Positions 1 through 64,000 of a stretch of DNA of 64,000 nt are shown in pieces (position 1 is the stretch's first letter; each line of letters opens with the position of its first letter). The notes under the pieces were generated by a model. That model made no database searches and had not been told where the DNA came from. It was given only the letters and a program-made list of their open reading frames with translations. The position numbers were made by a program, and so were the translations under genes. The stretch covers positions 224,001-288,000 of the forward strand of contig JAIPGM010000001.1 of NCBI GenBank assembly GCA_021735655.1, in the 5' to 3' direction. The DNA comes from Candidatus Omnitrophota bacterium. Lineage in GTDB: Bacteria > Omnitrophota > Gorgyraeia > Duberdicusellales > 4484-171.

Positions 1-1
1 G

Positions 2-991
2 AAGCTAAACTTAGATAATCTGCATTCCCGGTTAACTTACCCGGCTAACTTAGCAAAAGAGCTGCTTAAGTTTAAGCCGGATAGTCAAATAGAGTCATTC
101 ATTCAGAGAGGTAAGCCTTATATTAGAGGGGCTTTGTCTTATAAATTACGCTACGATAGTTTGTATTGCCAATGGGCTAAATATCTTCTTAAACGTTTTC
201 CTCAGCCTGATTTTTTTGCCCTTTCTTTGCATGAAATACATTCCTTGTCACATCTTTTCTGGGATTGCCTGCCTCTGGCCAAGAAAAGATTTAAGGGCGC
301 GGTTCATCGGCGTCGACAAAAAAAGTATGGCGGGATAATTGAGGATTATTATCGTTACATTGATAAAAATATTGGCGAAGTATTGAAACTGAGCGATAGT
401 GATTCTACGGTTATGATTCTTTCTCACTACGGCATGGTCGATTCACGAATATTTAAGAAGTACATATTTATGGATAAAATTTATCATAAATTAAATTTTT
501 TCTTTTATGATGACGGTATTGATTGGGATCGAACCAGCGTGTATGATAATGTTAATCCTTGGGGTATATACGCTGTACGAAAGGGTTTTATCCGCGGACG
601 CAACCCCCAAAAAATATTTTTATCTTTAAGCAGGAAAATGAAAAAGATAATCACCAATAAAGGTGAGCCTTTGTTTTTGGATATATCATTTGAAAAACAA
701 GATAATTCATTTAAAGTAGTGCCGAATTACAAGGCCATAAACTATTCGACAAAGATATTAATCAAGGGCGAGGAGATACCAGTAAAGGAGTTAGTAGATT
801 TTAAACCGCATTATTCTATACATAATCCTGAAGGGGTTTTCATTGTCTCAAGTCGCAAGAGACAATCTTTAAAGGTTATCAAGGATAAAGTTGATTTTTT
901 GGACATTTTGCCTACGATTTTTTCCTTTTATGGGATAAAAAAAGATCCTAAAATGTCCGGTGAGGTATTTGTAGACAGAAAAAGGAGGTAA
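2..991 (+). CDS. Alkaline phosphatase superfamily protein (type I phosphodiesterase/sulfatase-like), C-terminal part; 5' end lies outside the window
   Basis: The reading frame is open from nt 2 to the stop at 989-991 with no in-frame stop upstream. The ORF track begins at a TTG at 134. The 'VMILSHYGMVD' segment resembles the conserved SDHG metal-site region of the alkaline phosphatase superfamily. Confidence 0.4.
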   Translation, partial: KLNLDNLHSRLTYPANLAKELLKFKPDSQIESFIQRGKPYIRGALSYKLRYDSLYCQWAKYLLKRFPQPDFFALSLHEIHSLSHLFWDCLPLAKKRFKGAVHRRRQKKYGGIIEDYYRYIDKNIGEVLKLSDSDSTVMILSHYGMVDSRIFKKYIFMDKIYHKLNFFFYDDGIDWDRTSVYDNVNPWGIYAVRKGFIRGRNPQKIFLSLSRKMKKIITNKGEPLFLDISFEKQDNSFKVVPNYKAINYSTKILIKGEEIPVKELVDFKPHYSIHNPEGVFIVSSRKRQSLKVIKDKVDFLDILPTIFSFYGIKKDPKMSGEVFVDRKRR

Positions 992-994
992 GTT

Positions 995-1288
995 ATGAAA
1001 GCCGACCAGTTAAAGGGCAAGTGCATGACTATTAACGAAGAAATTATTTCTTGGCGAGAGATCGACAAAGAGGTAGTATTTCTTAATAAACAGGAAAAAA
1101 GTTTTTACGAATTAAACAAAACAGCTGAGATCATTTGGCGCCAGTTAGCCAAAGGCGGTAAACTGACTCAGGTAATTTCTCAGGTTCAAAAGAAATATAA
1201 GAAAGTAGGTAAGCAAGACATAGAAAGAGATGTAATTGCTTTTATTGCAGATGGAATTAAGAAAAAAATATTTATTGTTAATAAATAA
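995..1288 (+). CDS. PqqD-family RiPP recognition element (peptide chaperone)
   Basis: 97 aa. The stretch 'FYELNKTAEIIWRQL...KKY...ERDVIAFI' matches the PqqD signature (LNxT..IW..L...Y...ErDv..F). AGGAGG lies 8 nt upstream of the ATG. The stop overlaps the next start as TAATG. Confidence 0.8.
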   Translation: MKADQLKGKCMTINEEIISWREIDKEVVFLNKQEKSFYELNKTAEIIWRQLAKGGKLTQVISQVQKKYKKVGKQDIERDVIAFIADGIKKKIFIVNK

Positions 1289-2442
1289 TGGCTAAGAAAA
1301 AACATTTTCTTCAAAATCCATTTTTTATTATCCAATGGCATATAACTGAACGCTGTAATTGGCAGTGTAAGCATTGCTATCAGGACAAGGCGCCGGTGCC
1401 TGAACTGCCTTTTGGCAAGCTAGAAGGGGTTCTTGGCCAATGTATGGAACTGTTTAAGACTCTAAACGTTCCCGCTAAGCAAGCTTACATGCATATAGGG
1501 GGAGGAGAGCCTTTCTTGCGGAAGGATTTTTTTAAATTCTTAAAGTTGCTGAGCGTGCATAATGATTATTTAAGAATTCAGATAATGACTAACGGCTCAT
1601 TACTTACGCAGTCGGTAGTTAAAGAATTAAAAAGAATGAAGGTGAACGCAGTGCAGGTTAGCTTAGAAGGATTTGAGCAAACTAATGATCAAATAAGAGG
1701 TCCGGGAAGTTTTAATAAGGCTTTGCGGGCTATAGAGTTGCTGATAAAGAACAAAATTTCCACCAGAGTTTCGCTTACCTTGACCAGGATGAATTTAAAC
1801 GAAATAGATGATTTAGCTGTGTATCTTAAAAGCCTCGGGGTCAGGTCTTTTGGAATCCGCAGATACTTTCCTGAAGGAGAAGGTGGGCAGCTGAAGGAGT
1901 TCATGCTTTCGCCTTTAGAAATGAAAGAGTATTATCTTAGGCGTGAGGCTTTGAAGAAAAAATTAGATGTACCGGGAAAATTTTGGGTTTCTAAAGTTTG
2001 TGAAGATGCATGCTATCTAAGCAGTCAGGATCAGTCTTGTCCAAGCTGCGGTATTACTAGAGGATGTCATCTAAATATTTTTACCAACGGCGACATTCTC
2101 GCCTGTAGGCGTTGTCCGATAGTAGTTGGTAATGTATTAAAGGATAGGTTGCTTGATGTTTACTTTTCTTCCGATACCTTGTGGGCTTTGCGGAATTTAG
2201 ATAATGTCAATCCAGAATGTAGGAAATGCACCTATTTCGATAGATGCCTCGGTGGTGCTAAGTGCGAGTCTTATTCTTATTTTAATAATCCATTTGCTCC
2301 TGATCCCCAATGTTTTAGGTTATTTACCGATCTCCCGGATCCACAGAGATATAATAGGCAGGCAGAGAAAATGGAAGTACAAAAGGTTAGTGCTTTTAAG
2401 GGAGAAAAAAAGTTTACGGATGAGATTGAAGATGTGATATAA
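1288..2442 (+). CDS. Radical SAM/SPASM-domain peptide-modifying enzyme
   Basis: CNWQCKHC is a CX3CX2C motif and a GGGEPFLR glycine-rich motif follows. The C-terminal half carries many extra Cys (CPSCGITRGC...CRRC...CRKCTYFDRCLGGAKC) typical of SPASM auxiliary clusters. It is translationally coupled to the PqqD-like gene. Confidence 0.85.
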   Translation: MAKKKHFLQNPFFIIQWHITERCNWQCKHCYQDKAPVPELPFGKLEGVLGQCMELFKTLNVPAKQAYMHIGGGEPFLRKDFFKFLKLLSVHNDYLRIQIMTNGSLLTQSVVKELKRMKVNAVQVSLEGFEQTNDQIRGPGSFNKALRAIELLIKNKISTRVSLTLTRMNLNEIDDLAVYLKSLGVRSFGIRRYFPEGEGGQLKEFMLSPLEMKEYYLRREALKKKLDVPGKFWVSKVCEDACYLSSQDQSCPSCGITRGCHLNIFTNGDILACRRCPIVVGNVLKDRLLDVYFSSDTLWALRNLDNVNPECRKCTYFDRCLGGAKCESYSYFNNPFAPDPQCFRLFTDLPDPQRYNRQAEKMEVQKVSAFKGEKKFTDEIEDVI

Positions 2443-2479
2443 TTATAGTGATAATATTATAGTAGACAGGAGATTAGCT

Positions 2480-2653
2480 ATGGTTAGCCATTCGAAAAAG
2501 AAAAAAGAGAAAAACCAAGACAAAATTGCCTCTTCAGTTGCTGCGTACGAAAAACCTAAGTTTAAAAAAATTAAACTGCTCGATCCCAAAGAGGCAGGCA
2601 TTGCCGGAACTACGGCTGGCTGCGGCTGCTGCGGTTGTTGCTGTTGTTGGTAA
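2480..2653 (+). CDS. Candidate RiPP precursor peptide (57 aa) with a Lys-rich leader and a Cys-rich C-terminal core
   Basis: Not in the ORF track (below 60 aa). AGGAG sits 8 nt upstream of the ATG at 2480. The translation is MVSHSKKKKEKNQDKIASSVAAYEKPKFKKIKLLDPKEAGIAGTTAGCGCCGCCCCW*. It lies directly downstream of the PqqD plus rSAM/SPASM pair. Confidence 0.6.
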   Translation: MVSHSKKKKEKNQDKIASSVAAYEKPKFKKIKLLDPKEAGIAGTTAGCGCCGCCCCW

Positions 2654-2668
2654 TTTTCTAACTTTTGT

Positions 2669-3559
2669 ATGAGTAAATACTACAATGTAGGTTACCCTCT
2701 TGCAGGAGATTGTCGTGGAGTTATCCAAATACGTACTAAAAGTAAATACCTGTGGGACCTCTTGTGTGGTAAATATGCTATGCTTTTTGGCCGTAAGGCC
2801 TTAAGTGGAAACAATGCTATCCGACGAGATTTTTTCATAGATTTTAATTTTATCTCTGATTATCAAGGTTTAGCCAAAAAAAACAAATCTAAATCTTTAG
2901 ATTTTTCTTGCCAGTTTGATAAAAAGTCAATAATTTATAACTTGGTTACCCCTAGGGGGTCCTCATTGGAAATAAACTATTTTAAGCGTTACGCCCAAGT
3001 GGGCTTGATTGAAAAAGATCCGATGATAACTTACTTTGTTGACAGGATGATTCTTTTTACCTATTCGTTAGCTAGAATGTTTATGGTCCATGGTGCTTGG
3101 GTAAAAAGAGGTAAATCTTCATTTTTTCTCATTGGTCGCAGTGGGGTAGGTAAAACAACCATAAGTTCTTTGTTAACCAATCAAAGTAAAGATTACAAAC
3201 TTATGGATGATGACAGTCCGTTTATTTTTCAGGCTGATGACACTTTGTTTGCTGCCTCCAGAGATCAGCGGCTAGTTGAATATTCACCAAATTATTTGTT
3301 TTTTATATCGAAGAAACCGCGCTTAAAGAGTGAAGCCTGCCCTTTAAGTTCTAAAGAGTCATTTAAGAGGTTAATTGAACACTCAGACGTAATTTTTAGA
3401 AAAAATGACCCGATGACCGATTATCGTTTGGATGTCTTAAGGAAATTGGCAATGCGTTGTAAATCATATCTATTGATTAACGGCAAAGATTTGATTGGTA
3501 GCAAAGTTTTGGCTTCTACTTTATTTAATGGTATTATCAAAAGGAGAAAAAATGCGTAG
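2669..3559 (+). CDS. HPr kinase-related P-loop kinase (HprK C-terminal-domain-like)
   Basis: 'HGAWVKRGKSSFFLIGRSGVGKTT' matches the HprK C-domain pattern hG..v...g.GvLi.G.SGvGKSe, which is a Walker A motif. Confidence 0.55.
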   Translation: MSKYYNVGYPLAGDCRGVIQIRTKSKYLWDLLCGKYAMLFGRKALSGNNAIRRDFFIDFNFISDYQGLAKKNKSKSLDFSCQFDKKSIIYNLVTPRGSSLEINYFKRYAQVGLIEKDPMITYFVDRMILFTYSLARMFMVHGAWVKRGKSSFFLIGRSGVGKTTISSLLTNQSKDYKLMDDDSPFIFQADDTLFAASRDQRLVEYSPNYLFFISKKPRLKSEACPLSSKESFKRLIEHSDVIFRKNDPMTDYRLDVLRKLAMRCKSYLLINGKDLIGSKVLASTLFNGIIKRRKNA

Positions 3560-4277
3560 TAAAATTATGTTTTATTTAGGGTTAGCGGTATTTAGTATGC
3601 TTGTTAATATAACAGTGTTCGGTGCAGATATTTCATATCAGGATTTGGTTCAGAGTGCTAAAGATAATTTTGCTTACCAGGTTTCAAATATAAAAAGTAT
3701 TGAGTATAAAGTAGTGGTTTCTGATATTGATGCTGAAACTATTTTATATATAGATGTTTGGGCGAAGTCCCCGGGGAGAGTTAAGGTGAAGCGTTTGGAT
3801 GTTCGTCCTGAGGCAAGCGATGATGGTGAATTCATTTTTGATAAAGGCAAAAGTTGGTCTAATTCTTCGATGGTTCCGGTAGAGATGTATATGGGGATGG
3901 TCGAGCAAGCTTTGTCTGGTGACCTAAGAGGTGGGGCGGTTCTAGAAGAGGAGAGCGGCCTAAGAGAAGTTTCTGGTACAACATATGCAGTAGCTACTTT
4001 ATTGTTTTTCGGAAAGTGTAAGGTAAAGGCATATTATAAGATACCTGATTCCCGCCGACCGGATAAATACGAAGTATTTTTGCTTCAGGGAGATAATTGG
4101 AACAAGTTAATGGATCTAAAACCACAGGATTACCAGGAGGTTGAAGGATCAGTATTTCCCCGCAGGACTGTCCAAACTCTTTATGAGCCCGAAGGCCAAG
4201 AGGAAAGGGTTATGGAGTTTTACAAAATAAAGGTTAATCAGGAAATAGATGACAGTATTTTTCAGATTCCTCAATAA
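3552..4277 (+). CDS. Exported hypothetical protein (N-terminal signal peptide)
   Basis: AAGGAG lies 5 nt upstream of the ATG at 3552. The N-terminus is MRSKIMFYLGLAVFSMLVNITVFGA. The ORF track gives a longer ORF from 3495. Confidence 0.5.
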   Translation: MRSKIMFYLGLAVFSMLVNITVFGADISYQDLVQSAKDNFAYQVSNIKSIEYKVVVSDIDAETILYIDVWAKSPGRVKVKRLDVRPEASDDGEFIFDKGKSWSNSSMVPVEMYMGMVEQALSGDLRGGAVLEEESGLREVSGTTYAVATLLFFGKCKVKAYYKIPDSRRPDKYEVFLLQGDNWNKLMDLKPQDYQEVEGSVFPRRTVQTLYEPEGQEERVMEFYKIKVNQEIDDSIFQIPQ

Positions 4278-4345
4278 ATTTTCTTAACTGCATAGATAGG
4301 ATTTTGTTTATAGCATTATCCTTTTTTTACGTCTTGCCTTTTAAA

Positions 4346-5149
4346 ATGAAGAAAAACTATACAGTATCATTTATCGAAAGCGACAGTATGTGGCCGGTCT
4401 TGAGGCCTTCAGATAAGGTATTGATTAAGGCAGTATCTTCTGCTTCGTTAAGAGTAGGAGATATTATTGTTTATCGGAAAAAAGAATTTTCGGTTGCCCA
4501 CCGGATTGTCCGAGTAGTTAATAATAAGGGGTTTTCCACTTATTGGACCAGAGGTGACTTTAATTATAAGCTCGATCAGGTTTCTACTGAAAATATAATT
4601 GGTAAAATAGCTGGAGTTTATCGTGATGGCCACCTAAAGCCAGTAAGAGGTCCTGGGTGCTGCTGGCTGTTTTTTATTGTGTTTTTAGGGAAAGAGGCTT
4701 CAACCAGGGTTTTGGAAGGAATATATTCTCTTGGGTTTTTTCGTAGTTGGATTAAAAGATTGTTTCCTTTAAAGGTTTCTTATGTCGTGGTGGGGGACAT
4801 AAAAAGCAATGATGATTTTAAAAGCTTTTATCATCGGTCATTTGATTCTTTATGTGAAGGTGGAACTCAGACAGGAATTATGGCTTTGTTTAAGGGTAAG
4901 CCCATAGGTAAACTTTGGATTTTAATTGACAAAGAAGGCAGCTTTTTTTTCTATGGTCCTTATGTAAGGTTGCTTTACCGTGTGAGGGGAGTTGCTGGAG
5001 GATTGATTAAGCAAGCTGTGTGCTATCTTGAAGGCTCTGGTTTAAAAAGGTCTAAAGTGTATGCTTTTACAGGAGGTAGCCGAATCCTGCTCAACTGCTT
5101 TAGCCGAGAGGAAATAGAAGCTAGAGGAGATTTTCCAGATAAACTTTAG
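4346..5149 (+). CDS. Signal peptidase I (S26)-like domain fused to a C-terminal GNAT-like domain
   Basis: 'SDSMWPVLRPSDKVLIK...GDIIVYRK...AHRIVRV' resembles the S26 SM(x)P...GD...KR(v) blocks. The C-terminal 'LLYRVRGVAGGLIKQAV' fits GNAT motif A (R/Q-x-x-G-x-G/A). The ORF track starts at a TTG at 4304. ATG 4346 is preferred. Confidence 0.5.
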   Translation: MKKNYTVSFIESDSMWPVLRPSDKVLIKAVSSASLRVGDIIVYRKKEFSVAHRIVRVVNNKGFSTYWTRGDFNYKLDQVSTENIIGKIAGVYRDGHLKPVRGPGCCWLFFIVFLGKEASTRVLEGIYSLGFFRSWIKRLFPLKVSYVVVGDIKSNDDFKSFYHRSFDSLCEGGTQTGIMALFKGKPIGKLWILIDKEGSFFFYGPYVRLLYRVRGVAGGLIKQAVCYLEGSGLKRSKVYAFTGGSRILLNCFSREEIEARGDFPDKL

Positions 5150-5160
5150 AAGAATTAAAA

Positions 5161-6594
5161 ATGGAACAATTTGACTGTGTTTTAATCCATCATTCCGGGC
5201 CGGGCCCTAATGCTAAGCATATTGCTCCTAATGTCTCGATGGGTGTATTTGCTTTGGCAGATATTTTGCAGAGAAACGGCTACAGGACTGAAATAATTCA
5301 TTTAGGCATAGAAGAATATCTTGATAATAGTTTTTCTTTGGCCAGATATTTAAGAGTTAAAAAGCCATTATTGGTTGGAGTTACTTTGCATTGGCATTTA
5401 CAATGCTCTAAAACCGTAGGCTTAGTTAGAAGTATAAAAAAAATAGTTCCTGGCGTTAAAGTTATTTTAGGAGGTTATACGGCAAGCTTTTTTGCCGATC
5501 AAATAATGCCTGAAGTTAAGGAAGTTGATTTTATTATTAGAGGTGATGCTGAGAAACCTCTGCTGGAGTTGATGCGACAGTTAAAAGACGGCCATTTTGA
5601 CTTAAGTTCTGTGCCGAATCTTACTTGGCGTAGAGCCAAAAAGGTAATACATAACAAGCAGAGTTATGTAGCAAAAAAGGAGGATCTTGATCAGTTAAAT
5701 TTCTCTAATTTTAAACTTATGAAAAATAGTCAGTTTTATTTAGGTTCATTAGCTAAAATTTACCAGTCAGTGCAGGATACAGAAACATACAATCTTCTTA
5801 AACTGAATCCTTTTTATCTTTCTGTTGGTCGAGGCTGTCGGTTTAATTGTCTGTTTTGCGGTGGATCGGCAATGGCGCAGAAATTAATTAACAACCGAAA
5901 TAATTTAGTTTTTCGTTCTTCCAAAAAAGTCATCTCTACCATTAAAGACGCTTTTCGAGAAGGAGTAGATACTTTTTGTATTTGTTTTGATCCTAATCTT
6001 GACAAATCTTATTATTTTGATTTATTTCAGTCTATCCGCAAAAATAGAATAAAAATTTCAATGATGTTTGATTGTTGGTCTTTGCCATCATTTGAGTTCA
6101 TTGATGCATTTGCTAAGACTTTTCAAGATGGAAAACATAGTAGCTTAGCCTTATCTCCAGAAACCGGTTCTGAGCGCTTACGAAAAAAGTATAAAGGTTC
6201 ATTCCATACTAACCAGGAATACTTTGAGGTATTTCGTTATTTACGGGCAAAAGGCATAAAATGTGTTGTGCAGTTTGGCTATATATTTCCGGGTGAAAGC
6301 ATGGTAGATTTTAAGAAGACTAGTGACTTCATTGAAACCACCAATGAAATTTTTAAAGGACGAGTGCTTGTAATTATAAATAAATGCGTGATTGACCCGG
6401 CTTCTTTGTTTTATATGTTTCCGAAAAAGTATAAAATAACCAGAAAAGCGGTTAGCTTCTCTGATTATTGTAGATTAGATCCCTGGAAGAGCTATTCTTT
6501 TTTTCCCGCCCAGCAAAAGAAAATGAAAGCTGTTTTAAAGATGTGGCAAAAGGTTGAGGCTCTTCAGTTATTGGATATTGCTGATCCGATCTGA
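5161..6594 (+). CDS. B12-binding-domain radical SAM enzyme (class B rSAM)
   Basis: The N-terminal region looks like a cobalamin-binding Rossmann domain (VKVILGGYTAS...DFIIRGDAE). This is followed by 'LSVGRGCRFNCLFCGG', which carries CX3CX2C. Confidence 0.8.
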   Translation: MEQFDCVLIHHSGPGPNAKHIAPNVSMGVFALADILQRNGYRTEIIHLGIEEYLDNSFSLARYLRVKKPLLVGVTLHWHLQCSKTVGLVRSIKKIVPGVKVILGGYTASFFADQIMPEVKEVDFIIRGDAEKPLLELMRQLKDGHFDLSSVPNLTWRRAKKVIHNKQSYVAKKEDLDQLNFSNFKLMKNSQFYLGSLAKIYQSVQDTETYNLLKLNPFYLSVGRGCRFNCLFCGGSAMAQKLINNRNNLVFRSSKKVISTIKDAFREGVDTFCICFDPNLDKSYYFDLFQSIRKNRIKISMMFDCWSLPSFEFIDAFAKTFQDGKHSSLALSPETGSERLRKKYKGSFHTNQEYFEVFRYLRAKGIKCVVQFGYIFPGESMVDFKKTSDFIETTNEIFKGRVLVIINKCVIDPASLFYMFPKKYKITRKAVSFSDYCRLDPWKSYSFFPAQQKKMKAVLKMWQKVEALQLLDIADPI

Positions 6595-6613
6595 CCGCGT
6601 TTTAAAGGCGCTT

Positions 6614-7774
6614 TTAAAAAATCATCTTGAAAATGTGTTTTATAAGTCTATAGGGTATATAGAAAATTCTTAGGTGGTATTTTCTAGCTGTTGTTACACA
6701 ACGTTGGGGCAGAGAATAATACTTAGCAAATTGTTCCTGTGGTACGGTTAAAATGTATTTTAAGGGGTAGCTTATGGTGTCGTAATAGATAAATTGACAG
6801 AGGGTGTAGATATAAGGTAGATTTTCCATTCTTACTGGGGTGTAGGTAAAGCGCTGCACGATAGAAGATATTAAATATTTTTGCCAACCAGGCACTTTAA
6901 GTTTTTTCAGGAAAAATTTAAGGTCGACATCCAAAACGAATTGCATTTGATATAATAGAAGGTAGAGGCTTGCTTTGGCTTTTTCTTGTTCAGCTGCCTT
7001 TAAGATATATTCCCAGTTAAGATTTTCCTCTTTTAGGATAATCCCCAAGTCACAAATGTATTTTAAATTAAGTATTTTTCCGAACCGTCGCTGATGTAAG
7101 GCAAGGCTTAGAATAGTGTCTTCGGCGCTTAAAGCTCTAAAGGAGTATCCTGGGCCTTGGATTAGGCGCAGGCGATTCCATGCATCAGGCAATACTTTTT
7201 GCTTAAAGCGATTGCAATCTAAAGCCCAGTGCAGTTCGACTAGTGTAGCTTGGCCATTAGTTTCTTTAGTGAAAGAGAGGTGACATTGGTGCTTTCGCCA
7301 GTAAGCTTCGTCAGATCCGAGAAATTCCTTTTTATAGCCCATGGCCAGAAGAAGAAAAGTTGCTTTTTCAAAGTTTTTTTCAGTGGTGAACAGGTCTATG
7401 TCTGATGAAGGACGTATCCCAAAATGCTTGTAGTATTTATCAGGCAAAGAAAAGCCCTTAATCGGAATAATTAGGGTATCGGATTTTTCCGCTTCTTTGA
7501 GTATATTTGATAATTCAATACATAGATTTTCATGGTTAAAAATTTTTAAGCAATAAAACTTTTTATAAAGTTGTTCAAAGCCTTTCGGTATCGGGTATGA
7601 ATTTTCTTTAAGTATAACCTGAAGAAAGTGAGGTAGCTCATGGTAAAAAATAGCATAACCTAGGTTTTTTCCGTGTATGTTTTCTGCTTTGAGGCTTTTT
7701 AGGAGTAGATCACGTTGGTTTCCATAGACTATTTCCTTCGCTAGGTATTTGATTATTTTTTCTTCAGTTTTCAT
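6614..7774 (-). CDS. Nucleotidyltransferase-fold protein (NTP_transf_5/PF14907-like)
   Basis: 'GFSLPDKYYKHFGIRPSSDIDLFT' fits the nucleotidyltransferase motif hG[GS]...DhDh. The start was chosen at CAT 7772-7774 (MKTEEKII...) to avoid an 86-nt overlap. The ORF track extends it to 7882. Confidence 0.5.
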   Translation of the reverse strand: MKTEEKIIKYLAKEIVYGNQRDLLLKSLKAENIHGKNLGYAIFYHELPHFLQVILKENSYPIPKGFEQLYKKFYCLKIFNHENLCIELSNILKEAEKSDTLIIPIKGFSLPDKYYKHFGIRPSSDIDLFTTEKNFEKATFLLLAMGYKKEFLGSDEAYWRKHQCHLSFTKETNGQATLVELHWALDCNRFKQKVLPDAWNRLRLIQGPGYSFRALSAEDTILSLALHQRRFGKILNLKYICDLGIILKEENLNWEYILKAAEQEKAKASLYLLLYQMQFVLDVDLKFFLKKLKVPGWQKYLISSIVQRFTYTPVRMENLPYIYTLCQFIYYDTISYPLKYILTVPQEQFAKYYSLPQRCVTTARKYHLRIFYIPYRLIKHIFKMIF

Positions 7775-7796
7775 CTTGTAGTAATTAAACTTAGTA

Positions 7797-8843
7797 TTAT
7801 AAAAATAAAGGATAAATGGTTTTGCCCGGGCATTCTTCCGGACAGGATTTTCCTTTACGAAAGGTCCGGTATTTTTCTCCATACCATATATCCTTAAAAG
7901 ATAACTTATTTATATTTCCGAGTGATTTTTTTTCGGCATAAACACAACCTAAGACTTCACCTTCTAAAGTTATAACTGATTGAACCCAAGACAGATAGCA
8001 GGGTTTTTGTTTAGTCTGGCTTTGAATTTTCTGAGGTATTTTGTTACCACTGGCAAAATTTAAGAAACTTTTAATATTGTTGGGAATTTTTATCTTACTG
8101 GAAATGCTTGAGATTTTTTCCACGAATTCTTCCTGCTCAGACTCCGGAGGAATAAGTCTTTTATTTAGTTCCGGAGTCATAAGTAGAGGTTTAAACAGCA
8201 GCTTATCTGCCGATAATTTCTGGCTAAGAGCGATCATCTCGGCAGCATTGTGGTAATTAAGATTAGATATTACGTTTACCAGAAACAAGAGAGGGTATCG
8301 TTTTTTGCCTTTTAGGGACTTTATCAGGAAGAGATTGTTTAATAAAGTATTGAAATCTTTTTTGTTTCTGGAGGGCCTGATCCTTTGGAAAGTTTCAGCA
8401 TCCGCGCAATGAAGACTTACCAGAATTTTTTTTACACCCTTTTCTATTAGCTTGGCTATATTAGTTTTATCAAGATAAAAGGCATTGGTCATTAGCTCAA
8501 CATTGATTTTTTGCTCACCGGCTATGCTTATAAGTTTAAACAGATCGGGATGCATTAGTGGTTCACCTTCTCCGGTAAATAAAATAGTGTTTACCTGAAG
8601 GGTTTTTAATTGCTTAACCAGGGCAGAAAATGTATCACAGGAGATATGCTGATCCGGTTTTTTTTTGGATATCGCCCCTGAATGATACCAACACATTTCG
8701 CAAGCCATGTCGCATTTATTGGTTATATCAAGAGTTATCTTAAGCGGTCCGGTAAAAGCTCTGCTTCGGGAAAGTATTCCTAGGAGGCGGAGCATATTGT
8801 GAGAATTTGAAAGATAGTGTAGATTGTTTTTTAACGAAAACAT
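7797..8843 (-). CDS. Radical SAM/SPASM enzyme, family B paralog
   Basis: 'ITLDITNKCDMACEMCWY' carries CX3CX2C and a GEGEPLMH motif follows. The C-terminus has a SPASM-like pattern (KPCYLS...GEVLGCVYAE...GNINKLSFKDIWYG...CPEECPG). An alternative start at 8795 (MLRLLG) matches the paralog N-termini. Confidence 0.8.
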   Translation of the reverse strand: MFSLKNNLHYLSNSHNMLRLLGILSRSRAFTGPLKITLDITNKCDMACEMCWYHSGAISKKKPDQHISCDTFSALVKQLKTLQVNTILFTGEGEPLMHPDLFKLISIAGEQKINVELMTNAFYLDKTNIAKLIEKGVKKILVSLHCADAETFQRIRPSRNKKDFNTLLNNLFLIKSLKGKKRYPLLFLVNVISNLNYHNAAEMIALSQKLSADKLLFKPLLMTPELNKRLIPPESEQEEFVEKISSISSKIKIPNNIKSFLNFASGNKIPQKIQSQTKQKPCYLSWVQSVITLEGEVLGCVYAEKKSLGNINKLSFKDIWYGEKYRTFRKGKSCPEECPGKTIYPLFL

Positions 8844-9059
8844 AAGGTGATGTAATATGAGTACAATTAAAAATTATTATATCATTTTTAGCCCCGTAAA
8901 GACAGGGTTTTGAAGGGGATTTCTAGGCTTAAGACAGGCTATTGTGTTATGGTCATTAAGTATATATAATATATATTCCCAGGTAGATACACTAGTATTT
9001 TTCATAATAGTGCTAATTTTAAAGTTTTTAGTAGAATCTAACAAAGAGCTTGAGTATTT

Positions 9060-9911
9060 ATGAGCAAACCTTTATTATCGGTGATTATCCCAGCTTTTAA
9101 CGCCGAAATTTACATTGAAAAATGTTTGCAACCATTGATTAAGAATCTGTCTGATGGTTTAGAAGTAATTGTTGTCGATAATGGGTCAGTTGATAAAACA
9201 GCAGCTATTGTAACTGAGGGATACCCTCAGGTAACTTTGTTGAAAAATCAGGAAAATCTCGGTGCTTGTAGGGCTAGGAATCAAGCTATCGAAGTCTCAT
9301 CTGGAGAATGGGTTTTGACTCTTGATTGTGATGTGGTTTTGGAAGATGACTTTATTTTAAAAGTATCTCAGTTGATAGATGATCTGCCGTCTGATCGTAT
9401 TGGAATAATCCAGCCAAAAATATTGCAAGCTGACAAAAAAACTATTGATTCCTGTGGAATCCATCTTTCCTGGTTGAGGAGATTCTATGATCTTGGGAAG
9501 GGGAAAACTGACTCCGGCCAATTCAATGAATCTATCTATGTTTTCGGCGCCTGCTCAGCCTGCGCTCTTTATCGGCGGACGATGCTTGAGGATTTAAAAG
9601 AAAGTGGAGAATACTTTGATCAAAAGTTCTTTTTTTTAGTGGAAGATGTGGACTTGGCCTGGCGAGCAAATAATAGGCAGTGGCAATCATTCTTTTTTCC
9701 TTTTATTTCTTGTTGTCATATCGGAAAAAGTTCAGGTTTTCCTAAGAAATTCCGGCAGTATCTTTGTTTTCGCAATCGCTACTACACAATAGCTAAAAAC
9801 GAGGGGTTGGGTAGGTATGCCGGAAAAATTTTACCTGTGATTATATATGATTTTCCTAGGTTGGTTTATTTGGCTTTAACTAATAAATATTTCTGGACTA
9901 GAAAATTGTGA
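9060..9911 (+). CDS. Glycosyltransferase family 2
   Basis: 'LSVIIPAFNAE...VIVVDNGSVDKT' is the GT2 nucleotide-sugar-binding signature. A DxD-like 'LDCDVV' and a 'GACSACALYRR' block are present. Confidence 0.8.
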   Translation: MSKPLLSVIIPAFNAEIYIEKCLQPLIKNLSDGLEVIVVDNGSVDKTAAIVTEGYPQVTLLKNQENLGACRARNQAIEVSSGEWVLTLDCDVVLEDDFILKVSQLIDDLPSDRIGIIQPKILQADKKTIDSCGIHLSWLRRFYDLGKGKTDSGQFNESIYVFGACSACALYRRTMLEDLKESGEYFDQKFFFLVEDVDLAWRANNRQWQSFFFPFISCCHIGKSSGFPKKFRQYLCFRNRYYTIAKNEGLGRYAGKILPVIIYDFPRLVYLALTNKYFWTRKL

Positions 9912-11407
9912 AAACCGAAAACGGAATTACAAACCGGCGTGATTTTTGGATAAAGATTTCTCTGTTCTTTTTTGCTCTTTTTCTGCTTAGGGTATATGGT
10001 CTTAGCCGGCATGAGTTTTGGTATGATGAAATATACTCGGTTGATTTTGCCCGTTCTCCCTTGCTCAGTTGGAACGCCCCTCTTTATTGGATTATTATTC
10101 ATTTTTGGTCAAAGTTATTTGGTTTGTCTGAATTCAGCCTGCGTTTTCCTTCTGCTATTTTTAGTCTGGCTACTTGCGTAGGGACCTATGTTTTGGGAAA
10201 GATGATATTTAGCCGGAGGATCGGGCTTTTGTCAGCTTTGATCATTGGCTTGTCACCTTTCCACCTCTGGTATGCTCAGGAAGCCAGGAATTACAGCCTG
10301 GTAACTTTTTTGGGAATATTTTCTTCTTATTTATTTTTTCGGGCTCTTAATGAGAGAAAAACAATATTTTGGGTTTACTTTGTAGTAATTTCTTTGCTTG
10401 GCGTGTACACAAACTACTTTTATTTGTTTTTGTTGTTTTTTCAAGGGGTCTATTTTGTTTGCTTCCGGGGGGTCAGATTCAAGCTTAAAGAAATATGGCC
10501 TTTTTTAATAGTTCTTGCCGGATTTATGTTTTATTTTCCGGGATTTATCAGTAAGTTTGCTTTTGTAAAATTAGGTTTTTGGGTGCCTAAGCCAGAGCTT
10601 GGGGCACTACTTATTAGTTTTGAGAATTTTCTTTTGGGTTATAGCGGAAACAGATTTTTTTATCTAGTGGCTAGTTTAATAACTTTAGTTTGTATTGGTG
10701 CGTTATTATATAAAGTAATAAAGGATAAGGCTATTTGCCAGGGGGTATTTTTTTGTTTTTGTTTATCGTTTGCTCCGATATTATTGATATTTTTGTTTTC
10801 CAGTATTTTTTTCTCAATTTATTTAGATCGGGGCCTGATGTTGTTCAGTCCTTATTTTTATATTCTTCTTTCTTTGGGATTGTTTTATTTGGTTCGACGC
10901 TGGAGAATCATTGTTTTTATTTCTCTTGTTTTTTTACAGATAGTTGCTATTTTCGGATTTTATCAGGATCGGATGTATCCGCCGCTTAAGCATCATATCG
11001 GAACTTATCTTAAAAAACCGGTTAAACCGGCCATAACTTTTCTTGAGGACAATGTCCGAGAGGGTGATATTGTTGCTTATACTAATCCTTCGGCCATACG
11101 TTCTATGGAATATTATAGCCAGCGGAGATTAGCTGATTTTTATATGTTTTTTGATCCGAGCTTGTCGGAATCATCTTGGCAAAGGCCTATCCAGGAAACA
11201 GCCACTATAGTTCCATATAATAAAATAAGAGGCTTACCTGCTGAACGTATTTGGGTTATTTTTAATGATTGGGGTAGAACCGGTGGCTTGGATGAACATT
11301 CAAAAATAGTAAAGGATTGGATGGATGAAAATCTTACCTTGAAAACTTCCCGGGAATTTGATGGCTTGTGGGTATTGGAGTATACAAAGAAAGTCATTAG
11401 CCCATAG
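9908..11407 (+). CDS. GT-C membrane glycosyltransferase (ArnT/PMT, GT39/GT83-like)
   Basis: It has about 10 or more transmembrane segments. 'RHEFWYDEIYSVDFA' is the periplasmic DE-loop motif of the PMT_2 family. The GTG start overlaps the upstream stop. Confidence 0.65.
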   Translation: MKTENGITNRRDFWIKISLFFFALFLLRVYGLSRHEFWYDEIYSVDFARSPLLSWNAPLYWIIIHFWSKLFGLSEFSLRFPSAIFSLATCVGTYVLGKMIFSRRIGLLSALIIGLSPFHLWYAQEARNYSLVTFLGIFSSYLFFRALNERKTIFWVYFVVISLLGVYTNYFYLFLLFFQGVYFVCFRGVRFKLKEIWPFLIVLAGFMFYFPGFISKFAFVKLGFWVPKPELGALLISFENFLLGYSGNRFFYLVASLITLVCIGALLYKVIKDKAICQGVFFCFCLSFAPILLIFLFSSIFFSIYLDRGLMLFSPYFYILLSLGLFYLVRRWRIIVFISLVFLQIVAIFGFYQDRMYPPLKHHIGTYLKKPVKPAITFLEDNVREGDIVAYTNPSAIRSMEYYSQRRLADFYMFFDPSLSESSWQRPIQETATIVPYNKIRGLPAERIWVIFNDWGRTGGLDEHSKIVKDWMDENLTLKTSREFDGLWVLEYTKKVISP

Positions 11408-11518
11408 TAGGCCTGTGTTTTGTTGATGATTTAGCTGGGGTTATGATAAAATATGTAGACTAATGAGAATTACTGTATTAAACGAGACTCATTTACAGCA
11501 AAAGCTTAACCGAAAACA

Positions 11519-13081
11519 ATGAAAGCCTTATCTAGCAAGAAGCATTTTATAGTAATTTCATTGATAATGATTTTGTCTTTTCATTTTATAAATAACTTTA
11601 TATGGCTGGCAATTGACGATACTCCGGACGGGGTTGACACTGCTTGGCATTTGATAGAGGCCGCAAAATTCCAGATATTGTTTAGGGGGATATCAGAATC
11701 CAAACAATCGTTATTTAGTAAGATAAAACAAATGTTTTATACGTTTAGAGAAGGGAGCGGCCATATAGCTTGGCCGCCACTTATCTATCTTATTTCTTGG
11801 TTATTGGTCCCTTCTCACTTTTCGCTTTTTTCAATCAGGCTGTATGTAGATTTTTTATTTTTTTCCTTGTTGATAATTTCTGTATATTTTTTAGGGAAGA
11901 AGATTTTTAACAAAAAGACTGGTTTGCTGGCTGCTTTTTTGATAAGTTTTTATCCTTCTGTTTATTTTTCTTCTCGGCAATTTGGACTAGACCTACCGTT
12001 GACAACTTTCACGGCTTTGTGTACTTGTTTTATTTTGTATTCTGAGAGTTTTTCCCGGAGAGGCTACTCTTTGTTGTTTGGCTTAAGTCTGGGCCTCGCG
12101 ACTTGGGCTAAGCTGCAGATAGCTTTTTTCCTGCTGGTGCCATTATGCTGGGAAACTTTTAAAATATTTTCTAAAGCTGTGGAAAAAAAATCCAAATCAT
12201 TGTTTAACTTGATTCTTAGCTTGGCGGTAACATTTATTTTATTTTGGGTATATTGGGGTTCTAAGCTTCAATCAGCCTGGGTAAGCTTTTGTGAGTACGC
12301 TACGTTTCTTTATCCTTCTTTTAAGAACAATTTGTTTATTTTAAGCGAACCGGAAATACCGATATTTAGTATAAGTAATATGTTTTTTTACCCGTCTCAG
12401 ATGCTAAACTACACATCTTGGGTTCTTTTTGCCTTATTCGTAATTGCCTTGATATTATCCTGGCGATACAAAATGAAACGAAGAGGCTTCTTCTTAGCAA
12501 GTTTGATTGTGCCTTATCTTATTTATACTTTTATATCTATGAAATGGGCACGTTACACATTGCCGTTTCTTGTATTCATTGCTTTAATTTCTGCTTGGTC
12601 AATTGATAGTCTTAGGCGTAAATACTTAAAGAAATTTATGTTGAGGGGAATAATTATTTATTGCCTAGGAGTTTTTTTCATAATATCTTGGGTAATTCCT
12701 TACAATAAAACACCTTTTTTCTGCGGAGATTTTTTCGGGTATCATCTTCCTTATTTTCGTCCGCCGGCTTTTGATGCTTACGCTGAAACAGTTAGCGAGA
12801 AAGGAATCATTAACGACATTAAGGGTAAAATCAGCGGTAGCGAGGAAGTAACCATAAGCTATAATAATCACGGAGCCCGCACAGTGCTCGTTTTTTACGA
12901 CATTTTTAGTGACTATATTTTGTCTGGTAAAATAAACTTACGAAGGGACGATGAGCTAAGTTTTTCTGATGCCGACTATATAGTTTTAGGAAATCAGGAT
13001 TGGTTTGAAAAAAAAGATATTCTAAAAAAATATAAGGTTTTGTCTAAGTTGAAAGAAGAAACAGTTTTGTTTAAGGAGTAA
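11519..13081 (+). CDS. GT-C-like polytopic membrane glycosyltransferase (ArnT/PMT-like)
   Basis: It is a multi-pass membrane protein. The first loop has an acidic motif (IDDTPDGVDTAWH) and there is a large C-terminal soluble domain. Confidence 0.5.
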   Translation: MKALSSKKHFIVISLIMILSFHFINNFIWLAIDDTPDGVDTAWHLIEAAKFQILFRGISESKQSLFSKIKQMFYTFREGSGHIAWPPLIYLISWLLVPSHFSLFSIRLYVDFLFFSLLIISVYFLGKKIFNKKTGLLAAFLISFYPSVYFSSRQFGLDLPLTTFTALCTCFILYSESFSRRGYSLLFGLSLGLATWAKLQIAFFLLVPLCWETFKIFSKAVEKKSKSLFNLILSLAVTFILFWVYWGSKLQSAWVSFCEYATFLYPSFKNNLFILSEPEIPIFSISNMFFYPSQMLNYTSWVLFALFVIALILSWRYKMKRRGFFLASLIVPYLIYTFISMKWARYTLPFLVFIALISAWSIDSLRRKYLKKFMLRGIIIYCLGVFFIISWVIPYNKTPFFCGDFFGYHLPYFRPPAFDAYAETVSEKGIINDIKGKISGSEEVTISYNNHGARTVLVFYDIFSDYILSGKINLRRDDELSFSDADYIVLGNQDWFEKKDILKKYKVLSKLKEETVLFKE

Positions 13082-13091
13082 GCAGTAGATT

Positions 13092-14288
13092 ATGTTTTTG
13101 TTTCTTTCGTTGTTGCCTTTAATGGTTGTGTTTTATTGGTTCGGCCTGCCCCGAAAGTGGCGAAGCTTATTTTTATTTGCAATGAGCCTTGTGTTTGCCG
13201 CGTCCATTAGCTTAAGGTATACGTTCTATTTTCTTTTCAATATAGTGATAGTTTATGTCGGCGGAGCCTCAATGCGTAAAACCGACAAAAGAAAAAAAAT
13301 TATTCTTAAATTGTTATTAGTTTGGCTGGTTGGTAATATCTGCTTTTTCAAATACATTGGTCTACTAGCTGTTAGCATGTCGAGGATATCTTGGTTTGCA
13401 TCAATGCCAAAAATACCAATGCCGGGGATAGTTTTACCTTTAGGAATTTCTTATATAATATTCAGGCTCATACATTACATTGTTGAGGTTTATAGAAGGA
13501 ATATGCCCGAGAGTTCCTTTAGTGATTTCGGACTATATATTTTATTCTTTCCGACATTTTTAGCTGGTCCGGTTGAAAGATTTCATAATTTTCATTCCCA
13601 AACTAGAGCCCAGAAAAGTATTTCCGCGGGCACCAGCCTTGGCGATATCAATTACGGATTATTTCGCATTATTTGCGGTATGGTTAAGAAATTCATTATC
13701 GGCGATAGTTTAGCAAGATTGATAATGCCGTTGCTTAATTCACCGCAGAATTATTCGCGTTTGCTGGTGTTGGTGTCTATATACGGTTTAGCTGTACGAA
13801 TCTATATGGATTTCTCAGGTTATACTGACATGGCTATTGGAATAGCTAGATTGTTTGGATACCGGATTGTTGAGAATTTTAAAAAGCCCTTTTTTCAAAA
13901 AAATATAGCTTTATTTTGGAGAAATTGGCATATATCAGTGTATACCTGGATAAGAGATTATTTCTTTTTTCCATTTTTCGGCCATCGGGCTTCCAGTGTA
14001 AAAGTTTATGCTGGCGTGTTTTTTTCTATGCTTGTATTTATGTTATGGCACGGAGGAAACTTTAATTTTTTTATTTTAGGAATTTATCATGGCTTGGGTC
14101 TTTTAACCTGGTATGGGTTTCAGGAGATAAAAAGAAAACATCCTGCGATTCGTCGCTTGACCGTCAAGCCTTATCTGGACCCGTTGGCTATTTTTTTTAC
14201 ATTTAGTTTTGTAAGTTTCGGTTTTATTGTTTTCGCTTTGGACATTAATTGTGCAAAGGCTATTTTACAAAGAGTATTTTTTGTTTAG
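13092..14288 (+). CDS. MBOAT-family membrane-bound O-acyltransferase (DltB/AlgI-like)
   Basis: 'FWRNWHISVYTWIRDYFFFP' matches the MBOAT 'WRRWHISLSTWLRDYLY' block, including the catalytic His. Confidence 0.8.
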   Translation: MFLFLSLLPLMVVFYWFGLPRKWRSLFLFAMSLVFAASISLRYTFYFLFNIVIVYVGGASMRKTDKRKKIILKLLLVWLVGNICFFKYIGLLAVSMSRISWFASMPKIPMPGIVLPLGISYIIFRLIHYIVEVYRRNMPESSFSDFGLYILFFPTFLAGPVERFHNFHSQTRAQKSISAGTSLGDINYGLFRIICGMVKKFIIGDSLARLIMPLLNSPQNYSRLLVLVSIYGLAVRIYMDFSGYTDMAIGIARLFGYRIVENFKKPFFQKNIALFWRNWHISVYTWIRDYFFFPFFGHRASSVKVYAGVFFSMLVFMLWHGGNFNFFILGIYHGLGLLTWYGFQEIKRKHPAIRRLTVKPYLDPLAIFFTFSFVSFGFIVFALDINCAKAILQRVFFV

Positions 14289-14307
14289 CTAAAAAAAGGA
14301 GTCACAA

Positions 14308-14544
14308 TTGAAGGACAAAATAAGAAACTTTATCATTAGCAATTTTATGTTTGATGAGGGTAGTTTAGGAGATGATGATTTACTATTTGAGACAGGGATC
14401 ATAGATTCTATGGGATTTATCAAACTGCTCGCTTTCATTGATAAGACATTTAATCTATCTATGGATATGAGTGAAATAAGCATCGATAATTTTAATACTT
14501 TAAACAATATTGTTAAGAGCTTAGAGCGTAAGATTAATAGGTAA
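14308..14544 (+). CDS. Acyl/peptidyl carrier protein (DltC-like)
   Basis: 78 aa. 'GIIDSMGFIKLLAFI' is the DSx phosphopantetheine-attachment motif. Confidence 0.7.
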   Translation: MKDKIRNFIISNFMFDEGSLGDDDLLFETGIIDSMGFIKLLAFIDKTFNLSMDMSEISIDNFNTLNNIVKSLERKINR

Positions 14545-14571
14545 TTATTTTATAAAAAGGAGATTCGGAAT

Positions 14572-15717
14572 ATGAATTTTTCCTGGAGTAAAAATCAAGA
14601 AGAACTCAAAAGGGCGGCAACAAAATTTGCGGCGGCCAAACTCAATGATGATATTATTCAAAGGGACAAGAACGGTAAATTTTCCTTAGACGGCTGGAAG
14701 GCCTGCGCTGACTTTGGTCTCCAGGGCATGTTAATGCCCAAAAAGTATGGTGGATTGGGATTTGGGTTACTTGATATAGTAGCTATCTTGGAAGGTATAG
14801 GCTACGGATGTAAAGATAATGGACTTATATTTTCAATCAATGCCCATATTTGGGGGGCAGAGGCGCCGATTTATCATTTTGGTACAGAAACCCAGAAGAA
14901 AAAATTACTTCCCGGTTTTTGTAACGGTAGCTTAATTGGGGCAAATGCAATGACTGAACCCGGTTCAGGTTCGGATGTCTATTCCCTTAGAACTACCGCT
15001 GTTAAAAAGAATAATTATTACACTTTGAACGGAACCAAGATCTTTGTCACCAATGCCCCTTTGGCTGATATATTTATTGTTTACGCTCGTACCGCTAAGT
15101 CTCGAGGATTCTCCGGTTTATCTTGCTTTTTAGTCGAGAAAGGTACCAAGGGATTAGTTATAGGTGAAAATTTCGAAAAAATGGGGCTTAGGACCAGTCC
15201 GATGTCGGAAGTGATTTTTAATAATTGTAAGATACCGAAAAACAATTTAGTCGGTCAAAAAGGTTCAGGAGCCTTGGTTTTTAATGATAGCATGGAATGG
15301 GAAAGGGTTTTTATTTTAGCTAATTGTGTAGGTATTATGGATCGCCAGCTGAAATATTGCATAGAATACGCAAATTCCAGAAAGTTGGATACCAAGCCAA
15401 TCGGTAAATACCAATCCGTAGCCAATAAGATTGTAGATATCCAGTCGAACCTTGAAGTAAGCCGCTTGCTTCTTCATAAGGCCGCTTGGCTTAAGAGCTG
15501 CAAAGAATCGGCATCAATGGCTTCAGCAATGACAAAATTGTATCTTAGCGAAGCTTATATTAAAAGTATTCGCTGTGTCATGGATATCTTTGGTGGATAT
15601 GGATATATGACTGAGTATGAATTGGAGCGCGAATTGAGAGATGCTCTAGCGAGCACTGCCTATTCGGGAACATCGCAGATACAAAAAAATATCATTGCCG
15701 GTCTTAGCGGATTATAA
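14572..15717 (+). CDS. Acyl-CoA dehydrogenase family flavoenzyme
   Basis: 'GANAMTEPGSGSDV' is the ACAD signature. The C-terminal helical domain ends '...YSGTSQIQKNIIAG'. Confidence 0.8.
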   Translation: MNFSWSKNQEELKRAATKFAAAKLNDDIIQRDKNGKFSLDGWKACADFGLQGMLMPKKYGGLGFGLLDIVAILEGIGYGCKDNGLIFSINAHIWGAEAPIYHFGTETQKKKLLPGFCNGSLIGANAMTEPGSGSDVYSLRTTAVKKNNYYTLNGTKIFVTNAPLADIFIVYARTAKSRGFSGLSCFLVEKGTKGLVIGENFEKMGLRTSPMSEVIFNNCKIPKNNLVGQKGSGALVFNDSMEWERVFILANCVGIMDRQLKYCIEYANSRKLDTKPIGKYQSVANKIVDIQSNLEVSRLLLHKAAWLKSCKESASMASAMTKLYLSEAYIKSIRCVMDIFGGYGYMTEYELERELRDALASTAYSGTSQIQKNIIAGLSGL

Positions 15718-15718
15718 T

Positions 15719-17302
15719 ATGGAATACCGATTACCGACATTATTGCGGCAAAGCGCAAAGAGTCAACCTTTTAAAGTTGCCATTAGACAGGGCGAAGAAG
15801 AACTTTCATATGAAGATTTGAATTTGTTGAGTGATAAGTTGGCCTCTTGCTTAGTCGATAAAGGCCTAAAGGTTGGCGACAGAGTAGGAATATATATAGA
15901 TAAATCGATTGATGCTGTTATTGCTATATTTGGTATTTTAAAATCGGGCGGTTGTTATGTTTCTTTGGATCCTTTGGATAATTCCCGGAGGCAGACCTTA
16001 ATTGTTAAGGATTGTTCATTGAAATATTTGATTTCTTCTTCAAAAAAGTTACCATCTCTGGTTAAAATAATACGCGGTATAGATAGTCTAGAGTATATAT
16101 TTGTAGTTGACGCCAACAAAAAAGAAAGTAGCAGGGATTGGTGCGACATTAAGATGGTTTTTAAAAAGGAGATATTTAATTCAGATGTTAGCATTTCCCC
16201 AAGGTCGAGAAGATTAAAAGACAACAACTCGGCATATATACTTTATACTTCTGGTTCAACCGGAAAACCCAGAGGAGTAGAGATTAGTCATCGGGCTTCA
16301 CTTGCTTTCATAAATTGGGCCAATAAGTATTTTAATATTACTAAAGCCGACATTGTGGCGGCTCAGTCTCCGTTTCATTTCGACCTTTCCATTTTTGATA
16401 TTTTCGTCAGCATAAAGGCCGGCGCGACCATTTGTATTGTTCCTCAGTCTTTATCAATTTTTCCTAAATCTTTGGCAGATTTTATCGAGAGCCAGAAAAT
16501 TAGCACTTGGTATTCTACACCTTCGGTTTTAATCAAGCTTCTTTACTACGGTAATCTTCAGAAAAGGAATTTATCAGCCCTAAAAAGAATTATTTTCGCC
16601 GGTGAGGTATTTCCCCCAAAGCATCTGCATAAGCTAATGAAGATATTGCCGGGAGCTAAATACTATAATTTATACGGACCTACCGAAACGAATGTCTGTA
16701 CTTGTTATTTTTTAAAGCGTATTCCTAAGGTAGATAAACCGATCCCGATAGGGTGTCCTTGTCGCGGCCAATATATTTTCATAGTTGATAAGGCTGGCAA
16801 TCTTGTTAAAAACGGTCAATCGGGCGAATTATGTGTTAGCGGACCCACACTTATGCAGGGATACTGGAATAATTCTCAGGCAACCGAGAAAGCTATGATT
16901 AAGCTCAATTTTTTAAATAAAGCCAGTAAGGTATATAGAACTGGTGATTTGGCCAAAATTAGAAAAAACGGAGATATTCTTTATTGTGGCCGTAATGATG
17001 AAATGTTAAAGGTAAGGGGATATCGGGTTGAGCCGGCTGAAATTGAAGCAGTTTTGCATTCATGTCCGGGAATAAAAGAAGCAGCTGTGGTAGGAGTCTC
17101 AGCTGATGCAGCTGGGGACAGAATCAAAGCCGTGATTAGCCTAAAAACTAACTATTCTGTTTCTGAGAGTAAGGTAAAGCTTTTTTGTTCCAGGCAGTTG
17201 CCTTCCTATATGGTTCCTGCGGAAATATTTTTTAAAAAGTCGTTACCTCGGCTTTCTACCGGAAAAATTGATAGGAAGAAATTGAAAACAATTCGAAGAT
17301 GA
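15719..17302 (+). CDS. Adenylate-forming enzyme (AMP-dependent ligase, DltA/NRPS A-domain-like)
   Basis: Core adenylation motifs are present: 'YILYTSGSTGKPRGVEISH', 'YGPTE', 'YRTGDL' and 'GRNDEMLKVRGYRVEPAEIE'. ATG 15719 is preferred. The ORF track starts at 15695. Confidence 0.85.
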   Translation: MEYRLPTLLRQSAKSQPFKVAIRQGEEELSYEDLNLLSDKLASCLVDKGLKVGDRVGIYIDKSIDAVIAIFGILKSGGCYVSLDPLDNSRRQTLIVKDCSLKYLISSSKKLPSLVKIIRGIDSLEYIFVVDANKKESSRDWCDIKMVFKKEIFNSDVSISPRSRRLKDNNSAYILYTSGSTGKPRGVEISHRASLAFINWANKYFNITKADIVAAQSPFHFDLSIFDIFVSIKAGATICIVPQSLSIFPKSLADFIESQKISTWYSTPSVLIKLLYYGNLQKRNLSALKRIIFAGEVFPPKHLHKLMKILPGAKYYNLYGPTETNVCTCYFLKRIPKVDKPIPIGCPCRGQYIFIVDKAGNLVKNGQSGELCVSGPTLMQGYWNNSQATEKAMIKLNFLNKASKVYRTGDLAKIRKNGDILYCGRNDEMLKVRGYRVEPAEIEAVLHSCPGIKEAAVVGVSADAAGDRIKAVISLKTNYSVSESKVKLFCSRQLPSYMVPAEIFFKKSLPRLSTGKIDRKKLKTIRR

Positions 17303-17421
17303 AAAAAAACCATAAAACACTCATGGTAACAATTGTTCTCTGTGGTATTATATTTATAATCAGCTATATTTTATATTTTTTTATAAAGCCTCCGCTTGAA
17401 TTTATATATCAACAATTCTAG
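17299..17421 (+). CDS. DltX-like 40-aa membrane micropeptide
   Basis: Not in the ORF track. Its ATG overlaps the stop of the adenylation gene as ATGA. The translation is MKKNHKTLMVTIVLCGIIFIISYILYFFIKPPLEFIYQQF*. It has one transmembrane segment, and its C-terminal FIYxxF motif resembles my recollection of the DltX C-terminus (FIYNEF-like), which needs checking against a DltX model. Confidence 0.45.
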   Translation: MKKNHKTLMVTIVLCGIIFIISYILYFFIKPPLEFIYQQF

Positions 17422-17452
17422 GATGGCGAATCTTTTTTAAAGGCATGCTATT

Positions 17453-18748
17453 ATGAAGGATTACAATAAGGAGTCTCTTTTTACTGCAGCTGGAAAGTTT
17501 ATTTTTGGCACAGGTATCATCTTTTTACTGCTTTTTTTATTTTATCAGAAGTCATTAATTCTGTCTTTAGATCCTAATCCAAATTTGTCTGAAATTACAG
17601 TTGAGAAAATAAAACTTACCAGGCTTTATTTATTATCGATATCTTTGGTGTTGATTTTCATATCAGGGGCAGCAAAGATGTTGCCGGTTTTTAACCGTTA
17701 TATAAATCGAATAATGGCAATTAAACCAGTGCGGTATTTTTTGTTGATAATGCTGCCGATAGTTATTTTCGAACTATACTTTCAACCTTTAGCTTTGCAA
17801 AAACCGACAATTTTAATGCGGGATGATGATTTAATCTGGAAATTACGGCCAAATAGCGAATCTATATGGGCTGAAGCGATAGTAAAGATAAATTCCAAAG
17901 GCTTAAGGGGTCCCGAGTTAGATTACGCTAAACCGGCTGATACAAAAAGAATCCTTTATTTGGGCGATTCTATAACTTTTGGTTTTAGCTTGAAAAGCTA
18001 CGATCAAACATTTCCCTGTCAGGTTGAGGAAATTTTAGAGGAAGATAATAATAGAAAAGTTGAAACAATAAATGCCGGTGTGGGCGGTTATTCTCCCTGG
18101 CAGGAATATATCTATTTATCAAAAGAAGGTATTAACTATGATCCGGATTTAGTTGTAGTCGCTTTTACCTTAACCGATGTTAGTGAGAAGCTTGGCTTGA
18201 GACGATTCGGCGGCGACAGCGAAGGGGCTCAGCTGGCAGCTTCGGCTATTACGATATTTGATTGGTTAAGTAACAAAAGCCGCATTTTATATTTCATAAA
18301 GGAGGCGGTTACTAACCTAAGATTCAACGGCGATATTGAAAAAATGGTACCGGTTGAAGAAGGGCTTAAAATTACCCAGCTAATAGATGAAGCAAACGAT
18401 CCGGACATTAAAAATGCATGGGAGATTACCTTAAATAATCTTGGTAAAATATTCGATTTTTGTAAAAGTGGAAATGTCCCGGTAATATTAGTTATTTTTC
18501 CGGTAGCGTCTCAATTTGATGATGTTGAGAACATGTCAGGGCCACAACTTTTTGTGAGCAGGTTTGCTAGTAAAAAAAATGTTCTGTCATTGGACTTGCT
18601 GCCTTTGTTATCTCAGAGAGTCAAAAATAAAAAAGTAGACCTAGAAGATTATTTTTTGGGTCCACTTCACTTATCAGCTGAGGGAAATAAGGTAGTTGCT
18701 GAATTAATAGCTGACTTTATTAAGGAAAGTAATATTTTATATTTTTGA
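17453..18748 (+). CDS. Membrane-anchored SGNH/GDSL hydrolase-fold protein (DltD/AlgX-like)
   Basis: An N-terminal transmembrane helix is present. The GDS block is 'ILYLGDSITFGF', the Gly block is 'NAGVGGYS', and the C-terminal region has a DxxH-like motif. Confidence 0.6.
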   Translation: MKDYNKESLFTAAGKFIFGTGIIFLLLFLFYQKSLILSLDPNPNLSEITVEKIKLTRLYLLSISLVLIFISGAAKMLPVFNRYINRIMAIKPVRYFLLIMLPIVIFELYFQPLALQKPTILMRDDDLIWKLRPNSESIWAEAIVKINSKGLRGPELDYAKPADTKRILYLGDSITFGFSLKSYDQTFPCQVEEILEEDNNRKVETINAGVGGYSPWQEYIYLSKEGINYDPDLVVVAFTLTDVSEKLGLRRFGGDSEGAQLAASAITIFDWLSNKSRILYFIKEAVTNLRFNGDIEKMVPVEEGLKITQLIDEANDPDIKNAWEITLNNLGKIFDFCKSGNVPVILVIFPVASQFDDVENMSGPQLFVSRFASKKNVLSLDLLPLLSQRVKNKKVDLEDYFLGPLHLSAEGNKVVAELIADFIKESNILYF

Positions 18749-19620
18749 CTTTTATCAAAATGAGTAAAACCTTAAATATTGAAGATTTGGATAGGGCTGT
18801 ACTTAGGAAATTGGAAACTCTGCAGAGTATTTTTTCTGATATGGGAAGTGCTTTAATAGCCTATTCCGGAGGTGTAGATAGCACGCTTTTAACCAAGGTG
18901 GCCAAGGATGTTCTAAAAAGTAAGGCGGTTGCTGTGACTTCAGAGTCAGAAACTTATCCTTTACGGGAATCAAGGCAGGCTAAGGAATTGGCAAGGCAGC
19001 TGGGAATAAGGCATATTATTATTAATACCCGTGAACTAGATAATGAAGAGTTTTCTAAAAATTCACCTCAAAGATGTTATTTTTGCAAAAAAGAATTGTT
19101 TTCCAGACTTTTGGATTTAGCAAAACAGCATAGTTTAGATTATGTTGTTGAGGGCTCAAATCACGACGATCGGTCTGATTATCGGCCGGGCCTAAAGGCA
19201 ATAGAGGAACTAGGCATAAGAAGTCCTTTAAAAGAAGCCGAGCTAACCAAGAAAGAAATCAGAATACTTTCGAAGATGTTCGGTTTAAGCTCTTGGAATA
19301 AACCGTCTTTTGCCTGCCTATCTTCAAGATTCCCTTACGGAACTAAAATAACCAAAGATGGATTAATAAAGGTTGATCGGGCTGAGGGGGTGTTGCTTAA
19401 ATTTGGCTTTAGCCAGTTAAGAGTAAGAATACATGGGCCAATAGCAAGGATAGAGGTTCCCAAGGAAGATATTTCTTTATTTTTTAAGGCTGGTTTGTCA
19501 GACAGAGTTGTTGAAGAATTTAAAAAAATCGGTTTTTTCTATGTAACTTTAGATTTGGCAGGTTATGAAACTGGCAGTATGAATAAGCTGCTTAAGAGCG
19601 AGGATAAATTTGGATACTAA
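18745..19620 (+). CDS. larE: LarE-family ATP-dependent sulfur transferase (PP-loop)
   Basis: 'ALIAYSGGVDSTLL' is the PP-loop motif. Conserved Cys are present (CYFCKKELF, CLSSRFPYG). It sits directly upstream of larB and larC homologs. Confidence 0.75.
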   Translation: MTFIKMSKTLNIEDLDRAVLRKLETLQSIFSDMGSALIAYSGGVDSTLLTKVAKDVLKSKAVAVTSESETYPLRESRQAKELARQLGIRHIIINTRELDNEEFSKNSPQRCYFCKKELFSRLLDLAKQHSLDYVVEGSNHDDRSDYRPGLKAIEELGIRSPLKEAELTKKEIRILSKMFGLSSWNKPSFACLSSRFPYGTKITKDGLIKVDRAEGVLLKFGFSQLRVRIHGPIARIEVPKEDISLFFKAGLSDRVVEEFKKIGFFYVTLDLAGYETGSMNKLLKSEDKFGY

Positions 19621-20356
19621 AAGACTAAAAAAATTACTTCAGGATATAAAATCGGGCAAAAAAAATGTAGCCTCAGCTATGCGGGCATTAAAGTCTCTAC
19701 CTTTTGAGGATTTAGGTTTTGCTAAGGTGGATACTCATAGAGATTTACGTTGTGGATTCTCAGAAGTCGTATTCTGTCAGGGGAAAACTTTAAACCAAGT
19801 AACAACTATCGTTAAAAAACTTTCCTTGGTTAACTCTTGTGTTTTGGCAACTAAAGCCGATAAAAAGGTTTATAGGGCTATAAAACGAATCAGAAAGAAT
19901 GCTGTTTATTATGAACAGGCAAAAATAGTAGTTATTGGAAAAAATAAAAAGTTAAAGTCAGAAAAAACTATTTTGGTTGTCAGTGCCGGTACTTCGGATA
20001 TTCCAGTAGCCGAAGAAGCCGCGGTTACAGCCATGGTTTTAGGCAATAAAGTTCAAAAGGTATATGATGTGGGGGTCGCCGGTGTACACCGGTTGCTTAA
20101 ACATAAACAAAAACTGTTTAAAGCCAGTGTGATTATAGTTGTTGCCGGAATGGAGGGGGCCTTGGCAAGTATAGTCGGAGGGTTGGTGGATAAGCCGGTT
20201 ATAGCTGTTCCTACCAGTGTGGGTTATGGAGCAAGCTTTAAGGGACTTTCGGCATTACTTACTATGCTTAATTGCTGTGCTCCGGGAATTACAGTGGTAA
20301 ATATAGATAATGGATTTGGGGCAGGGTACGCTGCTAGTATAATAAATCGACAATGA
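19610..20356 (+). CDS. larB: LarB-like NaAD carboxylase/hydrolase (PurE-fold)
   Basis: An N-terminal LarB-specific region (LKKLLQDIKSG...) precedes the PurE-like 'ILVVSAGTSDIPVAEEAA' domain. Confidence 0.7.
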   Translation: MDTKRLKKLLQDIKSGKKNVASAMRALKSLPFEDLGFAKVDTHRDLRCGFSEVVFCQGKTLNQVTTIVKKLSLVNSCVLATKADKKVYRAIKRIRKNAVYYEQAKIVVIGKNKKLKSEKTILVVSAGTSDIPVAEEAAVTAMVLGNKVQKVYDVGVAGVHRLLKHKQKLFKASVIIVVAGMEGALASIVGGLVDKPVIAVPTSVGYGASFKGLSALLTMLNCCAPGITVVNIDNGFGAGYAASIINRQ

Positions 20357-21534
20357 AGATAGCTTATTTTGATTGTTTTTGTGGGATAAGTGGGGATATG
20401 ATTTTGGGGGCATTTTTGGACTGTGGGTTAGATATTGAAGATTTGCGAAAAGAATTGAATAAGTTAAAGTTATCCGATTATCAAATAAAAATTGAGAAAG
20501 TAAAAAAAGGTGTTATCTCAGGTACTAAATTCAGCGTTGACATAAAAAAACAAAAAATCGAGCGTAGCTTAAAAGATATCCTTAAGATTATAGGAGAAAG
20601 TAATTTGGATGCTGATATAAAAAAATCATCCAGAGAGACATTTGAGTTGTTAGCAAAGGTAGAAGCCGAAATACATAATCAAGATATAGAAAAAATACAT
20701 TTTCATGAAGTAGGGGCAGTTGATTCTATAGTAGATATAGTGGGAGCTTTTATAGGAATAAAACTTTTAGGTATTGAATGTATTTATTCGTCAAAGATTC
20801 ATGTCGGGGATGGCTTTGTTAGGTGTCAGCATGGTACTTTGCCTGTTCCTTCGCCGGCCACGATAGCTTTGCTAAAAGGCATTCCGATTTATTCAAAAGG
20901 GATAGACTCTGAATTGGTTACGCCTACTGGAGCTTGCATTATAAGGAAAGTTTCTAAAGGGTTCGGTCTCTTACCAGACATGGAGATAAAAAAAATAGGC
21001 TATGGCGGAGGAAGAAAAGATTTGTCAATTCCTAATCTTTTAAGAATTTTTATAGGGGAAACCGAGGAGGATAATATATACGATAATGATGAAGTAATAC
21101 TTATTGAGACAAACATAGATGATATGAGCCCCGAGGCAGTAGGCTATATTTCAGAAAGATTGCTTAGCCGAGATGCTTTGGATGTTTTCACTACTCCAAT
21201 TTTTATGAAAAAAAACCGGCCGGCAGTAACTTTAAGTATTTTGACCGAACCTAGCAAGCTCGACGACATGCTTTCTTGTTTATTCTCGGAAACAACTACC
21301 TTTGGTATAAGGATGCGTGGTTTTAAGCGGAGAAAACTTTTACGCAAGATTGCTATGATTGATACAAAGTTTGGTCCGATTGCGGTTAAAGTTGGCCGGA
21401 CTAGTGAAGGGATAAAGACTATCGCTCCTGAATATGAATCTTGTAAACAAGTTGCTCAAAAGGAAAATATTCCTTTTAAAAATATATACAGCGAAGTAAA
21501 GAAAATAGCTGATCAAGTTTTAAAAGAAACCTAA
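20353..21534 (+). CDS. larC: LarC-like nickel insertase (DUF111)
   Basis: 'MKIAYFDCFCGISGDMILGAFLDCGL' is the typical DUF111/LarC N-terminus. The length, about 390 aa, is appropriate. Confidence 0.8.
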   Translation: MKIAYFDCFCGISGDMILGAFLDCGLDIEDLRKELNKLKLSDYQIKIEKVKKGVISGTKFSVDIKKQKIERSLKDILKIIGESNLDADIKKSSRETFELLAKVEAEIHNQDIEKIHFHEVGAVDSIVDIVGAFIGIKLLGIECIYSSKIHVGDGFVRCQHGTLPVPSPATIALLKGIPIYSKGIDSELVTPTGACIIRKVSKGFGLLPDMEIKKIGYGGGRKDLSIPNLLRIFIGETEEDNIYDNDEVILIETNIDDMSPEAVGYISERLLSRDALDVFTTPIFMKKNRPAVTLSILTEPSKLDDMLSCLFSETTTFGIRMRGFKRRKLLRKIAMIDTKFGPIAVKVGRTSEGIKTIAPEYESCKQVAQKENIPFKNIYSEVKKIADQVLKET

Positions 21535-21545
21535 AGGCTTAGCTG

Positions 21546-22760
21546 ATGTCGGTGAAACTTAAGCGTCTATTTGGATCATTTGTGAGATTGTGTTCATTTA
21601 TTGTGCTTATCTTTAGGCCTTACGCCGATAACGAGATTCAGGCATCTAGTGAGCCTTTGCCCGGTGAGCATAAAAATATACCGGCACCTTTCTATCCGCC
21701 GAAAAATTCCAAAATTATATCTTTACCACAACAGAAACAAGTGGTTACGACTGAAGTTTCGATAATAAAAGGTTATAATTTATATTCTATTACCAGAGAA
21801 GCTATCGATGCAATCGGTGGTATGAAAAGTATAGTAAAAAAGGGTAATAAAGTATTTATAAAGCCTAACTATGTAAGTGGCGGCCTTAATGGGCATGATC
21901 CAGTTACAACCGGAGAAATTGCTCATCCGGAAGTAGTTGCTTCGGTAGCGGAAGAATGCTTGAAGGCCGGAGCTAAAGAAGTAATAATTGGTGAGTGGGT
22001 CGAGCGTCCTTATAAAATAAACTTTGGTGGCGAGGAAGGAAAAGATGGTGCTCAAGTTAAGCATTTAATCGATTTATTAAATAAAAAATATGGACATAAG
22101 ATTTATTTGATAAATTTAATGGACCATACTACTAATTTTAAATACTTTCCTTCAAGGACTAAATTAGGCTTTTTGGCAATTCCTGACATAGTAGCTGAAG
22201 CAGATGTAATTATCTCGATCCCTTCTCTGAAAACTCATCATAAACCATGCCCGGTAAGTTTAGGTATGAAGAATTTTATGGGTATTATGCCTTCTATTTT
22301 TTATGGCGAGCCGCGGTATAAATTGCATGAAGCTGGAGTTCATCAGGTAATAGTGGACATTAACCAAGCTTTAAAGCCATCTTTAGTTGTTATCGATGGA
22401 AGCTTTGGGATGGAAAAGGGTGGTGCCTCAGTGTTTTTAGGAGGCAAACCAGTAGATGTTAGCAAGCGTATAGGAGGGTTTTTGGTGATTGCCGGGAGAG
22501 ATCCGGTGGCGACAGACGCAACTGCTACTCGGTTGATTACTAAAGATTGGGGGCCGAGACCTGAAGATTCCAATTTGGGTACTCCTTGGTATGTACATCA
22601 TCTTCGGATGGCTAGCGAACAAGGATTGGGGGTTTTGGATGCTTCGCGAATAATTATTAAGGGTGAGAGCTTAAAAAGCGTTGAAATGAATTGGCAGGCT
22701 TCGGATGATGGAGTATATCCTGAAATTAAGAAAGATGAAAATCCTAAAGACAACAATTAA
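21546..22760 (+). CDS. DUF362-like domain protein with an N-terminal hydrophobic segment
   Basis: 'KGNKVFIKPNYVSG' and 'SIPSLKTHHKPCPVSLGMKNFMG' match my recollection of DUF362 blocks. It sits immediately downstream of larBCE. Confidence 0.45.
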   Translation: MSVKLKRLFGSFVRLCSFIVLIFRPYADNEIQASSEPLPGEHKNIPAPFYPPKNSKIISLPQQKQVVTTEVSIIKGYNLYSITREAIDAIGGMKSIVKKGNKVFIKPNYVSGGLNGHDPVTTGEIAHPEVVASVAEECLKAGAKEVIIGEWVERPYKINFGGEEGKDGAQVKHLIDLLNKKYGHKIYLINLMDHTTNFKYFPSRTKLGFLAIPDIVAEADVIISIPSLKTHHKPCPVSLGMKNFMGIMPSIFYGEPRYKLHEAGVHQVIVDINQALKPSLVVIDGSFGMEKGGASVFLGGKPVDVSKRIGGFLVIAGRDPVATDATATRLITKDWGPRPEDSNLGTPWYVHHLRMASEQGLGVLDASRIIIKGESLKSVEMNWQASDDGVYPEIKKDENPKDNN

Positions 22761-23676
22761 GTGCATATTTTATTGTTTTCTTTTGATTTATTCTACTGGA
22801 GGAGATGTCCGGTCAGAAACCTCTTTGGTAATCGAAACTAATGATTTACAAGGATATTGGAAACAGGGGGTGGTTGGATCAAGAAAAGTAGTTTTTACCG
22901 ATAAGGCAGATAATTTTTCAGAGATTAGAGCATCTGTGCCTAAAGATGGAAAATATAATTTATTGGTATATCTTCATCATGATTGGAGAAATAGAGAAGC
23001 TTTCCCTGGTATTTATGTTGAAGCGGTTGATTCAAAAGGAATCCAGCATAAAGGGTATCACCTAGTTGAAAATATTTGGTATTTAGATGAAGAAGCCCAA
23101 GGTCGTTGGTTTTTTGTTTCCTTATCAAAAAATCCTTATTGGGTTCTCCCTCAAGGAGAGTTGTATTTAAAATTCTGGGCTGTGGGAAAAACCTTTCCCT
23201 GGGAAGGTCAATCCATTCCTTTAGAAGGTAAGGTTTCGATTAATAGTTTTTTTCTTATGCCGGTATTTAACTCCGATTCTGGTATGTTTTCTTTAGGCAT
23301 AATTAATCCTGAAAGCGGCAAGGGGGATTGGGAGGTTCATAATTATCATCCGTTGCATGCCACCAACTTTATTAAGACCGATAAAAAAAATGCACAATTT
23401 TTGTGTGAAACCGATATTGTGAAGGCAGGGTATTATCAAGCATTCCTTTCAGTTTTTTCGCCTTCAGGTGGTAATTTGGAGTTAAACTTGAAAGGCCAGT
23501 CAGACAATAGGGCAACCGTCATCAGATTAGATTCTAGTAAGGAGTGGTTGTTGATTCCAACCGAAACTATGTATTTAGATAAAGGCTATTATTCGTTGAT
23601 GTTTAAAAATTTAACCTCAAAAGAAGTAATGATTGATTTTGTTTTCTTAGCGCCATCGGAAAAATCTTTTAAATGA
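22735..23676 (+). CDS. Exported hypothetical protein
   Basis: The ATG at 22735 gives MKILKTTIKCIFYCFLLIYSTGG, which is signal-peptide-like. The ORF track extends it to 22705. Confidence 0.4.
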   Translation: MKILKTTIKCIFYCFLLIYSTGGDVRSETSLVIETNDLQGYWKQGVVGSRKVVFTDKADNFSEIRASVPKDGKYNLLVYLHHDWRNREAFPGIYVEAVDSKGIQHKGYHLVENIWYLDEEAQGRWFFVSLSKNPYWVLPQGELYLKFWAVGKTFPWEGQSIPLEGKVSINSFFLMPVFNSDSGMFSLGIINPESGKGDWEVHNYHPLHATNFIKTDKKNAQFLCETDIVKAGYYQAFLSVFSPSGGNLELNLKGQSDNRATVIRLDSSKEWLLIPTETMYLDKGYYSLMFKNLTSKEVMIDFVFLAPSEKSFK

Positions 23677-25244
23677 ATTTAAAAGCAATACCACAAAATA
23701 AAGTTTTAATAATTTTTGCTATTTTAATCGTTGGTTTATTACTGCGTGTATATAAGTTAGATAGTAAGAGTCTTTGGTATGATGAAGCCTGCGCTTTAAG
23801 CTTTACTGAGTATAATTTGAGTGATGTGCCGTCTCACCGTTATATAGCTAAACCGGTATATTTTTTAATTTTAAAACCATGGGTTAGTTTATTTGGATCC
23901 AGTGAATCTGCTGGTCGGTCTTTATCAGTTATTTTTGGGTTAGTTTCAATTTTTTTAATCTATAAACTAGCTAAAATACTTTTTGGCCGGTCAGTAGGAG
24001 CGTGGAGTGCTTTTATCTTGGCTATCTCGCCTTATCATATTTATCATTCCCAGCAGCTAAGAAATTACAGCTTATTTGTTTTGCTGGGTATTTTGTCGAT
24101 GTTTTTATTTGTAAAAAGCCTGGAAAAAACCAAAAATAGTTTATATCTTGTTTTTCATACCTTGATCAATGGCCTTCTTATTTATACGCATCCTTACGGA
24201 ATATTTATAATAATTGCTCAGAGTATAGTTTTATTTGCTCAAAGAAAGAGAGTAAAATTTAAAAGAAGATGGGTTATTTCCCAGATAATAGTTTTATTAT
24301 GCTTTATTTCTTTGGTTTCGGTGATAGTCACAAACCCTAAGACTAATGAAATCGATTATATTCAGAAACCCGATCTTGCTTTGGTGCTTGAAACCTTTGA
24401 GGCTTTCAGCTACGGGGGGCCCAGGCAGGCGCATGGTGGTTTGGGGTTTTGGATTGATTCCCAGCGTTTAGTTGTGCCCAGAATTACTGTTTTTATATTT
24501 TTGATTTTCTGTTTAATGGGATTAATCCCTAAAAAGAAATTCAGGAAAGATTCTGACCTTTCTTCTGATCCCTTAGGCGGAATTATTTTGATTTTGCTCT
24601 GGCTGGTAGTGCCGATTATTTGTGCCTATAGTTTTTCAAAGATTTTTTTTCCGATTTATATAACTAGGTATCTCGTTGCTTCCGCCCCGGCTTTTTATAT
24701 CATTGTTGCTAGGGGAATAAGTCAGATGCCAAGATTAACTCGTCAAACAGTTATTCCAGTAGTTATTATTTTTCTGTCAGTATTTTCTTTAAACATTCTA
24801 TATAATCCGCAGGTAAAAGGCGACTGGCGAGATGGGGCTATTTTCTTAAAAGAACGGATAAAAAAAGAAGATGCTATTGTGTTTGTCCCTTTACAGCAAA
24901 TTGTTCCTTTTTGGTATTACTATAAATACGGCCAAAAGCATGCCTTAAAGAACATAGATAGATTTGGCAGGCTGGTAAACGGAAAGCAGTATCGGGAGTT
25001 TTACGATAAGGCTAATTTTATTACGGGTATAGAATTAGATGCCCGGCAAGAGGATATAGAAAATAACTTTAATAATCTAGCTAAGAACGATGAAGATATC
25101 TGGCTTATTGTTTCTCCGGGGTGGATGTCGCAGAAATCCCTTGAGTTTACGCAGAAGTATCTTGATGAATTTTATGTTTTAAAGAGTAAAAGTTCTTATT
25201 CTTATAATGGTGTGGAAATTTTACAATATAGCGTTAAAAATTAA
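23673..25244 (+). CDS. GT-C membrane glycosyltransferase (ArnT/PMT-like)
   Basis: The 'SLWYDEACALSF' DE-loop motif is present and the N-terminal half is polytopic. It is a paralog of the 9908 gene (…YAQEARNYS… / …YHSQQLRNYS…). Confidence 0.65.
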   Translation: MNLKAIPQNKVLIIFAILIVGLLLRVYKLDSKSLWYDEACALSFTEYNLSDVPSHRYIAKPVYFLILKPWVSLFGSSESAGRSLSVIFGLVSIFLIYKLAKILFGRSVGAWSAFILAISPYHIYHSQQLRNYSLFVLLGILSMFLFVKSLEKTKNSLYLVFHTLINGLLIYTHPYGIFIIIAQSIVLFAQRKRVKFKRRWVISQIIVLLCFISLVSVIVTNPKTNEIDYIQKPDLALVLETFEAFSYGGPRQAHGGLGFWIDSQRLVVPRITVFIFLIFCLMGLIPKKKFRKDSDLSSDPLGGIILILLWLVVPIICAYSFSKIFFPIYITRYLVASAPAFYIIVARGISQMPRLTRQTVIPVVIIFLSVFSLNILYNPQVKGDWRDGAIFLKERIKKEDAIVFVPLQQIVPFWYYYKYGQKHALKNIDRFGRLVNGKQYREFYDKANFITGIELDARQEDIENNFNNLAKNDEDIWLIVSPGWMSQKSLEFTQKYLDEFYVLKSKSSYSYNGVEILQYSVKN

Positions 25245-25259
25245 AGGTATATATTTAAA

Positions 25260-27194
25260 ATGATTAAGTTTTTATATCAGGAAATGTACCAGCGCAGAAA
25301 TATTATCGCAATTTTAGTCATTATGCTTATTGTCGGAATGTTCTATTTTCCGACGATAAAGGATATCGATTCTACAATTATAAGCGAGGATGACTGGTTT
25401 GGTTTTTATTACTATGCGGGCATATCAAGATTAACAGCCTTGAAATATCATCAGTTGCCGTTGCGTACTCCTTATCTAGGCGGAGGGTACCCTTCGATTG
25501 CTCACCCTTTCGATTATACCCTAAGCCCTTTTTTCTTTTTTATTTTATTGTTTGGGGAAGTAGCAGGATTAAGGTTGATGGTGTACTTTATTTTTATGTT
25601 TGGTTCTTTGGGGATGTTTTACTTTACTAGATATGTTTTGAAATACAATCTCATGGGAGCTATTTTCTCTTGCTTGACTTTTTCTCTCTGCAGTTGGGGG
25701 GCTTTTGAGGTAGTTGACGGAAATATCCCTAAGATATTTTGTTATCTTTTGCCTTGGCTATTTGCTTTTTTGCTGCAATCTAAAAAAGATAAGCGATTCT
25801 TAATCCTTGCTTGTTTAGTTTTGAGTCCGATTCTGACCCTATCTGGTTTATCTTTTATCCCGGTAGTGCTGGCTTTGTTTTTATTAGCCTGCTTTTATGC
25901 CGTCAGTATAAATAAGGGGTTTAAGTTTAAAATCAGAGGATCGTATATAGCTTTTTTTCTGGCCATAATAATCGGAACCTGTCTTTTATTTGCTATTAAA
26001 GTCATTCCGATGTTTGAACTTTATAAAATGCGCACAGAGTATATTCATTTGCCATACGAGAATTCTTATTCTGCGATTTCCCGAGCCACTAAGGCCTTTG
26101 GCGCTTGTTTGGATATGGAATTACTTAAAAAGTCCTTGTTGGATAAGAGCTTTCGTGGATATTCAACAATGTATTTAGGGTATCTTCCACTCGTTTTTAT
26201 GTTTTTATCGATTTTAATCTATGCAAAAAAAAATATGCGCTACATATTGCTTCTGATCGTATTTGCCCTCATTCAGTTTGGATCGAGAAGTCCCCTGGAT
26301 TTATTTAAGATATTTTGGCAGATTCATCCGTCAGTTCATGGGATATGGAGGCTTAATAAATATTTTGGTTTTTTTATTCCCTTTTTTATTTCTATAATTG
26401 CCGGGAGGTTTTTCTTAATTTTTAGACATAAAAAGATAATTAAACCGCTGGTATTTATAATCATCGGGATTAGTGCATATCATATGTATTCGAATAATAG
26501 ATTGATTTTTAGTCCTATGGTTTACGAAAGAAAGCCGTCTTTGGAGGTGTATGATTCGTTTTTTCCGGTTGAGATAGAAAACACTACCATAGAAAGAGCT
26601 TGGCCGGGATTTCATGAGGTTAAAGACATACGGTCCTATCAGCCTTTTTGGTTGCTGTTACGTCAAAATATAGGAGTGGTGAATTTTAATTGGTCGGGGA
26701 ATTTAAACCTTTCTCAATACGCTCAGCCTAAATATATACTTCCTACTGGTAAACAGGTAGGAGAAATTGTCTATGTCCGTGGTTACGAACAGTTATCCCA
26801 AGATATAAATGTACCAATTGATTTAATGACTGTAGCAAGGGACAACCCTCATTATCAAGGAGAAGTATTTTTTTTGAAAAAAAACAACAAGGTGGACTCG
26901 ACATATCTTAGTCCTAATATAGTAAAAGCTGATGTTAGTCTTAGAAGTCCTGATCGGCTTATTATAAATCAGAATTACCACAAGAGTTGGACAGTGGACA
27001 AGGGCAAGCTGATAAATCACAAAGGCTTGCTGGCAGTTGAGCTTGTAGATCAAGGTGTTCATCAGGTGACATTTAGATATGTTCCTCTAGATTTTTATTT
27101 AGGCGCGATTGTAAGTTTTTTTACACTTATAGGTATGTTGGCTTACTTTTGGTTCGTGCCTGGGAAAAAAATTAGTTTCAATAAAGCTAAATAA
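25260..27194 (+). CDS. Large polytopic membrane protein, YfhO-like (tandem paralog 1)
   Basis: 644 aa with many transmembrane helices. The C-terminus is '…FRYVPLDFYLGAIVSFFTLIG…'. Confidence 0.45.
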   Translation: MIKFLYQEMYQRRNIIAILVIMLIVGMFYFPTIKDIDSTIISEDDWFGFYYYAGISRLTALKYHQLPLRTPYLGGGYPSIAHPFDYTLSPFFFFILLFGEVAGLRLMVYFIFMFGSLGMFYFTRYVLKYNLMGAIFSCLTFSLCSWGAFEVVDGNIPKIFCYLLPWLFAFLLQSKKDKRFLILACLVLSPILTLSGLSFIPVVLALFLLACFYAVSINKGFKFKIRGSYIAFFLAIIIGTCLLFAIKVIPMFELYKMRTEYIHLPYENSYSAISRATKAFGACLDMELLKKSLLDKSFRGYSTMYLGYLPLVFMFLSILIYAKKNMRYILLLIVFALIQFGSRSPLDLFKIFWQIHPSVHGIWRLNKYFGFFIPFFISIIAGRFFLIFRHKKIIKPLVFIIIGISAYHMYSNNRLIFSPMVYERKPSLEVYDSFFPVEIENTTIERAWPGFHEVKDIRSYQPFWLLLRQNIGVVNFNWSGNLNLSQYAQPKYILPTGKQVGEIVYVRGYEQLSQDINVPIDLMTVARDNPHYQGEVFFLKKNNKVDSTYLSPNIVKADVSLRSPDRLIINQNYHKSWTVDKGKLINHKGLLAVELVDQGVHQVTFRYVPLDFYLGAIVSFFTLIGMLAYFWFVPGKKISFNKAK

Positions 27195-29128
27195 TGAGAG
27201 TAGATAAAAAGTATCTTCTAAGTGTATTACTGATAGTTATTATGGTAGCGATGGCTTATTTTCCTTTATTAAAAAATATAAATTCTATGATCACCAGCGA
27301 CAACGATTGGTCTTTTTATACTTTTTATGCTTCTGCCTATCGCACTAGTGTGCTTGAATATAAACAACTTCCGATACGAACTCATCTCTTAGCCGGAGGT
27401 TATCCTTTGATAGCTCATCCTCGTGATTGGAGCTTGAACCCTTTGGCTTTTTTAATCCTTATATTTGGTGAAATCGCCGGACTAAAGCTAAGCATGTTTA
27501 TTTTATTTCTTTTGGGTGGCCTAGGGATGTTTTATTTGGCTAAGAATGTTTTGGGCTATAACTACCTAGGTGCCTTATTTTCTTCATTTTTATATATATT
27601 TTCTAGTTGGGGAGCTTACCATACTGTTCAGGCAAATTTTAGCGTTCTTTTAAGCTATATGCTCCCTTGGGTGATTGCTTTTTATCTTAAATCTATACAT
27701 AAAAGAAAATTTATTATATACGCTTCATTGGCTTTGGCTATGGTAATTACGCTTGGTTCCCTTCTTGTCATACCGACAATTATTTTCTTTTTCATTTTTT
27801 CCCTTATGAAATCTTTAAGCATTCAGAAGCGGTTGAGGTTGAGGTTTAATTCAGGGTATTTAAAGAATTTTACGATGATAGTTTTATGTGCTGTTTTGTT
27901 GTGTTCGGTTAAAATATTGCCTATGGTTGGATTGTTGAATTCACGAACCGATGTCTATTTTCATGGCGCCGGTGAAGAAACCACTTATGATACGATAGAT
28001 CGAAACCATTTTTTTACTTCCGAAAAACTCATTAAGTCAATTTTTGATAAAGGGTACCAACATCGTTTAAAAATTTACTTTGGCTATATTCCTATAGTTT
28101 TTTTTCTGCTAGCTTTATGTTTTTATGGCAAGAAGATGTTTTCGTTTTTCTTTCCGTTCATATTTTTTACCATAGTTATGTTCGGGCCCTATAGCCATCT
28201 AGATTTATATCGATTATTATGGAATTTACACCCTTTCATTCGAGCGATTGTTGAACAAGATAGGTACTTTTTGCCATTTGTTATTTTTCCGGTTGCCCTT
28301 ATATCGGGTAGCGTTTTTCTTTTACTGAAAAGACTAACGAGATTTCGGCCGTTTTGGGCTATCGCAGTAGGAATACTTATAATCTATAGCTTTTTTGATA
28401 CATTTTTTGTTCAGCAAAATATTATGAAGCGGATAGTATATAAGCCAGTTCCGAATACAGCTTCTTTCATTCGGTCACCAGAATCATTTTTCCAGATTGC
28501 CTTTGATGATCCGATTCAAGATATCGAAGAAGAAAAAGGAGAGTTGTCAGTTTGCAGCTCTTCTAATTCCCCTAAGCCTTGTCGGCCGCAGGACTATGTA
28601 TTAATTAAAGATTATACTAAAATATTTCCCCTGATTCGTCAGAATATCGGCGTGGTAACTTTTTGTGGATATGCTGAAAGCTTAGACATAGCCGAATCAG
28701 CAATTCCTAAATATATCATTAATAAGAATAACTACTATGAGCCATTTAGCAATATACATCAATTTAGGTCTATAGCTGATAAACTTGCCGTTAATCCTAA
28801 TTACCGGGGTGAGGCCTTTGCTTTAGGTAAGGACAATAAAATAGAGATTGTGTCACTGGGGCCGACGCGAATAGAAATAAACGCTAATTTTTTAACGCCT
28901 GATACTCTGATTATAAATCAAAATTACCATAGAAGCTGGAAGTCAAACACAGGATTGATTGCTAATCATCAGGGGCTTTTAGCGGTAGATTTACCCGAAG
29001 GAAGGCATGATATTGTATTGCGATATGTTCCTTTAGATTTTTATTTAGGCGCGGCAATTAGCCTGTTGGCTTTGCTGGGTATTGGTGGTTATATTATTTT
29101 TTTAAAGAATGAGCAGGATGGAGAATAA
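27194..29128 (+). CDS. Large polytopic membrane protein, YfhO-like (tandem paralog 2)
   Basis: 644 aa and clearly paralogous to the 25260 gene (…LPIRTHLLAGGYPLIAHPRDW… / …LIINQNYHRSW…LRYVPLDFYLGAAIS…). The start overlaps the upstream stop as ATAATG. Confidence 0.45.
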   Translation: MRVDKKYLLSVLLIVIMVAMAYFPLLKNINSMITSDNDWSFYTFYASAYRTSVLEYKQLPIRTHLLAGGYPLIAHPRDWSLNPLAFLILIFGEIAGLKLSMFILFLLGGLGMFYLAKNVLGYNYLGALFSSFLYIFSSWGAYHTVQANFSVLLSYMLPWVIAFYLKSIHKRKFIIYASLALAMVITLGSLLVIPTIIFFFIFSLMKSLSIQKRLRLRFNSGYLKNFTMIVLCAVLLCSVKILPMVGLLNSRTDVYFHGAGEETTYDTIDRNHFFTSEKLIKSIFDKGYQHRLKIYFGYIPIVFFLLALCFYGKKMFSFFFPFIFFTIVMFGPYSHLDLYRLLWNLHPFIRAIVEQDRYFLPFVIFPVALISGSVFLLLKRLTRFRPFWAIAVGILIIYSFFDTFFVQQNIMKRIVYKPVPNTASFIRSPESFFQIAFDDPIQDIEEEKGELSVCSSSNSPKPCRPQDYVLIKDYTKIFPLIRQNIGVVTFCGYAESLDIAESAIPKYIINKNNYYEPFSNIHQFRSIADKLAVNPNYRGEAFALGKDNKIEIVSLGPTRIEINANFLTPDTLIINQNYHRSWKSNTGLIANHQGLLAVDLPEGRHDIVLRYVPLDFYLGAAISLLALLGIGGYIIFLKNEQDGE

Positions 29129-30101
29129 TAAAGGAATTTCGGTGATAGTGCCTTGTTATAACGATCAGGCGACGTTGAAGCTTTGCCTTGATGCAATCGT
29201 TGCTAACCAATATCCCGATTGTGAAATCATTGTGGTAGATGATAACTCTAAAGATTCATCATTAGCAATCGCACGCTCATATGATGCTCAGGTGATCTCA
29301 TCGGGTGAGAATCTTGGCGCAGGCTGGGCAAGGACTCACGGTGCAAGTTTTGCCAGTAAGGACATATTGCTTTTTATCGATGCAGACATAATAATTCCCG
29401 GTGATTTTCTTAGGCGGATAAGCCAAAAGTTTAGCGGGGGAACCTCGGATGTAATTATGGGGGTTATGGATAAGGAACCTTGTAACCGAGGCTTTATGGC
29501 GTCTCTTTTAGCTTTAGAGGCAAATTTTTACCACTCCTGTAAAGATACTGCCATAGATGAGGTGCATACTTTTAGTTTTGCAATAAGAAGGAGCGTGTTC
29601 TCGGCCAGTGGCGGATTTAGTTCTACCTTTAGGGGTGCCGGCGGCGAGGAATACGAATTCGGATATAAACTGACTAATAAAGGTTGCGTTTTAAAAGTAG
29701 ATCCAAAACTTAAGGTCGGGCATTATTTTGATAGTTTTTTTAAAAGAACTGTTAAATTATTCAGAAGGTCTGTTAATTGGTTTTATGTGTTTGCAAAACA
29801 AAGAAGGTTTGGTGTTAAGGGAACAAGTTTAAGGGTAGGGTTAGGTAAAGTATTCGGGTCACTTTTCTTAATAACCCTAGCAATGTCAGCATTAAAGCCG
29901 CAACCGTTTATATATATAAGTTTGATCGTTTTTATAATCGAGCTGTTGTTACTATCGAACTTTTTTTATTTTATTTATAAAGAGAAGGGTACTTGGTTTT
30001 TATTGAGAGCAGTGTTTATTTTACAGTTTTGGTCTTTAGTCGTAGTGGTTGGTGTAATTGTAGGATTTTTACAGATTTTATTTAAGAGTAGGAAATTATG
30101 A
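29109..30101 (+). CDS. Glycosyltransferase family 2 with a C-terminal membrane anchor
   Basis: 'ISVIVPCYNDQATLKLCL…IIVVDDNSKDSS', 'FIDADII' and a C-terminal hydrophobic tail. Its stop overlaps the next rSAM start as ATGA. Confidence 0.75.
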   Translation: MSRMENNKGISVIVPCYNDQATLKLCLDAIVANQYPDCEIIVVDDNSKDSSLAIARSYDAQVISSGENLGAGWARTHGASFASKDILLFIDADIIIPGDFLRRISQKFSGGTSDVIMGVMDKEPCNRGFMASLLALEANFYHSCKDTAIDEVHTFSFAIRRSVFSASGGFSSTFRGAGGEEYEFGYKLTNKGCVLKVDPKLKVGHYFDSFFKRTVKLFRRSVNWFYVFAKQRRFGVKGTSLRVGLGKVFGSLFLITLAMSALKPQPFIYISLIVFIIELLLLSNFFYFIYKEKGTWFLLRAVFILQFWSLVVVVGVIVGFLQILFKSRKL

Positions 30102-31213
30102 TTGGAAAGTATTTTAAAGCCTTAAAATTTTTATTTTACAATTACCCTACCTATTTAATACTTTTTACTACTGCAAGATGCAATGCTAGATGTCGACACT
30201 GTTTTTACCTTGATTCTATAGATAAGTCTAATGTTGATAGCGAACTTACTTTGGATGAGTATGAAAAAATATCTAAATCTTTGAAACATGTAAAAGCACT
30301 GATTATAACCGGAGGAGAACCTACTCTTAGGGATGATATACCTGAGATTTGCCGTATTTTTTATAAAAATAATGGAGTTCAGTACATAGCAGTACATACT
30401 AACGGTTTTTTTACCGATAAGATAGGGGACATTTCTAAAACGATATTGAATAGCTTACAAGATGCCTATCTGGATGTTAAAATATCCATAGATAATATAG
30501 GCGAAAAACATGATTATATACGTAGCGTAGACGGTATATTTAGTAAAGCGAAAAAGACGATTGGGCTGATAGATAGGATGAGAGAAGATTATCCAAATCT
30601 GGGGTTAGGCGTAGCTACTGTTTTTTCTAGTTATAATTCAAAAGATATACCTGAAGTATTGAATTTTGTAAATGAATTTGAAGTTGATTCTTTTGATTTA
30701 AATTATATGCGCGGCAATGTGGGAATCGAAGCATGCGAAGATATATCGTTAGAGATGTTTGAAAAAGCAATAAATTATGTAAATTTAAATAAAAGGCCTT
30801 CATTGAGGAGCAGCTTGCCGTTGTCGTCTTTTGTCTGGCCAGTGAAAAGCTTGGTATCAAAATATCTCATAGGGGCTTTGCGGAATCGAAAGATGCCTAT
30901 ATCTTGCAGTGTTGCTAAAAAGAAGATGGTTGTTATTTCTGAAGATGGTGAACTGCGGCCTTGTGAGATTTTATCCCAGAGCTACGGTAATTTAAGGAAC
31001 GTTAAGTATGATATATTTAAACTTATCAATTCATCAAAAGCCAAAGAAATTCAGAGGCAGATAGCCAAGGGCGATTGTTATTGTTCTTGGGAGTGCGCTA
31101 TAGTTAACAGCATAGTACACAATTTTAGTACTTACCCTTCAATTTTGAAAGAATGGCTGGCTCAAAGAAAAACTTTTATCAACTTTGTAAAAGAAGAGAC
31201 GAAATTTAAATAA
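30098..31213 (+). CDS. Radical SAM/SPASM enzyme, family B paralog
   Basis: 'FTTARCNARCRHCFY' carries CX3CX2C, followed by 'ITGGEPTLRDD' and a C-terminal SPASM pattern (PCEIL…GN…C.C.WECA). Confidence 0.8.
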   Translation: MIGKYFKALKFLFYNYPTYLILFTTARCNARCRHCFYLDSIDKSNVDSELTLDEYEKISKSLKHVKALIITGGEPTLRDDIPEICRIFYKNNGVQYIAVHTNGFFTDKIGDISKTILNSLQDAYLDVKISIDNIGEKHDYIRSVDGIFSKAKKTIGLIDRMREDYPNLGLGVATVFSSYNSKDIPEVLNFVNEFEVDSFDLNYMRGNVGIEACEDISLEMFEKAINYVNLNKRPSLRSSLPLSSFVWPVKSLVSKYLIGALRNRKMPISCSVAKKKMVVISEDGELRPCEILSQSYGNLRNVKYDIFKLINSSKAKEIQRQIAKGDCYCSWECAIVNSIVHNFSTYPSILKEWLAQRKTFINFVKEETKFK

Positions 31214-32640
31214 TGAAAATAGCCTTAATACATCCATTGTATCGACATAAAATATTTTCCGAGAATTTACGGGTTGTTGATGAAGAGTTTTGTCAGGCAC
31301 CGCCGATAATTTTGGCTTATGTTGCGTCTATTTTACGCCAAGCTGGTCACAAAGTAATTTTAATAGATGCTTACACCCTTAGGCTTTCAAAAAAGAAGGT
31401 TTTGGGTATTTTGCGTAATTTCAAGCCAGATTTTCTTGGGTTTCGGTTGGAATCTTACCATTTTCATAACACTCTTGACTGGATAAAAACTTTAAAGTCG
31501 GAGTTGGGTATTCCAATCATAGTTGGCGGAATCAATCTAAAATTATATCTTAAAGAGTCACTTTTTTATCAGGAGATAGATTACGGCATCTTGGATGATG
31601 CCCTGGAGAGTTTGCCTAAGCTTCTTCGGGCTTTGGCCGAAAGCAGAGACCTTAGAACTATAGAAGGTCTTGCCTATCGGCATAAGGGAAAACTGATGAT
31701 TAACCCGCCTTCCGATAAAGCCATCGGCTTTGACAATTTTCCTTTTCCGGCCCGGGATTTACTTCCTAACGATAAATATGTTTCTTTTCTTTCAAAGAGA
31801 AAGAATTTTACGATTATGGTTACTAGCCGGGGTTGTCCGTATAATTGTTATTTTTGCGCGATTTCTAACAGCCAGGTTTATGAGGAAAGGTCAGCCCAAA
31901 ACGTCGTTGACGAAATCGAAGAGTGCTACCATAAATATAATATTCGTGAGATAGACTTTTTTGACGCCACATTCTTTTTTAATAAGAAAAGATTTTTCGA
32001 GATAAGCAAAGAAATGAAGAAACGAAATATTAAAATTGAGTGGTCTTGTAGATCTAGGGTAGACGTAGTCGATGAGGATATAATTAAAGAGGCTAAATCT
32101 ATAGGATGTAGACAGATATTGTTTGGGATAGAGTCGGCAGACCAACAAGTGCTACAAGGAATCCAAAAAAAAATAAGCATTGAAAAAGTTAAGGACAGCA
32201 TTAAGCTTTGCAGGAAATACAATATTTTAACTATGGGTTTTTTCATGATCGGAAACCCCGGAGAAACCAGGGATAGCATAAATAGATCAATTAAATTCGC
32301 AAAAGATCTAGGCTTGGATTTTGTGCAGTTTTGCAGGGCAATTGCTAAACCTAATTCAGGATTAAACGAGATACTGAAAAGTAAGACTGGTAAGGATTAT
32401 TGGAGCGACTATATGCTTGGTAAGGAAAAGGAACGAAGGATGTTAACTCCTTGGGTTGACCTATCCCAAGAGGAGATAGAATATTATACAGTTAAAGCCT
32501 ACCGTAGTTTTTACTTTCGACCTGTGCATATTCTCAAGATTACCTTAAAAGTAAAATCTTTTTCTGAATTTGTTAAGTATCTCCGGGTTGGATTACGGAT
32601 GCTTTTTGGAAATAAAAAAGAATATGACCTTAAAAGATAA
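31213..32640 (+). CDS. B12-binding-domain radical SAM enzyme
   Basis: An N-terminal B12-binding-like domain (MKIALIHP…IIVGG) precedes 'MVTSRGCPYNCYFCAIS', which carries CX3CX2C. Confidence 0.8.
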   Translation: MKIALIHPLYRHKIFSENLRVVDEEFCQAPPIILAYVASILRQAGHKVILIDAYTLRLSKKKVLGILRNFKPDFLGFRLESYHFHNTLDWIKTLKSELGIPIIVGGINLKLYLKESLFYQEIDYGILDDALESLPKLLRALAESRDLRTIEGLAYRHKGKLMINPPSDKAIGFDNFPFPARDLLPNDKYVSFLSKRKNFTIMVTSRGCPYNCYFCAISNSQVYEERSAQNVVDEIEECYHKYNIREIDFFDATFFFNKKRFFEISKEMKKRNIKIEWSCRSRVDVVDEDIIKEAKSIGCRQILFGIESADQQVLQGIQKKISIEKVKDSIKLCRKYNILTMGFFMIGNPGETRDSINRSIKFAKDLGLDFVQFCRAIAKPNSGLNEILKSKTGKDYWSDYMLGKEKERRMLTPWVDLSQEEIEYYTVKAYRSFYFRPVHILKITLKVKSFSEFVKYLRVGLRMLFGNKKEYDLKR

Positions 32641-33616
32641 ACTTCATTCTTTCAATTGTATGTTTAAAGTAAGGTTTTTAAAAAAAAGAATACCTTTGGC
32701 GGTCCGTCTTCAGGTTACAAATCGCTGTACATTACAATGTAAATATTGCAATCTTTGGAACACAAAAACTGAAGAATTCACCAAAGAAGAAATATTTAGT
32801 CTTATCGATCAATTAGCCGTTTTGGGGGCTAAAAGAATTTCTTTTAGTGGCGGAGAGCCGTTGCTAAGAAAAGATATAGGTGAGATCATAAGCTATTGCC
32901 GAGAAAAAAGTATTTATCCTGAAATGAATTCCAATGGCACATTAGTGCCTGAAAGAGTAGATGAAATTAGTAACTTAGATTTTCTAAAATTGAGTCTAGA
33001 CGGGCCAAAAGAAATACACGATTTATTACGGGGCAAAGGTTCCTATGGACAGGTTCTAGCGGCTGCTGATTCTGTTTCTAAGAAGGGGATGAATTTTGGT
33101 TTTGCCACGACTTTAACAAAGTATAATATAGATCATCTTGATTTTCTTCTTGCTATAGCAGAAAAGTACAATACGATAGTGGCTTTTCAGCCTTTAAAGC
33201 AACTCTATCGAGGGATAAGTGACATTTCTAATTTAGCGCCATCTCAGGATAAATTTAAAAAGGCTATTGATAAGCTTATCCAAACTAAGAAATCCGGTAA
33301 TAGGCATATGCGTAATTCCCTTCGCGGACTTAAGCATATTTATAATTGGCCAAAATATAAAAAACTTAGATGCTGGTCGGGGCGGCTTTTTTGTATTATT
33401 AATGCCGATGGTGAGCTATTTCCTTGCGATAGAATTAATTATAATTCTCCGCTCCCGAATTGTAAAAAACAGGCCTTAAAGTTAGCTTTAGATCAGTTAC
33501 CTCAAGCGCATTGTTCGGGATGCGGTTTTTGTGGCTCTTTAGAGCTAAATTATCTTATGAATTTTAAACTCGATATTATTTCTTCGATAAGAAAGATATT
33601 AGATAAACAAGAATAA
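32624..33616 (+). CDS. Radical SAM/SPASM enzyme, family A paralog
   Basis: 'VTNRCTLQCKYCNLW', 'SGGEPLLRKDI' and a SPASM tail (CSGCGFCGSLELNYL). ATG 32624 was chosen to match paralog N-termini. The ORF track starts at 32570. Confidence 0.8.
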   Translation: MTLKDKLHSFNCMFKVRFLKKRIPLAVRLQVTNRCTLQCKYCNLWNTKTEEFTKEEIFSLIDQLAVLGAKRISFSGGEPLLRKDIGEIISYCREKSIYPEMNSNGTLVPERVDEISNLDFLKLSLDGPKEIHDLLRGKGSYGQVLAAADSVSKKGMNFGFATTLTKYNIDHLDFLLAIAEKYNTIVAFQPLKQLYRGISDISNLAPSQDKFKKAIDKLIQTKKSGNRHMRNSLRGLKHIYNWPKYKKLRCWSGRLFCIINADGELFPCDRINYNSPLPNCKKQALKLALDQLPQAHCSGCGFCGSLELNYLMNFKLDIISSIRKILDKQE

Positions 33617-33626
33617 AGAAGGTTAT

Positions 33627-34916
33627 ATGGTTCAAAATAATTCTGGAAAGTGCTTAAAATTTATATACTCTAGCATAGCGTGTGTAATCGTTAGTTGTAT
33701 ATTATTTGTAACTTTAGAGGTAGGGGCTAGGTATTTATTTCCCAATAATGATCGACTTCAAGAGATACTTCGTGTTTTAGAGCAAGATTCAATACTTTTT
33801 TGGCGCCAGAGGGAAAATTTAGATACAGAATTTCAAAAGACAGGCCTAAAGACAAATTTTATCGGCTTAAGGGACGAGGTTCAGAATTTCGGCAAAAAAG
33901 CAAATCTGGTTAGGGTTATTTGCTTGGGTGCATCGCCGACATTTGGATGGGCAGTGGAAGGTGAAGACTCTTATCCCGACCAGCTAGAAAATATGCTTAA
34001 TCATAACCCCAAAGGCAAAAAAATTTACGAGGTCATAAATGCCGGAGTCATCGGATATAGTTCTTATCAGGGGTTATTATTTTTAAAAAATGAATTGCTC
34101 AGGTTTGATCCGGATATTATTACCATAGCTTATGGAGTTAATGATATGGACAAGCACAGATTCTATCGGAGCAATGGCAAAATGGATAAGGAATTGTATC
34201 CTAAGAATAGGAGCTCAGTTTTTCTGGAGAACATTTTTAATAATAGTAAATTAGTTAGAGTGTGCAGGGATTTTGTTTTATATCTTAAAGGTTACAGGAA
34301 AGATTTTTCAGGAATTAAAGGAAGTACTTTTTCTGATAGCGTAAGAGTATCGCCTCAAGATTATAAAAATAATCTCGATGAGATTTTAAAGATAGCTAAG
34401 AAGAAAGGAATAAAAATCATATTCATTAAAATGCCCATGGACCTATCTTTACCGGAACCAATATCAGACCAAAAAAAACTTAAAGCTGAGGAGTATTTAT
34501 CAATCGGACTAAAGCTCATTAAGGCGAGAGCTATAGACCAAGCGATTGCAAATCTTAAAAAGGCAGCTATAAATAATCCTTATTCAAGCGAAGTTTTTTA
34601 CTATTTAGGAATGTGTTATGAATTAGAAAAAGATTCCCTATCGGCAAAAGATTATTTTTTGAAAGCGAAGGAGGCTCAAGCCTATCAGCATAGGAAAGAT
34701 ATCCAAATTTATCAAGATCTCATGCAGCAATTAGCTGATACTAAAAATATACCTTGCCTGGATGCGATGCGTGCGGTTGTTGGAAGTAATAATAAGAGTT
34801 TTTTTAAAACACCAATCCACCCCAATGCTTCAGGTCATAAAATTATTGCCGGGCTATTATATGATGCTTTAACTGATAATGATTACTTATTAAACGATGA
34901 GGAAAATAGGAGGTAA
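33627..34916 (+). CDS. SGNH-hydrolase-fold protein with a C-terminal TPR-like region
   Basis: An N-terminal transmembrane segment is present. The SGNH blocks are 'ICLGASPTFGW', 'NAGVIGYSS', 'GVNDMD' and 'HPNASGH'. The C-terminal region is TPR-like (…AIANLKKAAINNPYSSEVFYYLGMCYE…). Confidence 0.5.
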   Translation: MVQNNSGKCLKFIYSSIACVIVSCILFVTLEVGARYLFPNNDRLQEILRVLEQDSILFWRQRENLDTEFQKTGLKTNFIGLRDEVQNFGKKANLVRVICLGASPTFGWAVEGEDSYPDQLENMLNHNPKGKKIYEVINAGVIGYSSYQGLLFLKNELLRFDPDIITIAYGVNDMDKHRFYRSNGKMDKELYPKNRSSVFLENIFNNSKLVRVCRDFVLYLKGYRKDFSGIKGSTFSDSVRVSPQDYKNNLDEILKIAKKKGIKIIFIKMPMDLSLPEPISDQKKLKAEEYLSIGLKLIKARAIDQAIANLKKAAINNPYSSEVFYYLGMCYELEKDSLSAKDYFLKAKEAQAYQHRKDIQIYQDLMQQLADTKNIPCLDAMRAVVGSNNKSFFKTPIHPNASGHKIIAGLLYDALTDNDYLLNDEENRR

Positions 34917-34918
34917 TC

Positions 34919-36196
34919 GTGGATAAAAATAATACTCATAATACATCTAAGAAGACCAAATATCGTTTAAGGGCAAAAGTTTGCATAAGTTTGTTTAGTC
35001 TGTTTTTTTCTTTAATCGTACTGGAGGTAGTTTTAAGAATTATTGGGCATGTTTATTTTTCATCGCGACCAACGGCAGATGAAATATTTGCAGAATTCCA
35101 AAATAAACAAGGCGAAAGAGTAATTTTGTGTATTGGTGATTCTTACACAGTTGGGGCTAACGTAGGAGAGAAAAACGCCTGGCCTAGTAAATTGCAGATT
35201 ATGCTGAATGAGGGGTATGGTGAAGGTAAATTTCACGTTGTTAATAGCGGTGTATGCGAGATCAATTCTGCTCAGGTTCTAGAGATATTACCTCGCTACA
35301 TAGAACGTTACAAACCTGAGATAATTATTTTTTTGGTTGGAGTTGCTAACCAATTCAATTTTATTGGATTCGACAGGGAAGCAGAAACCTATTTGAAATT
35401 GCCTAACTTTGTTTATAAGCTCAGAACTTACAAGATGTTAAGGATTGTAGCTTTAAATATTCGGCAAAAGATTTTTAAAGATAGTTTCGAGCAAGATAGT
35501 ACTTTTGCTACTCAAGCATCGCTATCAAAGCGTCAATTGAGTAAAGCTCTTAATCCAGACGAGCACATATTTGCAGAAATAGCAGATGCTGATTATGACT
35601 TAATTGAGCACCTAAGGGCGGCAGGTGAGCACGATAAAGCTTCTGATTTGTTTAGAAAATCGGTGTTGGTCATTGACCCTAATTCAGAATTGTTTGCTTA
35701 TTATGGTCCTGAATTTATACTTGATATATATGACGATATGTATAATAGCAAAACCTTGAGTGTGGATGAGGTGCTTTCTGATTTTAGAAAAAATCTAGAA
35801 AGTAACCCTAGTCTGAAAGATGATAAGGCGTTCATGGACTATTATTCGTATTTACAAAGTATAGATAAATTCTATAAAGCAAAAAGAATTGAGCAGCAGC
35901 TGATAAATGATTTGGATAAGATTATTAGTGTGTGTCGAGACAATAATGTCAGAATTGTTATCCAAAATTACCCTTACCCTTATCCAATGATTGACAAGGT
36001 CATAGCCGATGTAGCTCTCAAATATTCTTTAACTTTAGTCGATCAAGGCAGAATTTTTAGTAGGTTAATTGCTAGGAATAAAAGAGAGATTTATTTTCAA
36101 GATGATCTTCATTGCACCCCTTTGGGGTACCGGATTATGGCAGAAAACATATATAATGTTTTTAAGCAAGAGGATATCGGCAAAATAGAACCATAG
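34919..36196 (+). CDS. SGNH/GDSL hydrolase-fold protein
   Basis: An N-terminal transmembrane segment is present. The blocks are 'ILCIGDSYTVGANVG', 'VNSGVCE' and 'DDLHCTPLGY'. Confidence 0.5.
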   Translation: MDKNNTHNTSKKTKYRLRAKVCISLFSLFFSLIVLEVVLRIIGHVYFSSRPTADEIFAEFQNKQGERVILCIGDSYTVGANVGEKNAWPSKLQIMLNEGYGEGKFHVVNSGVCEINSAQVLEILPRYIERYKPEIIIFLVGVANQFNFIGFDREAETYLKLPNFVYKLRTYKMLRIVALNIRQKIFKDSFEQDSTFATQASLSKRQLSKALNPDEHIFAEIADADYDLIEHLRAAGEHDKASDLFRKSVLVIDPNSELFAYYGPEFILDIYDDMYNSKTLSVDEVLSDFRKNLESNPSLKDDKAFMDYYSYLQSIDKFYKAKRIEQQLINDLDKIISVCRDNNVRIVIQNYPYPYPMIDKVIADVALKYSLTLVDQGRIFSRLIARNKREIYFQDDLHCTPLGYRIMAENIYNVFKQEDIGKIEP

Positions 36197-36208
36197 GGAG
36201 GTTAACAA

Positions 36209-36388
36209 ATGAAAAGAAAAACTAGTTTTAAACAGAATAAAGAGATTCTGTGGCAAATATTCTTTTTGATTAAAGAAAATAAGAAATGGTGGTTACTGCC
36301 TATATTTTTAGTATTAGTAATTTTAGGTTTATTTGTCAGCTTGACAGGAAATCAATCTATTTTGCCTGCAGTTTACGCTTTATTTTAA
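36209..36388 (+). CDS. DUF5989-like small membrane protein (59 aa)
   Basis: Not in the ORF track. GGGAGG lies 7 nt upstream. The translation is MKRKTSFKQNKEILWQIFFLIKENKKWWLLPIFLVLVILGLFVSLTGNQSILPAVYALF*. This matches the DUF5989 pattern (…KKWWLxPI…, C-terminal …P.iYtLF). Confidence 0.5.
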   Translation: MKRKTSFKQNKEILWQIFFLIKENKKWWLLPIFLVLVILGLFVSLTGNQSILPAVYALF

Positions 36389-36403
36389 TATTACTGAAAT
36401 AAA

Positions 36404-36592
36404 ATGGCAACATTATTAAGAAAAGTTATTGCTTCTGTTGTTTGTTCTATAGCATTGCTATTGCCGCATAGACTTAGAATTATCTATTGCGAGATACTTG
36501 GCTGGTCGATGCAATTAATCTTTTGGGCTTATATTTCTATACTTAAATTTATAATAAAGTCACTTAAAGTGGGTAAAATTAAAACGCAATGA
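36404..36592 (+). CDS. Small hydrophobic protein (62 aa), hypothetical
   Basis: The ORF is in the track and has two predicted membrane helices. It sits between the DUF5989-like gene and a PP-loop ATPase. No confident family was recognised. Confidence 0.3.
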   Translation: MATLLRKVIASVVCSIALLLPHRLRIIYCEILGWSMQLIFWAYISILKFIIKSLKVGKIKTQ

Positions 36593-37425
36593 AAGAGCTT
36601 GTTATTTTATACTCTGGCGGAACAGATTCAACCTGTGCCGCAGCTTTAATGGCTAAAGAGTTTGATAAGATCCATTTATTATCTTATACACGTTTTGGTG
36701 TATTTTCGATAGAAAATTCTAAAAAAAATGTCGAAAGGCTTGTAGAAAAATTCGGTAAAGATAAGTTTATTCATAAAATAATCGATGTAGATAAAATATT
36801 TCGAAAGGTATCGTATTCTAACTACATGCATAATCTTAGAAAACATAAGTTTGTTATGCTTACGATGTGTGGTTTGTGTAAAATAACTTTGCATATTCGT
36901 TCTTTAATGTATTGCTTAGACAATGATATAAAGTATGTGTGTGATGGTGTGGATAAAAGCATGGTTTTATTCCCAACCCACATGAGGGAGGTAGTTGGCT
37001 TAATCAAAGATATGTATTTTCGTTACGGAATTATCTATTCGTTGCCAGTATATGAATGTGGCACCCCTAGAAAAATAGGATATTTTGATAAATATAAATT
37101 AGATTTAAACATTTCAGAGCCAGATAATTTCGCTGTTGATTCTGAGTCGAACAATCCTACAACTGGTGAAATATTGCATAAAATGGGCATTTTTCCTTCG
37201 GATAATATTAAAGGAACAAAGCTTGATCATCAGATGCAGTATAGATGTTTTCAATTTATATTAACTTATATATTAGCACTTTGGTATTATTTGCCAAAAG
37301 ATGGTTATGAAAAATATAAGGATGTGTGTATAGAATTCTATAAAGAAAAGATAAATTATTTTTACCCTTTGTTAGATGAATATTTTAATAAAAAAGAAAG
37401 CAGTAGCCTAGCTAGATTGCGATAA
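36589..37425 (+). CDS. PP-loop superfamily ATP pyrophosphatase (QueC/ExsB-like)
   Basis: 'LVILYSGGTDSTCAAALM' is the SGGxDS PP-loop. Additional Cys are present (MCGLCK). Confidence 0.55.
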   Translation: MKELVILYSGGTDSTCAAALMAKEFDKIHLLSYTRFGVFSIENSKKNVERLVEKFGKDKFIHKIIDVDKIFRKVSYSNYMHNLRKHKFVMLTMCGLCKITLHIRSLMYCLDNDIKYVCDGVDKSMVLFPTHMREVVGLIKDMYFRYGIIYSLPVYECGTPRKIGYFDKYKLDLNISEPDNFAVDSESNNPTTGEILHKMGIFPSDNIKGTKLDHQMQYRCFQFILTYILALWYYLPKDGYEKYKDVCIEFYKEKINYFYPLLDEYFNKKESSSLARLR

Positions 37426-37486
37426 AATTTAAAAATAACGAGCCAGTGTGCAGAATTTGCTAAGGATAATAATTTAAATTAAGCCG

Positions 37487-38464
37487 ATGAAAAATATTGA
37501 GAAAGTAAGATTAGCTTGCGCTTTACTGAGAATAAAATTATTGAAAAAAAGAATACCTTTGATAGTTAGCTGGTCGTTAACCTATAGGTGTAATCATAAA
37601 TGTTTATATTGTGGCATTTGGGAAAAAACTTCGGATGAATTAAGCAACGAACAAATTTTTTCACTTATCGACCAAATGGCGGCGGCAGGGACTCAACGGA
37701 TACATTTTACCGGTGGTGAGCCCTTATTAAGAGATGATATCGATAAGATTCTGATTTATTGTAAAAAAAAGGGAATAAGTACTGCATTGAATTCTAATGG
37801 GTTTTTGATTCCTGAAAAAATAAAATCCCTTATTAATCTCGACTTATTGTCGTTAAGCTTAGATGGGCCAGAAGCGGTGCATGATTCCATCAGAGGTAAG
37901 GGCTCTTACCAACAAGTAATGGGAGCGATAGAGGCAGCTAAGAAAAATAATATAAAAATAAAAATAATAACCGTATTGTCAAAGTTAAATCTAGGCCATA
38001 TTGATTTTATTTTGCATAAAGCGCAGGAATTGAAGATTCCGGTTACTTTCCAACCGACGACGATTTCGGTGCTTGAGGGAAGTAAGCCTAACTCCATTGC
38101 CGCTATCAAAGAAGAGTATAATCAAGCAGTTAGCTATTTAATAAAAGAAAAAAGAAAAAACAAATATATAGGTAATTCTTGTTCAGGATTAAAACATCTT
38201 TATGATTGGCCATCACCGTCAAAAATTTCCTGTGTAAATAGTCGCATTATTTGTCGTCTTGAACCTGATGGCCGTCTTTATGGATGCAATGATTATAAAA
38301 ATAAAGGCCTTGCGGTAGATTGCATAACCCTTGGCTTTAAAAAAGCTTTTGATAGCCTTGTGCCTTTTGCTTGTGATGAATGCTGGTGCGCTTCACTTGT
38401 AGAATTAAACTGTTTATTTGCCATAAAATTAGATACTGTTTTTAGTATTATCAAGTTAATTTAA
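37487..38464 (+). CDS. Radical SAM/SPASM enzyme, family A paralog
   Basis: 'LTYRCNHKCLYCGIW', 'TGGEPLLRDDI' and a SPASM tail (CDECWCASLVELNCL). Confidence 0.8.
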   Translation: MKNIEKVRLACALLRIKLLKKRIPLIVSWSLTYRCNHKCLYCGIWEKTSDELSNEQIFSLIDQMAAAGTQRIHFTGGEPLLRDDIDKILIYCKKKGISTALNSNGFLIPEKIKSLINLDLLSLSLDGPEAVHDSIRGKGSYQQVMGAIEAAKKNNIKIKIITVLSKLNLGHIDFILHKAQELKIPVTFQPTTISVLEGSKPNSIAAIKEEYNQAVSYLIKEKRKNKYIGNSCSGLKHLYDWPSPSKISCVNSRIICRLEPDGRLYGCNDYKNKGLAVDCITLGFKKAFDSLVPFACDECWCASLVELNCLFAIKLDTVFSIIKLI

Positions 38465-38473
38465 TGATATGAA

Positions 38474-39463
38474 ATGAAAAAAGCCGAACTATTAGCTGCT
38501 TATAATTTGTCAAAGGCAAAATTTTTTAGGAAGAAAATTCCTTTAGTGGTCGGATGGTCTGTTACTAATAGATGTAACTGGCACTGTGCTTATTGTACGC
38601 GATGGAGTGATCATTCAGAAGAGCTAGATACAAAACAGATTTATTCTATTTTGGACGAATTATTTCAGATGGGCACCTATAGTATTAATTTTACTGGGGG
38701 TGAACCATTGATAAGAGATGATATAGATAGAATAGTTTATTATGCAAAAAGAAAAGGCATCAACGTAACCATTAGCAGTAACGGTTCGTTAGTATCCCAA
38801 AAGATTAAAGAGATTCGTAAAGCTAACCCCCTTATTATTATAAGCTATGATGGGCCGCAAGATGTGCATGGTAGGCAGAGGCAAAAAGATTCTTATCAAT
38901 CTGTGTTGGATGCGATCGAGGCAGCAAAAAAATGTAATATTTTTGTAAAACTTCATACAGTCTTGACTAGGCATAATATAGAGCATGTTGATTCTATATT
39001 AGATTTTGCCAAAAAGTTGGACCTAACTGTGAATTTTGCTGTTGTCGAGTTCACTCCTTTTAGTAAAGAAGAAGCAGTTAAGACTTTATTGCCACCAAAA
39101 GATAAGTATAAATCAGCACTTAAATATCTCATATTTGAAAAAAGAAAAGGTAATAGTAGCGTTAGTAATTCACTTAGTGGTTTGCAATACCTTGAGCAGT
39201 GGCCTGAGTATAGAAAAATAAATTGCTGTGCTGGAAGAATTTACTGTCGGATTGAGTCCAATGGTGATGTTTTTCCTTGTGGCAATTTAATTTTTAAAAG
39301 CAAACCTCGTAACTGTTTAGAATTAGGATTTAAAAATGCTTTCGAGAATATTGAATTTAATGATTGTAAATCCTGTTGGTGTGATACCAGAATTGAGTTG
39401 AATCGTATATATTCTTTTAATTTAGGAGCTATTTTAGAGGTAAAAAGAACTTATAAATTATAA
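38474..39463 (+). CDS. Radical SAM/SPASM enzyme, family A paralog (tandem with the 37487 gene)
   Basis: 'VTNRCNWHCAYCTRW', 'TGGEPLIRDDI' and a SPASM tail (CKSCWCDTRIELN). Confidence 0.8.
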   Translation: MKKAELLAAYNLSKAKFFRKKIPLVVGWSVTNRCNWHCAYCTRWSDHSEELDTKQIYSILDELFQMGTYSINFTGGEPLIRDDIDRIVYYAKRKGINVTISSNGSLVSQKIKEIRKANPLIIISYDGPQDVHGRQRQKDSYQSVLDAIEAAKKCNIFVKLHTVLTRHNIEHVDSILDFAKKLDLTVNFAVVEFTPFSKEEAVKTLLPPKDKYKSALKYLIFEKRKGNSSVSNSLSGLQYLEQWPEYRKINCCAGRIYCRIESNGDVFPCGNLIFKSKPRNCLELGFKNAFENIEFNDCKSCWCDTRIELNRIYSFNLGAILEVKRTYKL

Positions 39464-39466
39464 TAT

Positions 39467-40846
39467 ATGAAACAGATTGAAACCGAAGTGCTTATTCTTG
39501 GTGGCGGGTTGAGCGGGCTAATAGCCGCAGAGCTTTTATCTAAAGAAAGAAAAAAAATATTTATTTTAGAAAAAGAGTCTGTATCCGGTGGTTTAGCAAC
39601 GACAGTTCAATTCGAGGGCTTTAAGTTTGATATCGGAGGGCATAGAGTTTGTTTTAATAAGTCAGAGAATATAAATTATTTTAAAGATATCCTTGGTGAA
39701 AAAAAGTTTTTATTTTTGAAGAGAAAAAGCAAGATCATGTTTAACGATAGATATGTAAATTACCCCTTGAGCATCGGTACCGCATTTAATGTAAAAAAAA
39801 TGCATTTATTAAAAATAGCTTTTGATAGGCTTGGTGTGTATTTAAAAAGACAAAATAACTTGACTCCAGATAATTTTGAAGATTGGATAAAGATACATTA
39901 CGGGAAAACATTGTACAATATGTTTTTCAAGGAATATACAGAGAAAGTCTGGGGCAGGCCGTGTGGCGAGCTTTCTTCTAGCTTGGGGATAAGGAGAATG
40001 GGTAGTAAAAAACTATCAAAATTAACTAAATGTATTTCTAGGGGTGACGATGCTTTCAGGGAAAGCGCCCGCTCTTTTTATTACCCTCAAGAAGGAATGG
40101 AGGCGTTAATTAATGCTTTCGAGCAAAAATTAGGTACTAGTTGTAATATTCACAAAAATGTTCGAATCGGAAAAATTACCAGGTCTAACGGAGGGCTGAG
40201 CTGTTTATTGGCCAGCTCTAAAGGAGAACCTTACAAGATAAATTTTAAATATATCTTTTCTTCAATACCGCTTACAGAGCTTTTTAAAGCATTATCTATT
40301 GATGGGTTAACTTTGCCTCACAATTTAGAAAAAGGAATACAATATAGAAGTTTAGTTTTGGTAAGTATGATTGTTAATAAGAAAAATATCTCCCGGTGGC
40401 ATTGGTGTTATTTTCCTTCCCGGAAAGTTATATTTTCAAGATTACATGAGCCAAAGTTTTGGAGTAATGGTATGGCTGTAGATGAGAACAAGACATTGAT
40501 ATGTGCAGAAGTGTTTTGTAACTACAATGATTCATGTTGGCTTATGAATGATCGTGACCTAGCAATAGCAGTAAAAGAAGGTTTAAAGATTAATAAATTA
40601 ATCGATAGTGATCAAGATGTAGGTAATTTTTGCGTAAAGAGGATAAGATATGCCTATCCGCTACCAACTTATGAGTATAAAAAATATTTATCCATAGCTA
40701 AAAAGGCACTTAGTTCTTTTAATAATCTTTTTTTAATAGGAAGGAATGGAACCCATTCTTATTTTAATATGGAAGAATGCCTCGATGATGTGAAAGAGAA
40801 GGTTAAATTTTTACATGAAAATAGCAGTAATTATCCCCGTAACTAG
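39467..40846 (+). CDS. FAD-dependent oxidoreductase, UDP-galactopyranose mutase-like
   Basis: 'VLILGGGLSGLIAAELL' is a GxGxxG dinucleotide fold. 'YNMFFKEYTEKVWGRPCGELS' resembles the UGM 'YT.KqWG' block. Confidence 0.55.
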   Translation: MKQIETEVLILGGGLSGLIAAELLSKERKKIFILEKESVSGGLATTVQFEGFKFDIGGHRVCFNKSENINYFKDILGEKKFLFLKRKSKIMFNDRYVNYPLSIGTAFNVKKMHLLKIAFDRLGVYLKRQNNLTPDNFEDWIKIHYGKTLYNMFFKEYTEKVWGRPCGELSSSLGIRRMGSKKLSKLTKCISRGDDAFRESARSFYYPQEGMEALINAFEQKLGTSCNIHKNVRIGKITRSNGGLSCLLASSKGEPYKINFKYIFSSIPLTELFKALSIDGLTLPHNLEKGIQYRSLVLVSMIVNKKNISRWHWCYFPSRKVIFSRLHEPKFWSNGMAVDENKTLICAEVFCNYNDSCWLMNDRDLAIAVKEGLKINKLIDSDQDVGNFCVKRIRYAYPLPTYEYKKYLSIAKKALSSFNNLFLIGRNGTHSYFNMEECLDDVKEKVKFLHENSSNYPRN

Positions 40847-41852
40847 ACCAGAGCAGGCCGCTATCTGCGTAGATGCCCTTTCAAAACAAAGTTTTCTTAA
40901 TTCTGAAATTGAAATTATCCTCATTAAAGATAAGGATCAGGTTATAGAATTAAAAAAAACTGATATAAAGATAATTATTATAGAAGAGGAAAATCCGCAC
41001 CCTGCTTTTCGGAGAAATTTAGGAGTAAAGCTAACTAATGCAAGGATATTGGCTTTTTTGGATGATGATACTATACCTTGCTCAGAGTGGCTTAGCGAAG
41101 CAGTTCGATACATCGAGAAAGAATCGGTAGATGGTGTTTGTGGGCCTGAATTGCAGTCGCAAAATAACTTATCACTGGGTTATACTCTGGCCGGGGCAGC
41201 TAATGAGACTTTTTTTGTAGAAGGAGTTGAGCGGATGAATGTTACTAGTGAGGGGCCAGTAAGATTTTATAATATTCGTTTATGTAATGTGATTATGAGG
41301 CGTAAAGTGTGGGAGGCCGTGGGAGGATTCAATGAAATAGCTAATTATCACATTGATGATATCGAGTTTTTTTATTTGGCTTGTAACAAAAAGTACAGGT
41401 TCCATTATATACCGAAGATGCTAGTTCACCATCGGCCAGAACCATTTCCTTTTAGATACCTAAAAAAGAAGTTTAACGAGCGGTTCTATACGGGCATGAA
41501 TGCTATGATGTTTAGGGAGATTTATTCATTGATTCCTCAGATATGGTTTGTATATTTACTATATCCGATCATAATTCTTATTTTTTTATTATTTTTTAGT
41601 AATAGCATGTATATCATGCCATTTTTAGCAATTTATTTTGGGCTAATTTTGTGGTTTTCCTACCCTTGGTTTCGGAAAAATAAAAAGATTTTTATTCTTT
41701 TGCCGATAGTATTTATATCGACGCATATAGTTGAGCTAATAGGTTTTTTAGCAGGTACTTTTTATTTTTTTGTTAACAGAAATTATGGGGATGTAACCGT
41801 TAGGATTAAACAGGGAAGATTAGAAAAATGCTCCGAAAGTTTGACGTTATAA
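40815..41852 (+). CDS. Glycosyltransferase family 2 with a C-terminal membrane anchor
   Basis: 'IAVIIPVTRPEQ…', 'FLDDD' and 'GGFNE'. The C-terminal third has about 4 transmembrane helices. Its 3' end overlaps the next rSAM gene. Confidence 0.7.
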   Translation: MKIAVIIPVTRPEQAAICVDALSKQSFLNSEIEIILIKDKDQVIELKKTDIKIIIIEEENPHPAFRRNLGVKLTNARILAFLDDDTIPCSEWLSEAVRYIEKESVDGVCGPELQSQNNLSLGYTLAGAANETFFVEGVERMNVTSEGPVRFYNIRLCNVIMRRKVWEAVGGFNEIANYHIDDIEFFYLACNKKYRFHYIPKMLVHHRPEPFPFRYLKKKFNERFYTGMNAMMFREIYSLIPQIWFVYLLYPIIILIFLLFFSNSMYIMPFLAIYFGLILWFSYPWFRKNKKIFILLPIVFISTHIVELIGFLAGTFYFFVNRNYGDVTVRIKQGRLEKCSESLTL

Positions 41853-42904
41853 AATTTATTAAGGGATACTCTAAAAAAAGTCCGCCTACTTATGTTGTTT
41901 TTTTTGTCACTGCTCGATGCAATTTAAAATGCAAAATGTGTTTTTATTGGAAACGCATAGAGAATGCCAAGGCGGAGGAAGAGCTAAATTTAAATGAAAT
42001 AGAAGCTATATCTCGGTCTTTTGATTGGATTATGAATCTTGCTATTTCTGGCGGAGAACCTTTCTTGCGTGACGATCTTGACCAAATTTGTTTTATTTTT
42101 TATAAAAACAATCACTTGCGATTTATGAATATTCCTACAAATGGAAGTTTTCCGGCAAAAATAAGTTTGATGACTGAAAAAATATTGCGACTATGCAAAA
42201 AGTCTACGGTTACAATTGAATTATCTATAGATGGCATCGGAGAAGCTCATGATCATATCAGAGGGGTAGGAGGAAGCTTTGATAAACTTGAAGATACATA
42301 TTGGAGGCTATCAAAGCTAAAGAAAAGGTATGGTAATCTACGATTGGCGGCAGCAACAACTTTTTCTTATTACAACCAAAACCAGCTTAAGGAGATCATT
42401 TCGTATATAAAGCAGAAAAATTTTTTAGATGATTTTACTATATCAACGGTTCATGGTAATCCTAGGGATCCTATGGCGAAGAGTTTCGGGTTAGATAAGT
42501 ATACCGAGGCTATGAATTTACTTTATAAAGATAAATTATGTAGCAAAAAGGCTTTTGAAAGAGGGCTTCGTGCTTTAAGAAAATCAGTCACTCAAGAAGT
42601 TGTTAACGTGATAAAATATGGAAGGTTAAGGTCTCCTTGTACAGCAGGGAATAAAATAATTGTCATAGATGAAACGGGGAATGTTTTTCCTTGTGAGCCA
42701 ATTAGCGAAAGAATAGGCAGCCTTCGTGATGATGGTTATGATATAAAAAAAATAATTTACTCTAAAAAAAGATACGATTTTGAGAAAAAATACAAAATAA
42801 ATTCTGAGTGTAGCTGTAATTGGGAGTGCGCCATCCTTAATAATGTAATTTATAATCCGAAAAATTTGCCATATTTGATTAGAAATTGGTTTATTGGTTG
42901 TTAA
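41828..42904 (+). CDS. Radical SAM/SPASM enzyme, family B paralog
   Basis: 'FVTARCNLKCKMCFYW', 'ISGGEPFLRDD' and a SPASM tail (PCEPISERIGSL…CSCNWECA). Confidence 0.8.
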   Translation: MLRKFDVIKFIKGYSKKSPPTYVVFFVTARCNLKCKMCFYWKRIENAKAEEELNLNEIEAISRSFDWIMNLAISGGEPFLRDDLDQICFIFYKNNHLRFMNIPTNGSFPAKISLMTEKILRLCKKSTVTIELSIDGIGEAHDHIRGVGGSFDKLEDTYWRLSKLKKRYGNLRLAAATTFSYYNQNQLKEIISYIKQKNFLDDFTISTVHGNPRDPMAKSFGLDKYTEAMNLLYKDKLCSKKAFERGLRALRKSVTQEVVNVIKYGRLRSPCTAGNKIIVIDETGNVFPCEPISERIGSLRDDGYDIKKIIYSKKRYDFEKKYKINSECSCNWECAILNNVIYNPKNLPYLIRNWFIGC

Positions 42905-42939
42905 TATATTATAATTAATCTATTCATTTTGGAGTGTTG

Positions 42940-43764
42940 ATGCAAGTTGAAAGTGGGCTGAACGCGATAAGTATAGATGTAGAAGAGTGGTACCAAACAA
43001 CGCTTATCAATGGAAATAATTTTAGTAACACAGAATCTACAAGTTTATTAAAAAATATAGATGAGATATTGTCACTTTTTGAGGAGTGTAACACGAAAGC
43101 TACTTTTTTTATTGTAGGATCAGTAGTTAAGCAATATCCTGATATTGTTAGAATGATAGCTGAGCGAGGTCATGAGTTGGCCAGCCATGGTTATTTCCAT
43201 AAATTAGTTTATAGAATGTCTAAGCAGGAGTTCTCTCGTGACCTTGCCCTTTCGTTAGATGTTTTAAGAGAGAGTGCACAGACGAATATTTTAGGATATC
43301 GTGCCCCGACTTGGTCAATTATTAATGATGCTCATTGGGCGGTAGATATTCTTCAGGCGGCAGGATTAAGGTATGATTCAAGTATTTATCCTTTTAGTTT
43401 TAATTTGATAAAATCTCGAAAATTAGAAAGGTTTCCATATAAAATTAATGATAATTTTATTGAATTTCCGCCCTCTACATTCAAATTTTTGAATTACAAC
43501 TTACCTTTTTGTGGAGGCATGTTTTTACGTAATTTTCCGCTTAGTTTTATCAAGAATAAAATTATTGAGATAAACGCAAAAGGCCATCCGGCCATGGTCT
43601 ATCTACACTCTTGGGAGTTTGATAGTCAGGCAGCTAAGTTCAAAATTCCTAATTGGAAAAGATTGATTCAATATAGTAATATAGGCAGCGTGAAAGGAAA
43701 GCTATTAGAACTTTTGCAAAGCTTTAAATTTACTTCAATAAAAGAAGTTTTACAGCTTAGGTAA
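42940..43764 (+). CDS. Polysaccharide deacetylase (CE4, NodB-like)
   Basis: 'ISIDVEEWYQ', 'TFFIVGSVVKQYP…ERGHELASHGYFH' and the His-box 'YRAPTWS' are present. GGAG lies 5 nt upstream of the ATG at 42940. The ORF track starts at a GTG at 42934. Confidence 0.65.
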   Translation: MQVESGLNAISIDVEEWYQTTLINGNNFSNTESTSLLKNIDEILSLFEECNTKATFFIVGSVVKQYPDIVRMIAERGHELASHGYFHKLVYRMSKQEFSRDLALSLDVLRESAQTNILGYRAPTWSIINDAHWAVDILQAAGLRYDSSIYPFSFNLIKSRKLERFPYKINDNFIEFPPSTFKFLNYNLPFCGGMFLRNFPLSFIKNKIIEINAKGHPAMVYLHSWEFDSQAAKFKIPNWKRLIQYSNIGSVKGKLLELLQSFKFTSIKEVLQLR

Positions 43765-43864
43765 TGTAGCATTAAAAGAAGCGTTTGAATCTTTTTTGCT
43801 TATTTTTTAAAGATGGATTTATGATTATTATTTTTTAAATGTTCACTACTTAGAAAGTATTATT

Positions 43865-45559
43865 ATGATGATTACTCGCAGTCGATTTACAAATTTTATT
43901 TTCTATTTAATTATTTTTTTTGTAGTCTTGCTAGCATGTTTATTTATATTTAATAATATAGCGAAGTTTTCCTATTTAACTTATGATAATGAAGAGAGTG
44001 AGAAAGTGTTGCCAGCATTGGTTATTTATCAGGATTTTCGCTCAGGCGACTTAATTTCCTTTCTCAAGCATACATTCGACCAATCAGTGTACCCTTTTTT
44101 AAATTCCTGGTTTCTAGGCTTATATTATTGTATTTTTGGAGTTAGCATAATTAGTTCTCGGGTTTATAGTTTAATTTGTTACTTTTTTTTCCTTATTGTT
44201 TTATATTTTCTCGGTAGAAAAATATGCAAAAGACCTAGCGCTATTTCAGGTTTGATTCCTTGTTTTTTTGCTTTAACTAGTAGCATAGTGCTTATTTATG
44301 CAGCTAAGAGCACTCTTGAATTACCTTACTTATTTGTAGCCTATTGTACATTTGCTTTGTATCTAAATACAATAAACAAGCCCAGTCGCAATAAATTAAT
44401 CGCAGTGAGTTGTTTGATGGCTGCTGGTTTTTTGATCGAGTATGGCTATGGAATTCTAATGGTAATTACGCTTTTAGCAACTCATTTAATAAATAATGGT
44501 TTCAAAGTCAAAAGTATTATAAACAAATCGGTTGCTTATCTCTTTGGACCTTTCATTGTTCTTTCAATTATATGGCTAAGTTTTCCTTTTCGCTTCGTAG
44601 GCTATGTTAGTAAGATTCCTTTTACCGCTTCTTCTTACCTAAAAATTAAACTGCCCTATAAACTTGCTGGACTTTTATATTTGCCAACCTCAGATGTATC
44701 GCACTATAAGATGTTTAGTTGGGAAAATGCTGTTTATTATTTTAAAATAATTAGTAATCAATTTTCAATTTCGCTTATTGTTGCTTTGCTGCTTCTTGTA
44801 TTTTTTTCAGTTTCTTTTCGTGATATAAAAAATAAGAGAACTAATGTTTTTTTGATATATTTTGTTGTTACAATGATATTAGCTTTCCTTTACCCGATTA
44901 AATCTCATCGATACATAATATCAGCTGTTCCCTGCCTTTGGCTTTTAGCCGGTTATCAGATTAATAATTTAATACTTAAGGCAAAAAAGATGTCGCTTGC
45001 TTATAGATATTTCCTTAATCTATTCGTTGTTTTATTTGTATTTTTACATGTTCCAAGCGTGGTTAATCTATACAAGAATTATCCGCAACGCTTATCATGG
45101 GAATATGAGTCTAAAAAAGATCATTTAGAAGTTTACAATTTCATTCTTTCACATATAGATGTTAATAAAAAAGTAGTTGAAGTTGGGTTCCGTGATCCTC
45201 TTTTGATACAAGGACTTACTTGGCATATTCTTGCTAGGCCTTCCAATAAAGATATAAGCTATGATGACTTAAAATTAAGATCTGTTCCTCTCTGGAATTT
45301 AGCAGACGATAGGTTGTATGATGCTAAACATTTAGTTGCGTCTTTACGAGAATATTTGGATGAAAAGGAAGTTGATTATATTGTTTTTACAGAATGGTTA
45401 GGTGATTCGACAGAACATGGAGACCTTCGATATCAGAAAGTTTTGGCTGTCTGCCGAGAGTTATTGAATAATCAAGATTGCTACAAGATAGTAAGGAAAA
45501 AATTATTTAAAGATATCCAAACCGAGGTAGCTATTTACAAAGCAAATAGTTTTTATTAA
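43865..45559 (+). CDS. Polytopic membrane protein, GT-C-like
   Basis: The N-terminal half has about 10 or more transmembrane segments with an early acidic loop (LTYDNEESEKV). A C-terminal soluble domain follows. Confidence 0.4.
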   Translation: MMITRSRFTNFIFYLIIFFVVLLACLFIFNNIAKFSYLTYDNEESEKVLPALVIYQDFRSGDLISFLKHTFDQSVYPFLNSWFLGLYYCIFGVSIISSRVYSLICYFFFLIVLYFLGRKICKRPSAISGLIPCFFALTSSIVLIYAAKSTLELPYLFVAYCTFALYLNTINKPSRNKLIAVSCLMAAGFLIEYGYGILMVITLLATHLINNGFKVKSIINKSVAYLFGPFIVLSIIWLSFPFRFVGYVSKIPFTASSYLKIKLPYKLAGLLYLPTSDVSHYKMFSWENAVYYFKIISNQFSISLIVALLLLVFFSVSFRDIKNKRTNVFLIYFVVTMILAFLYPIKSHRYIISAVPCLWLLAGYQINNLILKAKKMSLAYRYFLNLFVVLFVFLHVPSVVNLYKNYPQRLSWEYESKKDHLEVYNFILSHIDVNKKVVEVGFRDPLLIQGLTWHILARPSNKDISYDDLKLRSVPLWNLADDRLYDAKHLVASLREYLDEKEVDYIVFTEWLGDSTEHGDLRYQKVLAVCRELLNNQDCYKIVRKKLFKDIQTEVAIYKANSFY

Positions 45560-45569
45560 GATTGTAATT

Positions 45570-46586
45570 ATGAAAAAATTAAAAATATTGTTATCTAAAT
45601 ATGCGTCATTGCTGAGGGCGACATTTTATAGCCGGAGATTACCTAACGCCTTTAAATCTTTGCTTTCTTATATGTTTCGAAGGCCTAAGGCGTGGGGTTT
45701 GCCGCCAATTGTCCAGATAGAACCGACCACTAATTGCAATCTGAAATGTGCCCTGTGCCTTACTGGTAGAGGTCAATTAAAGAGGCTTAAAGGAGATATG
45801 TCTTTTGATTTTTTTAAAGAAATAATAAACCAGCTGGAAGATATCATAATTTACTTAGTTATGTATAATTTAGGCGAACCTTTATTAAATAAAGAAATAT
45901 TCAAAATGATAGAGTATGCAAAGATGAAGAAGATTTTTATTAGACTCAGTACCAATGGTGCATTTTTGAGCAAGCAAGACATAGAGAATTTAGTTAGATT
46001 TAAAGTAGACGAGGTGATTATTTCTCTTGATTGTGCAAATTCAGAGATATACGAAAAGTATAAGGGGAGTGATGGTTTCAAAAAAGTTATTGAAAATACA
46101 GGTTTGCTAATTAAACAGCGGGGAGACAACTTGAAGCCTTTCGTTGATTTGCAAGTTTTAGCCATGAGAGGTATTGAGAGGGACATTATTCATTTTAAGG
46201 AATTAGCACGGAATCTGGGGGTTGATCGGGCCTTAATCAAGAAGTTGCGTGTTAACTTTCCAGGAATTCCTTCAGATGAAAGTTTTTTGCCTAAAAATTC
46301 AAGATATGTTCGAAAAGCATATCGAAAAAAAACTTACAAAAGCAATAATTGCTATAAACTGTGGTTATCAACGCTTATTTTGTGGGATGGGGTGGTTGTT
46401 CCTTGTTGTTTTGATATGGAGGGGCATTATTCTTTAGGAAGTATATTGCAGGTGGAATTGAAGCAAATTTGGAATAGCGATAAGTATAAATTATTTCGAA
46501 AGAATGCATCGAAGGGTGCGGGTAAAACATCTTTGTGCAAAGATTGCAGTTTGGGTTGTTTATCGGGGGATTTATCGCTTTTGTGA
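45570..46586 (+). CDS. Radical SAM/SPASM enzyme (singleton family)
   Basis: 'IEPTTNCNLKCALCLTG' carries CX3CX2C. The C-terminal Cys are 'PCCFDMEG…' and 'CKDCSLGC'. Confidence 0.75.
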   Translation: MKKLKILLSKYASLLRATFYSRRLPNAFKSLLSYMFRRPKAWGLPPIVQIEPTTNCNLKCALCLTGRGQLKRLKGDMSFDFFKEIINQLEDIIIYLVMYNLGEPLLNKEIFKMIEYAKMKKIFIRLSTNGAFLSKQDIENLVRFKVDEVIISLDCANSEIYEKYKGSDGFKKVIENTGLLIKQRGDNLKPFVDLQVLAMRGIERDIIHFKELARNLGVDRALIKKLRVNFPGIPSDESFLPKNSRYVRKAYRKKTYKSNNCYKLWLSTLILWDGVVVPCCFDMEGHYSLGSILQVELKQIWNSDKYKLFRKNASKGAGKTSLCKDCSLGCLSGDLSLL

Positions 46587-46608
46587 TAGCAGAATTAATT
46601 GAATATTT

Positions 46609-47466
46609 ATGAAAAAAGTTATAATCAATGCTGATGATTTTGGGTTAACTGAAGGAATTAATAAAGGAATAATAGAAGCACATAAGAAAGGGGCAGTGAC
46701 TAGTGCATCATTAATGACAAATATGCCATCATTTTATGATGCTATAAGGTTAGCTAAAGATAATCCTGGTTTGGGTGTGGGGGTTCATCTTAATATTGTG
46801 CGCGGTGAGCCGGTTCTTCCTTTAGGGAACGTTAGAACGCTTGTTGATAAAGAAGGTTTTTTCCTGCGAAATATTTTTAAAATTATAGCAGGCATATATC
46901 AGAATAAAATAGATTTGATTGAGCTTGAGTCGGAATGGGTTGCTCAGATTGAGAGAGCTTTAGAAAATGGAATGTCAGTTACTCATCTAGATAGCGAAAA
47001 GCATCTGCATTTGATAGGGCCAGCTTTAAAGATTCTTAAAGTGTTGGCAAAACGCTATAAGATATCAAAAATAAGAGCGATTAATGAGCCTATGTATTTT
47101 AATAAGATATTTTCGAACCCTTTTTGCATTTTTAGAAAATGTTTTTATAAAACACTAGTTGTTAATTTGTTATCAAACCAAATGCAGGGCTTAAGATCTA
47201 CTGATTATTTTTACGGTTCTTACGAAGCAGGCAATATGATTTTAGAAAAATATCAAAATTTGTTTTCTTGCCTAGAGGATGGTCTTACTGAAATAATGTG
47301 TCATCCAGGCTATATCATCGGAGAGCAAGAGCGTACTTTACTTAATTATAATAGATATTCGCTAATCGGTAAACGCGAACGCGAATTGCAGGCATTGATT
47401 AATCCAAAGTTCAGCGAATTAGTGAAGCAATTCAATATAAGTTTAGTTAGTTATAAGGATGTATAA
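46609..47466 (+). CDS. YdjC/ChbG-family carbohydrate deacetylase
   Basis: 'MKKVIINADDFGLTEGINKGIIEAHKKGAVTSASLM' is the canonical YdjC N-terminus. Confidence 0.7.
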   Translation: MKKVIINADDFGLTEGINKGIIEAHKKGAVTSASLMTNMPSFYDAIRLAKDNPGLGVGVHLNIVRGEPVLPLGNVRTLVDKEGFFLRNIFKIIAGIYQNKIDLIELESEWVAQIERALENGMSVTHLDSEKHLHLIGPALKILKVLAKRYKISKIRAINEPMYFNKIFSNPFCIFRKCFYKTLVVNLLSNQMQGLRSTDYFYGSYEAGNMILEKYQNLFSCLEDGLTEIMCHPGYIIGEQERTLLNYNRYSLIGKRERELQALINPKFSELVKQFNISLVSYKDV

Positions 47467-47478
47467 GTTAAAGGCGGC

Positions 47479-48219
47479 ATGATAAAAGATATTTCTGTAA
47501 TTATACCTTTGCATAATGAATCCAAGAATATAATGATTCTTTATGACAAGTTAAAAAAGGAATTAGAGCGCTTGAGTAGGGATTATGAGATTATTTTTGT
47601 GGATGATGGGTCCGACGACGATACCTTCAGAATATTAACTGATATTTACGAGAAGGATACCTCAGTAAACATTATTAGTTTTGATAGAAATTATGGCCAA
47701 ACCGCCGGTTTGGCCGCAGGATTTAAGTTTGCAAAGGGAAATATTATTATTACCATGGACGGAGACTTGCAGCATGATCCAGAGGATATTCATAAGTTTA
47801 TCGATAAAATTCAGGACGGTTACGATATGGTAGGTGGGTGGAAAGTTAAAAGATCCGATAACTTTTTTACAAGAAGGCTGCCATCTTTAATTGTAAATAG
47901 AGTAATTTCTTTTTTATTTAAGGTAAAGATGCACGAAGTAAGTTCAACTTATAAGGCTTACAAGAAAGACGTGGTCAAAAATATATTTTTGTACGGTGGT
48001 TTGCATCGTTTTATCCCTTTACTTATTGAAAGCAATTGTTCAGTGTGCGAGGTAGAGATAAGGCACAATAAAAGGCTTTATGGCAAGTCCCATTACAATA
48101 TCGGCAGGGTAGGGAGTGTTATTCACGATTTAGTAATGTTATTGTGGGCGCGTGGTGATAAAAGCTCTAAGCCAAAAAAGCTTGTTTATTCAATAAAAGA
48201 CATGAAATATCATAAGTAA
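47479..48219 (+). CDS. GT2 polyprenyl-phosphate glycosyltransferase (GtrB/DPM1-like)
   Basis: 'ISVIIPLHNESKNI', 'IIFVDDGSDDDT' and 'TMDGDLQHDP' (a DxD motif). Confidence 0.75.
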   Translation: MIKDISVIIPLHNESKNIMILYDKLKKELERLSRDYEIIFVDDGSDDDTFRILTDIYEKDTSVNIISFDRNYGQTAGLAAGFKFAKGNIIITMDGDLQHDPEDIHKFIDKIQDGYDMVGGWKVKRSDNFFTRRLPSLIVNRVISFLFKVKMHEVSSTYKAYKKDVVKNIFLYGGLHRFIPLLIESNCSVCEVEIRHNKRLYGKSHYNIGRVGSVIHDLVMLLWARGDKSSKPKKLVYSIKDMKYHK

Positions 48220-48229
48220 ATATATCATT

Positions 48230-49837
48230 ATGACTACAGCGCGATATTCAAAAAATACAGAAAGACTTTTGTTGGGTATTTTGGCGGTGATTTCTCTTTT
48301 GGTTACTTTATATTGCCAGTACCCTTTGTTGACAAATAAATATGCGATTAACGATGATGTGCGCCAAGAAATCTACTTTTATAGTAATTACAATAATAGT
48401 AATCTTTTTCGGAACGATCCAATAACTGATTATTACCGAAGTTGGAATCCTTCGGGATTAAATACATTTTATTATTTTGCAAGCCTGTTTCATGATCCGA
48501 TAGGGGTTACAAAAATATTACCTTTTTTTCTTTGTGTGTTTTCGGCGCTTTACATGTTCGGGATAGGTAAGATATTGAAAGGTAATCTTTGTGGATTCTT
48601 AAGCGGCCTTTTGTTTATTTCTTTAGCCTGGAGCAGAGAGGCTTTTGAAGTTTTTGGTACCGGCAATGGAGAAGATTTTGCGGTAGTTTTCTGTGTGATG
48701 TTTTTGTATTATCTATTGAAAAAAGATTTACTTAAGTCTAGTATAACTTTGATTTTGCTTTCACTTTTCCACCCGTCCTTACTTCTAATTTGTCTATTGA
48801 CTCAATTTTTAGTTTTGATTATAGATTGCCTGAAACATAATAAATCAGCCTCAAAGAAACTATTGGGTTTTATGATAACCTTAATAATAATATTTTTAAT
48901 ATTGTGGCCAAAATATTTATCTGGTCAAATAAAGCTTACTAAATTAAAAGAGATGAAGGCCATGGAGGAGTTTTATCCCGGAGGGAGAAAACCACTTTTT
49001 TTTGAGTCTAGTTATGAACGCTGGACTAACTACGAGAGTGGTTTGGCAATAGATTATCCTTTGAGATGGTTGTTTGGGGTCGCTTCGATCGCCCTCCTTG
49101 TTCTCAGAAAGAAAATTTTGAAGGTTATGCCACCGCAGCTGTTTTATTTTATATTTATTTCTTTTGTATTGTTTGGGATCGCAAATTTATTCATGTATTC
49201 GCTATACGGTCCTTCAAGATATGTTAGATATCCGTTACCTTTATTTTTAATTTTTATTATAACCTTAGGTGTTAGTGAGATTACACAAAAGATAAAGGTG
49301 TCAGCAGGCAGGATAGCACTTATAACAGGGTTTATCGCCTTGATTGGTTTATCCTTTGCGCCTAAGCTACATGCTCATTATGTCGTAGCTCCCTATCCCG
49401 GCCTTTATAGGTTTTTATCAACGCTTCCTGAAAGTAGTCTTATTGCCGGACACCCGGTTTTAATGGATGATGTGCCTACTTTTGCCAAAAGAATAGTGTT
49501 TATTAGTCAAGAAACCTCTATGCCTTATTACGCTAATTTTTATCCTTTCATTAAGAAGCGCACCTATGATTTTTTCCGGGCCTATTATTCTAATGATTTG
49601 CGAGAAATTGATGATTTTTTTAAAAAGTATAATATAACCCACATGGTTGTCCAAAAAAGTAATTTTTCCGAGGACTACATAAAAAGATCTCAATTTTATT
49701 TTAATCCTTTTAATGCTTACGTTGAAGATATTATAAAGAATAGAAAGAAATTTGCCTTAATGGACGTCCCTCAAGATAGCAGATTGTTTGAGACCGAAGA
49801 TGTTTTTGTGATCGCAAAGGATAGCCTTGTTTTCTAA
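48230..49837 (+). CDS. Polytopic membrane protein, GT-C-like
   Basis: About 12 transmembrane segments. The first loop has an acidic motif (AINDDVRQEIY) and there is a C-terminal soluble domain. Confidence 0.4.
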   Translation: MTTARYSKNTERLLLGILAVISLLVTLYCQYPLLTNKYAINDDVRQEIYFYSNYNNSNLFRNDPITDYYRSWNPSGLNTFYYFASLFHDPIGVTKILPFFLCVFSALYMFGIGKILKGNLCGFLSGLLFISLAWSREAFEVFGTGNGEDFAVVFCVMFLYYLLKKDLLKSSITLILLSLFHPSLLLICLLTQFLVLIIDCLKHNKSASKKLLGFMITLIIIFLILWPKYLSGQIKLTKLKEMKAMEEFYPGGRKPLFFESSYERWTNYESGLAIDYPLRWLFGVASIALLVLRKKILKVMPPQLFYFIFISFVLFGIANLFMYSLYGPSRYVRYPLPLFLIFIITLGVSEITQKIKVSAGRIALITGFIALIGLSFAPKLHAHYVVAPYPGLYRFLSTLPESSLIAGHPVLMDDVPTFAKRIVFISQETSMPYYANFYPFIKKRTYDFFRAYYSNDLREIDDFFKKYNITHMVVQKSNFSEDYIKRSQFYFNPFNAYVEDIIKNRKKFALMDVPQDSRLFETEDVFVIAKDSLVF

Positions 49838-49854
49838 AGGAGTTTACGCTAGCC

Positions 49855-51072
49855 ATGTTTATAAAAGCTATACCACCGCATAGGATAGCCGTTACATATA
49901 AAGAAATGTTAAAGCTATTAAGCCTTTTTTTCCAGAGGAAGCTTATGGAGGGCGATTCTATTGAGGAATTTGAACAGAGGTTTGCTGAATATATCGGAAC
50001 CGAATCGGCCTGTGCTGTTTCCTCGGGAAGATACGGATTGAAATTGATACTAGAGTCTTTAGGGCTAAAAAAAGGCGATGAAATAATTATCCCGGCTTAT
50101 ACTTTTTATGTTGTTCCCGAAGTGGTCAAAAAGGCGGGGTTTGTCCCGGTGTTCGTGGACATAAACGCTAATGATTATAATATAGATACCCGATGTATAG
50201 AAGAGAAAATTACCGAAAAGACAAAAGTTATCATTGCGGTACACCTTTTCGGAAAACCTTGCGAATTGGATAGAATATCAGAGATTGCTAAAAAGCATGG
50301 TTTGTTCGTGATTGAAGATTGTGCACAGTCAATTGGCGCTGAATATCGAAATAAAAAAGTCGGATCTTTCGGTAATTGTGCCTATTTCAGTTTTGAAACA
50401 GTAAAACCTTTTCATACTTTCGGCGGAGGAATGATAGTAACTAGTAACAAATCATTACATCAAAAGTTAAAAAAAGCTACGCAGGTATGTTCTTACCCGA
50501 AGTATTCGGGAGTTGCTAAGAAGATATTTTTTACCATTATGGAATCAATGTTAACCAGCTATTTTTTGTTCACAATTTTTATATACCCACTTTTTTTCCT
50601 GGCCATGATTTTTGGTAAAGATCTTAAGAAAGTCGCCAAGCGGACAAAGGGAAAATTTAAGTTGCTTCAGACAAGGTATACTAATTTTCAGGCTTCAATA
50701 GGAATTCTTAAATTTGGAGCCTTAGATTTTCAACTTGAAAGAATGATTATGAATGTAAAGCTTCTAAATGAAAGATTAGATCAAAGTATAGCCACTCAGA
50801 ATTTAGACGACCATACTAAGCCTATATTTTATTACTTTGTTGTTAAAAGCAAAAATAGGAAGAATTTTTCTAATGTTTTATTCCGTAAGGGGATAATCGG
50901 GACTACTAATATGGCACAAAATTGCTGTAAGGATAGTTCTCTCGGCGATTATTATCCGGTTGCCCGGGAAGCGGATGCCGATCTTTTTCAAATACCGGTA
51001 TACAGTAATTTTTCTTTAAAAGACATTGAGCGTTTGTCTAGCATTCTAAATAGGTATTTTAAACAAGAATAG
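49855..51072 (+). CDS. DegT/DnrJ/EryC1-family PLP-dependent sugar aminotransferase
   Basis: 'HLFGKPCEL', 'EDCAQSIGAEY' and 'SFETVKPFHTFGGG' with the Schiff-base Lys are present. An internal hydrophobic segment (SYFLFTIFIYPLFFLAMIFG) is unusual. Confidence 0.6.
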   Translation: MFIKAIPPHRIAVTYKEMLKLLSLFFQRKLMEGDSIEEFEQRFAEYIGTESACAVSSGRYGLKLILESLGLKKGDEIIIPAYTFYVVPEVVKKAGFVPVFVDINANDYNIDTRCIEEKITEKTKVIIAVHLFGKPCELDRISEIAKKHGLFVIEDCAQSIGAEYRNKKVGSFGNCAYFSFETVKPFHTFGGGMIVTSNKSLHQKLKKATQVCSYPKYSGVAKKIFFTIMESMLTSYFLFTIFIYPLFFLAMIFGKDLKKVAKRTKGKFKLLQTRYTNFQASIGILKFGALDFQLERMIMNVKLLNERLDQSIATQNLDDHTKPIFYYFVVKSKNRKNFSNVLFRKGIIGTTNMAQNCCKDSSLGDYYPVAREADADLFQIPVYSNFSLKDIERLSSILNRYFKQE

Positions 51073-51077
51073 CGAAA

Positions 51078-52058
51078 ATGAAGTCGTATAAAAAATTATT
51101 GGTTGGCGGTGCTATACTCGGAAAAATATTGTTGAAGAAAAGGACACCACTTCTGGTTAGTTGGGTAATCACCGAGAGGTGTAATTATCGTTGTAAATAT
51201 TGCAGTATTTGGAATAAAAAAGTAAGAGATTTAGATTATCAGAATGTTTGCGCTGTCATTGATAAATTATCGAAATGGGGAACTAAAGCTATAGCTTTCA
51301 TTGGAGGCGAACCGCTTTTGCGTGATGATATAGGAAAGATTTTAAAGTATTGTTATCAGAAAGGAATATATACCAAGTTAACCACCAATGGTTCTTTAAT
51401 TTCTAAAAAGCTAGACCAGATTAAAGACGTCGGGTCTGTTAAGTTGAGTTTTGACGGCCCCAAAGAGGTACATGATTCAAACCGCCAGTCGGGTTCTTAT
51501 GAGCATGCTATCGGCGCTGCAGAGCTGCTAAAGAAATCCAAGATTAAAGTGATCTTTAATTGTGTTATTTCTAAAACGAATGTGGAAAGGCTTGATTACG
51601 TATTGTTAATTGCCGCTAAGCTCGGTATCAGAGTTACTTTCCAACCTTTGGAGTTTCGCAATGATCAGGATTTCATATTCGACAATATGCCTTCGGAAGC
51701 TAAATATAAAAAAGCCATAAATAGGCTTATATATGAAAAGAAAAGAGGAAATAGGTACATTGCTAATTCGCTGCCCGGCTTACGATATTTGTATAATTGG
51801 CCCCATGGCAAAGAGTTAAAGTGCTGGGCCGGAACGCTTCATTTTAGGATAGGTCCTCAAGGCAGTTTTTCTGCTTGTGACAGGATTCCTGACGGCTACT
51901 TACCGTTTGATATTTTGAAAGGAGATTTTAAGTCAGCCCTTAAGGGTATGCGGCCCCCCAACTGTAGCCAAGGTTGCTGGCGGAACACAACCATTGAGTT
52001 AAATTATCTTTTATCTCTGCATCCTTTGGCGATATTAAATGCGGTTAATGTCTTTTAA
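51078..52058 (+). CDS. Radical SAM/SPASM enzyme, family A paralog
   Basis: 'ITERCNYRCKYCSIW', 'IGGEPLLRDDI' and a SPASM tail (CSQGCWRNTTIELNYL). Confidence 0.8.
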   Translation: MKSYKKLLVGGAILGKILLKKRTPLLVSWVITERCNYRCKYCSIWNKKVRDLDYQNVCAVIDKLSKWGTKAIAFIGGEPLLRDDIGKILKYCYQKGIYTKLTTNGSLISKKLDQIKDVGSVKLSFDGPKEVHDSNRQSGSYEHAIGAAELLKKSKIKVIFNCVISKTNVERLDYVLLIAAKLGIRVTFQPLEFRNDQDFIFDNMPSEAKYKKAINRLIYEKKRGNRYIANSLPGLRYLYNWPHGKELKCWAGTLHFRIGPQGSFSACDRIPDGYLPFDILKGDFKSALKGMRPPNCSQGCWRNTTIELNYLLSLHPLAILNAVNVF

Positions 52059-52065
52059 ATGGGTA

Positions 52066-53049
52066 ATGAAATTAATAAATAAAATAGCTTCTCTTAAATC
52101 TATCCTAAAGGCTAAATGCTTTTCTTACCGGATTCCTTTAATAGTAAGTTGGCATTTGGTTAATCGATGCAATCGAAAATGTAAATATTGTTATCGATGG
52201 AGCACCGTTGAGAAAGAACTATCCAGCGATGAGGTTTTTTGCGTAATCGATGTATTGTCTCAAATGGGCAACCAGGTGATAATATTTAGCGGCGGAGAGC
52301 CTTTACTTAGGGATGATATAGGTAAAATCATAGATTATAGTCAGGCTAAGGGTATCTTTACGGGGTTGACCTCTAACGGTGATTTAGTCCCAGAAAGAAT
52401 AAATGAGATTAAGGGATTGGATATGCTAAAGATAAGTTTCGATGGTCCGAAAGATGTACATGATTTTTTAAGGGGTAAAGGGTCATATGACAATGTTATG
52501 GTGGCCATTGAAACGGCAAAAAAATACAACATCAAGGTTAAGTTCAATACTACTTTAACTAAATATAATATAGAATATATAGATTTCATTTTGGAAAAGG
52601 CAAAGCAATTAAATGTAAAAGTAAAATTTCAACCGGTTAGCCATGTGCACTCAGCCGGAAAAGACATTCGCGATTTTTTTCCCGAGATTAAAGAGTATAA
52701 ACAGGCGGTTCAAAGGTTGATCGACTCAAAAAGGACTAATAAATTTATTATTAATTCGATTGCTAGCCTTAACTATCTTAGTACTTGGCCGCACCCTCTA
52801 AAATTAAAATGTTATGCCGGAAAATTAATCTGTTGCATCACAGCTAATGGAAAAGTTTGGCCTTGTTCAGCGGCGCGTGAGGAATCTTATCATTTGAACT
52901 GTTTAGACCCAAAATTTAAAAAGATGTTTGCTCGAGGGTTGGCTATGCCATTTTGTCAGGGCTGTTGGTGCTCAAGTACTTTGGAACTAAATTGCCTGAT
53001 GAAGTTTAACCTTAATACAATTTTAAACATTAGAAGATTATTTGATTGA
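52066..53049 (+). CDS. Radical SAM/SPASM enzyme, family A paralog (tandem with the 51078 gene)
   Basis: 'LVNRCNRKCKYCYRW', 'SGGEPLLRDDI' and a SPASM tail (CQGCWCSSTLELNCL). ATG 52066 was chosen. The ORF track starts at 52039, inside the upstream gene. Confidence 0.8.
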   Translation: MKLINKIASLKSILKAKCFSYRIPLIVSWHLVNRCNRKCKYCYRWSTVEKELSSDEVFCVIDVLSQMGNQVIIFSGGEPLLRDDIGKIIDYSQAKGIFTGLTSNGDLVPERINEIKGLDMLKISFDGPKDVHDFLRGKGSYDNVMVAIETAKKYNIKVKFNTTLTKYNIEYIDFILEKAKQLNVKVKFQPVSHVHSAGKDIRDFFPEIKEYKQAVQRLIDSKRTNKFIINSIASLNYLSTWPHPLKLKCYAGKLICCITANGKVWPCSAAREESYHLNCLDPKFKKMFARGLAMPFCQGCWCSSTLELNCLMKFNLNTILNIRRLFD

Positions 53050-53074
53050 TATCTGATAATTTCTAAACTAGAAT

Positions 53075-54058
53075 ATGGATATTTCAGTAATAATTCCATC
53101 GTATCGACCAGCTGACATAAAAGAATGTTTGAAATCTATTTTTGAATCTGATCTTAGGCCTTGTGAGATTATCTTGGTAGATGATTGTTCAACTCTTGAT
53201 TATTTCAGAGAAATAGATAGTTTTTGCCAGATAATTAAGTTGAAAGAACACGTCGGTCCGGCCAAAGCCAGAAATATTGGTGCTTGTCAAGCAAAAGGGG
53301 ATATTTTTTGTTTCATTGATTCCGATGTTAAAATATTTAGCAATACCTTGAGATTAATAAGTGATTCATTTCAATCTTTACCAGAAATTGCTGCCGTTCA
53401 AACTGCATGCACAGAATATTGTAGATTCACGAATTTTGCAAGCCAATATCATAATTTATACCTATATTTTCACATTGAAGCAATCAGGTGTAAATATATT
53501 AGGACTTTCATCGGAAATTGTTTTGCAGTAAAAAAAGAAGACTTTGTTTCGGTAGGAGGGTTTAATGAAAATATTAAAAATGCAAGCGTCGAGGATGGTG
53601 ATTTTGGTATGCGACTGTCTGAGCAGGAAAGAATAATATATCTAAATAAAAACATTAAAATTGAGCACAGAAGTTATATTAAATTACGAGGCGTACTAAA
53701 AAGAATGTTTATTCAATCCCAAGATAAAGTGTATACTTTAATGAAAAATAAAAGTTTATTTAAATTTTCTCCGGATAAAACTCCTCACTCGAAGGAAAAA
53801 ATATTTTCAGTATTATTGTCGCCTTTGTTGCTGATCAGTTCCATTATTTTAATTTTTGCTCCAAAAACGTATGTAATTTTTCTCTCAGCCTTATTGCTAT
53901 ATTTATTGTCTAGCAGGCAGTTTATCTATTTTACCTTGAAATCCAAAGGGATAATGTTTGCAATTAAAGCTGCTGTTTTTTATTACCTTAATTGCTTAGT
54001 TGCTTTCGTTGGCATAACCTGGGGTGTAATCAAGTTTGGGGGGGGTAATATTATCTAA
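53075..54058 (+). CDS. Glycosyltransferase family 2 with a C-terminal membrane anchor
   Basis: 'ISVIIPSYRPADIKECL…IILVDDCS', 'FIDSDV' and 'GGFNE'. The C-terminal helices are transmembrane. Its stop overlaps the next start as TAATG. Confidence 0.75.
   Translation: MDISVIIPSYRPADIKECLKSIFESDLRPCEIILVDDCSTLDYFREIDSFCQIIKLKEHVGPAKARNIGACQAKGDIFCFIDSDVKIFSNTLRLISDSFQSLPEIAAVQTACTEYCRFTNFASQYHNLYLYFHIEAIRCKYIRTFIGNCFAVKKEDFVSVGGFNENIKNASVEDGDFGMRLSEQERIIYLNKNIKIEHRSYIKLRGVLKRMFIQSQDKVYTLMKNKSLFKFSPDKTPHSKEKIFSVLLSPLLLISSIILIFAPKTYVIFLSALLLYLLSSRQFIYFTLKSKGIMFAIKAAVFYYLNCLVAFVGITWGVIKFGGGNII
54038..54045. repeat. Homopolymeric G8 tract in the last codons of the GT2 gene, 13 nt before the coupled rSAM start
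   Basis: The sequence is tttGGGGGGGGtaat and encodes …FGGGNII*. G8 is rare in this AT-rich sequence. Confidence 0.9.
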
Positions 54059-55164
54059 TGCAGTATATTAAACAAATTTTTAAACTGATTAATAAGAAAA
54101 GTGTGAATCCAGAATATGTTACATTTTTTATTACTAATAAATGCAATGCAAAGTGTAAGCACTGCTTATATTGGTCTAGCCTTAATTCAGACGAAAACGA
54201 ATTGTCTTGTGAGGAGGTTAAAAAGATATCGCAAAATATGGGCAACTTTATATTTTTACTTATCACCGGCGGTGAGCCATTCATGAGAGAAGATATTTCA
54301 GAGATTGCTCGTATTTTTTATGAGAATAACAACATTAAAAAACTTTCCCTAGTGACCAATGGCTATTTTACTGATAAAATAATTGGACATACTAAGGAAA
54401 TATTAAGAAGGTGTCCAAAATTACAGTTGAACCTAAGTATTTCCTTGGATGGCATTGGCAAAAGGCACGATGAAATTAGAGGCCTAGAGGGTATTTTTCA
54501 AAGAGCAATTAATACCATTGGCAATCTAAAAAAAGTTCAGAATTCTTATCCGAAATTATCTATTTCAACCGTTTGCTCATTTTCAGTTTTAAATCAAAAC
54601 GATATTTTTGATATTTATCATTACGCAAGGGATGTTCTTAAACTTGATTCATTTAATTGTCCTTTAGTTCGCGGTAATTTAAAAGACAACTCAATAAAAT
54701 CAAGTGATATAGCTATATACAAAAAGCTTTCAGAGGTTGTGAGAGCTGATGTTGTCAGCGGTAAATTAAAAGGGGCCAGCGATCATTTTATATCTAATGT
54801 AATATCTGCGGCTAAATTTATTGCGACAGATTTAAGCGTAAAGACTTTTGAGGCTGACAAATATATAACTCCCTGTTATGCCGGTAAAATAAATGTAGTT
54901 ATTTACCCTGACGGAGGGGTGTTTCCTTGTGAATTGCGAAAGGAAAAGTTGGGAGATTTAAGGACGGCGAATTATGATTTTAAAAAAATATGGTTTTCAA
55001 AAAAATCAAAAAGAGTTCTTGAGAAAATAAAAGAAACTAAATGCCATTGTTTTCATGGTTGTAATATGTTACCTAATGTTTTATATAATTCTCGATATAT
55101 ACCTAAGATGACTGTGAATTATATAAATGTATTATTAAAGAGATCAGGCAATAACTACAATTGA
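54058..55164 (+). CDS. Radical SAM/SPASM enzyme, family B paralog
   Basis: 'FITNKCNAKCKHCLYW', 'ITGGEPFMREDI' and a SPASM tail (PCELRKEKLGDL…CHCFHGCN). Confidence 0.8.
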   Translation: MQYIKQIFKLINKKSVNPEYVTFFITNKCNAKCKHCLYWSSLNSDENELSCEEVKKISQNMGNFIFLLITGGEPFMREDISEIARIFYENNNIKKLSLVTNGYFTDKIIGHTKEILRRCPKLQLNLSISLDGIGKRHDEIRGLEGIFQRAINTIGNLKKVQNSYPKLSISTVCSFSVLNQNDIFDIYHYARDVLKLDSFNCPLVRGNLKDNSIKSSDIAIYKKLSEVVRADVVSGKLKGASDHFISNVISAAKFIATDLSVKTFEADKYITPCYAGKINVVIYPDGGVFPCELRKEKLGDLRTANYDFKKIWFSKKSKRVLEKIKETKCHCFHGCNMLPNVLYNSRYIPKMTVNYINVLLKRSGNNYN

Positions 55165-55165
55165 T

Positions 55166-56107
55166 ATGTTGACTAAAATTAACCTTCAAAAAATAAAATC
55201 TTTTACGATATCTATTGTTACGATAATTATTTTCGTTGTATTGTTTTCTAAGATAAATATTTATCAATTTGCCGAGCATCTCAAAGAGGCAAATCTATTT
55301 TTTTTATTATTAGGAGTCGGTATATTTATATTTACCGAATTATTTATTTCTTCTGTTCAGTGGGTAGAAATACTTCGACAGCTCAATTGCCATATTAGCT
55401 TGAAGGAAGCAATGTTTATAAGGATTGGAAGTATTCCGGCAAAATCGATGTTGCCATTTCGAAGCGGAGAGTTGTTAAGAGCTTTTTATCTTAAAAAACA
55501 GAAGCAATTTCCAGTTTCTTTGGGGGTTGGTTCTTTACTCTTTCAGCTCATAATTAATCTTTTAGTTTTAATTAGCATTATGTCGTCTGCTTACATTTAT
55601 TTTTTTAAATTAGATAACATTATTTTTTTCTCATTAATCTTAGCATTTCTATTCATTTTTTGTATATTATCATTTAAATTTATAAATAAGTTTATTCTTT
55701 ATTTGGCTAAAAAAGTAAATTTTCAATTTTATGAGTCTCTAAAGGCTTTATTCAATATTCACAGGAATTTTAAATTAAAAAGTTTAGTGGTGATACTTTT
55801 TTATTCGGTTATTATGTGGGTCGGTGAATTGTTTATATTTATTTTTATATTTAAGACAGTCGGTTTAGATATACCACTATACGCGATACTTATATTTGTA
55901 CCTTGGACAATCATAATAAGTAATATCCCCATAACCATTTCGGGTTTAGGGACAAGGGAGGCTAGCATAGTTTTACTTTTTTTACAATTTGGCTCACCTG
56001 AAAAATTATTGAGCAGTGGAGTGCTTATGTCATTTATCCAATTTGTTTTACCATTAACATTCAGTTTGTTATTCCTTAGAAAGTTTTTGAAAAAGATTAT
56101 GGTCTGA
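55166..56107 (+). CDS. Flippase-like membrane protein (UPF0104, LPG-synthase transmembrane-domain-like)
   Basis: 313 aa with about 8 transmembrane helices. The family is typically encoded next to GT2 genes. Confidence 0.5.
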   Translation: MLTKINLQKIKSFTISIVTIIIFVVLFSKINIYQFAEHLKEANLFFLLLGVGIFIFTELFISSVQWVEILRQLNCHISLKEAMFIRIGSIPAKSMLPFRSGELLRAFYLKKQKQFPVSLGVGSLLFQLIINLLVLISIMSSAYIYFFKLDNIIFFSLILAFLFIFCILSFKFINKFILYLAKKVNFQFYESLKALFNIHRNFKLKSLVVILFYSVIMWVGELFIFIFIFKTVGLDIPLYAILIFVPWTIIISNIPITISGLGTREASIVLLFLQFGSPEKLLSSGVLMSFIQFVLPLTFSLLFLRKFLKKIMV

Positions 56108-56238
56108 TTAATATTTTATGGTTTCTAGGAGAGTTTTTAAAGGTTAGTAATGCGGAAATATTTGGCTAGATAAATAATTTATTATTTTTGAGCGGCAAAA
56201 AAAGATATATAGCATTAAGGTAGCAAAATGAGTATACG

Positions 56239-56982
56239 ATGAGCAAGATAATAGCAATTATCCCTACTTACAATGAGGCTGGGAATATTTTACCTTTGTT
56301 AGGTAAACTTTTTTCTCTGGCAAGTAATATTTCTGTTTTGATAGTGGATGATAGCTCGCCTGACGGGACATCTCAAATAGTAATAAAGTTGCAAAGAGAA
56401 TATCCTAAGCTACATTTAATAACTCGGGCATGTCGTCAAGGCTTGGGCAGTGCTTATATAGAGGGGTTTAAATATGCCCTAAAGAAAGGTTACGATATAA
56501 TAATTCAAATGGACGCAGATTTATCTCACGCTCCGCGTGAGGTGTTAAAGATGATCGCTTTAATTGAGAGGTATGATCTAGTTATTGGCAGCAGATATAT
56601 TAAGGGTGGAGGAGTCTACGATTGGTCATATCCGAGAGTTTTGTTGAGCCGCTGGGCAAATATTTTTTCAAAAATATTGCTTAGGACGCAGGTCTATGAC
56701 TTAACCAGCGGATTCAAATGCTTGCGAAAGAATGTATTGGAAGAAATAGATTTCCAAACTATATCTTCCAGAGGGTATGCTTTCCAGATTGAAATGGTTT
56801 TTAGAGCTTTAAGGAAAGGCTTTAAGGTAATTGAGCATCCAATTATCTTTCAAGGAAGAAGATATGATAAGTCTAAAATGTCTTTGCCGATTGTCATAGA
56901 GGCTTTTATTAGAGTTTTGTGTTTGTTTTTTAATCGATTCTCCAGGGGGCGCAATACAGGATCAAATATTATCAATAAATAA
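56239..56982 (+). CDS. GT2 polyprenyl-phosphate glycosyltransferase (Dpm1-like)
   Basis: 'IIAIIPTYNEAGNI', 'VDDSSPDGT' and 'QMDADLSHAPRE' (a DxD motif). Confidence 0.8.
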   Translation: MSKIIAIIPTYNEAGNILPLLGKLFSLASNISVLIVDDSSPDGTSQIVIKLQREYPKLHLITRACRQGLGSAYIEGFKYALKKGYDIIIQMDADLSHAPREVLKMIALIERYDLVIGSRYIKGGGVYDWSYPRVLLSRWANIFSKILLRTQVYDLTSGFKCLRKNVLEEIDFQTISSRGYAFQIEMVFRALRKGFKVIEHPIIFQGRRYDKSKMSLPIVIEAFIRVLCLFFNRFSRGRNTGSNIINK

Positions 56983-57133
56983 AGGCCTTTCGACTTAAAG
57001 GTTAGGGAAATTTTTTAAGAAATACGATTAAAAAAGTATTTGATTCTATATAGAATATGATAAAATTAAGGGATAAAGAAGTGTGTTTTTATATTAGATG
57101 CACAATTTACAATGCTAAAGGGAGGTGTCCAAA

Positions 57134-57886
57134 ATGATTAGGACCATGGAAACTTTATGTTTTGCGGCTTTGATTTTTGCAATAACATTTGCTTTTACTC
57201 CATTAGCTTTAGCTTATGATTTAAGTAAGTATTACCCTTTAAATGAAGGTGATAGTTGGGAGTATTTAACAAGCGGAATAGGCTACGTTGAGGGTGGAGC
57301 AGATAAGGCAGAATTTTCCGATATGATTGAAGTAGATAAAATAGAATCAAAAGAATCTATTTCCGGTAAAAGGACCATGGTAAAGGTTTCGGGAGCCTTA
57401 GAGGAAAAAGAATGTTTGGCTGTAGACTCAGAAGGACTAAAACTGTACAAGTTAATAGATGGTCCAGGTGGTTATGATATATTTACCCCGCCGTTCATGC
57501 AGTTGGCAAATCTTGCAGTTGGAGAGAGTAAAACTTTCTTAAGCAATGCAATCGGGTATGGTGATCGCTCAAGTGAAGGAGCCAGACTGAATACAAATAC
57601 GATAACATTGGAATCAGTGGAAAGAGTAGAAGTTCCCGCAGGATTATTTGATGATTGCCTTAAATTTACGTCGACGGGTGAAAGAGCCTACGCAGATGGC
57701 AATTATGAAAATATTGAGTCTACCGTTTGGCTTGCTTTAGGGGTAGGTGTAGTTAAGGCTGATTATATTTATATCGAACATGATTTTTCTTCAGGCGAGG
57801 ATAGTACTACTACCAACAAGCGAAATTTGGTTTCAGCAAAGGTAAATGGTCAACAAATCGGAACTCCAAAGGAAAGTCAAGAATAA
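57134..57886 (+). CDS. Exported hypothetical protein
   Basis: AAGGGAGG lies upstream of the ATG at 57134. The N-terminus is MIRTMETLCFAALIFAITFAFTPLALA, a signal peptide. The ORF track starts at a GTG at 57125. Confidence 0.5.
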   Translation: MIRTMETLCFAALIFAITFAFTPLALAYDLSKYYPLNEGDSWEYLTSGIGYVEGGADKAEFSDMIEVDKIESKESISGKRTMVKVSGALEEKECLAVDSEGLKLYKLIDGPGGYDIFTPPFMQLANLAVGESKTFLSNAIGYGDRSSEGARLNTNTITLESVERVEVPAGLFDDCLKFTSTGERAYADGNYENIESTVWLALGVGVVKADYIYIEHDFSSGEDSTTTNKRNLVSAKVNGQQIGTPKESQE

Positions 57887-57899
57887 TAAGGCCAGCGTG

Positions 57900-57936
57900 C
57901 AAGTTTTAGCTAATGAAACTTGATAATTTTTTTATT
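57900..57936 (+). terminator. Rho-independent terminator
   Basis: An 8-bp stem, CAAGTTTT (57900-57907) paired with GAAACTTG (57915-57922, one G·U pair), encloses a 7-nt loop. It is followed by ataaTTTTTTTaTT. It lies 14 nt after the stop of the upstream gene. Confidence 0.55.
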
Positions 57937-57986
57937 GCAGTTTCATAAATCCTTCTATACGATTCAAATTCAATATTACAATTTAT

Positions 57987-57995
57987 GGGGGGGGG
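57987..57995. repeat. Homopolymeric G9 tract in the intergenic region upstream of a GT4 gene
   Basis: The sequence is atttatGGGGGGGGGttaat. It is located about 120 nt upstream of the ATG at 58117 and downstream of the terminator. Confidence 0.9.
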
Positions 57996-58116
57996 TTAAT
58001 CCGATCAACATGTGAAGTTCCTCATGAATTGCAGTCTTATCAAAATACGCATAAACATAAAATACGAATTAATAAAGATGTTAAGCTATATATAGTTGAT
58101 AGTTGTAGGGCGAAAA

Positions 58117-59220
58117 ATGAAAAAAATTCTGGTTTTTAACGCTGGAGCTTATATCTACGGAGCAGAAAGAGGGTTAATTAATTTTATTAGAACTTTGTCT
58201 GATAAATTTGAAATAACGGTAGTCTTGCCTTCCCAAGGCCCCCTTTCTAAAAAAATCGAAAAATTAAATGTATCTTTAAAAATATTTCCGATACCGATCC
58301 TTAAAATCTCGCTTTCACCGCTATATTATATTTTTTTTCCTTTTCATTTTATTTTTTCCGTTATTTATTTTAGCATTTATGCAATCCGCAAAGATATTGA
58401 AATAATTTGTAGTAATTCTTTACTTTTAGTTTTTCCGGCTATTGTTGCTAAATTTACCAAAAAAAGACATATCTGGTATTTAAGAGAGTTTCTGCCTTCT
58501 AGTTTTTTGAATAAAGCTCTAGGGGCATTCATTATCAGATTTTCAAACCAAATAATATGTCAATCTCAAGCTATTAGGGAAGCCTTGCTTGGCAAAGAAA
58601 GGGGCATTATTATTTATGAACCTTTAAATGCTACGGACTATAAAATCTACAAATCAGATCTTGCAAGAAGTGAGCTAAATATCCCTATAAAATCAACGGT
58701 TATTTCAATAATTTCTCGAGTGCATCCTTCTAAGGGACAGTATGAATTTATAGTTGATATTAAAAGGACATTAAAGAAAAATCCCAACATCCTTTTGGTT
58801 ATCGCCGGTGATATATCGCCGAACAATTTAAGAAATCGTTTATATAAAGCAAAAATAGAAAAATTGATAGAGGGGGATACTCTAAAAAATGTAGTCCTTT
58901 TAGGTTTTAGAGATGATGTTGATAGGATACTTTCTTTAAGCAATATTTGCGTTTTTCCTTTTAAAAGAAAAGAACCGTTTGGAATTTCTGTAGCTGAAAG
59001 TTTAACTTTTGGTAAAATAACTTTTTTTCCTCAGGTTGGAGGTCTAAAAGAAGTACGTGATATCTTTGGTCGGGGAAACGATTTTAGTATAGATAGGATT
59101 TGTGAGATAGCCTCAAACTTTGAACCAGCACGAGTAGAAAAGCTCCAAGAATTATATATCCCTGAAGAGCTTTCTATCGCGACATACAAAAATAAACTTA
59201 TTCCTATTTTTGAAAATTAA
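58117..59220 (+). CDS. Glycosyltransferase family 4 (GT-B)
   Basis: The EX7E-type C-terminal block 'FKRKEPFGISVAESLTFGKITF' is present. ATG 58117 was chosen (MKKILVFNAGA…). The ORF track starts at 58096. Confidence 0.7.
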   Translation: MKKILVFNAGAYIYGAERGLINFIRTLSDKFEITVVLPSQGPLSKKIEKLNVSLKIFPIPILKISLSPLYYIFFPFHFIFSVIYFSIYAIRKDIEIICSNSLLLVFPAIVAKFTKKRHIWYLREFLPSSFLNKALGAFIIRFSNQIICQSQAIREALLGKERGIIIYEPLNATDYKIYKSDLARSELNIPIKSTVISIISRVHPSKGQYEFIVDIKRTLKKNPNILLVIAGDISPNNLRNRLYKAKIEKLIEGDTLKNVVLLGFRDDVDRILSLSNICVFPFKRKEPFGISVAESLTFGKITFFPQVGGLKEVRDIFGRGNDFSIDRICEIASNFEPARVEKLQELYIPEELSIATYKNKLIPIFEN

Positions 59221-60348
59221 ATGAAGCCGTTTAAAAAAAAGATACTTTTTATTATTACCCACCTTGAATTGGGAGGAGCTCAGGGTCAGTTGCTTTTGCT
59301 TGTAAAAAATCTAGATAGAAACAAGTACTCACTGTATTTATCTTCCGGAGACCAGGGCTATCTCAAGGAAGAATTTTTAAAACTCCCATATTTACATATA
59401 AAATTAATTCCGGAGTTGATAAGAAATATTAATCCTTTCTACGATTTTATTGCTTTTTTGAAATTATATTTCTATATCAAAAAAAATAAATTCGATATAG
59501 TTCATACTAATTCCCCTAAAGCTTCTATTTTGGGAAGATGGGCGGCTTATCTGGCAGGCGTAAAAGGTATTATTTACACTGTACACGGTTGGCCTTTTCA
59601 TAAATTCATGAATCCGATAGTGCATTATTTATATATTTTAATTGAAAAAGTGACCGCCAAGATTACAAAAAAGATAATAGTTGTTTCTGAAGCAGACCTT
59701 AGAACAGGAATAGAGAATGAAATCGCCGATAAAAATAGAATTTTTCTTGTTCATTATGGCATAGAAATAGATAAGTTTAATAAGGTGTATGATCAAAGAA
59801 GCGAAATTTTTCCTGGTAATACTGTTTTTACAATCTCTTCGTTTAAGCCTCAAAAGGATATTTTTAATTTTTTGAAATTAGCAAAAATGCTTCTTGATAG
59901 AAATCCTCAGTTGAATTTTATCATAGCCGGAGACGGACCTTTGCGTAAGAGAGTGGAGAAAAGGATAGAGTTACTAGGGCTAAGCGGTAAGGTGCACCTA
60001 AAGGGCTGGTCTGACGATGTTTCTCTTTTATTTAAAATGGCATCGTTGTTTGTGCTCACTTCTTTATGGGAAGGTCTACCAGTGTCTTTGATTGAAGCGG
60101 TTGTATCAGGAGTTCCGGTGGTAGTCACTAATACCGGTGGCATTTTCGATATAGTGAAAAGCGGCAATCAGGGGGTGGTCGTCAATCCAACCAATATTTT
60201 AGAAATAGAGAGCGCTTGTTGGGAAATATTGAAAAACTATGATAATTGGAGTACAATTGTCAGGAATGGCCGGAAAAAGTTAAATTTAAAATATTGGTCT
60301 TTTGCTAGAACGCTGAGAGAAATAGAAAATATTTATGCTACTATTTAA
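59221..60348 (+). CDS. Glycosyltransferase family 4 (GT-B)
   Basis: 'ILFIITHLELGGAQ', 'LTSLWEGLPVSLIEAVVSGVPVVVTNTGG' (an EX7E-like motif) and 'HTNSP' are present. Confidence 0.8.
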   Translation: MKPFKKKILFIITHLELGGAQGQLLLLVKNLDRNKYSLYLSSGDQGYLKEEFLKLPYLHIKLIPELIRNINPFYDFIAFLKLYFYIKKNKFDIVHTNSPKASILGRWAAYLAGVKGIIYTVHGWPFHKFMNPIVHYLYILIEKVTAKITKKIIVVSEADLRTGIENEIADKNRIFLVHYGIEIDKFNKVYDQRSEIFPGNTVFTISSFKPQKDIFNFLKLAKMLLDRNPQLNFIIAGDGPLRKRVEKRIELLGLSGKVHLKGWSDDVSLLFKMASLFVLTSLWEGLPVSLIEAVVSGVPVVVTNTGGIFDIVKSGNQGVVVNPTNILEIESACWEILKNYDNWSTIVRNGRKKLNLKYWSFARTLREIENIYATI

Positions 60349-61339
60349 GTTGATAGAGCTGTTAGCGCTTTTCTTTTTTGCTTTTACGCTCAGTATATTT
60401 TTTCTTGCTATTTCAAGAAAGCTATCTTTAAAACACAATCTTTTTATCAGAGATAGAAATATACCTTATATTGGGGGGGTTAGTTTTTCTCTGGTTTTTA
60501 TCATTTGCCTTATTTTATTTTCTTTTATTAAAGCTAAAGTTGTGCCTTTTCAGTTTATTTGGATAATTACCTTTTCATTTATATTGTTGTTGGTTGAGTG
60601 GATAGACGATTTGAAGGATTTAAAGCTTAAGGCCAGAGTCCTGATTCAAATCATTTTTGTATTTTTATTTCTCCTTTACGGAAAGCAAATCCAGATTTAT
60701 TTTTTACCAAACTGGGCTAATTATCTTATTTCTTTTTTATGGATAGTAGGGATAACCAATGCTTTTAATCATCTTGATGTCGCTGATGGGCTATGTGCAG
60801 GTATAGCTTTGATTGTTAGCTTGGCATGTTTAGTGATAGCTTTAAAGACTGGAAGCTTTTTATTGTTTGTTTTTGTTGCTCTTTTTGGGGTTCTTTTGGC
60901 TTTTCTTTTGTTTAATTTCCCTCCGGCTAAAATATTCATGGGTAATGCTGGAAGTCACTTTTTAGGCTTCTTGTTTGCAACCTTAAGCATTTATGGAGAC
61001 TATGCCAGCTTCGATAATATTTTAGCCATTTTTTTGCCCCTGTTGGTTCTAGGATTGCCGATTGTTGACACATTTTATCTCATTGTGGTGCGTGCTAGTA
61101 AGAAAATCTCTCCTTTACGGAAAAGTGATGATCACATCATTTTACGTTATTTGTTAAAGGGCTATTCTTACAAGCGGTCTTTGGCAAGTATTTATTTTTT
61201 AACTGCGGTTTGGTGTTTAAGTGCAATTCTTTTATTGAATGGTCCAGGCCTATGGTGTTTAATTTTTCTGATTATTGCCTTTTTGGGAACAATTCTTATG
61301 ATCATTAAGGCTAATGTCAGTAAATTTTCTAGTTGTTAG
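60335..61339 (+). CDS. Polyprenyl-phosphate N-acetylhexosamine-1-phosphate transferase (MraY/WecA family)
   Basis: 'WIVGITNAFNHLDVADGL' matches the MraY/WecA NxxNxxDGxDGL block. It is a polytopic membrane protein. It contains a G7 tract at 60473-60479. Confidence 0.75.
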   Translation: MLLFKLIELLALFFFAFTLSIFFLAISRKLSLKHNLFIRDRNIPYIGGVSFSLVFIICLILFSFIKAKVVPFQFIWIITFSFILLLVEWIDDLKDLKLKARVLIQIIFVFLFLLYGKQIQIYFLPNWANYLISFLWIVGITNAFNHLDVADGLCAGIALIVSLACLVIALKTGSFLLFVFVALFGVLLAFLLFNFPPAKIFMGNAGSHFLGFLFATLSIYGDYASFDNILAIFLPLLVLGLPIVDTFYLIVVRASKKISPLRKSDDHIILRYLLKGYSYKRSLASIYFLTAVWCLSAILLLNGPGLWCLIFLIIAFLGTILMIIKANVSKFSSC

Positions 61340-62524
61340 TCCGAGGATTATCCACCAGAGAAAAGCTACTTGAGGAATAAAGAAAGAGAAATCGACAATA
61401 TTATGCAGGAGAAACGACAACCCAGCTGCGAATATAGCTAATGATAGTAATGTGTTTTTCGAAGCTATAAGTATTTTTAAGTTCATTCTTACATAATTAA
61501 AAACTATCACTAGCCAGCTTAAAATTCCTATCATTCCAAGCTCACCCCAAATTTGAAGATAAGAGTTGTGGCTATAGCGAGACCCGGGCAAATAAAAATT
61601 GCCTAAACCGACGCCGACAAAAGGGTGTTGTTTGATTATTTCAGTTGTTCCGCGCCAGTAAGCGACTCTTTGGTGAATAGAAAAAAAGGGGTTGGTTATT
61701 TTTTCCGGATTGTTCAGACGTAGATAAAAAACAATTATTGATAATAAGCCGATTACAAGAATAGCGGTAATGCTTTTTTTGTTTATTTTTTTACGCCAAA
61801 ATAGTAGAAAAGGCAACAGACTAAGCAAGGATAACCATCCGCCGATAGATTTAGTAAAGAAGAAGGCAATAAAAGAAATAAGGACGCAAAAAAAGGCCAG
61901 GTATTTATCAAATACCCATTTAGCTTCTTCTTTTTTTTGTAAAAGTAGGCCAAGGCTGATGAAGATTAGTATTATTAGATAACCGGCTAAAAGATTGGGG
62001 TTAATGAAAGGGGCCAAGGCTCTTGATTGCGATAATAGCTCTTTTACAAAATAGTTATTAAATAATGCCCAAAGGCTGTAAATGGCCACAAAGCAGCAAC
62101 TCAGGAGGAGTGTTTTTATCAGAACTATTTGATTGTTTTTTGGGGTAAGCTTAGCGAAGTAAAATAATAACAGAATGATAAAAAAGTCATAAACTTTATT
62201 TAGATTTGATACAAGATCAGAAACAAACAGTGCTGAACCAAATAGGTTTAAGAAAAAAACTATGATTATTAAGTTAAAAAAACTTTTCTTGATATTTTTT
62301 CGGAAGATAAAAATATATAAAAGGCTAGAGCAAAAAATTACAAAATTAACTGTTGAATCAAGCATCCTAGAGCCAAATATCGGCAGAAGCGGGTAAAGGA
62401 AAATACAGCTAACTATAATTTTCCATATTGCTGACTGTAGTTTTAATTTCTGTTTTTCAGTCAGAGGCCTGAGCGGTGAATTAAGTTTATTCGCTATTGA
62501 TTTGGTTAAAGTAATTATTGGCAT
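61259..62524 (-). CDS. O-antigen ligase/polymerase-like membrane protein (Wzy_C domain)
   Basis: 'HNSYLQIWGELGMIGIL' matches the Wzy_C signature (H.H..y…E.G..G). About 10 transmembrane helices. Its 3' end overlaps the convergent MraY-like gene by 81 nt. Confidence 0.6.
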   Translation of the reverse strand: MPIITLTKSIANKLNSPLRPLTEKQKLKLQSAIWKIIVSCIFLYPLLPIFGSRMLDSTVNFVIFCSSLLYIFIFRKNIKKSFFNLIIIVFFLNLFGSALFVSDLVSNLNKVYDFFIILLLFYFAKLTPKNNQIVLIKTLLLSCCFVAIYSLWALFNNYFVKELLSQSRALAPFINPNLLAGYLIILIFISLGLLLQKKEEAKWVFDKYLAFFCVLISFIAFFFTKSIGGWLSLLSLLPFLLFWRKKINKKSITAILVIGLLSIIVFYLRLNNPEKITNPFFSIHQRVAYWRGTTEIIKQHPFVGVGLGNFYLPGSRYSHNSYLQIWGELGMIGILSWLVIVFNYVRMNLKILIASKNTLLSLAIFAAGLSFLLHNIVDFSFFIPQVAFLWWIILGLTTRKFTDISLNDHKNCSQKGNNQKN

Positions 62525-62612
62525 ATTTTTTAGGTTTGTTACTATTATAACTAGAATTTGACATATAGTAAAAAGATTTATATACTTTAAAGGTAGATTT
62601 AAAAGGTAAAAC

Positions 62613-63899
62613 GTGAAAAAATTATTTTTAACTATAATTATTTTCGGGCTGTTATTTTTGATATCTAGCTATCTCGAAGCTGCTATCTCTTATCGGTCGA
62701 GTAAGGTTTTTTTTGAGGGAAAACAGCTTTTAGTAGCTAAACCTGATAGTCAGGGTCGATATAGCCAGGCTTCTCCCTTTATAATCAAAGGAGTTACCTG
62801 GTCTCCGGAGACAGCCGCTCCTGATTTTGGTCCTAACCCAATATGCCCAAACGAAACTGTAGAATATGGTTTTTTCTTTGATTGGGCCGGCCGTATACCT
62901 CAGGGGCATGAGATTTTTGTTTATTGGAAGGAGCGGCAGTTTGTTAAGCATTACTTAACTGATGTTCCGCTGATGAGGAAGATGAATTTAAATACAGTTA
63001 GGGTTTATAGTTCCTTCGGCGATGATTTTAGAGAGGGCCGTAAGGTTTTAGATGAGTTATTCGATAATGGGATTATGATTATTATGAATGTAGCAATGTC
63101 TAAAGTTGACATTGATAACCAGAAGTATTTAAAAGTAGTCGAAGCTTACAAAGATCATCCGGCAATTCTTTTTTGGGCGATCGGTAACGAGTGGAATCTT
63201 GACTATAATAAATATTGGGGTTATGAAACAGTAGAAGCAGCAGCCCAAGCTACAAACCAGGTAGCTAAAGCAATAAAGCAAGTTGATCCAGATCATCCGG
63301 TGACCTCAGTTTTGGGTGATCGTTTTAGTGATTGCGATTTTGAAGATTCGGTAAGCCACATACTTGATATTTGTTTAGAGATAGATGTTTGGGGTTTTAA
63401 TGTTTACCGGGGAAAAAGCTTTAGAGATTTTTTTTCACAAGTTGAGAGCTTAACTGAAAGACCTTTTTATATCTCTGAGTTTGGAACCGACTCTTTTCGT
63501 ACTACTAAATTCAAGGTGGTTGATGAGCATCAGGCTGACAACTGCAAAGGTTGGGAGCATGAGGCTTTACAGGCAAAGTTTGTTTTAGGCCTTTGGCGGG
63601 AGATAGAAAGTAATCTTTCGGGAATTCATTCCGATAAGCAGTGTTTAGGCGGCCTGGTCCATGAGTTTAATGATTCGCTTTGGAAGGTTGGCTCTTATCA
63701 TGTAGGTTTAGGAGGTTTAGTTGACTATTACTCCGAAGAAAGATCTAGTTTTAGAACTTATAATACCGAAGGGTTTTATCTTCCTGGGGGTCACCCTGAT
63801 GATGTGGCTAACGAGGAGTATTTCGGTATAGTTAACGCTGAACGCAAGCCTAAAGAAATATTCTTTAAATTGCAGGAATATTACGCTAAGTTAAAGTGA
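62613..63899 (+). CDS. Exported clan GH-A (GH5-like) glycoside hydrolase
   Basis: A signal peptide is present (MKKLFLTIIIFGLLFLISSYLEA). 'ILFWAIGNEWN' is an NE acid/base motif and 'YISEFGTDSF' is an E-nucleophile motif. The start is a GTG. Confidence 0.5.
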   Translation: MKKLFLTIIIFGLLFLISSYLEAAISYRSSKVFFEGKQLLVAKPDSQGRYSQASPFIIKGVTWSPETAAPDFGPNPICPNETVEYGFFFDWAGRIPQGHEIFVYWKERQFVKHYLTDVPLMRKMNLNTVRVYSSFGDDFREGRKVLDELFDNGIMIIMNVAMSKVDIDNQKYLKVVEAYKDHPAILFWAIGNEWNLDYNKYWGYETVEAAAQATNQVAKAIKQVDPDHPVTSVLGDRFSDCDFEDSVSHILDICLEIDVWGFNVYRGKSFRDFFSQVESLTERPFYISEFGTDSFRTTKFKVVDEHQADNCKGWEHEALQAKFVLGLWREIESNLSGIHSDKQCLGGLVHEFNDSLWKVGSYHVGLGGLVDYYSEERSSFRTYNTEGFYLPGGHPDDVANEEYFGIVNAERKPKEIFFKLQEYYAKLK

Positions 63900-63900
63900 T

Positions 63901-63929
63901 TTGACATATCAAGGTATATTCTATATAAT
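63901..63929 (+). promoter_or_regulatory. Consensus sigma70-type promoter
   Basis: TTGACA (63901-63906), a 17-nt spacer, then TATAAT (63924-63929). Confidence 0.55.
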
Positions 63930-63938
63930 CAATACATC

Positions 63939-64000
63939 ATGGAATTGAATGAAAAACTAGAGAAAATAAGCGAAGAGTTTGGTAACCCCTTCTTGGAGAC
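63939..64000 (+). CDS. 5' end of an ORF running off the window (MELNEKLEKISEEFGNPFLE…), possibly leaderless
   Basis: The ATG lies 10 nt after the -10 hexamer with no room for an SD. The frame is open to the window end. Confidence 0.25.
   Translation, partial: MELNEKLEKISEEFGNPFLE

Follow-up and report, generated by a model that had tools for sequence, protein, structure and literature searches.

The window analysed here, 64 kb of DNA from an uncultured Omnitrophota bacterium, carries a gene cassette that we read, with a probability of about 0.65, as a locus for the biosynthesis of an undescribed family of RiPPs, the substrate being the 57-residue product of a small gene at 2480-2653. Most likely, the cluster turns this small Cys-rich peptide into a modified natural product with the help of radical enzymes, a kinase, a nucleotidyltransferase and a protease-acetyltransferase, all of these enzymatic steps being deduced from family resemblance. 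The open reading frames proposed in an initial annotation of this DNA were all recovered at identical coordinates, as were its domain assignments, although the kinase and the GNAT domain could be assigned only by way of relatives or a structure model.

That this is a real RiPP-like cassette follows from comparative evidence, namely the pairing of kinase with precursor and the recurrence of their partner genes. Independent metagenome and MAG contigs contain this gene set as well, so the arrangement is not due to chance. The precursor, the HprK-like protein, a PqqD homologue, a first radical SAM enzyme (rSAM1), an S26-GNAT fusion, a PF14907 nucleotidyltransferase and a second radical SAM enzyme (rSAM2) co-occur across distant relatives, with synteny of the last five and identities of 25-60%. 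Judged from these comparisons, the tightest pair in the cassette is that of precursor and kinase. Kinase and precursor share 8 independent loci with the nucleotidyltransferase, whether or not rSAM2 is present too; one of these loci is L034, where kinase identity is down to about 25%. The co-conservation with PqqD and rSAM1 that the initial reading of the locus implied was found in other genomes, and the kinase, nucleotidyltransferase and S26 domains fell into no housekeeping family.

The precursor gene (2480-2653, plus strand; product MVSHSKKKKEKNQDKIASSVAAYEKPKFKKIKLLDPKEAGIAGTTAGCGCCGCCCCW) is preceded, 8 nt upstream, by an AGGAG Shine-Dalgarno box. The leader of this precursor family carries the motif Y-E-K-P-x-x-K-x-[IV], followed by G-x-A and then by Ser/Thr and a Cys-rich tail; among 15 related peptides, Y23 and P26 are invariant and K25 nearly so. 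Each of the other 15 loci examined that encode the kinase (16 loci including the window) has a small precursor gene ahead of it, mostly directly upstream, with one rSAM gene in between in L008, L014, L022 and L023; upstream of the precursor, the close relative L001 has a primase-like gene rather than rSAM1. Searches with our A5 profile identified one precursor per locus with a kinase, and 14 loci with an rSAM1 orthologue but no kinase yielded none. The family is very small, with 8 members found among 5.8 billion proteins, and the 9 family peptides scanned against curated families gave no match. The cores are rich in Cys and Gly, with Gly-Cys repeats, and differ in length and in Cys count (1 to 10 or more), with Ser/Thr before the first Cys in nearly all of them. 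The L015 precursor contains two Cys, and that of L013, ending in ...GAAGVSSCY, a single one, so that a multi-Cys scaffold is not essential. The L001 copy of the gene is 95% identical to that of the window, and the three core codons in which the two differ encode the same residues. A C-terminal Ser, the target of lasso kinases, is absent from these precursor peptides.

Downstream of the precursor, the gene at 2669-3559 (plus strand) encodes a P-loop kinase-like protein whose fold, identified via relatives or a structure model, is that of HprK/PEPCK. Among 1.8 billion cluster representatives its family comprises 33 at E<=1e-10, or 68 matches at E<=0.001, and the members examined adjoin a precursor gene. 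The commonest curated match of the family is TIGR04352 (14 of 29 members, best E-value 4e-9), against which the window kinase scores 16 bits for a cutoff of 200; five members show weak similarity to ScmC.

The PqqD-family peptide chaperone (RRE; 995-1288, plus strand; PF05402, 4e-11) ends in a stop codon that overlaps the start codon of the gene for rSAM1, a radical SAM/SPASM enzyme (1288-2442, plus strand; PF04055, 9e-24) presumed to modify the core. The top NCBIfam matches of this PqqD are lasso PqqD models, below cutoff, and its orthologues in L007, L010, L013-L015 and L018 (29-48% identity) adjoin rSAM1 in L010, L013, L014 and L018. The CxxxCxxC motif of rSAM1 can be read directly (C23/C27/C30), and the protein aligns over its full length with SPASM-family NCBIfam models. 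It remains far under the cutoff of every curated family, the best matches being TIGR04340 (ACGX; 169 bits, cutoff 400) and SbtM (134 bits, cutoff 350), with GeoRSP at 130 and MftC at 120 bits. Orthologues in kinase-type loci are 45-60% identical, and others from CPR, DPANN and Aerophobetes have neither PqqD nor kinase nor precursor alongside, which indicates that the rSAM1 subfamily is not tied to the precursor peptide.

Two further plus-strand genes follow the kinase. The product of 3552-4277, whose short start is confirmed by homologue N-termini, is an exported protein with a hydrophobic N-terminal signal sequence (KD19 = 2.12) and a weakly LolA-like C-terminus (PF17131, E=0.0013, below cutoff); homologues lie immediately 3' of the kinase in L002, L008 and L013, the L002 copy having a lipobox-like VVGC. 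The gene at 4346-5149 encodes a fusion of an N-terminal S26 peptidase domain of SipW/archaeal type (TIGR02228, 67.6 bits, cutoff 51.85), with motifs SMWP (Ser), AHRI (His) and RGD at residues 14, 51 and 69, to a GNAT domain that falls below the PF00583 cutoff in the window (15.8 versus 20.7 bits) and passes it in the L002 orthologue (27.4 bits). No membrane anchor was detected in this protein, in which no 19-residue window exceeds KD 1.34. Orthologues are found in L002, L010, L013, L014 and L015. From its domains we presume the fusion to act as leader peptidase and N-acetyltransferase, and the former role is supported by L022, a related Omnitrophota locus in which a true lasso-type B2 protease takes its place.

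Convergent with these genes, rSAM2 (7797-8843, minus strand; PF04055 and the SPASM domain PF13186) and a nucleotidyltransferase-fold protein (6614-7774, minus strand; PF14907, NTP_transf_5, 105 bits for a cutoff of 31.2) share an operon, and since their orthologues are fused in L034 we regard them as one functional unit. The nucleotidyltransferase, for which homologue N-termini again confirm the shorter start (7774), has the metal-binding motif SSDIDLF at residue 123 and orthologues in L002, L010, L013, L014, L015 and L018 (32-49% identity); those of rSAM2 (36-48%) occur in L002, L010, L013 and L014. The best NCBIfam match of rSAM2 is TIGR04317 (124 bits), followed by MoaA (76), viperin (60) and BlsE (52). 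The B12-binding radical SAM enzyme (5161-6594, plus strand; PF02310 and PF04055; best NCBIfam match TIGR04190, 192 bits for a cutoff of 500), initially counted as a core member, proved to be an accessory one that is not conserved in the family. It is missing between S26-GNAT and nucleotidyltransferase in L002 and other relatives carry methylases of different types, so C-methylation would be optional tailoring; among the loci fetched, its closest homologues lie in the kinase-less L016 and L033.

The limits first set for the locus, 995-8843, were probably too narrow on both sides. At the left edge of the window, a frame open from base 2 (2-991, plus strand; PF01663, 5e-08) belongs to a truncated type I phosphodiesterase/alkaline-phosphatase-superfamily gene, which aligns from residue 154 with a 465-residue homologue in L010 (44-46% identity), the only other related locus to have one; it is a possible accessory member. 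To the right, a family-2 glycosyltransferase (GT2; 9060-9911, plus strand; PF00535, 5e-29) and a PMT_2 membrane glycosyltransferase of GT-C fold (9908-11407, plus strand; PF13231, 3e-14) probably form part of the conserved neighbourhood. GT2 homologues occur in L013, L015 and L018 (35-42% identity) and GT2 genes also in L002 and L034, and the below-cutoff NCBIfam matches of the window GT2 include MftF (58.7 bits) and SunS (36.2 bits). PMT_2 orthologues (34-36% identity) adjoin the nucleotidyltransferase or rSAM2 in L013, L014 and L018, and L034 has three PMT_2 genes. All of this lies within a glycan island that spans the 64 kb and counts 13 radical SAM, 4 PMT_2 and 5 GT2 genes, so that some neighbours of the cassette may belong to another pathway.

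Together, the genes suggest the following maturation route. PqqD would bind the leader through its Y-x-K-P strand motif and present the core, GTTAGCGCCGCCCCW, to rSAM1 for oxidative modification of its Cys residues, giving either a thiooxazole at Gly-Cys, the motif at which SbtM works (PMC9204691), or a thioether of the sacti/ranthi type. The HprK-fold kinase could then phosphorylate a hydroxyl group, the likely site being the Ser/Thr ahead of the first Cys, and the nucleotidyltransferase and rSAM2 might decorate the phosphate. This would resemble the lasso peptide pseudomycoidin, in which the HprK-family kinase PsmK is required for phosphorylation of the C-terminal Ser, and PsmN, annotated as an uncharacterised NTP transferase, for hexose addition to the phosphorylated peptide (PMC6993621). 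The B12-rSAM might contribute an optional methyl group. The soluble S26 domain is proposed to cleave after the conserved G-x-A (Gly40-Ile41-Ala42), a site that agrees with the -3/-1 rule of signal peptidases, leaving a new N-terminus for its fused GNAT domain to acetylate. The last partner of the product may be the exported protein with the LolA-like C-terminus, perhaps joined by the two co-conserved glycosyltransferases, GT2 and PMT_2.

Could the same biosynthetic logic serve a physiological purpose, yielding a metal-binding peptide or a cofactor derived from a peptide, in the manner of bufferins, methanobactin or mycofactocin, rather than a secreted product of antibiotic type? We hold this to be a tentative possibility, for which the Cys/Gly-rich cores with Gly-Cys repeats speak, together with the thiooxazoles made by SbtM-type chemistry (PMC9204691), peptides with this group being described as metallophores (PMC12668002, PMC11626156), the below-cutoff matches of rSAM1 to MftC and of GT2 to MftF, both mycofactocin enzymes, and a neighbourhood with neither immunity nor exporter gene. 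However, one Cys (L013) or two (L015) would be poor for chelation, the loci showed no genes for metal transport or redox partners, and the similarities to mycofactocin and SbtM families all lie far below cutoff. It is unlikely that two modules merely adjoin by accident, with PqqD, rSAM1, precursor, kinase and perhaps S26-GNAT making a peptide while nucleotidyltransferase-rSAM2, B12-rSAM, GT2 and PMT_2 serve a glycan or envelope pathway acting on sugars or lipids. The setting in a glycan island, an L013 operon joining nucleotidyltransferase, rSAM2 and PMT_2, the resemblance of rSAM2 to the nucleotide- or sugar-acting MoaA, viperin and BlsE, and the B12-rSAM that is not conserved with the cassette would fit such a split, but the nucleotidyltransferase accompanies kinase and precursor in the 8 independent loci, the divergent L034 among them, and lies directly 3' of PqqD on the same strand in L015; moreover, peptide tailoring by an HprK-type kinase together with an NTP-transferase-type protein is documented (PMC6993621).

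A degenerate or atypical lasso cluster with its cyclase outside the region examined is highly improbable, even though lasso B1 chaperone models are the best NCBIfam matches of PqqD, the kinase-nucleotidyltransferase pair is typical of lasso clusters and a true B2 protease is encoded in L022. A cyclase of the Asn-synthetase type is missing from 1-14 kb of the window, and none was seen in L010, L013, L014, L015 and L018, all of them long loci of the family; the sole PP-loop protein of the window (18745-19620) is beside LarB and LarC homologues, and the Cys-rich cores are unlike lasso cores, that of the window having no Asp or Glu as macrolactam acceptor. We give equally little credence to the small ORF being spurious or an unmodified Cys-rich mini-protein, with the enzymes acting elsewhere: curated families matched none of the nine peptides scanned, but leader motif, position and orientation are kept in 15 of 15 other kinase-containing loci while cores diverge, and the ORF has a Shine-Dalgarno box, solely synonymous core changes relative to L001 and linkage to a PqqD peptide chaperone. 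RiPP biosynthesis from the 2480-2653 peptide remains our preferred reading.

As initially proposed, no described RiPP class matches: none passed the membership test, those for lasso peptides, sacti/ranthipeptides (PapB) and mycofactocin included. The accompanying claim that no known RiPP core enzyme is present holds only in the sense of no named class, since PqqD with a SPASM rSAM is a familiar core type. The absence of an Asn-synthetase-type cyclase, B2 protease and ABC transporter was upheld over 1-14.3 kb, and no exporter was found in the first 14 kb. The suggested link to lasso accessory genes is borne out by PsmK/PsmN of pseudomycoidin (PMC6993621) and the L022 B2 protease.

The HPr-rel-A system combines the HprK-related kinase A (TIGR04352) with a PqqD-family chaperone and shares with our cassette the commonest match of the kinase family. 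Its definition lacks the radical SAM enzymes and recognisable Cys-rich precursor present here, its PqqD model was not among the window PqqD matches, and the kinase score (16 bits against 200) rules it out. Like the cassette described here, HPr-rel-A occurs near polysaccharide loci. ACGX (TIGR04340 with the TIGR04341 ACGX-repeat peptide) and SbtM (the thio(seleno)oxazole maturase, TIGR04082), the best curated relatives of rSAM1, likewise combine a SPASM rSAM and a small peptide that contains Cys, and the Gly-Cys motifs targeted by SbtM abound in the window core. Membership in either is excluded by the rSAM1 scores (169 and 134 bits against 400 and 350), the family precursors matched no NCBIfam peptide model, ACGX included, and neither definition has the kinase, nucleotidyltransferase and S26-GNAT found here. 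SynChlorMet (SCM), a bioinformatically defined, uncharacterised cassette of NCBIfam/TIGRFAMs (ScmC, PqqD-like ScmD, and the rSAM/SPASM proteins ScmE and ScmF), is similar in uniting a PqqD relative and two SPASM rSAMs with ScmC, the protein that five members of the kinase family weakly resemble. It was rejected on scores of 105 (ScmE) and 85 bits (ScmF) against 400 and of 21.6 bits (ScmD) against 100, and the ScmC model did not match the window protein. To our knowledge, the nucleotidyltransferase, S26-GNAT and Cys-rich YEKP precursor lie outside the SCM definition. With the tailoring of phosphorylated lasso peptides (paeninodin; pseudomycoidin with PsmK and PsmN, the latter presumably a PF14907 member), the cassette has in common an HPr-kinase-fold kinase, a nucleotidyltransferase-fold protein, PqqD and a small precursor gene. 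Whereas these lasso systems have an Asn-synthetase-type cyclase, an acidic acceptor in the core and a C-terminal Ser, all lacking here, this cassette employs radical SAM enzymes and, we propose, leader removal by an S26-GNAT fusion.

Profile searches of the window reproduced the PqqD, radical SAM (rSAM), B12-rSAM, PF14907 and S26 assignments of the initial annotation, and all of the open reading frames that it had named are present at its coordinates. The PqqD protein (995-1288) matches PF05402 at 4e-11; rSAM1 (1288-2442) is a radical SAM protein that aligns over its full length with SPASM-family models; the B12-rSAM (5161-6594) has B12-binding and radical SAM domains; and the minus strand encodes a nucleotidyltransferase (6614-7774; PF14907, 105.1 bits against a cutoff of 31.2) with an SSDIDLF acidic metal-binding motif at residue 123, together with rSAM2 (7797-8843), which has radical SAM and SPASM domains. 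The S26-GNAT protein (4346-5149) matches the archaeal/SipW-type signal peptidase I model (TIGR02228, 67.6 bits against a cutoff of 51.85) and retains both the catalytic Ser (SMWP) and His (AHRI) motifs, and catalytic motifs are likewise intact in the nucleotidyltransferase and all three rSAMs. The S26-GNAT protein is atypical for S26 in that no membrane anchor was detected (maximum KD19 1.34) and in its C-terminal GNAT domain. The GNAT call is weak for the window protein, which falls below the gathering threshold of PF00583 (15.8 vs 20.7 bits) and has an R-x-x-G-x-A/G-like motif, RVRGVAG, at residue 212, and the orthologue in the related locus L002 scores 27.4 bits and also matches PF13508. 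A signal sequence is present in the exported protein (3552-4277). Promoter and terminator scans gave chance-level results only. In the source assembly, a 341-kb contig of a Candidatus Omnitrophica MAG, the precursor and kinase genes are K9L86_00375 and K9L86_00380.

The product of the gene at 2669-3559 had been described as an HprK-related kinase. By itself it matches TIGR04352 at E=0.004 (16.2 bits against a cutoff of 200), and a word-seeded homologue search found no match except the kinase itself; searching all 1.8 billion representatives with HMMER yielded 68 relatives at E<=0.001 and 33 at E<=1e-10, the best 30 being 29-40% identical. When a 10-sequence kinase alignment was used to search for loci, none was found in genomes and only 3 short metagenome contigs were recovered. 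Across 29 aligned members, H141, G156, G161 and K162 do not vary and D182 hardly does, and these conserved residues correspond to the HPr kinase signature (His / GxSGxGK[TS] / DD). Curated models matched by these 29 members were HprK_rel_A (14), HPr(Ser) kinase (7), PEP carboxykinase (6) and, weakly, ScmC (5), with the best member reaching E = 4e-9, under the cutoff, for HprK_rel_A (TIGR04352). AlphaFold modelling gave a pLDDT of 90.1 with the 29-sequence alignment and 32 from the single sequence, and a Foldseek search with the kinase model placed ATP-PEPCK top (1e-8) and HprK/P next (2e-5); the family profile run against PDB sequences returned mainly generic P-loop matches, with HprK/P only at 4e-4. 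Taken together, the signature, the family matches and the modelled fold place the protein in the HprK/PEPCK-fold P-loop superfamily, which bears out the HprK-related call at the level of fold and active site. The window kinase is a member of no curated HprK subfamily.

The precursor gene (2480-2653), present in one copy in the window, encodes a 57-aa peptide and has an AGGAG box 8 nt 5' of its start. The core that follows G-x-A, GTTAGCGCCGCCCCW, contains three Gly-Cys motifs, ends in CCCCW and is devoid of acidic residues. The only close relative of the precursor is a 95%-identical copy that lies with the start of a kinase gene on L001 (ENA ZHEN22 metagenome contig, 1-1574); between the two, 3/3 codon changes in the core are silent, and three residues differ, all of them in the N-terminal leader. 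Homology between L001 and the window starts at base 2438, and upstream of this point L001 has a primase/Toprim-like ORF and an 80-aa ORF, not rSAM1, a switch that could reflect rearrangement, the insertion of a mobile element or a chimeric assembly.

A comparable small gene is found in every kinase-containing locus fetched, in most cases directly 5' of the kinase, with one rSAM gene intervening in L008, L014, L022 and L023. The encoded peptides begin with a Lys-rich stretch followed by Y-E-K-P-x-x-K-x-[IV], in which Y23 and P26 are invariant and K25 nearly so, then about ten residues, G-x-A/G, Ser/Thr, and a Cys-rich tail, in many cases with Trp or Tyr as its last residue; the cores contain from 1 Cys (L013) up to ten or more, and the L034 precursor ends ...GSCASCGSACSSGGCSCGCGGACACSSSW. 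A profile of 15 such peptides found one match in each of the 15 other kinase-containing loci and no match (E>0.6) in the 14 kinase-less loci with an rSAM1 orthologue. A profile search of 5.8 billion proteins recovered 8 members only, and 9 of the precursors gave zero matches in NCBIfam (E<=10), SCIFF and other peptide models included. That the precursor might be a spurious ORF was considered and rejected.

To compare gene content, we fetched neighbourhoods around kinase-family members and around rSAM1 relatives. Conserved synteny, which the initial annotation had proposed as a check, was seen, in that all or much of the gene set recurs with the precursor and kinase in L002, L010, L013-L015, L018 and L034. 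For PqqD, rSAM1, kinase, S26-GNAT, nucleotidyltransferase and rSAM2, respectively, identities to the window are 41%, 56%, 32%, 33%, 47% and 46% in L010; 43%, 60%, 31%, 38%, 49% and 48% in L013, which has the exported protein too; and 32%, 45% and 49% (two rSAM1 copies), 34%, 27%, 41% and 36% in L014. L002 keeps the window order of precursor, kinase, exported protein, S26-GNAT, nucleotidyltransferase and rSAM2, and L015 and L018 contain the majority of the set. In L034 (GCA_020047475.1, JAHZTK010000170.1, 7319-15394), a distant member of the family where the kinase is ~25% identical and PqqD, an rSAM1 orthologue and a precursor are present, the nucleotidyltransferase and rSAM2 orthologues are fused into one 762-aa protein, which ties the nucleotidyltransferase to rSAM2. 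Alongside these genes lie a 788-aa YcaO-ThiF fusion, an ABC-2 transporter and three PMT_2 genes. A distant relative, L022 (Candidatus Omnitrophota MAG JAFGET010000038.1, 1216-4616), has a precursor, rSAM1, a kinase and two PqqD genes, and in place of S26-GNAT it carries a lasso B2 protease (NF033537, 48.3 bits vs a cutoff of 33), a swap that supports a putative leader-peptidase role for the S26 domain.

Orthologues of rSAM1 with 36-43% identity also occur in Paceibacterota, Nealsonbacteria, Saccharibacteria, Aenigmatarchaeota, Iainarchaeum and Aerophobetes MAGs. In these CPR, DPANN and Aerophobetes loci (L016-L021, L024-L033), PqqD, the kinase and the YEKP precursor were not detectable, and precursors sought beside the rSAM1 orthologues of the CPR and DPANN loci were not found; the rSAM1 clade is therefore not specific to this peptide. 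The rSAM1 orthologues lie among arrayed small rSAM genes, which in the longer loci number about five to ten and mostly encode ~300 aa.

Overall, the RiPP reading of the locus at 995-8843 is supported and the cassette itself stands, with two amendments: its boundaries are wider, on the left and probably on the right, and the B12-rSAM is not a constant member, being missing, for example, between S26-GNAT and the nucleotidyltransferase in L002. Among the fetched loci, the closest homologues of the window B12-rSAM lie in the kinase-less L016 and L033. At the left, a phosphodiesterase/AlkP-type gene (2-991) has its frame open from base 2 and leaves the window, so that the locus is truncated on this side; elsewhere, such a gene adjoins the cassette in L010 only (46% identity), and beside the kinase and nucleotidyltransferase it may process a phosphate adduct. 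At the right, GT2 (9060-9911) and PMT_2 (9908-11407) have homologues next to the cassette in L013, L014, L015 and L018 (34-42% identity), and GT2, PMT_2, Wzy_C or GT4 genes were also found in L002, L013 and L034. Other relatives have methylases of different types. A class-I SAM methyltransferase gene lies just 5' of the precursor in L008 (within 802-3905), L010 (8255-9841), L013 (11102-12718) and L002 (43-981), encoding 528-538 aa except in L002, where the truncated copy has 312 aa; judged by eye, its C-terminus is PqqD/RRE-like. L008 has a HemN-like rSAM (PF06969) as well. Methylation seems to recur as a tailoring step, with enzymes that can stand in for one another.

Further into the window, 14572-59220 is a glycan/envelope-type island encoded nearly entirely on the plus strand, which also includes MBOAT, polysaccharide deacetylase, YdjC, DegT aminotransferase, GT4 and LPG_synthase_TM genes; the window as a whole has 13 radical SAM, 4 PMT_2, 5 GT2 and three GDSL genes. 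Five rSAM paralogues of ~325 aa (32570, 37487, 38474, 51078 and 52039) share 35-46% identity with one another, and when the small rSAM paralogues of the window were tested for orthology with the rSAM arrays of the CPR/DPANN loci they were not close. Two tandem 644-aa ORFs (25260-29128) have no Pfam match at E<=1e-4. A run of genes at 18745-22760 encodes a LarE-like PP-loop protein, a LarB-like AIR-carboxylase, LarC (Ni insertion) and then a DUF362 protein, and resembles a gene set for nickel-pincer cofactor biosynthesis inside the island.

We also compared the cassette with lasso peptide clusters. Profile searches bore out the earlier statement that the locus has neither a lasso cyclase nor a B2 protease. 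No Asn-synthetase-like (PF00733-type) cyclase was found in 1-14.3 kb, and the sole weak PF00733 match in the window (18745-19620) is the LarE-like PP-loop protein, which was rejected as a cyclase because it is located with LarB and LarC homologues. Nor was a cyclase seen in L010, L013, L014, L015 or L018; in L022, where the contig stops early, one may lie beyond the contig end. The transglutaminase-like B2 leader protease is absent from the window and present only in L022. The window PqqD passes PF05402; its best matches, the lasso-specific models NF033530 (43.5 bits against a cutoff of 70) and NF033536 (34.9 against 80), are below cutoff. Whereas a lasso core has an Asp/Glu acceptor at position 7-9, the window core has no acidic residue. 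With no cyclase in 1-14.3 kb, a lasso cluster was rejected.

In the pathway that we propose, PqqD would bind the Y-x-K-P leader and rSAM1 would modify Cys, forming either a thioether or an SbtM-like thiooxazole at Gly-Cys, the latter a candidate because SbtM is the second-best curated relative of rSAM1. The kinase would phosphorylate Ser or Thr, and the nucleotidyltransferase-rSAM2 unit, by analogy with PsmK and PsmN (PMC6993621), might then elaborate the phosphate. The S26 domain is predicted to cut after G-x-A, a motif in line with the -3/-1 rule for signal peptidases, and the new N-terminus could then be acetylated by the GNAT domain.

We consider it possible, with a probability of roughly one in five, that the locus represents a new RiPP class in which the accessory genes of lasso clusters (PqqD, HprK-fold kinase and PF14907 transferase) operate with no lasso cyclase. 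In such a class a SPASM rSAM would modify a Cys-rich core that is also phosphorylated, the nucleotidyltransferase-rSAM unit would elaborate the phosphate, and the peptide would be functionally tied to PMT_2 (GT-C)/GT2, being either glycosylated extracellularly or used as a primer or anchor when Omnitrophota and related uncultured lineages assemble their envelope glycans. If the RiPP reading is right, it would provide a defined, testable RiPP family from phyla in which no producer has been cultured and hardly any natural product is known. Its precursors can be recognised by their signature (Y-E-K-P leader, G-x-A, Ser/Thr and Cys-rich core), and some dozen gene sets are ready for heterologous expression. 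The role of HprK-fold kinases and PF14907 transferases beyond lasso peptides would become testable, as would a soluble signal-peptidase-like domain plus GNAT as a new leader-peptidase solution, swappable with the lasso B2 protease, and the reason why these cassettes are located in glycan loci. From the nucleotidyltransferase-rSAM fusion, radical chemistry is predicted on whichever group the phosphate carries, and the analysis also singles out a clade of rSAM/SPASM enzymes common to CPR bacteria and DPANN archaea.

Comparison with other named systems agreed with the earlier view that the locus matches no named RiPP class, the tests for lasso clusters, sacti/ranthi enzyme families, ACGX, SynChlorMet, HPr-rel-A and mycofactocin all having failed, with the curated models far below their cutoffs. 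Sacti- and ranthipeptide rSAM families (including SCIFF) were not matched (PapB NF047865, 67 bits vs 340; StsB NF045574, 73 vs 625); for the ACGX system, rSAM1 scored 168.9 bits against the TIGR04340 cutoff of 400, and none of 9 precursors matched TIGR04341. SynChlorMet models stayed under their cutoffs (ScmE 105/400, ScmF 85/400 and ScmD 21.6/100 bits), with no ScmC match in the window kinase, which is also under the cutoff of the HPr-rel-A model. Mycofactocin scores were equally short of their cutoffs (MftC, 120 bits vs 265; MftF, 58.7 vs 280), and its precursor ends in GVY, whereas that of the window ends in CCCCW. The literature searched described no such combination of genes and did not mention SynChlorMet or ACGX. 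With 133.8 bits against a cutoff of 350, rSAM1 is not a member of SbtM (TIGR04082); the three Gly-Cys motifs of the window core are of the kind at which SbtM acts (PMC9204691). The cassette appears to be a variant inside the known RiPP paradigm, rare and found in uncultured lineages only, and it most resembles a hybrid in which an rSAM/SPASM-PqqD RiPP pathway is joined to the kinase-transferase module that tailors phosphorylated lasso peptides.

Follow-up and report, generated by a model that had tools for sequence, protein, structure and literature searches.

A conserved family of candidate RiPP precursors, one with a cysteine-rich tail, beside PqqD and radical SAM/SPASM genes in Omnitrophota

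Introduction

The uncultured bacteria of the phylum Omnitrophota, most of them anaerobic and many of them ultra-small, have a chemistry that is, to our knowledge, essentially unknown. In the 64,000-nucleotide stretch of an Omnitrophota contig analysed here (the window), a small open reading frame that ends in a run of cysteines lies between the gene of a radical SAM/SPASM enzyme (rSAM1) and that of a P-loop protein (Table 1). The locus raises two questions: whether this ORF encodes a peptide that is modified by the products of its neighbours, and, if so, by what chemistry. A preliminary description proposed a RiPP precursor following a PqqD and rSAM/SPASM pair. The ORF was found to belong to an undescribed, conserved peptide family, present mostly in the uncultured phylum Omnitrophota, and it is quite probably a genuine PqqD-dependent, radical SAM-modified RiPP precursor. 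The arrangement that suggested such a precursor is itself conserved across loci.

Table 1. Coordinates of the features at the peptide locus, numbered from the first letter of the window.
Feature	Coordinates	Strand	Remarks
Type I phosphodiesterase/alkaline-phosphatase-family gene	2..991	+	PF01663; cut by the window's left edge
Discrete PqqD-family protein, putative leader-binding chaperone (RRE)	995..1288	+	Pfam PqqD, 43.4 bits (cut-off 23.4)
rSAM1, radical SAM/SPASM, putative core-modifying maturase	1288..2442	+	Pfam Radical_SAM
Shine-Dalgarno AGGAG	2468..2472	+	Read from the sequence; 7-nt spacer to the ATG
Candidate precursor peptide gene	2480..2653	+	57 aa plus stop; ATG at 2480, TAA at 2651-2653
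Putative leader, residues 1-39	2480..2596	+	Basic, Lys-rich, net charge +7
Leader motif Y23-E-K-P26-K-F28 (YEKPKF)	2546..2563	+	Proposed PqqD/RRE docking site
Putative core GIAGTTAGCGCCGCCCCW, residues 40-57	2597..2650	+	Thr44/Thr45 are candidate phosphorylation sites
Cys/Gly tail GCGCCGCCCCW	2618..2650	+	7 Cys, 3 Gly, Trp
HPr-kinase-like P-loop protein (GRSGVGKTT)	2669..3559	+	HprK_rel_A, Hpr_kinase_C, weak
Secreted LolA-like protein; system membership uncertain	3552..4277	+	Pfam LolA_like, weak (E 0.0016)
SipW/archaeal-type signal-peptidase-I domain fused to GNAT-like domain	4346..5149	+	TIGR02228 sigpep_I_arch, 67.6 bits (cut-off 51.85)
B12-binding radical SAM, probable methyltransferase, probably accessory	5161..6594	+	Pfam B12-binding and Radical_SAM
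NTP_transf_5 nucleotidyltransferase	6614..7774	-	PF14907, 105 bits
rSAM2, second radical SAM/SPASM enzyme	7797..8843	-	Pfam Radical_SAM and SPASM

The Reading Frame and Its Signals

Translation of the ORF gives MVSHSKKKKEKNQDKIASSVAAYEKPKFKKIKLLDPKEAGIAGTTAGCGCCGCCCCW. Most of what had been read from the letters of this gap stands, including the flanking rSAM stop and next gene start, the composition of the last 11 residues, the basic, Lys-rich leader, and the opposite strand, which reads as a Thr/Ala run (KLPTTATTAAAAAS). Two details required correction. The AGGAG ribosome-binding site is present, but its spacer is one nucleotide shorter than the 8 nt first given, and the ORF, described as unannotated, is listed by NCBI as an identical [quoted passage not shown] on a 341-kb contig (MAG). 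An ortholog is uncalled in one NCBI genome (L005), yet called in the matching ENA record (L004). L001, a relative with 94% identity, retains the Shine-Dalgarno sequence as AGGAGG, while the intergenic bases around it diverge. An in-frame TGA is absent from the ORF, and the peptide therefore contains no selenocysteine.

A six-frame scan of the 64 kb for 12-residue stretches with at least four Cys showed that this ORF reaches seven, and that the maximum elsewhere is four. The DNA of the Cys/Gly tail has a G+C content of about 64%, compared with 35% window-wide, and contains a terminator-like hairpin at 2617-2637. An RNA element or terminator was considered and rejected, since the hairpin arises as a by-product of repeated GCTGC/GCGGC codons, and Rfam found no RNA family within the window. 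ARAGORN found no tRNA within the window.

Conservation of the Peptide Family

Searches of genome contigs with rSAM1 yielded no loci when a single sequence was used and 80 loci with a 30-sequence alignment; a metagenome scan with the kinase alignment gave one usable back-translated pattern and 6 loci. In approximately 29 of the 87 fetched loci, a small ORF of the leader family lies no farther than about 2.5 kb from an rSAM1 homolog (34-60% identity), and exhaustive and profile protein searches added further family members. The preliminary description had made its case depend on conservation in syntenic loci, and this is what the comparison revealed. Because its position and design are conserved across many related loci, the ORF goes beyond what chance would leave open. 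Even in loci with a different gene order or strand (L007, L010, and L011), no more than about 2.5 kb separates the peptide from rSAM1 and the kinase.

Comparison of the window gene with that of its closest relative, L001, revealed four synonymous and three nonsynonymous changes. The latter are confined to leader residues 2, 12, and 17, and the three differences within the Cys/Gly core are all synonymous (GGC>GGT, GGC>GGT, and TGC>TGT). Across the family, homologs have the leader in common, while their core DNA is unrelated. Y23 and P26 are the sole invariant columns among 23 diverse members, and the cores are hypervariable in length, sequence, and Cys number (1-8), and rich in Cys, Gly, Ser, and Ala. 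Of 19 peptides that were compared, 18 have 22-31 residues between the Tyr and the first core Cys, and nearly all of the kinase-linked ones place a Ser or Thr no more than five residues ahead of the first Cys. G, S, A, C, or T precedes 93% of the 85 core Cys residues in the family, and the ranthionine acceptors usual elsewhere (D, N, E, Q, K, and R) are nearly absent from the cores.

The poly-Cys run, first taken as the hallmark of the peptide, was found to be one elaboration of this family: relatives whose rSAMs are 56-60% identical carry, for example, the cores IGAAGVSSCY, with a single Cys, and ...SGCGCSCW. The C-termini in the closest clade are CW (four times), CY (twice), CF (twice), and SW, and those across cassette-bearing loci also include GE, CS, HC, CA, GS, CV, and VA. 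The window peptide was scanned against NCBIfam and Pfam (E <= 1 / E <= 10 scans) and fell in no curated family; no precursor model was found for 22 relatives in NCBIfam/Pfam scans. Matches of family peptides to thiazolylpeptide and heterocycloanthracin models (both E ~0.01) and to EGF-like models were weak, of a low-complexity or compositional kind, and were rejected.

The PqqD Protein and the Leader Motif

The stop codon of the discrete PqqD gene overlaps the start of rSAM1. The best NCBIfam matches of its product are lasso-type PqqD chaperones (43.5 bits, cut-off 70). In lasso leaders, YxxPxL is the motif bound by PqqD-type B1 proteins, and its Tyr occupies position -17 (PMC10368454). By analogy with these leaders, the boundary between leader and core was placed, provisionally, after residue 39, and YEKPKF is the putative counterpart of the lasso motif.

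A YxxP-bearing peptide and a discrete PqqD were found together in 26 loci, the peptide alone in one, PqqD alone in three, and neither in 57. The resulting Fisher p value (9e-18) applies to related loci that are not independent, so the association is partly phylogenetic. Each of the four discordant loci either runs into a contig end or contains a peptide call that is truncated.

The Radical SAM/SPASM Enzyme rSAM1

In rSAM1, the radical SAM motif CNWQCKHC spans residues 23-30 (C23-x3-C27-x2-C30). Since it begins at residue 23, the enzyme has no fused N-terminal recognition domain (RRE). The SPASM cysteines (C238, C254-x13-G268-x4-C273, C311-x2-C314-x5-C320-x5-C326, and C342) are invariant or nearly so among 30 homologs, and together with the CX3CX2C motif they follow the expected signature (CX9-15GX4C ... 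CX2CX5CX3C ... C), except that the last spacing is x5 and not x3. Pfam SPASM is recorded in most rSAM1 homologs, and the window enzyme does not reach E 0.1. The top NCBIfam model was the ACGX-system rSAM, TIGR04340 (168.9 bits over the full length, cut-off 400). The SbtM model, TIGR04082, scored 133.8 bits (E 8e-39, model positions 190-496 only, cut-off 350), GeoRSP 130.3 bits, MftC 120.4 bits (cut-off 265), and PqqE 67.9 bits (cut-off 381). The thioether synthases StsB (72.7 bits, cut-off 625) and PapB (67.2 bits, cut-off 340) scored lower than SbtM, MftC, or AhbD, and the sporulation-killing-factor and SCIFF maturase models were absent among the 25 matches listed. When the rSAM1 family profile was compared with the PDB, SkfB (6efn, 89 bits) and CteB (5wgg, 73 bits) came first, and anSME, PqqE, and SuiB were also matched. 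Among SPASM enzymes, a similarity ranking is a poor predictor of chemistry.

The single likeliest guess for the product of rSAM1, which we hold tentatively, is an SbtM-like oxidation of units of a small residue and Cys to sulfur-bearing heterocycles (5-thiooxazoles). Of the biochemically characterised enzymes, SbtM, of the Geobacter thio(seleno)oxazole RiPP, comes nearest by HMM score, and this rank (133.8 bits, versus 67-73 for PapB and StsB) is one reason for leaning to heterocycle chemistry. The residues preceding the core Cys, together with the near-absence of ranthionine acceptors, are another, and a third is that the sole curated models the cores weakly resemble are those of azole-type precursors. 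SbtM acts on a Gly-Cys motif, in which Cys or Sec is oxidised to a thiooxazole (PMC9204691). The window core has three such motifs (AGC, CGC, and CGC), and those of relatives have up to five. The two systems are not identical: the N-terminal part of SbtM, of about 190 residues, has no counterpart in rSAM1, the peptide gene has no selenocysteine codon, and a discrete PqqD, a kinase, and a nucleotidyltransferase are present.

Thioether cross-links are possible too, if rather doubtful. rSAM1 would then form bonds between Cys sulfur and an alpha, beta, or gamma carbon of Gly, Ala, Thr, Ile, or Trp, and the product would be knotted, like the sactipeptides and ranthipeptides. As in SCIFF/CteB, PapB, SkfB, and StsB, the locus combines a Cys-rich core, an rSAM/SPASM enzyme, and a leader presumably read through a PqqD-like fold, and a Cys-rich core beside an rSAM/SPASM enzyme is the classical architecture of this chemistry. 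The full SPASM Cys signature and the top rank of SkfB and CteB among solved structures are consistent with it, and the eight non-Cys residues GIAGTTAG, ahead of the seven Cys, are possible acceptors. However, the putative RRE here has a gene of its own and is not fused to the N-terminus of the enzyme, as it is in the AlbA/SkfB/CteB type, the StsB and PapB scores are far below their cut-offs and under those of SbtM, MftC, and AhbD, and no SCIFF or other precursor model was matched; the sactipeptide/ranthipeptide (SCIFF-like) label of the preliminary description thus finds no backing in family membership. The scarcity of typical ranthionine acceptors in the family cores also argues against thioethers, as does a close relative with a lone Cys two residues from its end. 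Other Cys chemistry, or chemistry at the C-terminal aromatic residue, takes the rest of the probability.

The Conserved Cassette and Its Surroundings

By sequence comparison, the conserved cassette comprises PqqD, rSAM1, the peptide, the HPr-kinase-like protein, NTP_transf_5, rSAM2, and the signal-peptidase/GNAT fusion. The genes other than that of the peptide recur together where rSAM1 identity is at least about 44%. Because the scores of PqqD (NCBIfam), rSAM1, rSAM2, the kinase, and the B12-binding radical SAM protein are far below every named-family cut-off, enzyme functions can be transferred at the superfamily level only.

The window kinase matches HprK_rel_A (E 0.004, 16 bits, cut-off 200) and Pfam Hpr_kinase_C (E 0.013) weakly. 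Among 11 homologs, HprK_rel_A was matched by eight (best 2e-14), ScmC by five (best 3.4e-5), HPr(Ser) kinase by three (6e-8), and Pfam Hpr_kinase_C by six (5e-8). The family profile aligns with the HPrK/P structure 1knx over about 94 residues (E 1.6e-5). A single-sequence AF2 model of the window kinase had a pLDDT of 32 and was unusable. NTP_transf_5 is conserved at 30-49% identity in the cassette loci, and its start is likely 7774, not 7882, because homology begins at Met37. rSAM2 is likewise conserved; its best NCBIfam model is a tungsten-cofactor oxidoreductase maturase (124 bits, cut-off 380), and in L007 the homologs of the nucleotidyltransferase and rSAM2 form one fused protein.

The signal-peptidase/GNAT fusion, a candidate leader peptidase and N-acetyltransferase, was found in most cassette loci. 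Its homologs keep the G-x-S-M-x-P, x-H-R-[VI], and G-D boxes and an R-x-R-G-[IV]-[GA] motif, and because they begin at the protease domain, the ATG at 4346 is a likelier start than the TTG at 4304. The preliminary description had drawn attention to the co-occurrence of a kinase, a nucleotidyltransferase, and a B12-binding radical SAM protein, and the first two do belong to the conserved cassette. The third has counterparts in other loci at 20-30% identity only and, being weakly conserved, is probably accessory; its resemblance to TIGR04190 reaches 191.8 bits (cut-off 500). Homologs of the LolA-like protein (25% identity) were found only in L002 and L008. This gene probably starts at the ATG at 3552, from which a signal-peptide-like N-terminus is obtained; the listed TTG at 3495 is likely too far upstream.

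Upstream, the phosphodiesterase frame is open from base 2 and aligns with approximately residues 170-490 of homologs of 465-497 aa, so the reading of a truncated gene at 134-991 was rejected in favour of one that runs off the left edge of the window. Its homologs recur in the cassettes of L003, L004, and L006. A large island of the GT2 glycosyltransferase/PMT_2/MBOAT/Wzy_C type surrounds the cassette, both in the window and in related loci, and because of this setting the kinase, nucleotidyltransferase, and phosphodiesterase could serve envelope glycan synthesis instead of the peptide. In L001, the peptide-kinase pair is preceded not by PqqD and rSAM1 but by a phage-type primase gene; PHROG profiles identify the product as a DNA primase, and a tblastn search of phage genomes gave no match. 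This arrangement may reflect a mobile-element insertion or a chimeric contig of 1.5 kb.

Relation to Known Systems

The uncharacterised SynChlorMet (SCM) system (ScmC-ScmF, TIGR04248-TIGR04251) has the same four types of protein: a P-loop protein related to HPrK, a protein related to PqqD, and two rSAM/SPASM enzymes. The window proteins, or in the case of ScmC the kinase homologs, match its models weakly, at scores far below the cut-offs (ScmD, 21.6 bits, E 1.9e-4, cut-off 100; ScmE, 105, cut-off 400; ScmF, 84.9, cut-off 400), and the window cassette adds an identified precursor family, NTP_transf_5, and the signal-peptidase/GNAT fusion. It is thus of SCM architecture, but is not an SCM member. 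The ACGX system, also uncharacterised, supplies the top model for rSAM1, yet at a score well under its cut-off. Its peptides, which we take to be ACGX-repeat peptides, have some likeness to the family cores, in which Cys is flanked by Gly, Ala, or Ser, and literal ACGS and ACGE endings were found in L009, L012, and L006. If the NCBIfam release contains an ACGX-repeat peptide model, it gave no match to 23 family peptides at E <= 10, in a search whose HMMER filters drop weak low-complexity matches. The literature searched contained no mention of the SCM cassette and nothing relevant on the ACGX system or the core string CHGCR, and for RiPPs and radical SAM enzymes of Omnitrophota it gave only general BGC surveys.

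The lasso tailoring module of a PqqD RRE (B1), an HPr-kinase homolog (K), and a nucleotidyltransferase (N), known from paeninodin, pseudomycoidin, and Bradymonas bsf, resembles the window in its YxxPx[L/F] leader and in joining an HPrK-like kinase and an "uncharacterised nucleotidyltransferase" in one cluster. The kinase of Bradymonas bsf, whose activity is stimulated by the RRE, adds a phosphate to a Ser close to the beginning of the core (PMC10368454; PMC8498205). The window peptide itself was rejected as a lasso peptide, because neither the Asn-synthetase-like cyclase (C) nor the transglutaminase-like protease (B2) was found by Pfam among ORFs of at least 90-120 aa in 1-35 kb. Asn_synthase was matched there only by a PP-loop segment, 56 residues long, in a LarE-like protein (18745-19620). 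Its core also lacks the Asp or Glu at positions 7-9 needed for the macrolactam, and radical SAM enzymes take the place of the lasso machinery. No YcaO cyclodehydratase of the LAP/TOMM type was found by Pfam in 1-35 kb of the window; a YcaO/ThiF fusion adjoins a family peptide in L007.

Proposed Maturation Pathway and Alternatives

In the pathway that we propose, PqqD would bind the leader motif YEKPKF and present the core, about GIAGTTAGCGCCGCCCCW, to rSAM1, which has no recognition domain of its own. rSAM1 would then carry out oxygen-independent radical chemistry on the Cys residues, forming thiooxazole-like heterocycles or thioethers. The HPr-kinase-like protein may phosphorylate the conserved Ser or Thr ahead of the first Cys, here presumably Thr44 or Thr45, and NTP_transf_5 may add a nucleotide or sugar to that phosphate, in the manner of the K and N enzymes of some lasso clusters. 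Finally, the SipW-type peptidase/GNAT fusion would cut off the leader and may acetylate the new N-terminus. A kinase and a nucleotidyltransferase acting on a precursor peptide, with an RRE stimulating the kinase, have precedent (PMC8498205; PMC10368454). A more specific and altogether less likely version of this pathway is that an anaerobic rSAM route turns the Gly-Cys and Cys-Cys runs of a short peptide into a dense array of thiol-bearing 5-thiooxazoles, and that the peptide is then phosphorylated and nucleotidylated or glycosylated, as a counterpart of copper-binding metallophores of the captophorin or methanobactin type. Such a route would also couple a lasso-type RRE, kinase, and nucleotidyltransferase module to SPASM enzymes and would employ a SipW-type signal peptidase to remove the leader. 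The 5-thiooxazole captophorins do bind copper (bioRxiv 10.1101/2025.11.18.689057), but are made by O2-dependent MNIO enzymes, not by radical SAM enzymes. That the window peptide is metal-binding or heavily modified is possible.

It was also considered whether a small molecule or cofactor might be built on the peptide as a sacrificial scaffold, in the way of mycofactocin (MftA/B/C) and PQQ (PqqA/D/E). In both of these systems, an RRE-less SPASM enzyme works together with a discrete chaperone of the PqqD family at the C-terminal end of a short peptide. A C-terminal Cys-aromatic dipeptide would then be cross-linked or decarboxylated by the rSAM enzyme, cut off by the peptidase, and phosphorylated, nucleotidylated, or glycosylated. 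The window reproduces the MftB/MftC and PqqD/PqqE layout, the MftC model gives 120 bits, the peptides of the closest clade end in Cys or Ser plus an aromatic residue, and a peptidase, a glycosyltransferase, and phosphate-handling enzymes lie nearby. However, that MftC score is far under the cut-off, and the reacting residues of cofactor precursors are near-invariant, whereas the core here is hypervariable, with one to eight Cys and with C-termini that differ across the cassette loci. Because of this variation in C-termini and Cys counts, we regard a scaffold as improbable.

Equally improbable is that the peptide is made but is no substrate of its neighbours, either because it is an unmodified, thiol-rich metal or redox buffer, or because the kinase, nucleotidyltransferase, and rSAM2 act on envelope glycans or lipids and are only loosely linked to it. 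The glycosyltransferase island around the cassette, in the window and in related loci, would suit such a role, as would the L001 pair, which has no rSAM gene immediately upstream. A leader-core design with an invariant YxxP, the tight co-occurrence with PqqD, and the persistence of the peptide near rSAM1 and the kinase when gene order or strand changes are hard to explain in this way. Lastly, that the frame is spurious, a G+C-rich repeat or RNA element open by accident, could be argued from its shortness and its low-complexity, hairpin-capable TGY/GGY repeat DNA, but it is extremely improbable in view of the Shine-Dalgarno site, the operon-like spacing, the synonymous core substitutions, the leader common to homologs with unrelated core DNA, and the empty Rfam scan, and the conservation data effectively refute it.

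Significance

A RiPP precursor matured with the help of PqqD and radical SAM enzymes is thus the preferred reading of this locus. The analysis defines a precursor family that can be recognised by its leader (Y-x-[KR]-P-x-hydrophobic-K-K), a conserved cassette of seven genes, and natural core variants with one to eight Cys, and together these offer an unusually clean start for heterologous reconstitution. The cassette unites parts of different RiPP classes, namely a lasso-type module of PqqD, HPrK-like kinase, and nucleotidyltransferase and two SPASM enzymes, and adds the signal-peptidase/GNAT fusion as a candidate leader peptidase. The leader profile also brings together, as one superfamily, approximately 70 or more unnamed ...CRQCS[GS]CHGCR peptides, some of which come from loci of Bacteroidales and Syntrophorhabdus. 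We know of no radical SAM example of thiooxazole formation other than SbtM. If rSAM1 forms thiooxazoles, this chemistry would be extended to a wide family and would point to anaerobic metallophores; if it forms thioethers, the family would constitute a new ranthipeptide-like class that depends on a discrete RRE.

A cysteine-rich peptide gene in the cassette

The 226-nt gap between the stop of rSAM1, the radical SAM/SPASM enzyme (2442), and the start of the HPr-kinase-like P-loop gene (2669) was found to be filled by the candidate precursor ORF, which starts 37 nt past the rSAM1 stop, with the P-loop gene starting 15 nt past the stop of the ORF. Direct reading of the sequence confirmed the ATG, the AGGAG motif, the frame, and the product given in the preliminary description. 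In a six-frame scan of the whole 64 kb for stretches with at least four Cys, this ORF reached 7 Cys per 12 residues, compared with a maximum of 4 elsewhere. Counted on the sequence, the 33-nt tail of the ORF is approximately 64% G+C, compared with 35% for the window. All genes between the window's left edge and 6594 share one direction and are tightly packed, with the PqqD stop overlapping the rSAM1 start. The peptide had been described as unannotated, which did not hold, because NCBI already lists an identical protein, [quoted passage not shown], on a contig of 341 kb; the entry is unnamed and unclassified.

A terminator-like hairpin, with a 9-bp stem followed by a T-rich stretch, lies inside the Cys-tail coding sequence. 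It probably just results from the repeated GCTGC/GCGGC codons, but could reduce read-through into the P-loop (kinase) gene. Searches for Rfam families and tRNAs found none anywhere in the window.

Features of the cassette, its neighbourhood, and related loci
Feature	Locus	Position	Strand	Remark
PqqD	window	995-1288		above Pfam cut-off; best NCBIfam models, lasso-peptide PqqD chaperones, below cut-offs
rSAM1	window	1288-2442		radical SAM/SPASM
Shine-Dalgarno AGGAG	window	2468-2472	+	7-nt spacer to ATG 2480
Peptide ORF	window	2480-2653	+	ATG 2480, TAA 2651-2653; product MVSHSKKKKEKNQDKIASSVAAYEKPKFKKIKLLDPKEAGIAGTTAGCGCCGCCCCW
Hairpin	window	2617-2637		inside Cys-tail coding sequence
P-loop protein	window	2669-3559		HPr-kinase-like
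SPase-GNAT	window	4346-5149		above curated cut-off of archaeal/SipW-type signal peptidase I model
NTase	window	6614-7774	-	NTP_transf_5
rSAM2	window	7797-8843	-	second radical SAM/SPASM
Genes downstream of cassette	window	9060-17302		GT2, two PMT_2 (ArnT/PMT-like), MBOAT, acyl-CoA dehydrogenase, AMP-dependent ligase
LarE-like PP-loop protein	window	18745-19620		
LarB-like protein	window	19610-20356		AIR-carboxylase family
LarC	window	20353-21534		Ni_insertion, 478 bits
DUF362 protein	window	21546-22760		
Third PMT_2	window	23673-25244		
Adjacent 644-aa ORFs	window	25260-27194; 27194-29128		
Three radical SAM genes	window	30098-33616		
Small gene	L002			...EAYEKPRLKKIKWLDFRKDIGAAGVSSCY
Small gene	L003			...AEYEKPKKQQVKWTKDDSKVGVAMLSGCGCSCW
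Small gene	L004/L005			...ELYKKPQMKKVYSAEHDRQQTFELVASSGGGGCSCY
Small gene	L006			...EHYERPEMKRVYSVEHKRHETFNAVAASGTCGGGELCGCACGE
Small gene	L007		opposite	still directly 5' of P-loop gene; ...EEYEAPSFKKVF...GSCASCGSACSSGGCSCGCGGACACSSSW
LDTPEATNYLAAIFVGTALAGC-branch member	L027	6012-6176		
LDTPEATNYLAAIFVGTALAGC-branch member	L029	3387-3551		
LDTPEATNYLAAIFVGTALAGC-branch member	L042	5987-6151		
LDTPEATNYLAAIFVGTALAGC-branch members	P0131, P0133, P0134 and others			

Conservation of the peptide family

Relatives of rSAM1 number in the hundreds at 40-60% identity, and are mostly labelled Omnitrophota. The contigs of several carry a small gene (44-64 codons) that adjoins the rSAM, immediately precedes the gene for a P-loop protein of 290-340 aa, or both; the small ORF is kept beside rSAM1 homologs in syntenic loci of related genomes, as the preliminary description had anticipated for a genuine precursor. 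An exhaustive phmmer search of the window peptide against 1.8 billion representatives added two members, ending in ...AGCSAPGCCCW and ...SGCGCCGCGCGCW, and a profile search of 5.8 billion proteins returned 90 matches, all "hypothetical protein" or unnamed. Scanning one genome per species with an alignment of 30 rSAM sequences provided 80 loci, and a leader HMM detected the peptide in about 29 of all 87 loci. The sole invariant alignment columns are Tyr23 and Pro26 (the YxxP motif of the leader), and the cores are wholly different in sequence, with a Cys count of 1 to 8.

The closest relative, L001, is 94% identical in DNA and differs at seven positions within the ORF. Three differences are nonsynonymous, all in the leader (residues 2, 12, and 17), and four are synonymous, three of them in the Cys/Gly tail, a pattern that would be expected of a translated, constrained core. 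The L002 peptide, whose rSAM is 60% identical to rSAM1, has the core IGAAGVSSCY and shows that one Cys near the C-terminus would suffice; the poly-Cys run would thus multiply the modifiable units, rather than being a requirement.

Homology of L001 to the window begins exactly at the rSAM1 stop codon (L001 1-1311, from window 2438). Upstream, PqqD-rSAM is replaced by a phage-type DNA primase (PHROG phrog_47, E 4e-13), for which tblastn against phage genomes found no match, and an 80-aa ORF; a mobile-element insertion could account for the junction, as could chimerism of the 1.5-kb contig.

Two further branches were observed. The most abundant branch of the leader family (approximately 70 cluster representatives, P0129-P0213; loci L048, L050, L054, L057, L058, and L067) has the near-invariant core end ...[AV]CRQCS[GS]CHGCR after a leader ...YEKPxhKKxEKMxFMFEPYK..., and was found in Bacteroidales, Syntrophorhabdus, and other loci; all its members are unnamed, and no NCBIfam or Pfam model matched it. 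In an Omnitrophota branch, the core ...LDTPEATNYLAAIFVGTALAGC[ST]PAKS is not Cys-rich and is highly conserved, unlike the hypervariable cores in the branch of the window peptide; a lipobox-like L-A-G-C lies five residues before its C-terminus. P0125 (...SGCGCCGCGCGCW), the nearest poly-Gly-Cys relative, is followed by a HemN-like (class C) radical SAM with the motifs HLPFCKYSCKFC and GGGTPTYL, rather than by the kinase (L094 338-1228, on a contig of only 1.2 kb).

Enzymes of the cassette

BLAST of the window proteins against the ORFs of all loci revealed that PqqD, rSAM1, the peptide, the P-loop protein, NTP_transf_5, rSAM2, and an SPase-GNAT-like fusion recur wherever rSAM1 is at least approximately 44% identical, often with an added type I phosphodiesterase. 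The members keep together despite differences in gene order and strand: the peptide comes before the rSAM in L010/L011 and is on the opposite strand in L007. In L007 (features at 5358-7646 and 11067-13433), one fused 760-aa protein comprises the NTase and rSAM2, which argues for joint work of both. A YcaO/ThiF fusion gene of L007 lies directly beside the family peptide with the core GSCASCGSACSSGGCSCGCGGACACSSSW.

The CX3CX2C motif of rSAM1 is located at residues 23-30, too close to the N-terminus for a fused recognition domain to precede it, and the full SPASM signature is conserved in 30 homologs. Its NCBIfam scores, every one far under its cut-off, were 169 bits for the ACGX-system rSAM, 134 for SbtM, 130 for GeoRSP, 120 for MftC, 105 for ScmE, 73 for StsB, and 67 for PapB; the family profile matched the solved structures of SkfB, CteB, anSME, PqqE, and SuiB. 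The P-loop protein is by itself weakly HPrK-like. Its homologs matched "HprK-related kinase A" (8/11, best 2e-14), ScmC (5/11), HPr(Ser) kinase (3/11), and Pfam Hpr_kinase_C (6/11, 5e-8), and approximately 94 residues of the family profile were aligned to the HPrK/P structure 1knx. In the signal-peptidase/GNAT fusion, the Ser, His, and GD boxes are retained, and the C-terminal domain has a GNAT-like R-x-R-G-[IV]-[GA] motif.

Proposed leader recognition and core boundary

All 87 loci were searched with a PqqD profile derived from those that carry the cassette. Both a YxxP peptide and a discrete PqqD were present in 26 and both were absent from 57, while 1 had the peptide alone and 3 had PqqD alone; the Fisher p-value of 9e-18 overstates the association, because loci that are related do not count as independent observations. 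Each of the four discordant loci either has its cluster cut by a contig end or carries a shortened peptide call. The association extends across rSAM identities of 34-60% and five different core types.

With Tyr23 set at -17, the position of Tyr in the YxxPxL motif of lasso leaders, the window core would be GIAGTTAGCGCCGCCCCW. The distance from Tyr to the first core Cys is 22-31 residues in 18 of 19 compared peptides, the exception being L036, with a Cys inside the leader. Nearly all kinase-linked members have a Ser or Thr within five residues before the first core Cys. In the Bradymonas bsf lasso cluster, which also encodes a nucleotidyltransferase, the PqqD-type protein B1 strongly stimulates the HPrK-like kinase BsfK, whose target is a Ser near the core start (PMC10368454). 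Elsewhere among lasso clusters, it is the C-terminal Ser of the precursor that the kinase phosphorylates, and the phosphate receives a hexose from the NTase (PMC8498205).

Relation to known systems

The four protein types of the uncharacterised SynChlorMet system of Haft (ScmC, ScmD, ScmE, and ScmF) all have counterparts in the cassette, which is closest in enzyme sequence to the uncharacterised ACGX system and falls under all curated cut-offs in both comparisons. It shares its RRE/kinase/NTase logic with lasso peptides, and its discrete-PqqD layout with mycofactocin and PQQ. A lasso system was rejected, as Pfam scans of window 1-35 kb found no Asn-synthetase-like cyclase and no B2 protease. 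The precursor-model search that had been proposed earlier found no NCBIfam or Pfam model matching the family peptides. Given the lack of a curated match and the borrowed lasso, mycofactocin, and PQQ layouts, we rate the cassette as an rSAM/SPASM-modified, PqqD-dependent, Cys-rich RiPP type that is not categorically new. No paper describing it was found in the searchable, non-subscription literature.

Predicted chemistry

The enzyme and its putative substrates point to radical chemistry at Cys. Heterocycle formation of the SbtM type is slightly favoured over thioethers, because of the SbtM score, the Gly-Cys units, and the core composition. SPASM enzyme similarity is a poor predictor of chemistry, so these three points are not proof; thiooxazole-like chemistry is a tentative assignment and only slightly more probable than thioether formation, each being less likely than not, and the remaining probability falls to other chemistry. 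By score, SbtM is the nearest characterised enzyme, and thioether-synthase models reach approximately half that value. The dominant unit is Gly-Cys, with three copies in the window peptide and five in P0125, and an archaeal locus with a related rSAM carries ...CGCGCGCGCGCGCH. In 22 family members with 85 core Cys in total, the residue before the Cys is G, S, A, C, or T in 93% of cases. The same five residues make up 69% of the cores, a composition typical of azole-type RiPPs and the reason for weak matches to thiazolylpeptide and heterocycloanthracin models, while Asp, Asn, Glu, and Lys, the acceptors in ranthipeptides, are almost absent. SbtM converts the Cys/Sec of a Gly-Cys motif to a thio(seleno)oxazole (PMC9204691), and 5-thiooxazole peptides bind copper (bioRxiv 10.1101/2025.11.18.689057).

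A 75-aa ORF ending in ...GSCSCGGCGSCGCSSCGCGCGCGCGCGCH was observed in a Methanosarcinales MAG (L045 5482-5709), with an rSAM homolog of 38% identity 1.2 kb downstream. The ORF has no YxxP leader and the locus no PqqD, and it may represent a separate, archaeal type of poly(Gly-Cys) precursor. L072 (CPR) and L069 resemble it: in L072, ...SGKCTCCGGCN comes immediately after the rSAM, and L069 has ...CRHCSSCGGCSSCGSDFK.

Genomic neighbourhood and gene calling

The cassette is located inside a large envelope-glycan island with GT2, three PMT_2, MBOAT, acyl-CoA ligase, and GDSL genes, and some neighbours may therefore belong to another pathway. GT4, Wzy_C, and PMT_2 also recur around the cassette in other loci. 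One possibility is that the peptide is linked to envelope glycan assembly.

Three other regions of the window were recorded. Between 18745 and 22760, a nickel-pincer cofactor biosynthesis-like trio of consecutive genes is followed by DUF362; no LarA-type user enzyme was identified. The two adjacent 644-aa ORFs have no Pfam match at E <= 0.001; tandem paralogy within an unknown family is possible. A second group of radical SAM genes, three in a row and one of them carrying a B12-binding domain, lies between a GT2 and a GDSL-lipase gene, and the leader HMM found no family peptide nearby.

At L005 6559-6714 (GCA_001304135.1, Omnitrophica WOR_2 SM23_72), the precursor ortholog is uncalled in the NCBI record, but ENA's version of this sequence (L004) includes the call. 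Genes of the peptide family are easily overlooked by gene callers.

Follow-up and report, generated by a model that had tools for sequence, protein, structure and literature searches.

Genes for HprK-related kinases A and B (TIGR04352 and TIGR04355) have been described next to those for a PqqD-family protein and a PF14907 nucleotidyltransferase, and family catalogues list both HPr-kinase-like proteins (ScmC, HprK-related A/B) and PF14907 nucleotidyltransferases as partners of PqqD-type proteins. The nearest curated relative is ScmC (TIGR04249; PF27840) of the SynChlorMet cassette, which to judge by its family names joins a PqqD-like protein and two radical SAM/SPASM enzymes to a small peptide, as is the case here. 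In the biosynthesis of lasso peptides, HPr-kinase homologues phosphorylate the precursor and, in pseudomycoidin, a nucleotidyltransferase then glycosylates the phosphate (PMC8498205). Searches of the literature on HPr kinase/radical SAM/PqqD RiPPs, SynChlorMet, PF14907 and PF07475 returned nothing relevant beyond lasso-peptide reviews; no biochemistry on the kinase-like clade, ScmC or HprK-related A/B was found, nor was a function found described for ScmC, HprK-related A/B or, outside lasso peptides, PF14907. To our knowledge, Omnitrophota is a phylum without cultured representatives, and no RiPP from Omnitrophota was found in the literature searched.

Here we analysed a 64,000-nt stretch of Omnitrophota DNA (the window, taken at its full length). 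It carries a conserved and previously undescribed cassette of these uncultured bacteria, which probably modifies a small cysteine-rich peptide. The cassette and its immediate flanks consist of the following genes and motifs (positions in the window).

1–991, + strand: type I phosphodiesterase/alkaline-phosphatase-superfamily gene, truncated by the left edge of the window (Pfam Phosphodiest, E 5e-8)
995–1288, + strand: PqqD-family (RRE-type) peptide-binding protein, 97 aa (PF05402, E 4e-11, above cutoff)
1288–2442, + strand: radical SAM/SPASM maturase 1 (rSAM1), 384 aa (Radical_SAM, E 9e-24)
2480–2653, + strand: precursor peptide, 57 aa, member of the leader-motif family (GGAG about 8 nt 5′ of the ATG)
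2669–3559, + strand: probable P-loop phosphotransferase of predicted HPrK/PEPCK fold (ScmC/HprK-related clade), 296 aa, the feature under study
3089–3214, + strand: catalytic motif block of the kinase-like protein, H141-G-A-W-V, Walker A G156-R-S-G-V-G-K162-T-T and D180-D-D182 (alignment to 1knx and column counts)
3552–4277, + strand: LolA-like secreted protein, signal-peptide-like segment at the N-terminus (LolA_like, E 1.3e-3, weak and below cutoff)
4304–5149, + strand: signal-peptidase-I (S24/S26)-like and GNAT-like fusion, candidate leader peptidase/N-acetyltransferase (TIGR02228 sigpep_I_arch, 67.6 bits, cutoff 51.85)
5161–6594, + strand: B12-binding radical SAM enzyme, 477 aa, outside the conserved core (B12-binding and Radical_SAM domains)
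6614–7774, − strand: NTP_transf_5 nucleotidyltransferase, 386 aa (Pfam PF14907)
7388–7459, − strand: nucleotidyltransferase active-site motif K106-G-F-S ... R121 ... D125-I-D127-L-F (invariant in 28 homologues)
7797–8843, − strand: radical SAM/SPASM maturase 2 (rSAM2), 348 aa, directly upstream of the NTP_transf_5 gene (Radical_SAM and SPASM domains)

Fold and family of the kinase-like protein

The kinase-like ORF lies where an earlier, sequence-only reading of this DNA had placed an HGAWV and P-loop protein beside a precursor ORF: its ATG is 16 nt downstream of the stop codon of the 57-aa precursor ORF, and its 3′ end shares 8 nt with the next gene, which starts with an ATG at 3552. HGAWV occupies residues 141–145 (bases 3089–3103), FFLIGRSGVGKTT residues 152–164 (bases 3122–3160) and a DDD further on residues 180–182 (bases 3206–3214). 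These motifs align with the H-G, GRSGIGKS and GDD of the M. pneumoniae HPrK/P (1knx), and the H-G, the Walker A GxSGxGK[ST] and the DD pair stand in the HPrK order. H141, G156, G161 and K162 are present in all 30 aligned members of the family, D182 in 29 and D181 in 23.

By itself the P-loop has no diagnostic value: at the sequence level, generic P-loop proteins reach equal scores. Sequence-only searches of the PDB with the 296-aa protein (1knx: phmmer E 0.58, profile search E 5.5e-4) failed to separate HPrK/P from such proteins, and it was fold comparison that discriminated. The AF2 model of the protein (pLDDT 90.6, pTM 0.88), which includes a large, beta-rich N-terminal domain, returned 57 Foldseek matches at E ≤ 1e-3, and the best 50 of the 57 are all PEPCK or HPrK/P. 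The N-terminal domain spans residues 1–115, in which G97 is kept by 27 and S98 by 29 of 30 members. As modelled, the protein has the PEPCK-like P-loop catalytic-domain fold; it is kinase-like, of the HPr-kinase/PEPCK fold, and not a shikimate-kinase-like or other generic P-loop protein, the outcome that would have spoken against the sequence-only reading. In structure it is no nearer to HPrK/P than to PEPCK, so that the earlier label 'HprK-related' is valid at the superfamily level only, and the phospho-acceptor need not be a protein hydroxyl.

At the level of curated families the label does not carry over. Neither PF07475 nor TIGR00679 (HPr kinase/phosphorylase) matched the 296-aa protein at E ≤ 0.01, and nor did TIGR04249 (ScmC, cutoff 125 bits). 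Its best score against any curated HprK-type model was 16.2 bits, from HprK_rel_A (TIGR04352; cutoff 200, E 0.0043, residues 77–196). Among 30 relatives, HprK_rel_A matched 15 (best E 4.4e-9), PEPCK seven and the ScmC model six, the last weakly (best E 3.6e-4); hpr-ser matched eight and Pfam Hpr_kinase_C six, all weakly (best E 7e-7 and 3e-6). Alignment by hhalign to the PF27840 (ScmC) domain of locus L012, a domain assigned by precomputed annotation, gave a probability of 95.8% (E 8e-9). The family was recovered by exhaustive HMMER search of 1.84 billion representatives, in which 68 proteins passed E ≤ 1e-3, 33 of them with E ≤ 1e-10, and this small, real family places the signal beyond chance. 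Word-indexed homologue search was insufficient: the 296-aa query found itself alone, and a 30-sequence profile found seven proteins.

Several described enzymes can be set beside the protein. HPrK/P (TIGR00679, PF07475; PDB 1jb1, 1knx, 1ko7, 3tqf) shares its fold and motif order, but the 296-aa protein has a different N-terminal domain, no HPr or carbon-catabolite context and a RiPP precursor as its operon partner; in a by-eye reading of the alignment no equivalent of the HPrK/P central-loop signature was seen downstream of the DD motif, and the cassette showed no ptsH-like gene. The ATP- and GTP-dependent PEPCKs measure 510–600 aa, of which the 296-aa protein is about half, and show 10–15% identity to it; their substrate-binding insertions cannot be assumed here, and the operon context is unrelated to gluconeogenesis. 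Among named families, the HprK-related kinases A and B come closest in sequence and are similar in length (model 280 aa), although the PqqD protein of the window does not match the PqqD model of the HprK-related A/B system and the window cassette is centred on radical SAM enzymes. ScmC and the rSAM-ScmC fusions have a catalytic domain homologous to that of the 296-aa protein. With moderate confidence, we assign ORF 2669–3559 as an ATP-using phosphotransferase from a RiPP-associated branch of the PEPCK/HPr-kinase superfamily and as one subunit of an Omnitrophota-specific peptide-maturation cassette; the branch would reasonably comprise ScmC, HprK-related kinases A/B and the lasso-precursor kinases.

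A recurrent cassette around a cysteine-rich precursor

The protein encoded at 6614–7774 is a member of the NTP_transf_5 family with a pol-beta nucleotidyltransferase fold, and here profile and fold bear out what had been read from the letters. PF14907 matches it with 105.1 bits (gathering score 31.2, E 5.8e-30) over profile positions 37–244 of 249 and is carried by all 46 NTP_transf_5 homologues found. The G[GS]...DxD catalytic motif of the fold is present: KGFSLPD...SSDIDLF corresponds to residues 106–129 (bases 7388–7459, minus strand), in which K106, G107, R121, D125 and D127 are invariant among 28 homologues. No solved relative is detectable by sequence; by fold, the protein matches the O-nucleotidylyltransferases ANT(2″) and LnuA and the MenT toxins. 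Identity to these structural neighbours (ANT(2″), LnuA, MenT/TglT) is 9–19%, and compared with ANT(2″), LnuA and MenT the protein has long extra helical N-terminal (1–100) and C-terminal (215–386) parts; the substrates of the neighbours are antibiotics or tRNA, not peptides. The mechanical ORF extends over 6614–7882. We preferred the ATG at 7774, 22 nt beyond the stop codon (7797) of the radical SAM gene upstream, to the 422-aa start at 7882, because the latter overlaps the upstream gene by 86 nt, the 386-aa NCBI product of the same MAG (P0074) has exactly the sequence translated from 7774, and its length resembles that of most homologues.

Related loci were gathered from genome contigs with the NTP_transf_5 alignment; a profile search of the contigs with a 10-sequence kinase-like alignment gave no confirmed locus. 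The cassette conserved in Omnitrophota comprises PqqD, a radical SAM/SPASM enzyme, the precursor, the kinase-like protein, the LolA-like protein, the signal-peptidase-GNAT protein, NTP_transf_5 and a second radical SAM enzyme. The partners that recur next to the precursor family are PqqD, rSAM1, signal-peptidase-GNAT, NTP_transf_5 and rSAM2, so the proposal that kinase-like and NTP_transf_5 families co-occur with PqqD-type proteins in peptide cassettes stands. A kinase-like domain lies within 10 kb at 21 of the 42 NTP_transf_5 loci in species-representative genomes. Orthologues of PqqD, and the PqqD and radical SAM/SPASM arrangement with them, are kept in L001, L010, L013, L014, L018 and L054; in L004, L007 and L014 the gene after that of the kinase-like protein is a LolA-like orthologue. 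Phosphodiest orthologues occur in L001 and L014, and in the window frame 2 of this gene, which stays open from base 2 onwards, matches residues 168–492 of the 497-aa L001 orthologue (tblastn, 47–49% identity).

The core proteins are conserved to different degrees. In most loci no cassette protein is better conserved than rSAM1 (45–60% identity). Orthologues of rSAM2 show 41–42% identity, and identity is 27–43% for the signal-peptidase-GNAT protein, whose GNAT match is weak in the window (15.6 bits) and above cutoff in the L004 and L001 orthologues. The kinase-like protein, at 26–35% against 45–60% for rSAM1, is the fastest-evolving of the core, which would also fit an accessory role. The B12-binding radical SAM enzyme (192 bits against TIGR04190, below cutoff) has no close orthologue at the other close loci.

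The window precursor has a basic leader with YEKPKFKKI, then TTAG, whose threonines are T44 and T45, then the tail CGCCGCCCCW. At 11 loci the precursor has a Y-E-K-P-x-x-K-K-[IV] leader and, shortly before a Cys-rich tail, a Ser/Thr patch; the Y, P and K of the leader motif are invariant across them, and a Ser/Thr stands 0–4 residues before the first Cys in all 11, cores with one or two Cys included. At each of the 11 close loci the precursor lies within the same operon, directly upstream of the kinase-like gene in nine, and every locus has a single copy of the leader motif, which turned up nowhere else. The window precursor had no match among the NCBIfam and Pfam models. An ACGX-repeat or SCIFF system was considered and dropped, since no NCBIfam model matched any of seven precursors even at E ≤ 10; the best NCBIfam match of rSAM1, to the ACGX radical SAM model rSAM_ACGX, scored 169 bits, below the cutoff of 400.

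Three kinds of gene fusion tie both the kinase-like protein and NTP_transf_5 to peptide maturation. A radical SAM/SPASM enzyme carries a C-terminal ScmC-like (kinase-like) domain in L012 and at six GTDB loci; NTP_transf_5 and rSAM2 form a single 760-aa protein in L010; and Peptidase_S24 is fused to NTP_transf_5 in P0102, P0107 and P0114 as well as in the 641-aa P0103 (JGI name 'signal peptidase I'). In lasso clusters the nucleotidyltransferase is likewise sometimes fused to a peptidase, B2 (PMC8498205), where the proteins found here have S24. The sequence-only reading had called the radical SAM context unusual. In this clade it is instead the rule, as seen from its presence at every close locus with enough flank, from the radical SAM/SPASM-kinase-like fusions and from the ScmC cassette. 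Its PqqD-like protein and its radical SAM/SPASM maturases give the window cassette the make-up of the ScmC type; unlike the ScmC cassette, it has a different precursor family and the added NTP_transf_5, signal-peptidase-GNAT fusion and LolA-like protein.

Proposed maturation route and competing readings

We consider it fairly probable that the kinase-like protein acts as a peptide phosphotransferase within a maturation route of five steps, a reading built on the observed folds, catalytic-residue conservation, conserved gene set, precursor family and domain fusions. PqqD would bind the Y-E-K-P-x-x-K-K-[IV] leader of the 57-aa precursor, and the two radical SAM/SPASM enzymes would work on the Cys-rich tail. 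The kinase-like enzyme would then use ATP to phosphorylate one of the hydroxyls in the conserved Ser/Thr patch that closely precedes the first Cys, and NTP_transf_5 would extend either this phosphate or a hydroxyl next to it with a nucleotidyl or sugar(-phosphate) group, as modelled on the kinase and nucleotidyltransferase pair that phospho-glycosylates the lasso peptide pseudomycoidin. Finally, the leader would be cut off by the signal-peptidase-GNAT protein. The parts of this route differ in firmness. The peptide is very likely the substrate; the choice of a Ser/Thr-patch residue is tentative, as is the nature of the group added, and phosphorylation followed by nucleotidyl or glycosyl transfer is the chemistry that the lasso analogy would suggest.

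Taken to its full extent, the route would define a new class of ribosomal peptide, in which a radical SAM-crosslinked, Cys-rich core bears a phosphodiester-linked nucleotide or glycan on the Ser/Thr by the first Cys, installed by the kinase and NTP_transf_5; this stronger form is conceivable but rather doubtful. If true, the handle might tether the peptide to the envelope glycan built by the flanking PMT_2, glycosyltransferase, Wzy and phosphodiesterase genes, and the product would be the first radical SAM RiPP with a phospho or nucleotidyl modification, with a first function for the ScmC and HprK-related A/B families and for PF14907 outside lasso peptides. Should the pair decorate a radical SAM-crosslinked Cys-rich peptide, phospho-/nucleotidyl tailoring would extend beyond lasso peptides and 'hypothetical' families would gain a function; if it does not, a solid annotation of two hypothetical proteins still results. 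The system is compact, conserved and testable: it offers 11 precursors and well-defined catalytic residues, and kinase, nucleotidyltransferase, peptidase and radical SAM enzymes are linked by three independent gene fusions.

The added phosphate could also be short-lived. Phosphorylation, or nucleotidylation by NTP_transf_5, would then be a transient activation, the Ser/Thr phosphate being eliminated to dehydroalanine or dehydrobutyrine and attacked by a neighbouring Cys or a radical SAM-generated species, to leave a mature peptide that is lanthionine-like or otherwise crosslinked and free of phosphate. Phosphorylation followed by elimination is an established route in class II–IV lanthipeptide synthetases, and the Ser/Thr close to the first Cys of every precursor, even in the shortest Cys cores, is consistent with it. 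However, the conserved cassette proteins yielded no homologue of a lyase or lanthipeptide cyclase, neither annotation attaches to the LolA-like protein or to the signal-peptidase-GNAT fusion, and the two radical SAM/SPASM enzymes already give a thioether route; we therefore regard elimination as unlikely.

An accessory role would dispense with phosphorylation altogether, the kinase-like protein helping a radical SAM maturase by binding ATP and presenting the peptide, as a scaffold or gate would. Such a role would suit the homologous domain fused to the C-terminus of radical SAM/SPASM enzymes, as well as the fast evolution of the kinase-like protein and its large beta-rich N-terminal domain. 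Yet 30 diverse members and the fused versions keep the complete phosphotransfer set (His, Walker-A Lys, Thr/Ser, Asp) with little or no variation, a degree of conservation unexpected for a pure scaffold, and we give this role little credence.

GT2, GT4, PMT_2, Wzy_C, MBOAT and SGNH genes surround the cassette in the window, L001, L004 and L010, and the kinase-like protein and NTP_transf_5 could accordingly act on a carbohydrate or lipid-linked intermediate of a cell-envelope glycan locus. The co-occurring Phosphodiest gene (alkaline-phosphatase superfamily) would suit this, as would the small-molecule O-nucleotidylyltransferases among the closest structural relatives of NTP_transf_5. Against it, the kinase-like gene tightly adjoins the precursor gene in nine of the 11 loci and shares its operon in the other two, both enzymes occur fused to peptide-maturation enzymes (radical SAM/SPASM, S24 peptidase), and the cassette is constant while the flanking glycan genes vary between loci, which together make a glycan substrate very improbable. 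A bona fide HPr kinase/phosphorylase of carbon metabolism, placed beside peptide genes by chance, is effectively refuted: the fold and the H-G, P-loop and DD arrangement do match HPrK/P, but TIGR00679 and PF07475 find nothing in the 296-aa protein, its N-terminal domain and the region past the DD motif differ, and the conserved operon context is one of peptide-maturation genes.

The peptide phosphotransferase reading leans on lasso biosynthesis for its chemistry, and the two systems can be likened by gene content. The lasso kinases (paeninodin PadeK and homologues) and the pseudomycoidin pair bring together an HPr-kinase homologue, a nucleotidyltransferase, a PqqD-type protein and a leader peptidase, as does the window cassette, and lasso-precursor kinases act on the linear precursor. 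The characterised lasso kinases act on a C-terminal Ser, whereas only one of the 11 cassette precursors has such a residue and the other ten do not, the window precursor ending in ...CCCCW. Neither an Asn-synthase-type lasso cyclase nor a B-type transglutaminase protease is encoded in the cassette, which has radical SAM enzymes instead. As a separate observation, a more distant ScmC-type relative (P0072) adjoins an Asn_synthase gene.

A radical SAM cassette in the first 9 kb

Within its first 9 kb the window carries a tightly packed group of genes, a RiPP-like radical SAM cassette in which an HPrK/PEPCK-fold kinase is paired with an NTP_transf_5 protein.

Genes of the cassette
1-991 (+): Type I phosphodiesterase / alkaline-phosphatase-superfamily gene, cut by the left window edge
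995-1288 (+): PqqD-family protein
1288-2442 (+): first radical SAM/SPASM enzyme (rSAM1)
2480-2653 (+): 57-aa ORF with a GGAG ribosome-binding site, MVSHSKKKKEKNQDKIASSVAAYEKPKFKKIKLLDPKEAGIAGTTAGCGCCGCCCCW
2669-3559 (+): 296-aa kinase-like protein
3552-4277 (+): secreted protein, weakly LolA-like
4304-5149 (+): fusion of a signal-peptidase-I-like and a GNAT-like domain
5161-6594 (+): B12-binding radical SAM enzyme
6614-7774 (-): 386-aa NTP_transf_5 protein, located 3' of rSAM2
7797-8843 (-): second radical SAM/SPASM enzyme (rSAM2)

In the source Candidatus Omnitrophica MAG, the 296-aa protein is listed as 'hypothetical protein K9L86_00380'; its 386-aa partner carries the label 'nucleotidyltransferase family protein'. 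The phosphodiesterase gene may be part of the system, because 47-54% identical orthologues lie within the cassette at two related loci (L001, L014).

Fold and class of the two enzymes

The motifs quoted in the sequence-only reading were all located: HGAWV (residues 141-145) and FFLIGRSGVGKTT (152-164), with DDD at 180-182, in the 296-aa protein, and KGFS...R...DIDLF (106-129) in the 386-aa protein. The sequence evidence from the 296-aa protein alone was weak. It passed no curated family threshold, falling below the cutoffs of ScmC and of the HprK-related kinases A (TIGR04352; 16 bits, with the cutoff at 200) and B, and Pfam returned only a sub-threshold AAA_22 match. A phmmer search of the PDB ranked the Mycoplasma pneumoniae HPrK/P first (E 0.58); with the family profile, generic P-loop proteins scored as high as HPrK/P, and the P-loop by itself therefore proves nothing.

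The family is small: HMMER, run exhaustively over 1.84 billion representatives, recovered 68 proteins at E<=1e-3. When 30 aligned members were scanned one by one against family models, matches were obtained to HprK_rel_A (15/30, best 4e-9), HPr(Ser) kinase (8/30), PEPCK (7/30), ScmC and Pfam Hpr_kinase_C (6/30 each) and HprK_rel_B (3/30). H141, G156, G161 and K162 were invariant in these members, as was T/S163, and D182 was kept in 29; by HMMER alignment, the catalytic residues of the 296-aa protein coincide with the H-G, GRSGIGKS and GDD motifs of HPrK/P. An AlphaFold model built from the 30-member alignment was confident (pLDDT 90.6, pTM 0.88). Foldseek gave 57 matches at E<=1e-3, and all of the 50 listed were PEPCK or HPrK/P, so the best match does not fall among unrelated P-loop NTPases (shikimate kinase, for example). 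In the fold comparison, the value fell to 6.9 or less past the top matches, and 5-6 was the level reached by ordinary P-loop kinases and GTPases.

Family-level sequence ties, fold and catalytic residues thus settle the question of an HprK relation: the 296-aa protein is a predicted PEPCK/HPrK-fold phosphotransferase with intact active-site residues. In the model PEPCK is structurally as close as HPrK/P, so that the label 'HprK-related' applies no further than the superfamily, and a true HPrK/P was rejected.

The NTP_transf_5 assignment was borne out by PF14907 (E 5.8e-30; 105 bits, gathering score 31.2), which was also found in all 46 homologues. K106, G107, R121, D125 and D127 were invariant in 28 aligned sequences, which places the 386-aa protein among the nucleotidyltransferases. 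Several enzymes among its structural neighbours nucleotidylate hydroxyl groups.

The cassette across Omnitrophota

We surveyed contigs encoding family members and, with the NTP_transf_5 alignment as query, searched species-representative genomes; the latter yielded 42 loci, nearly all from Candidatus Omnitrophota. By blastp and hmmsearch, a conserved gene set recurred, comprising PqqD, rSAM1, a small ORF, the kinase-like protein, the peptidase-GNAT protein, NTP_transf_5 and rSAM2, often with the LolA-like protein, as anticipated by the proposal that both enzyme families co-occur with PqqD in peptide cassettes. Identity to the window proteins was 45-60% for rSAM1, 39-49% for NTP_transf_5, 36-48% for rSAM2 and 26-35% for the kinase-like protein. 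A kinase-like domain lay within 10 kb of NTP_transf_5 in 21/42 genome loci, many of the remainder being short-flanked.

A related small ORF was present in 11 non-redundant loci, directly upstream of the kinase-like gene in nine and separated from it by a radical SAM gene in two.

Precursor-like ORFs (strand where recorded)
Window 2480-2653 (+)
L001 6596-6751
L004 989-1180
L007 2367-2522
L008 279-461
L009 24-170
L010 9801-10037
L013 13905-14054
L014 15730-15864 (-)
L018 13920-14084 (-)
L054 3135-3293

These peptides (34-64 aa) match no NCBIfam or Pfam model and form a precursor family of their own. Their basic leader carries the motif Y-[EKQ]-[KA]-P-x-x-K-[KER]-[IV], exactly once per locus and with Y, P and K invariant in all 11, followed after 14-21 residues by the first Cys. 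A Ser or Thr stands 0-4 residues ahead of this Cys in every precursor, and the tail is rich in Cys, Gly and Ser (1-8 Cys), frequently with an aromatic end (W or Y).

Gene fusions were also found. At L012 (6445-8409, +), a 654-aa protein joins a radical SAM/SPASM enzyme to a ScmC-like domain, which hhalign relates to the kinase-like family (probability 95.8%, E 8e-9); similar ORFs, each about 2 kb long (roughly 650-680 aa), were seen at six GTDB loci (L027, L039, L040, L048, L049, L053). Such a fusion would suit a kinase-like protein acting as a non-catalytic accessory to the radical SAM enzyme; the fused domain keeps the H...GxSxxGKST...DD motifs. L010 encodes a 760-aa NTP_transf_5-rSAM2 fusion (13106-15388, -), and NTP_transf_5 is carried by four proteins of 613-641 aa (P0102, P0103, P0107, P0114), three of them also annotated with Peptidase_S24 and the 641-aa one named 'signal peptidase I' (JGI). 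The S24/S26-type peptidase is thus partnered by a GNAT-like domain in the window but by NTP_transf_5 in related loci.

L010 also has a 788-aa YcaO-ThiF fusion gene (7319-9685, -) adjoining the cassette, with no counterpart in the window; its presence hints that azolines are formed on the Cys-rich core there. At L011 (1305-3886, +), the more distant relative P0072, of ScmC type (PF27840), has a RES/Xre toxin-antitoxin pair before it and an asparagine-synthase-family gene after it; the latter neighbour could point to a lasso-type cluster.

Proposed chemistry and genomic surroundings

The kinase-like enzyme might phosphorylate a hydroxyl in the conserved Ser/Thr patch ahead of the first Cys, after which NTP_transf_5 might attach a nucleotidyl or sugar group. 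Lasso peptides offer a precedent: the linear paeninodin precursor is phosphorylated by HPr-kinase homologues, a nucleotidyltransferase puts hexoses onto the precursor phosphate of pseudomycoidin, and in some clusters the leader peptidase is fused to the nucleotidyltransferase (PMC8498205), paralleling the S24-NTP_transf_5 fusions described above. Unlike lasso systems, however, the cassette has no lasso cyclase and is centred on radical SAM enzymes, and 10/11 precursors miss the C-terminal Ser. A radical SAM-crosslinked, Cys-rich peptide with phospho- or nucleotidyl decoration is offered as a speculative and rather improbable product. Among the less probable rivals, phosphorylation would be an activation for elimination with a lanthionine-like outcome, or the kinase-like protein would be a non-catalytic accessory to the radical SAM enzyme. 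A glycan or lipid intermediate as the target is less probable still, since the fusions and the co-location in 21/42 loci tie both enzymes to peptide-maturation machinery, not to the flanking glycan genes.

The nearest curated relatives of the 296-aa protein, ScmC (SynChlorMet cassette) and HprK-related kinases A and B, are uncharacterised, and the literature searched yielded nothing on these three. Judging by its family names, the SynChlorMet cassette resembles ours in combining a PqqD-like protein with two radical SAM/SPASM enzymes; the radical SAM context, described earlier as unusual, is therefore the norm for this branch, although the sequence-only interpretation was otherwise largely right and is partly supported overall. 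Neither the curated models nor the literature searched offered a match for the combination seen here: this precursor family, an occurrence confined to Omnitrophota, and NTP_transf_5, peptidase-GNAT, LolA-like protein and phosphodiesterase as partners.

Downstream of the cassette, 9060-18748 (+) holds cell-envelope glycan/lipid genes (GT2, two PMT_2, MBOAT, acyl-CoA dehydrogenase, AMP-binding enzyme, GDSL-like protein); at L010, too, the cassette is flanked by PMT_2 orthologues (40% identity). Genes for LarE-like (PP-loop ATPase), LarB-like (AIR carboxylase-like) and LarC-like (Ni_insertion, E 3e-143) proteins, then a DUF362 protein, follow at 18745-22760 (+), and by sequence look like a nickel-pincer cofactor biosynthesis set. 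Tandem 644-aa paralogues (25260-27194 and 27194-29128, +; 35% mutual identity, E 2e-132) are hydrophobic and membrane-protein-like, with no Pfam match. A second radical SAM trio, one with a B12-binding domain, lies away from the cassette at 30098-33616 (+), surrounded by GT2, PMT_2 and GDSL/SGNH genes. Only three of about 50 long ORFs in the window (1-64000) are on the minus strand and GC skew is positive in all 2-kb bins, which fits a long co-oriented stretch of leading strand.
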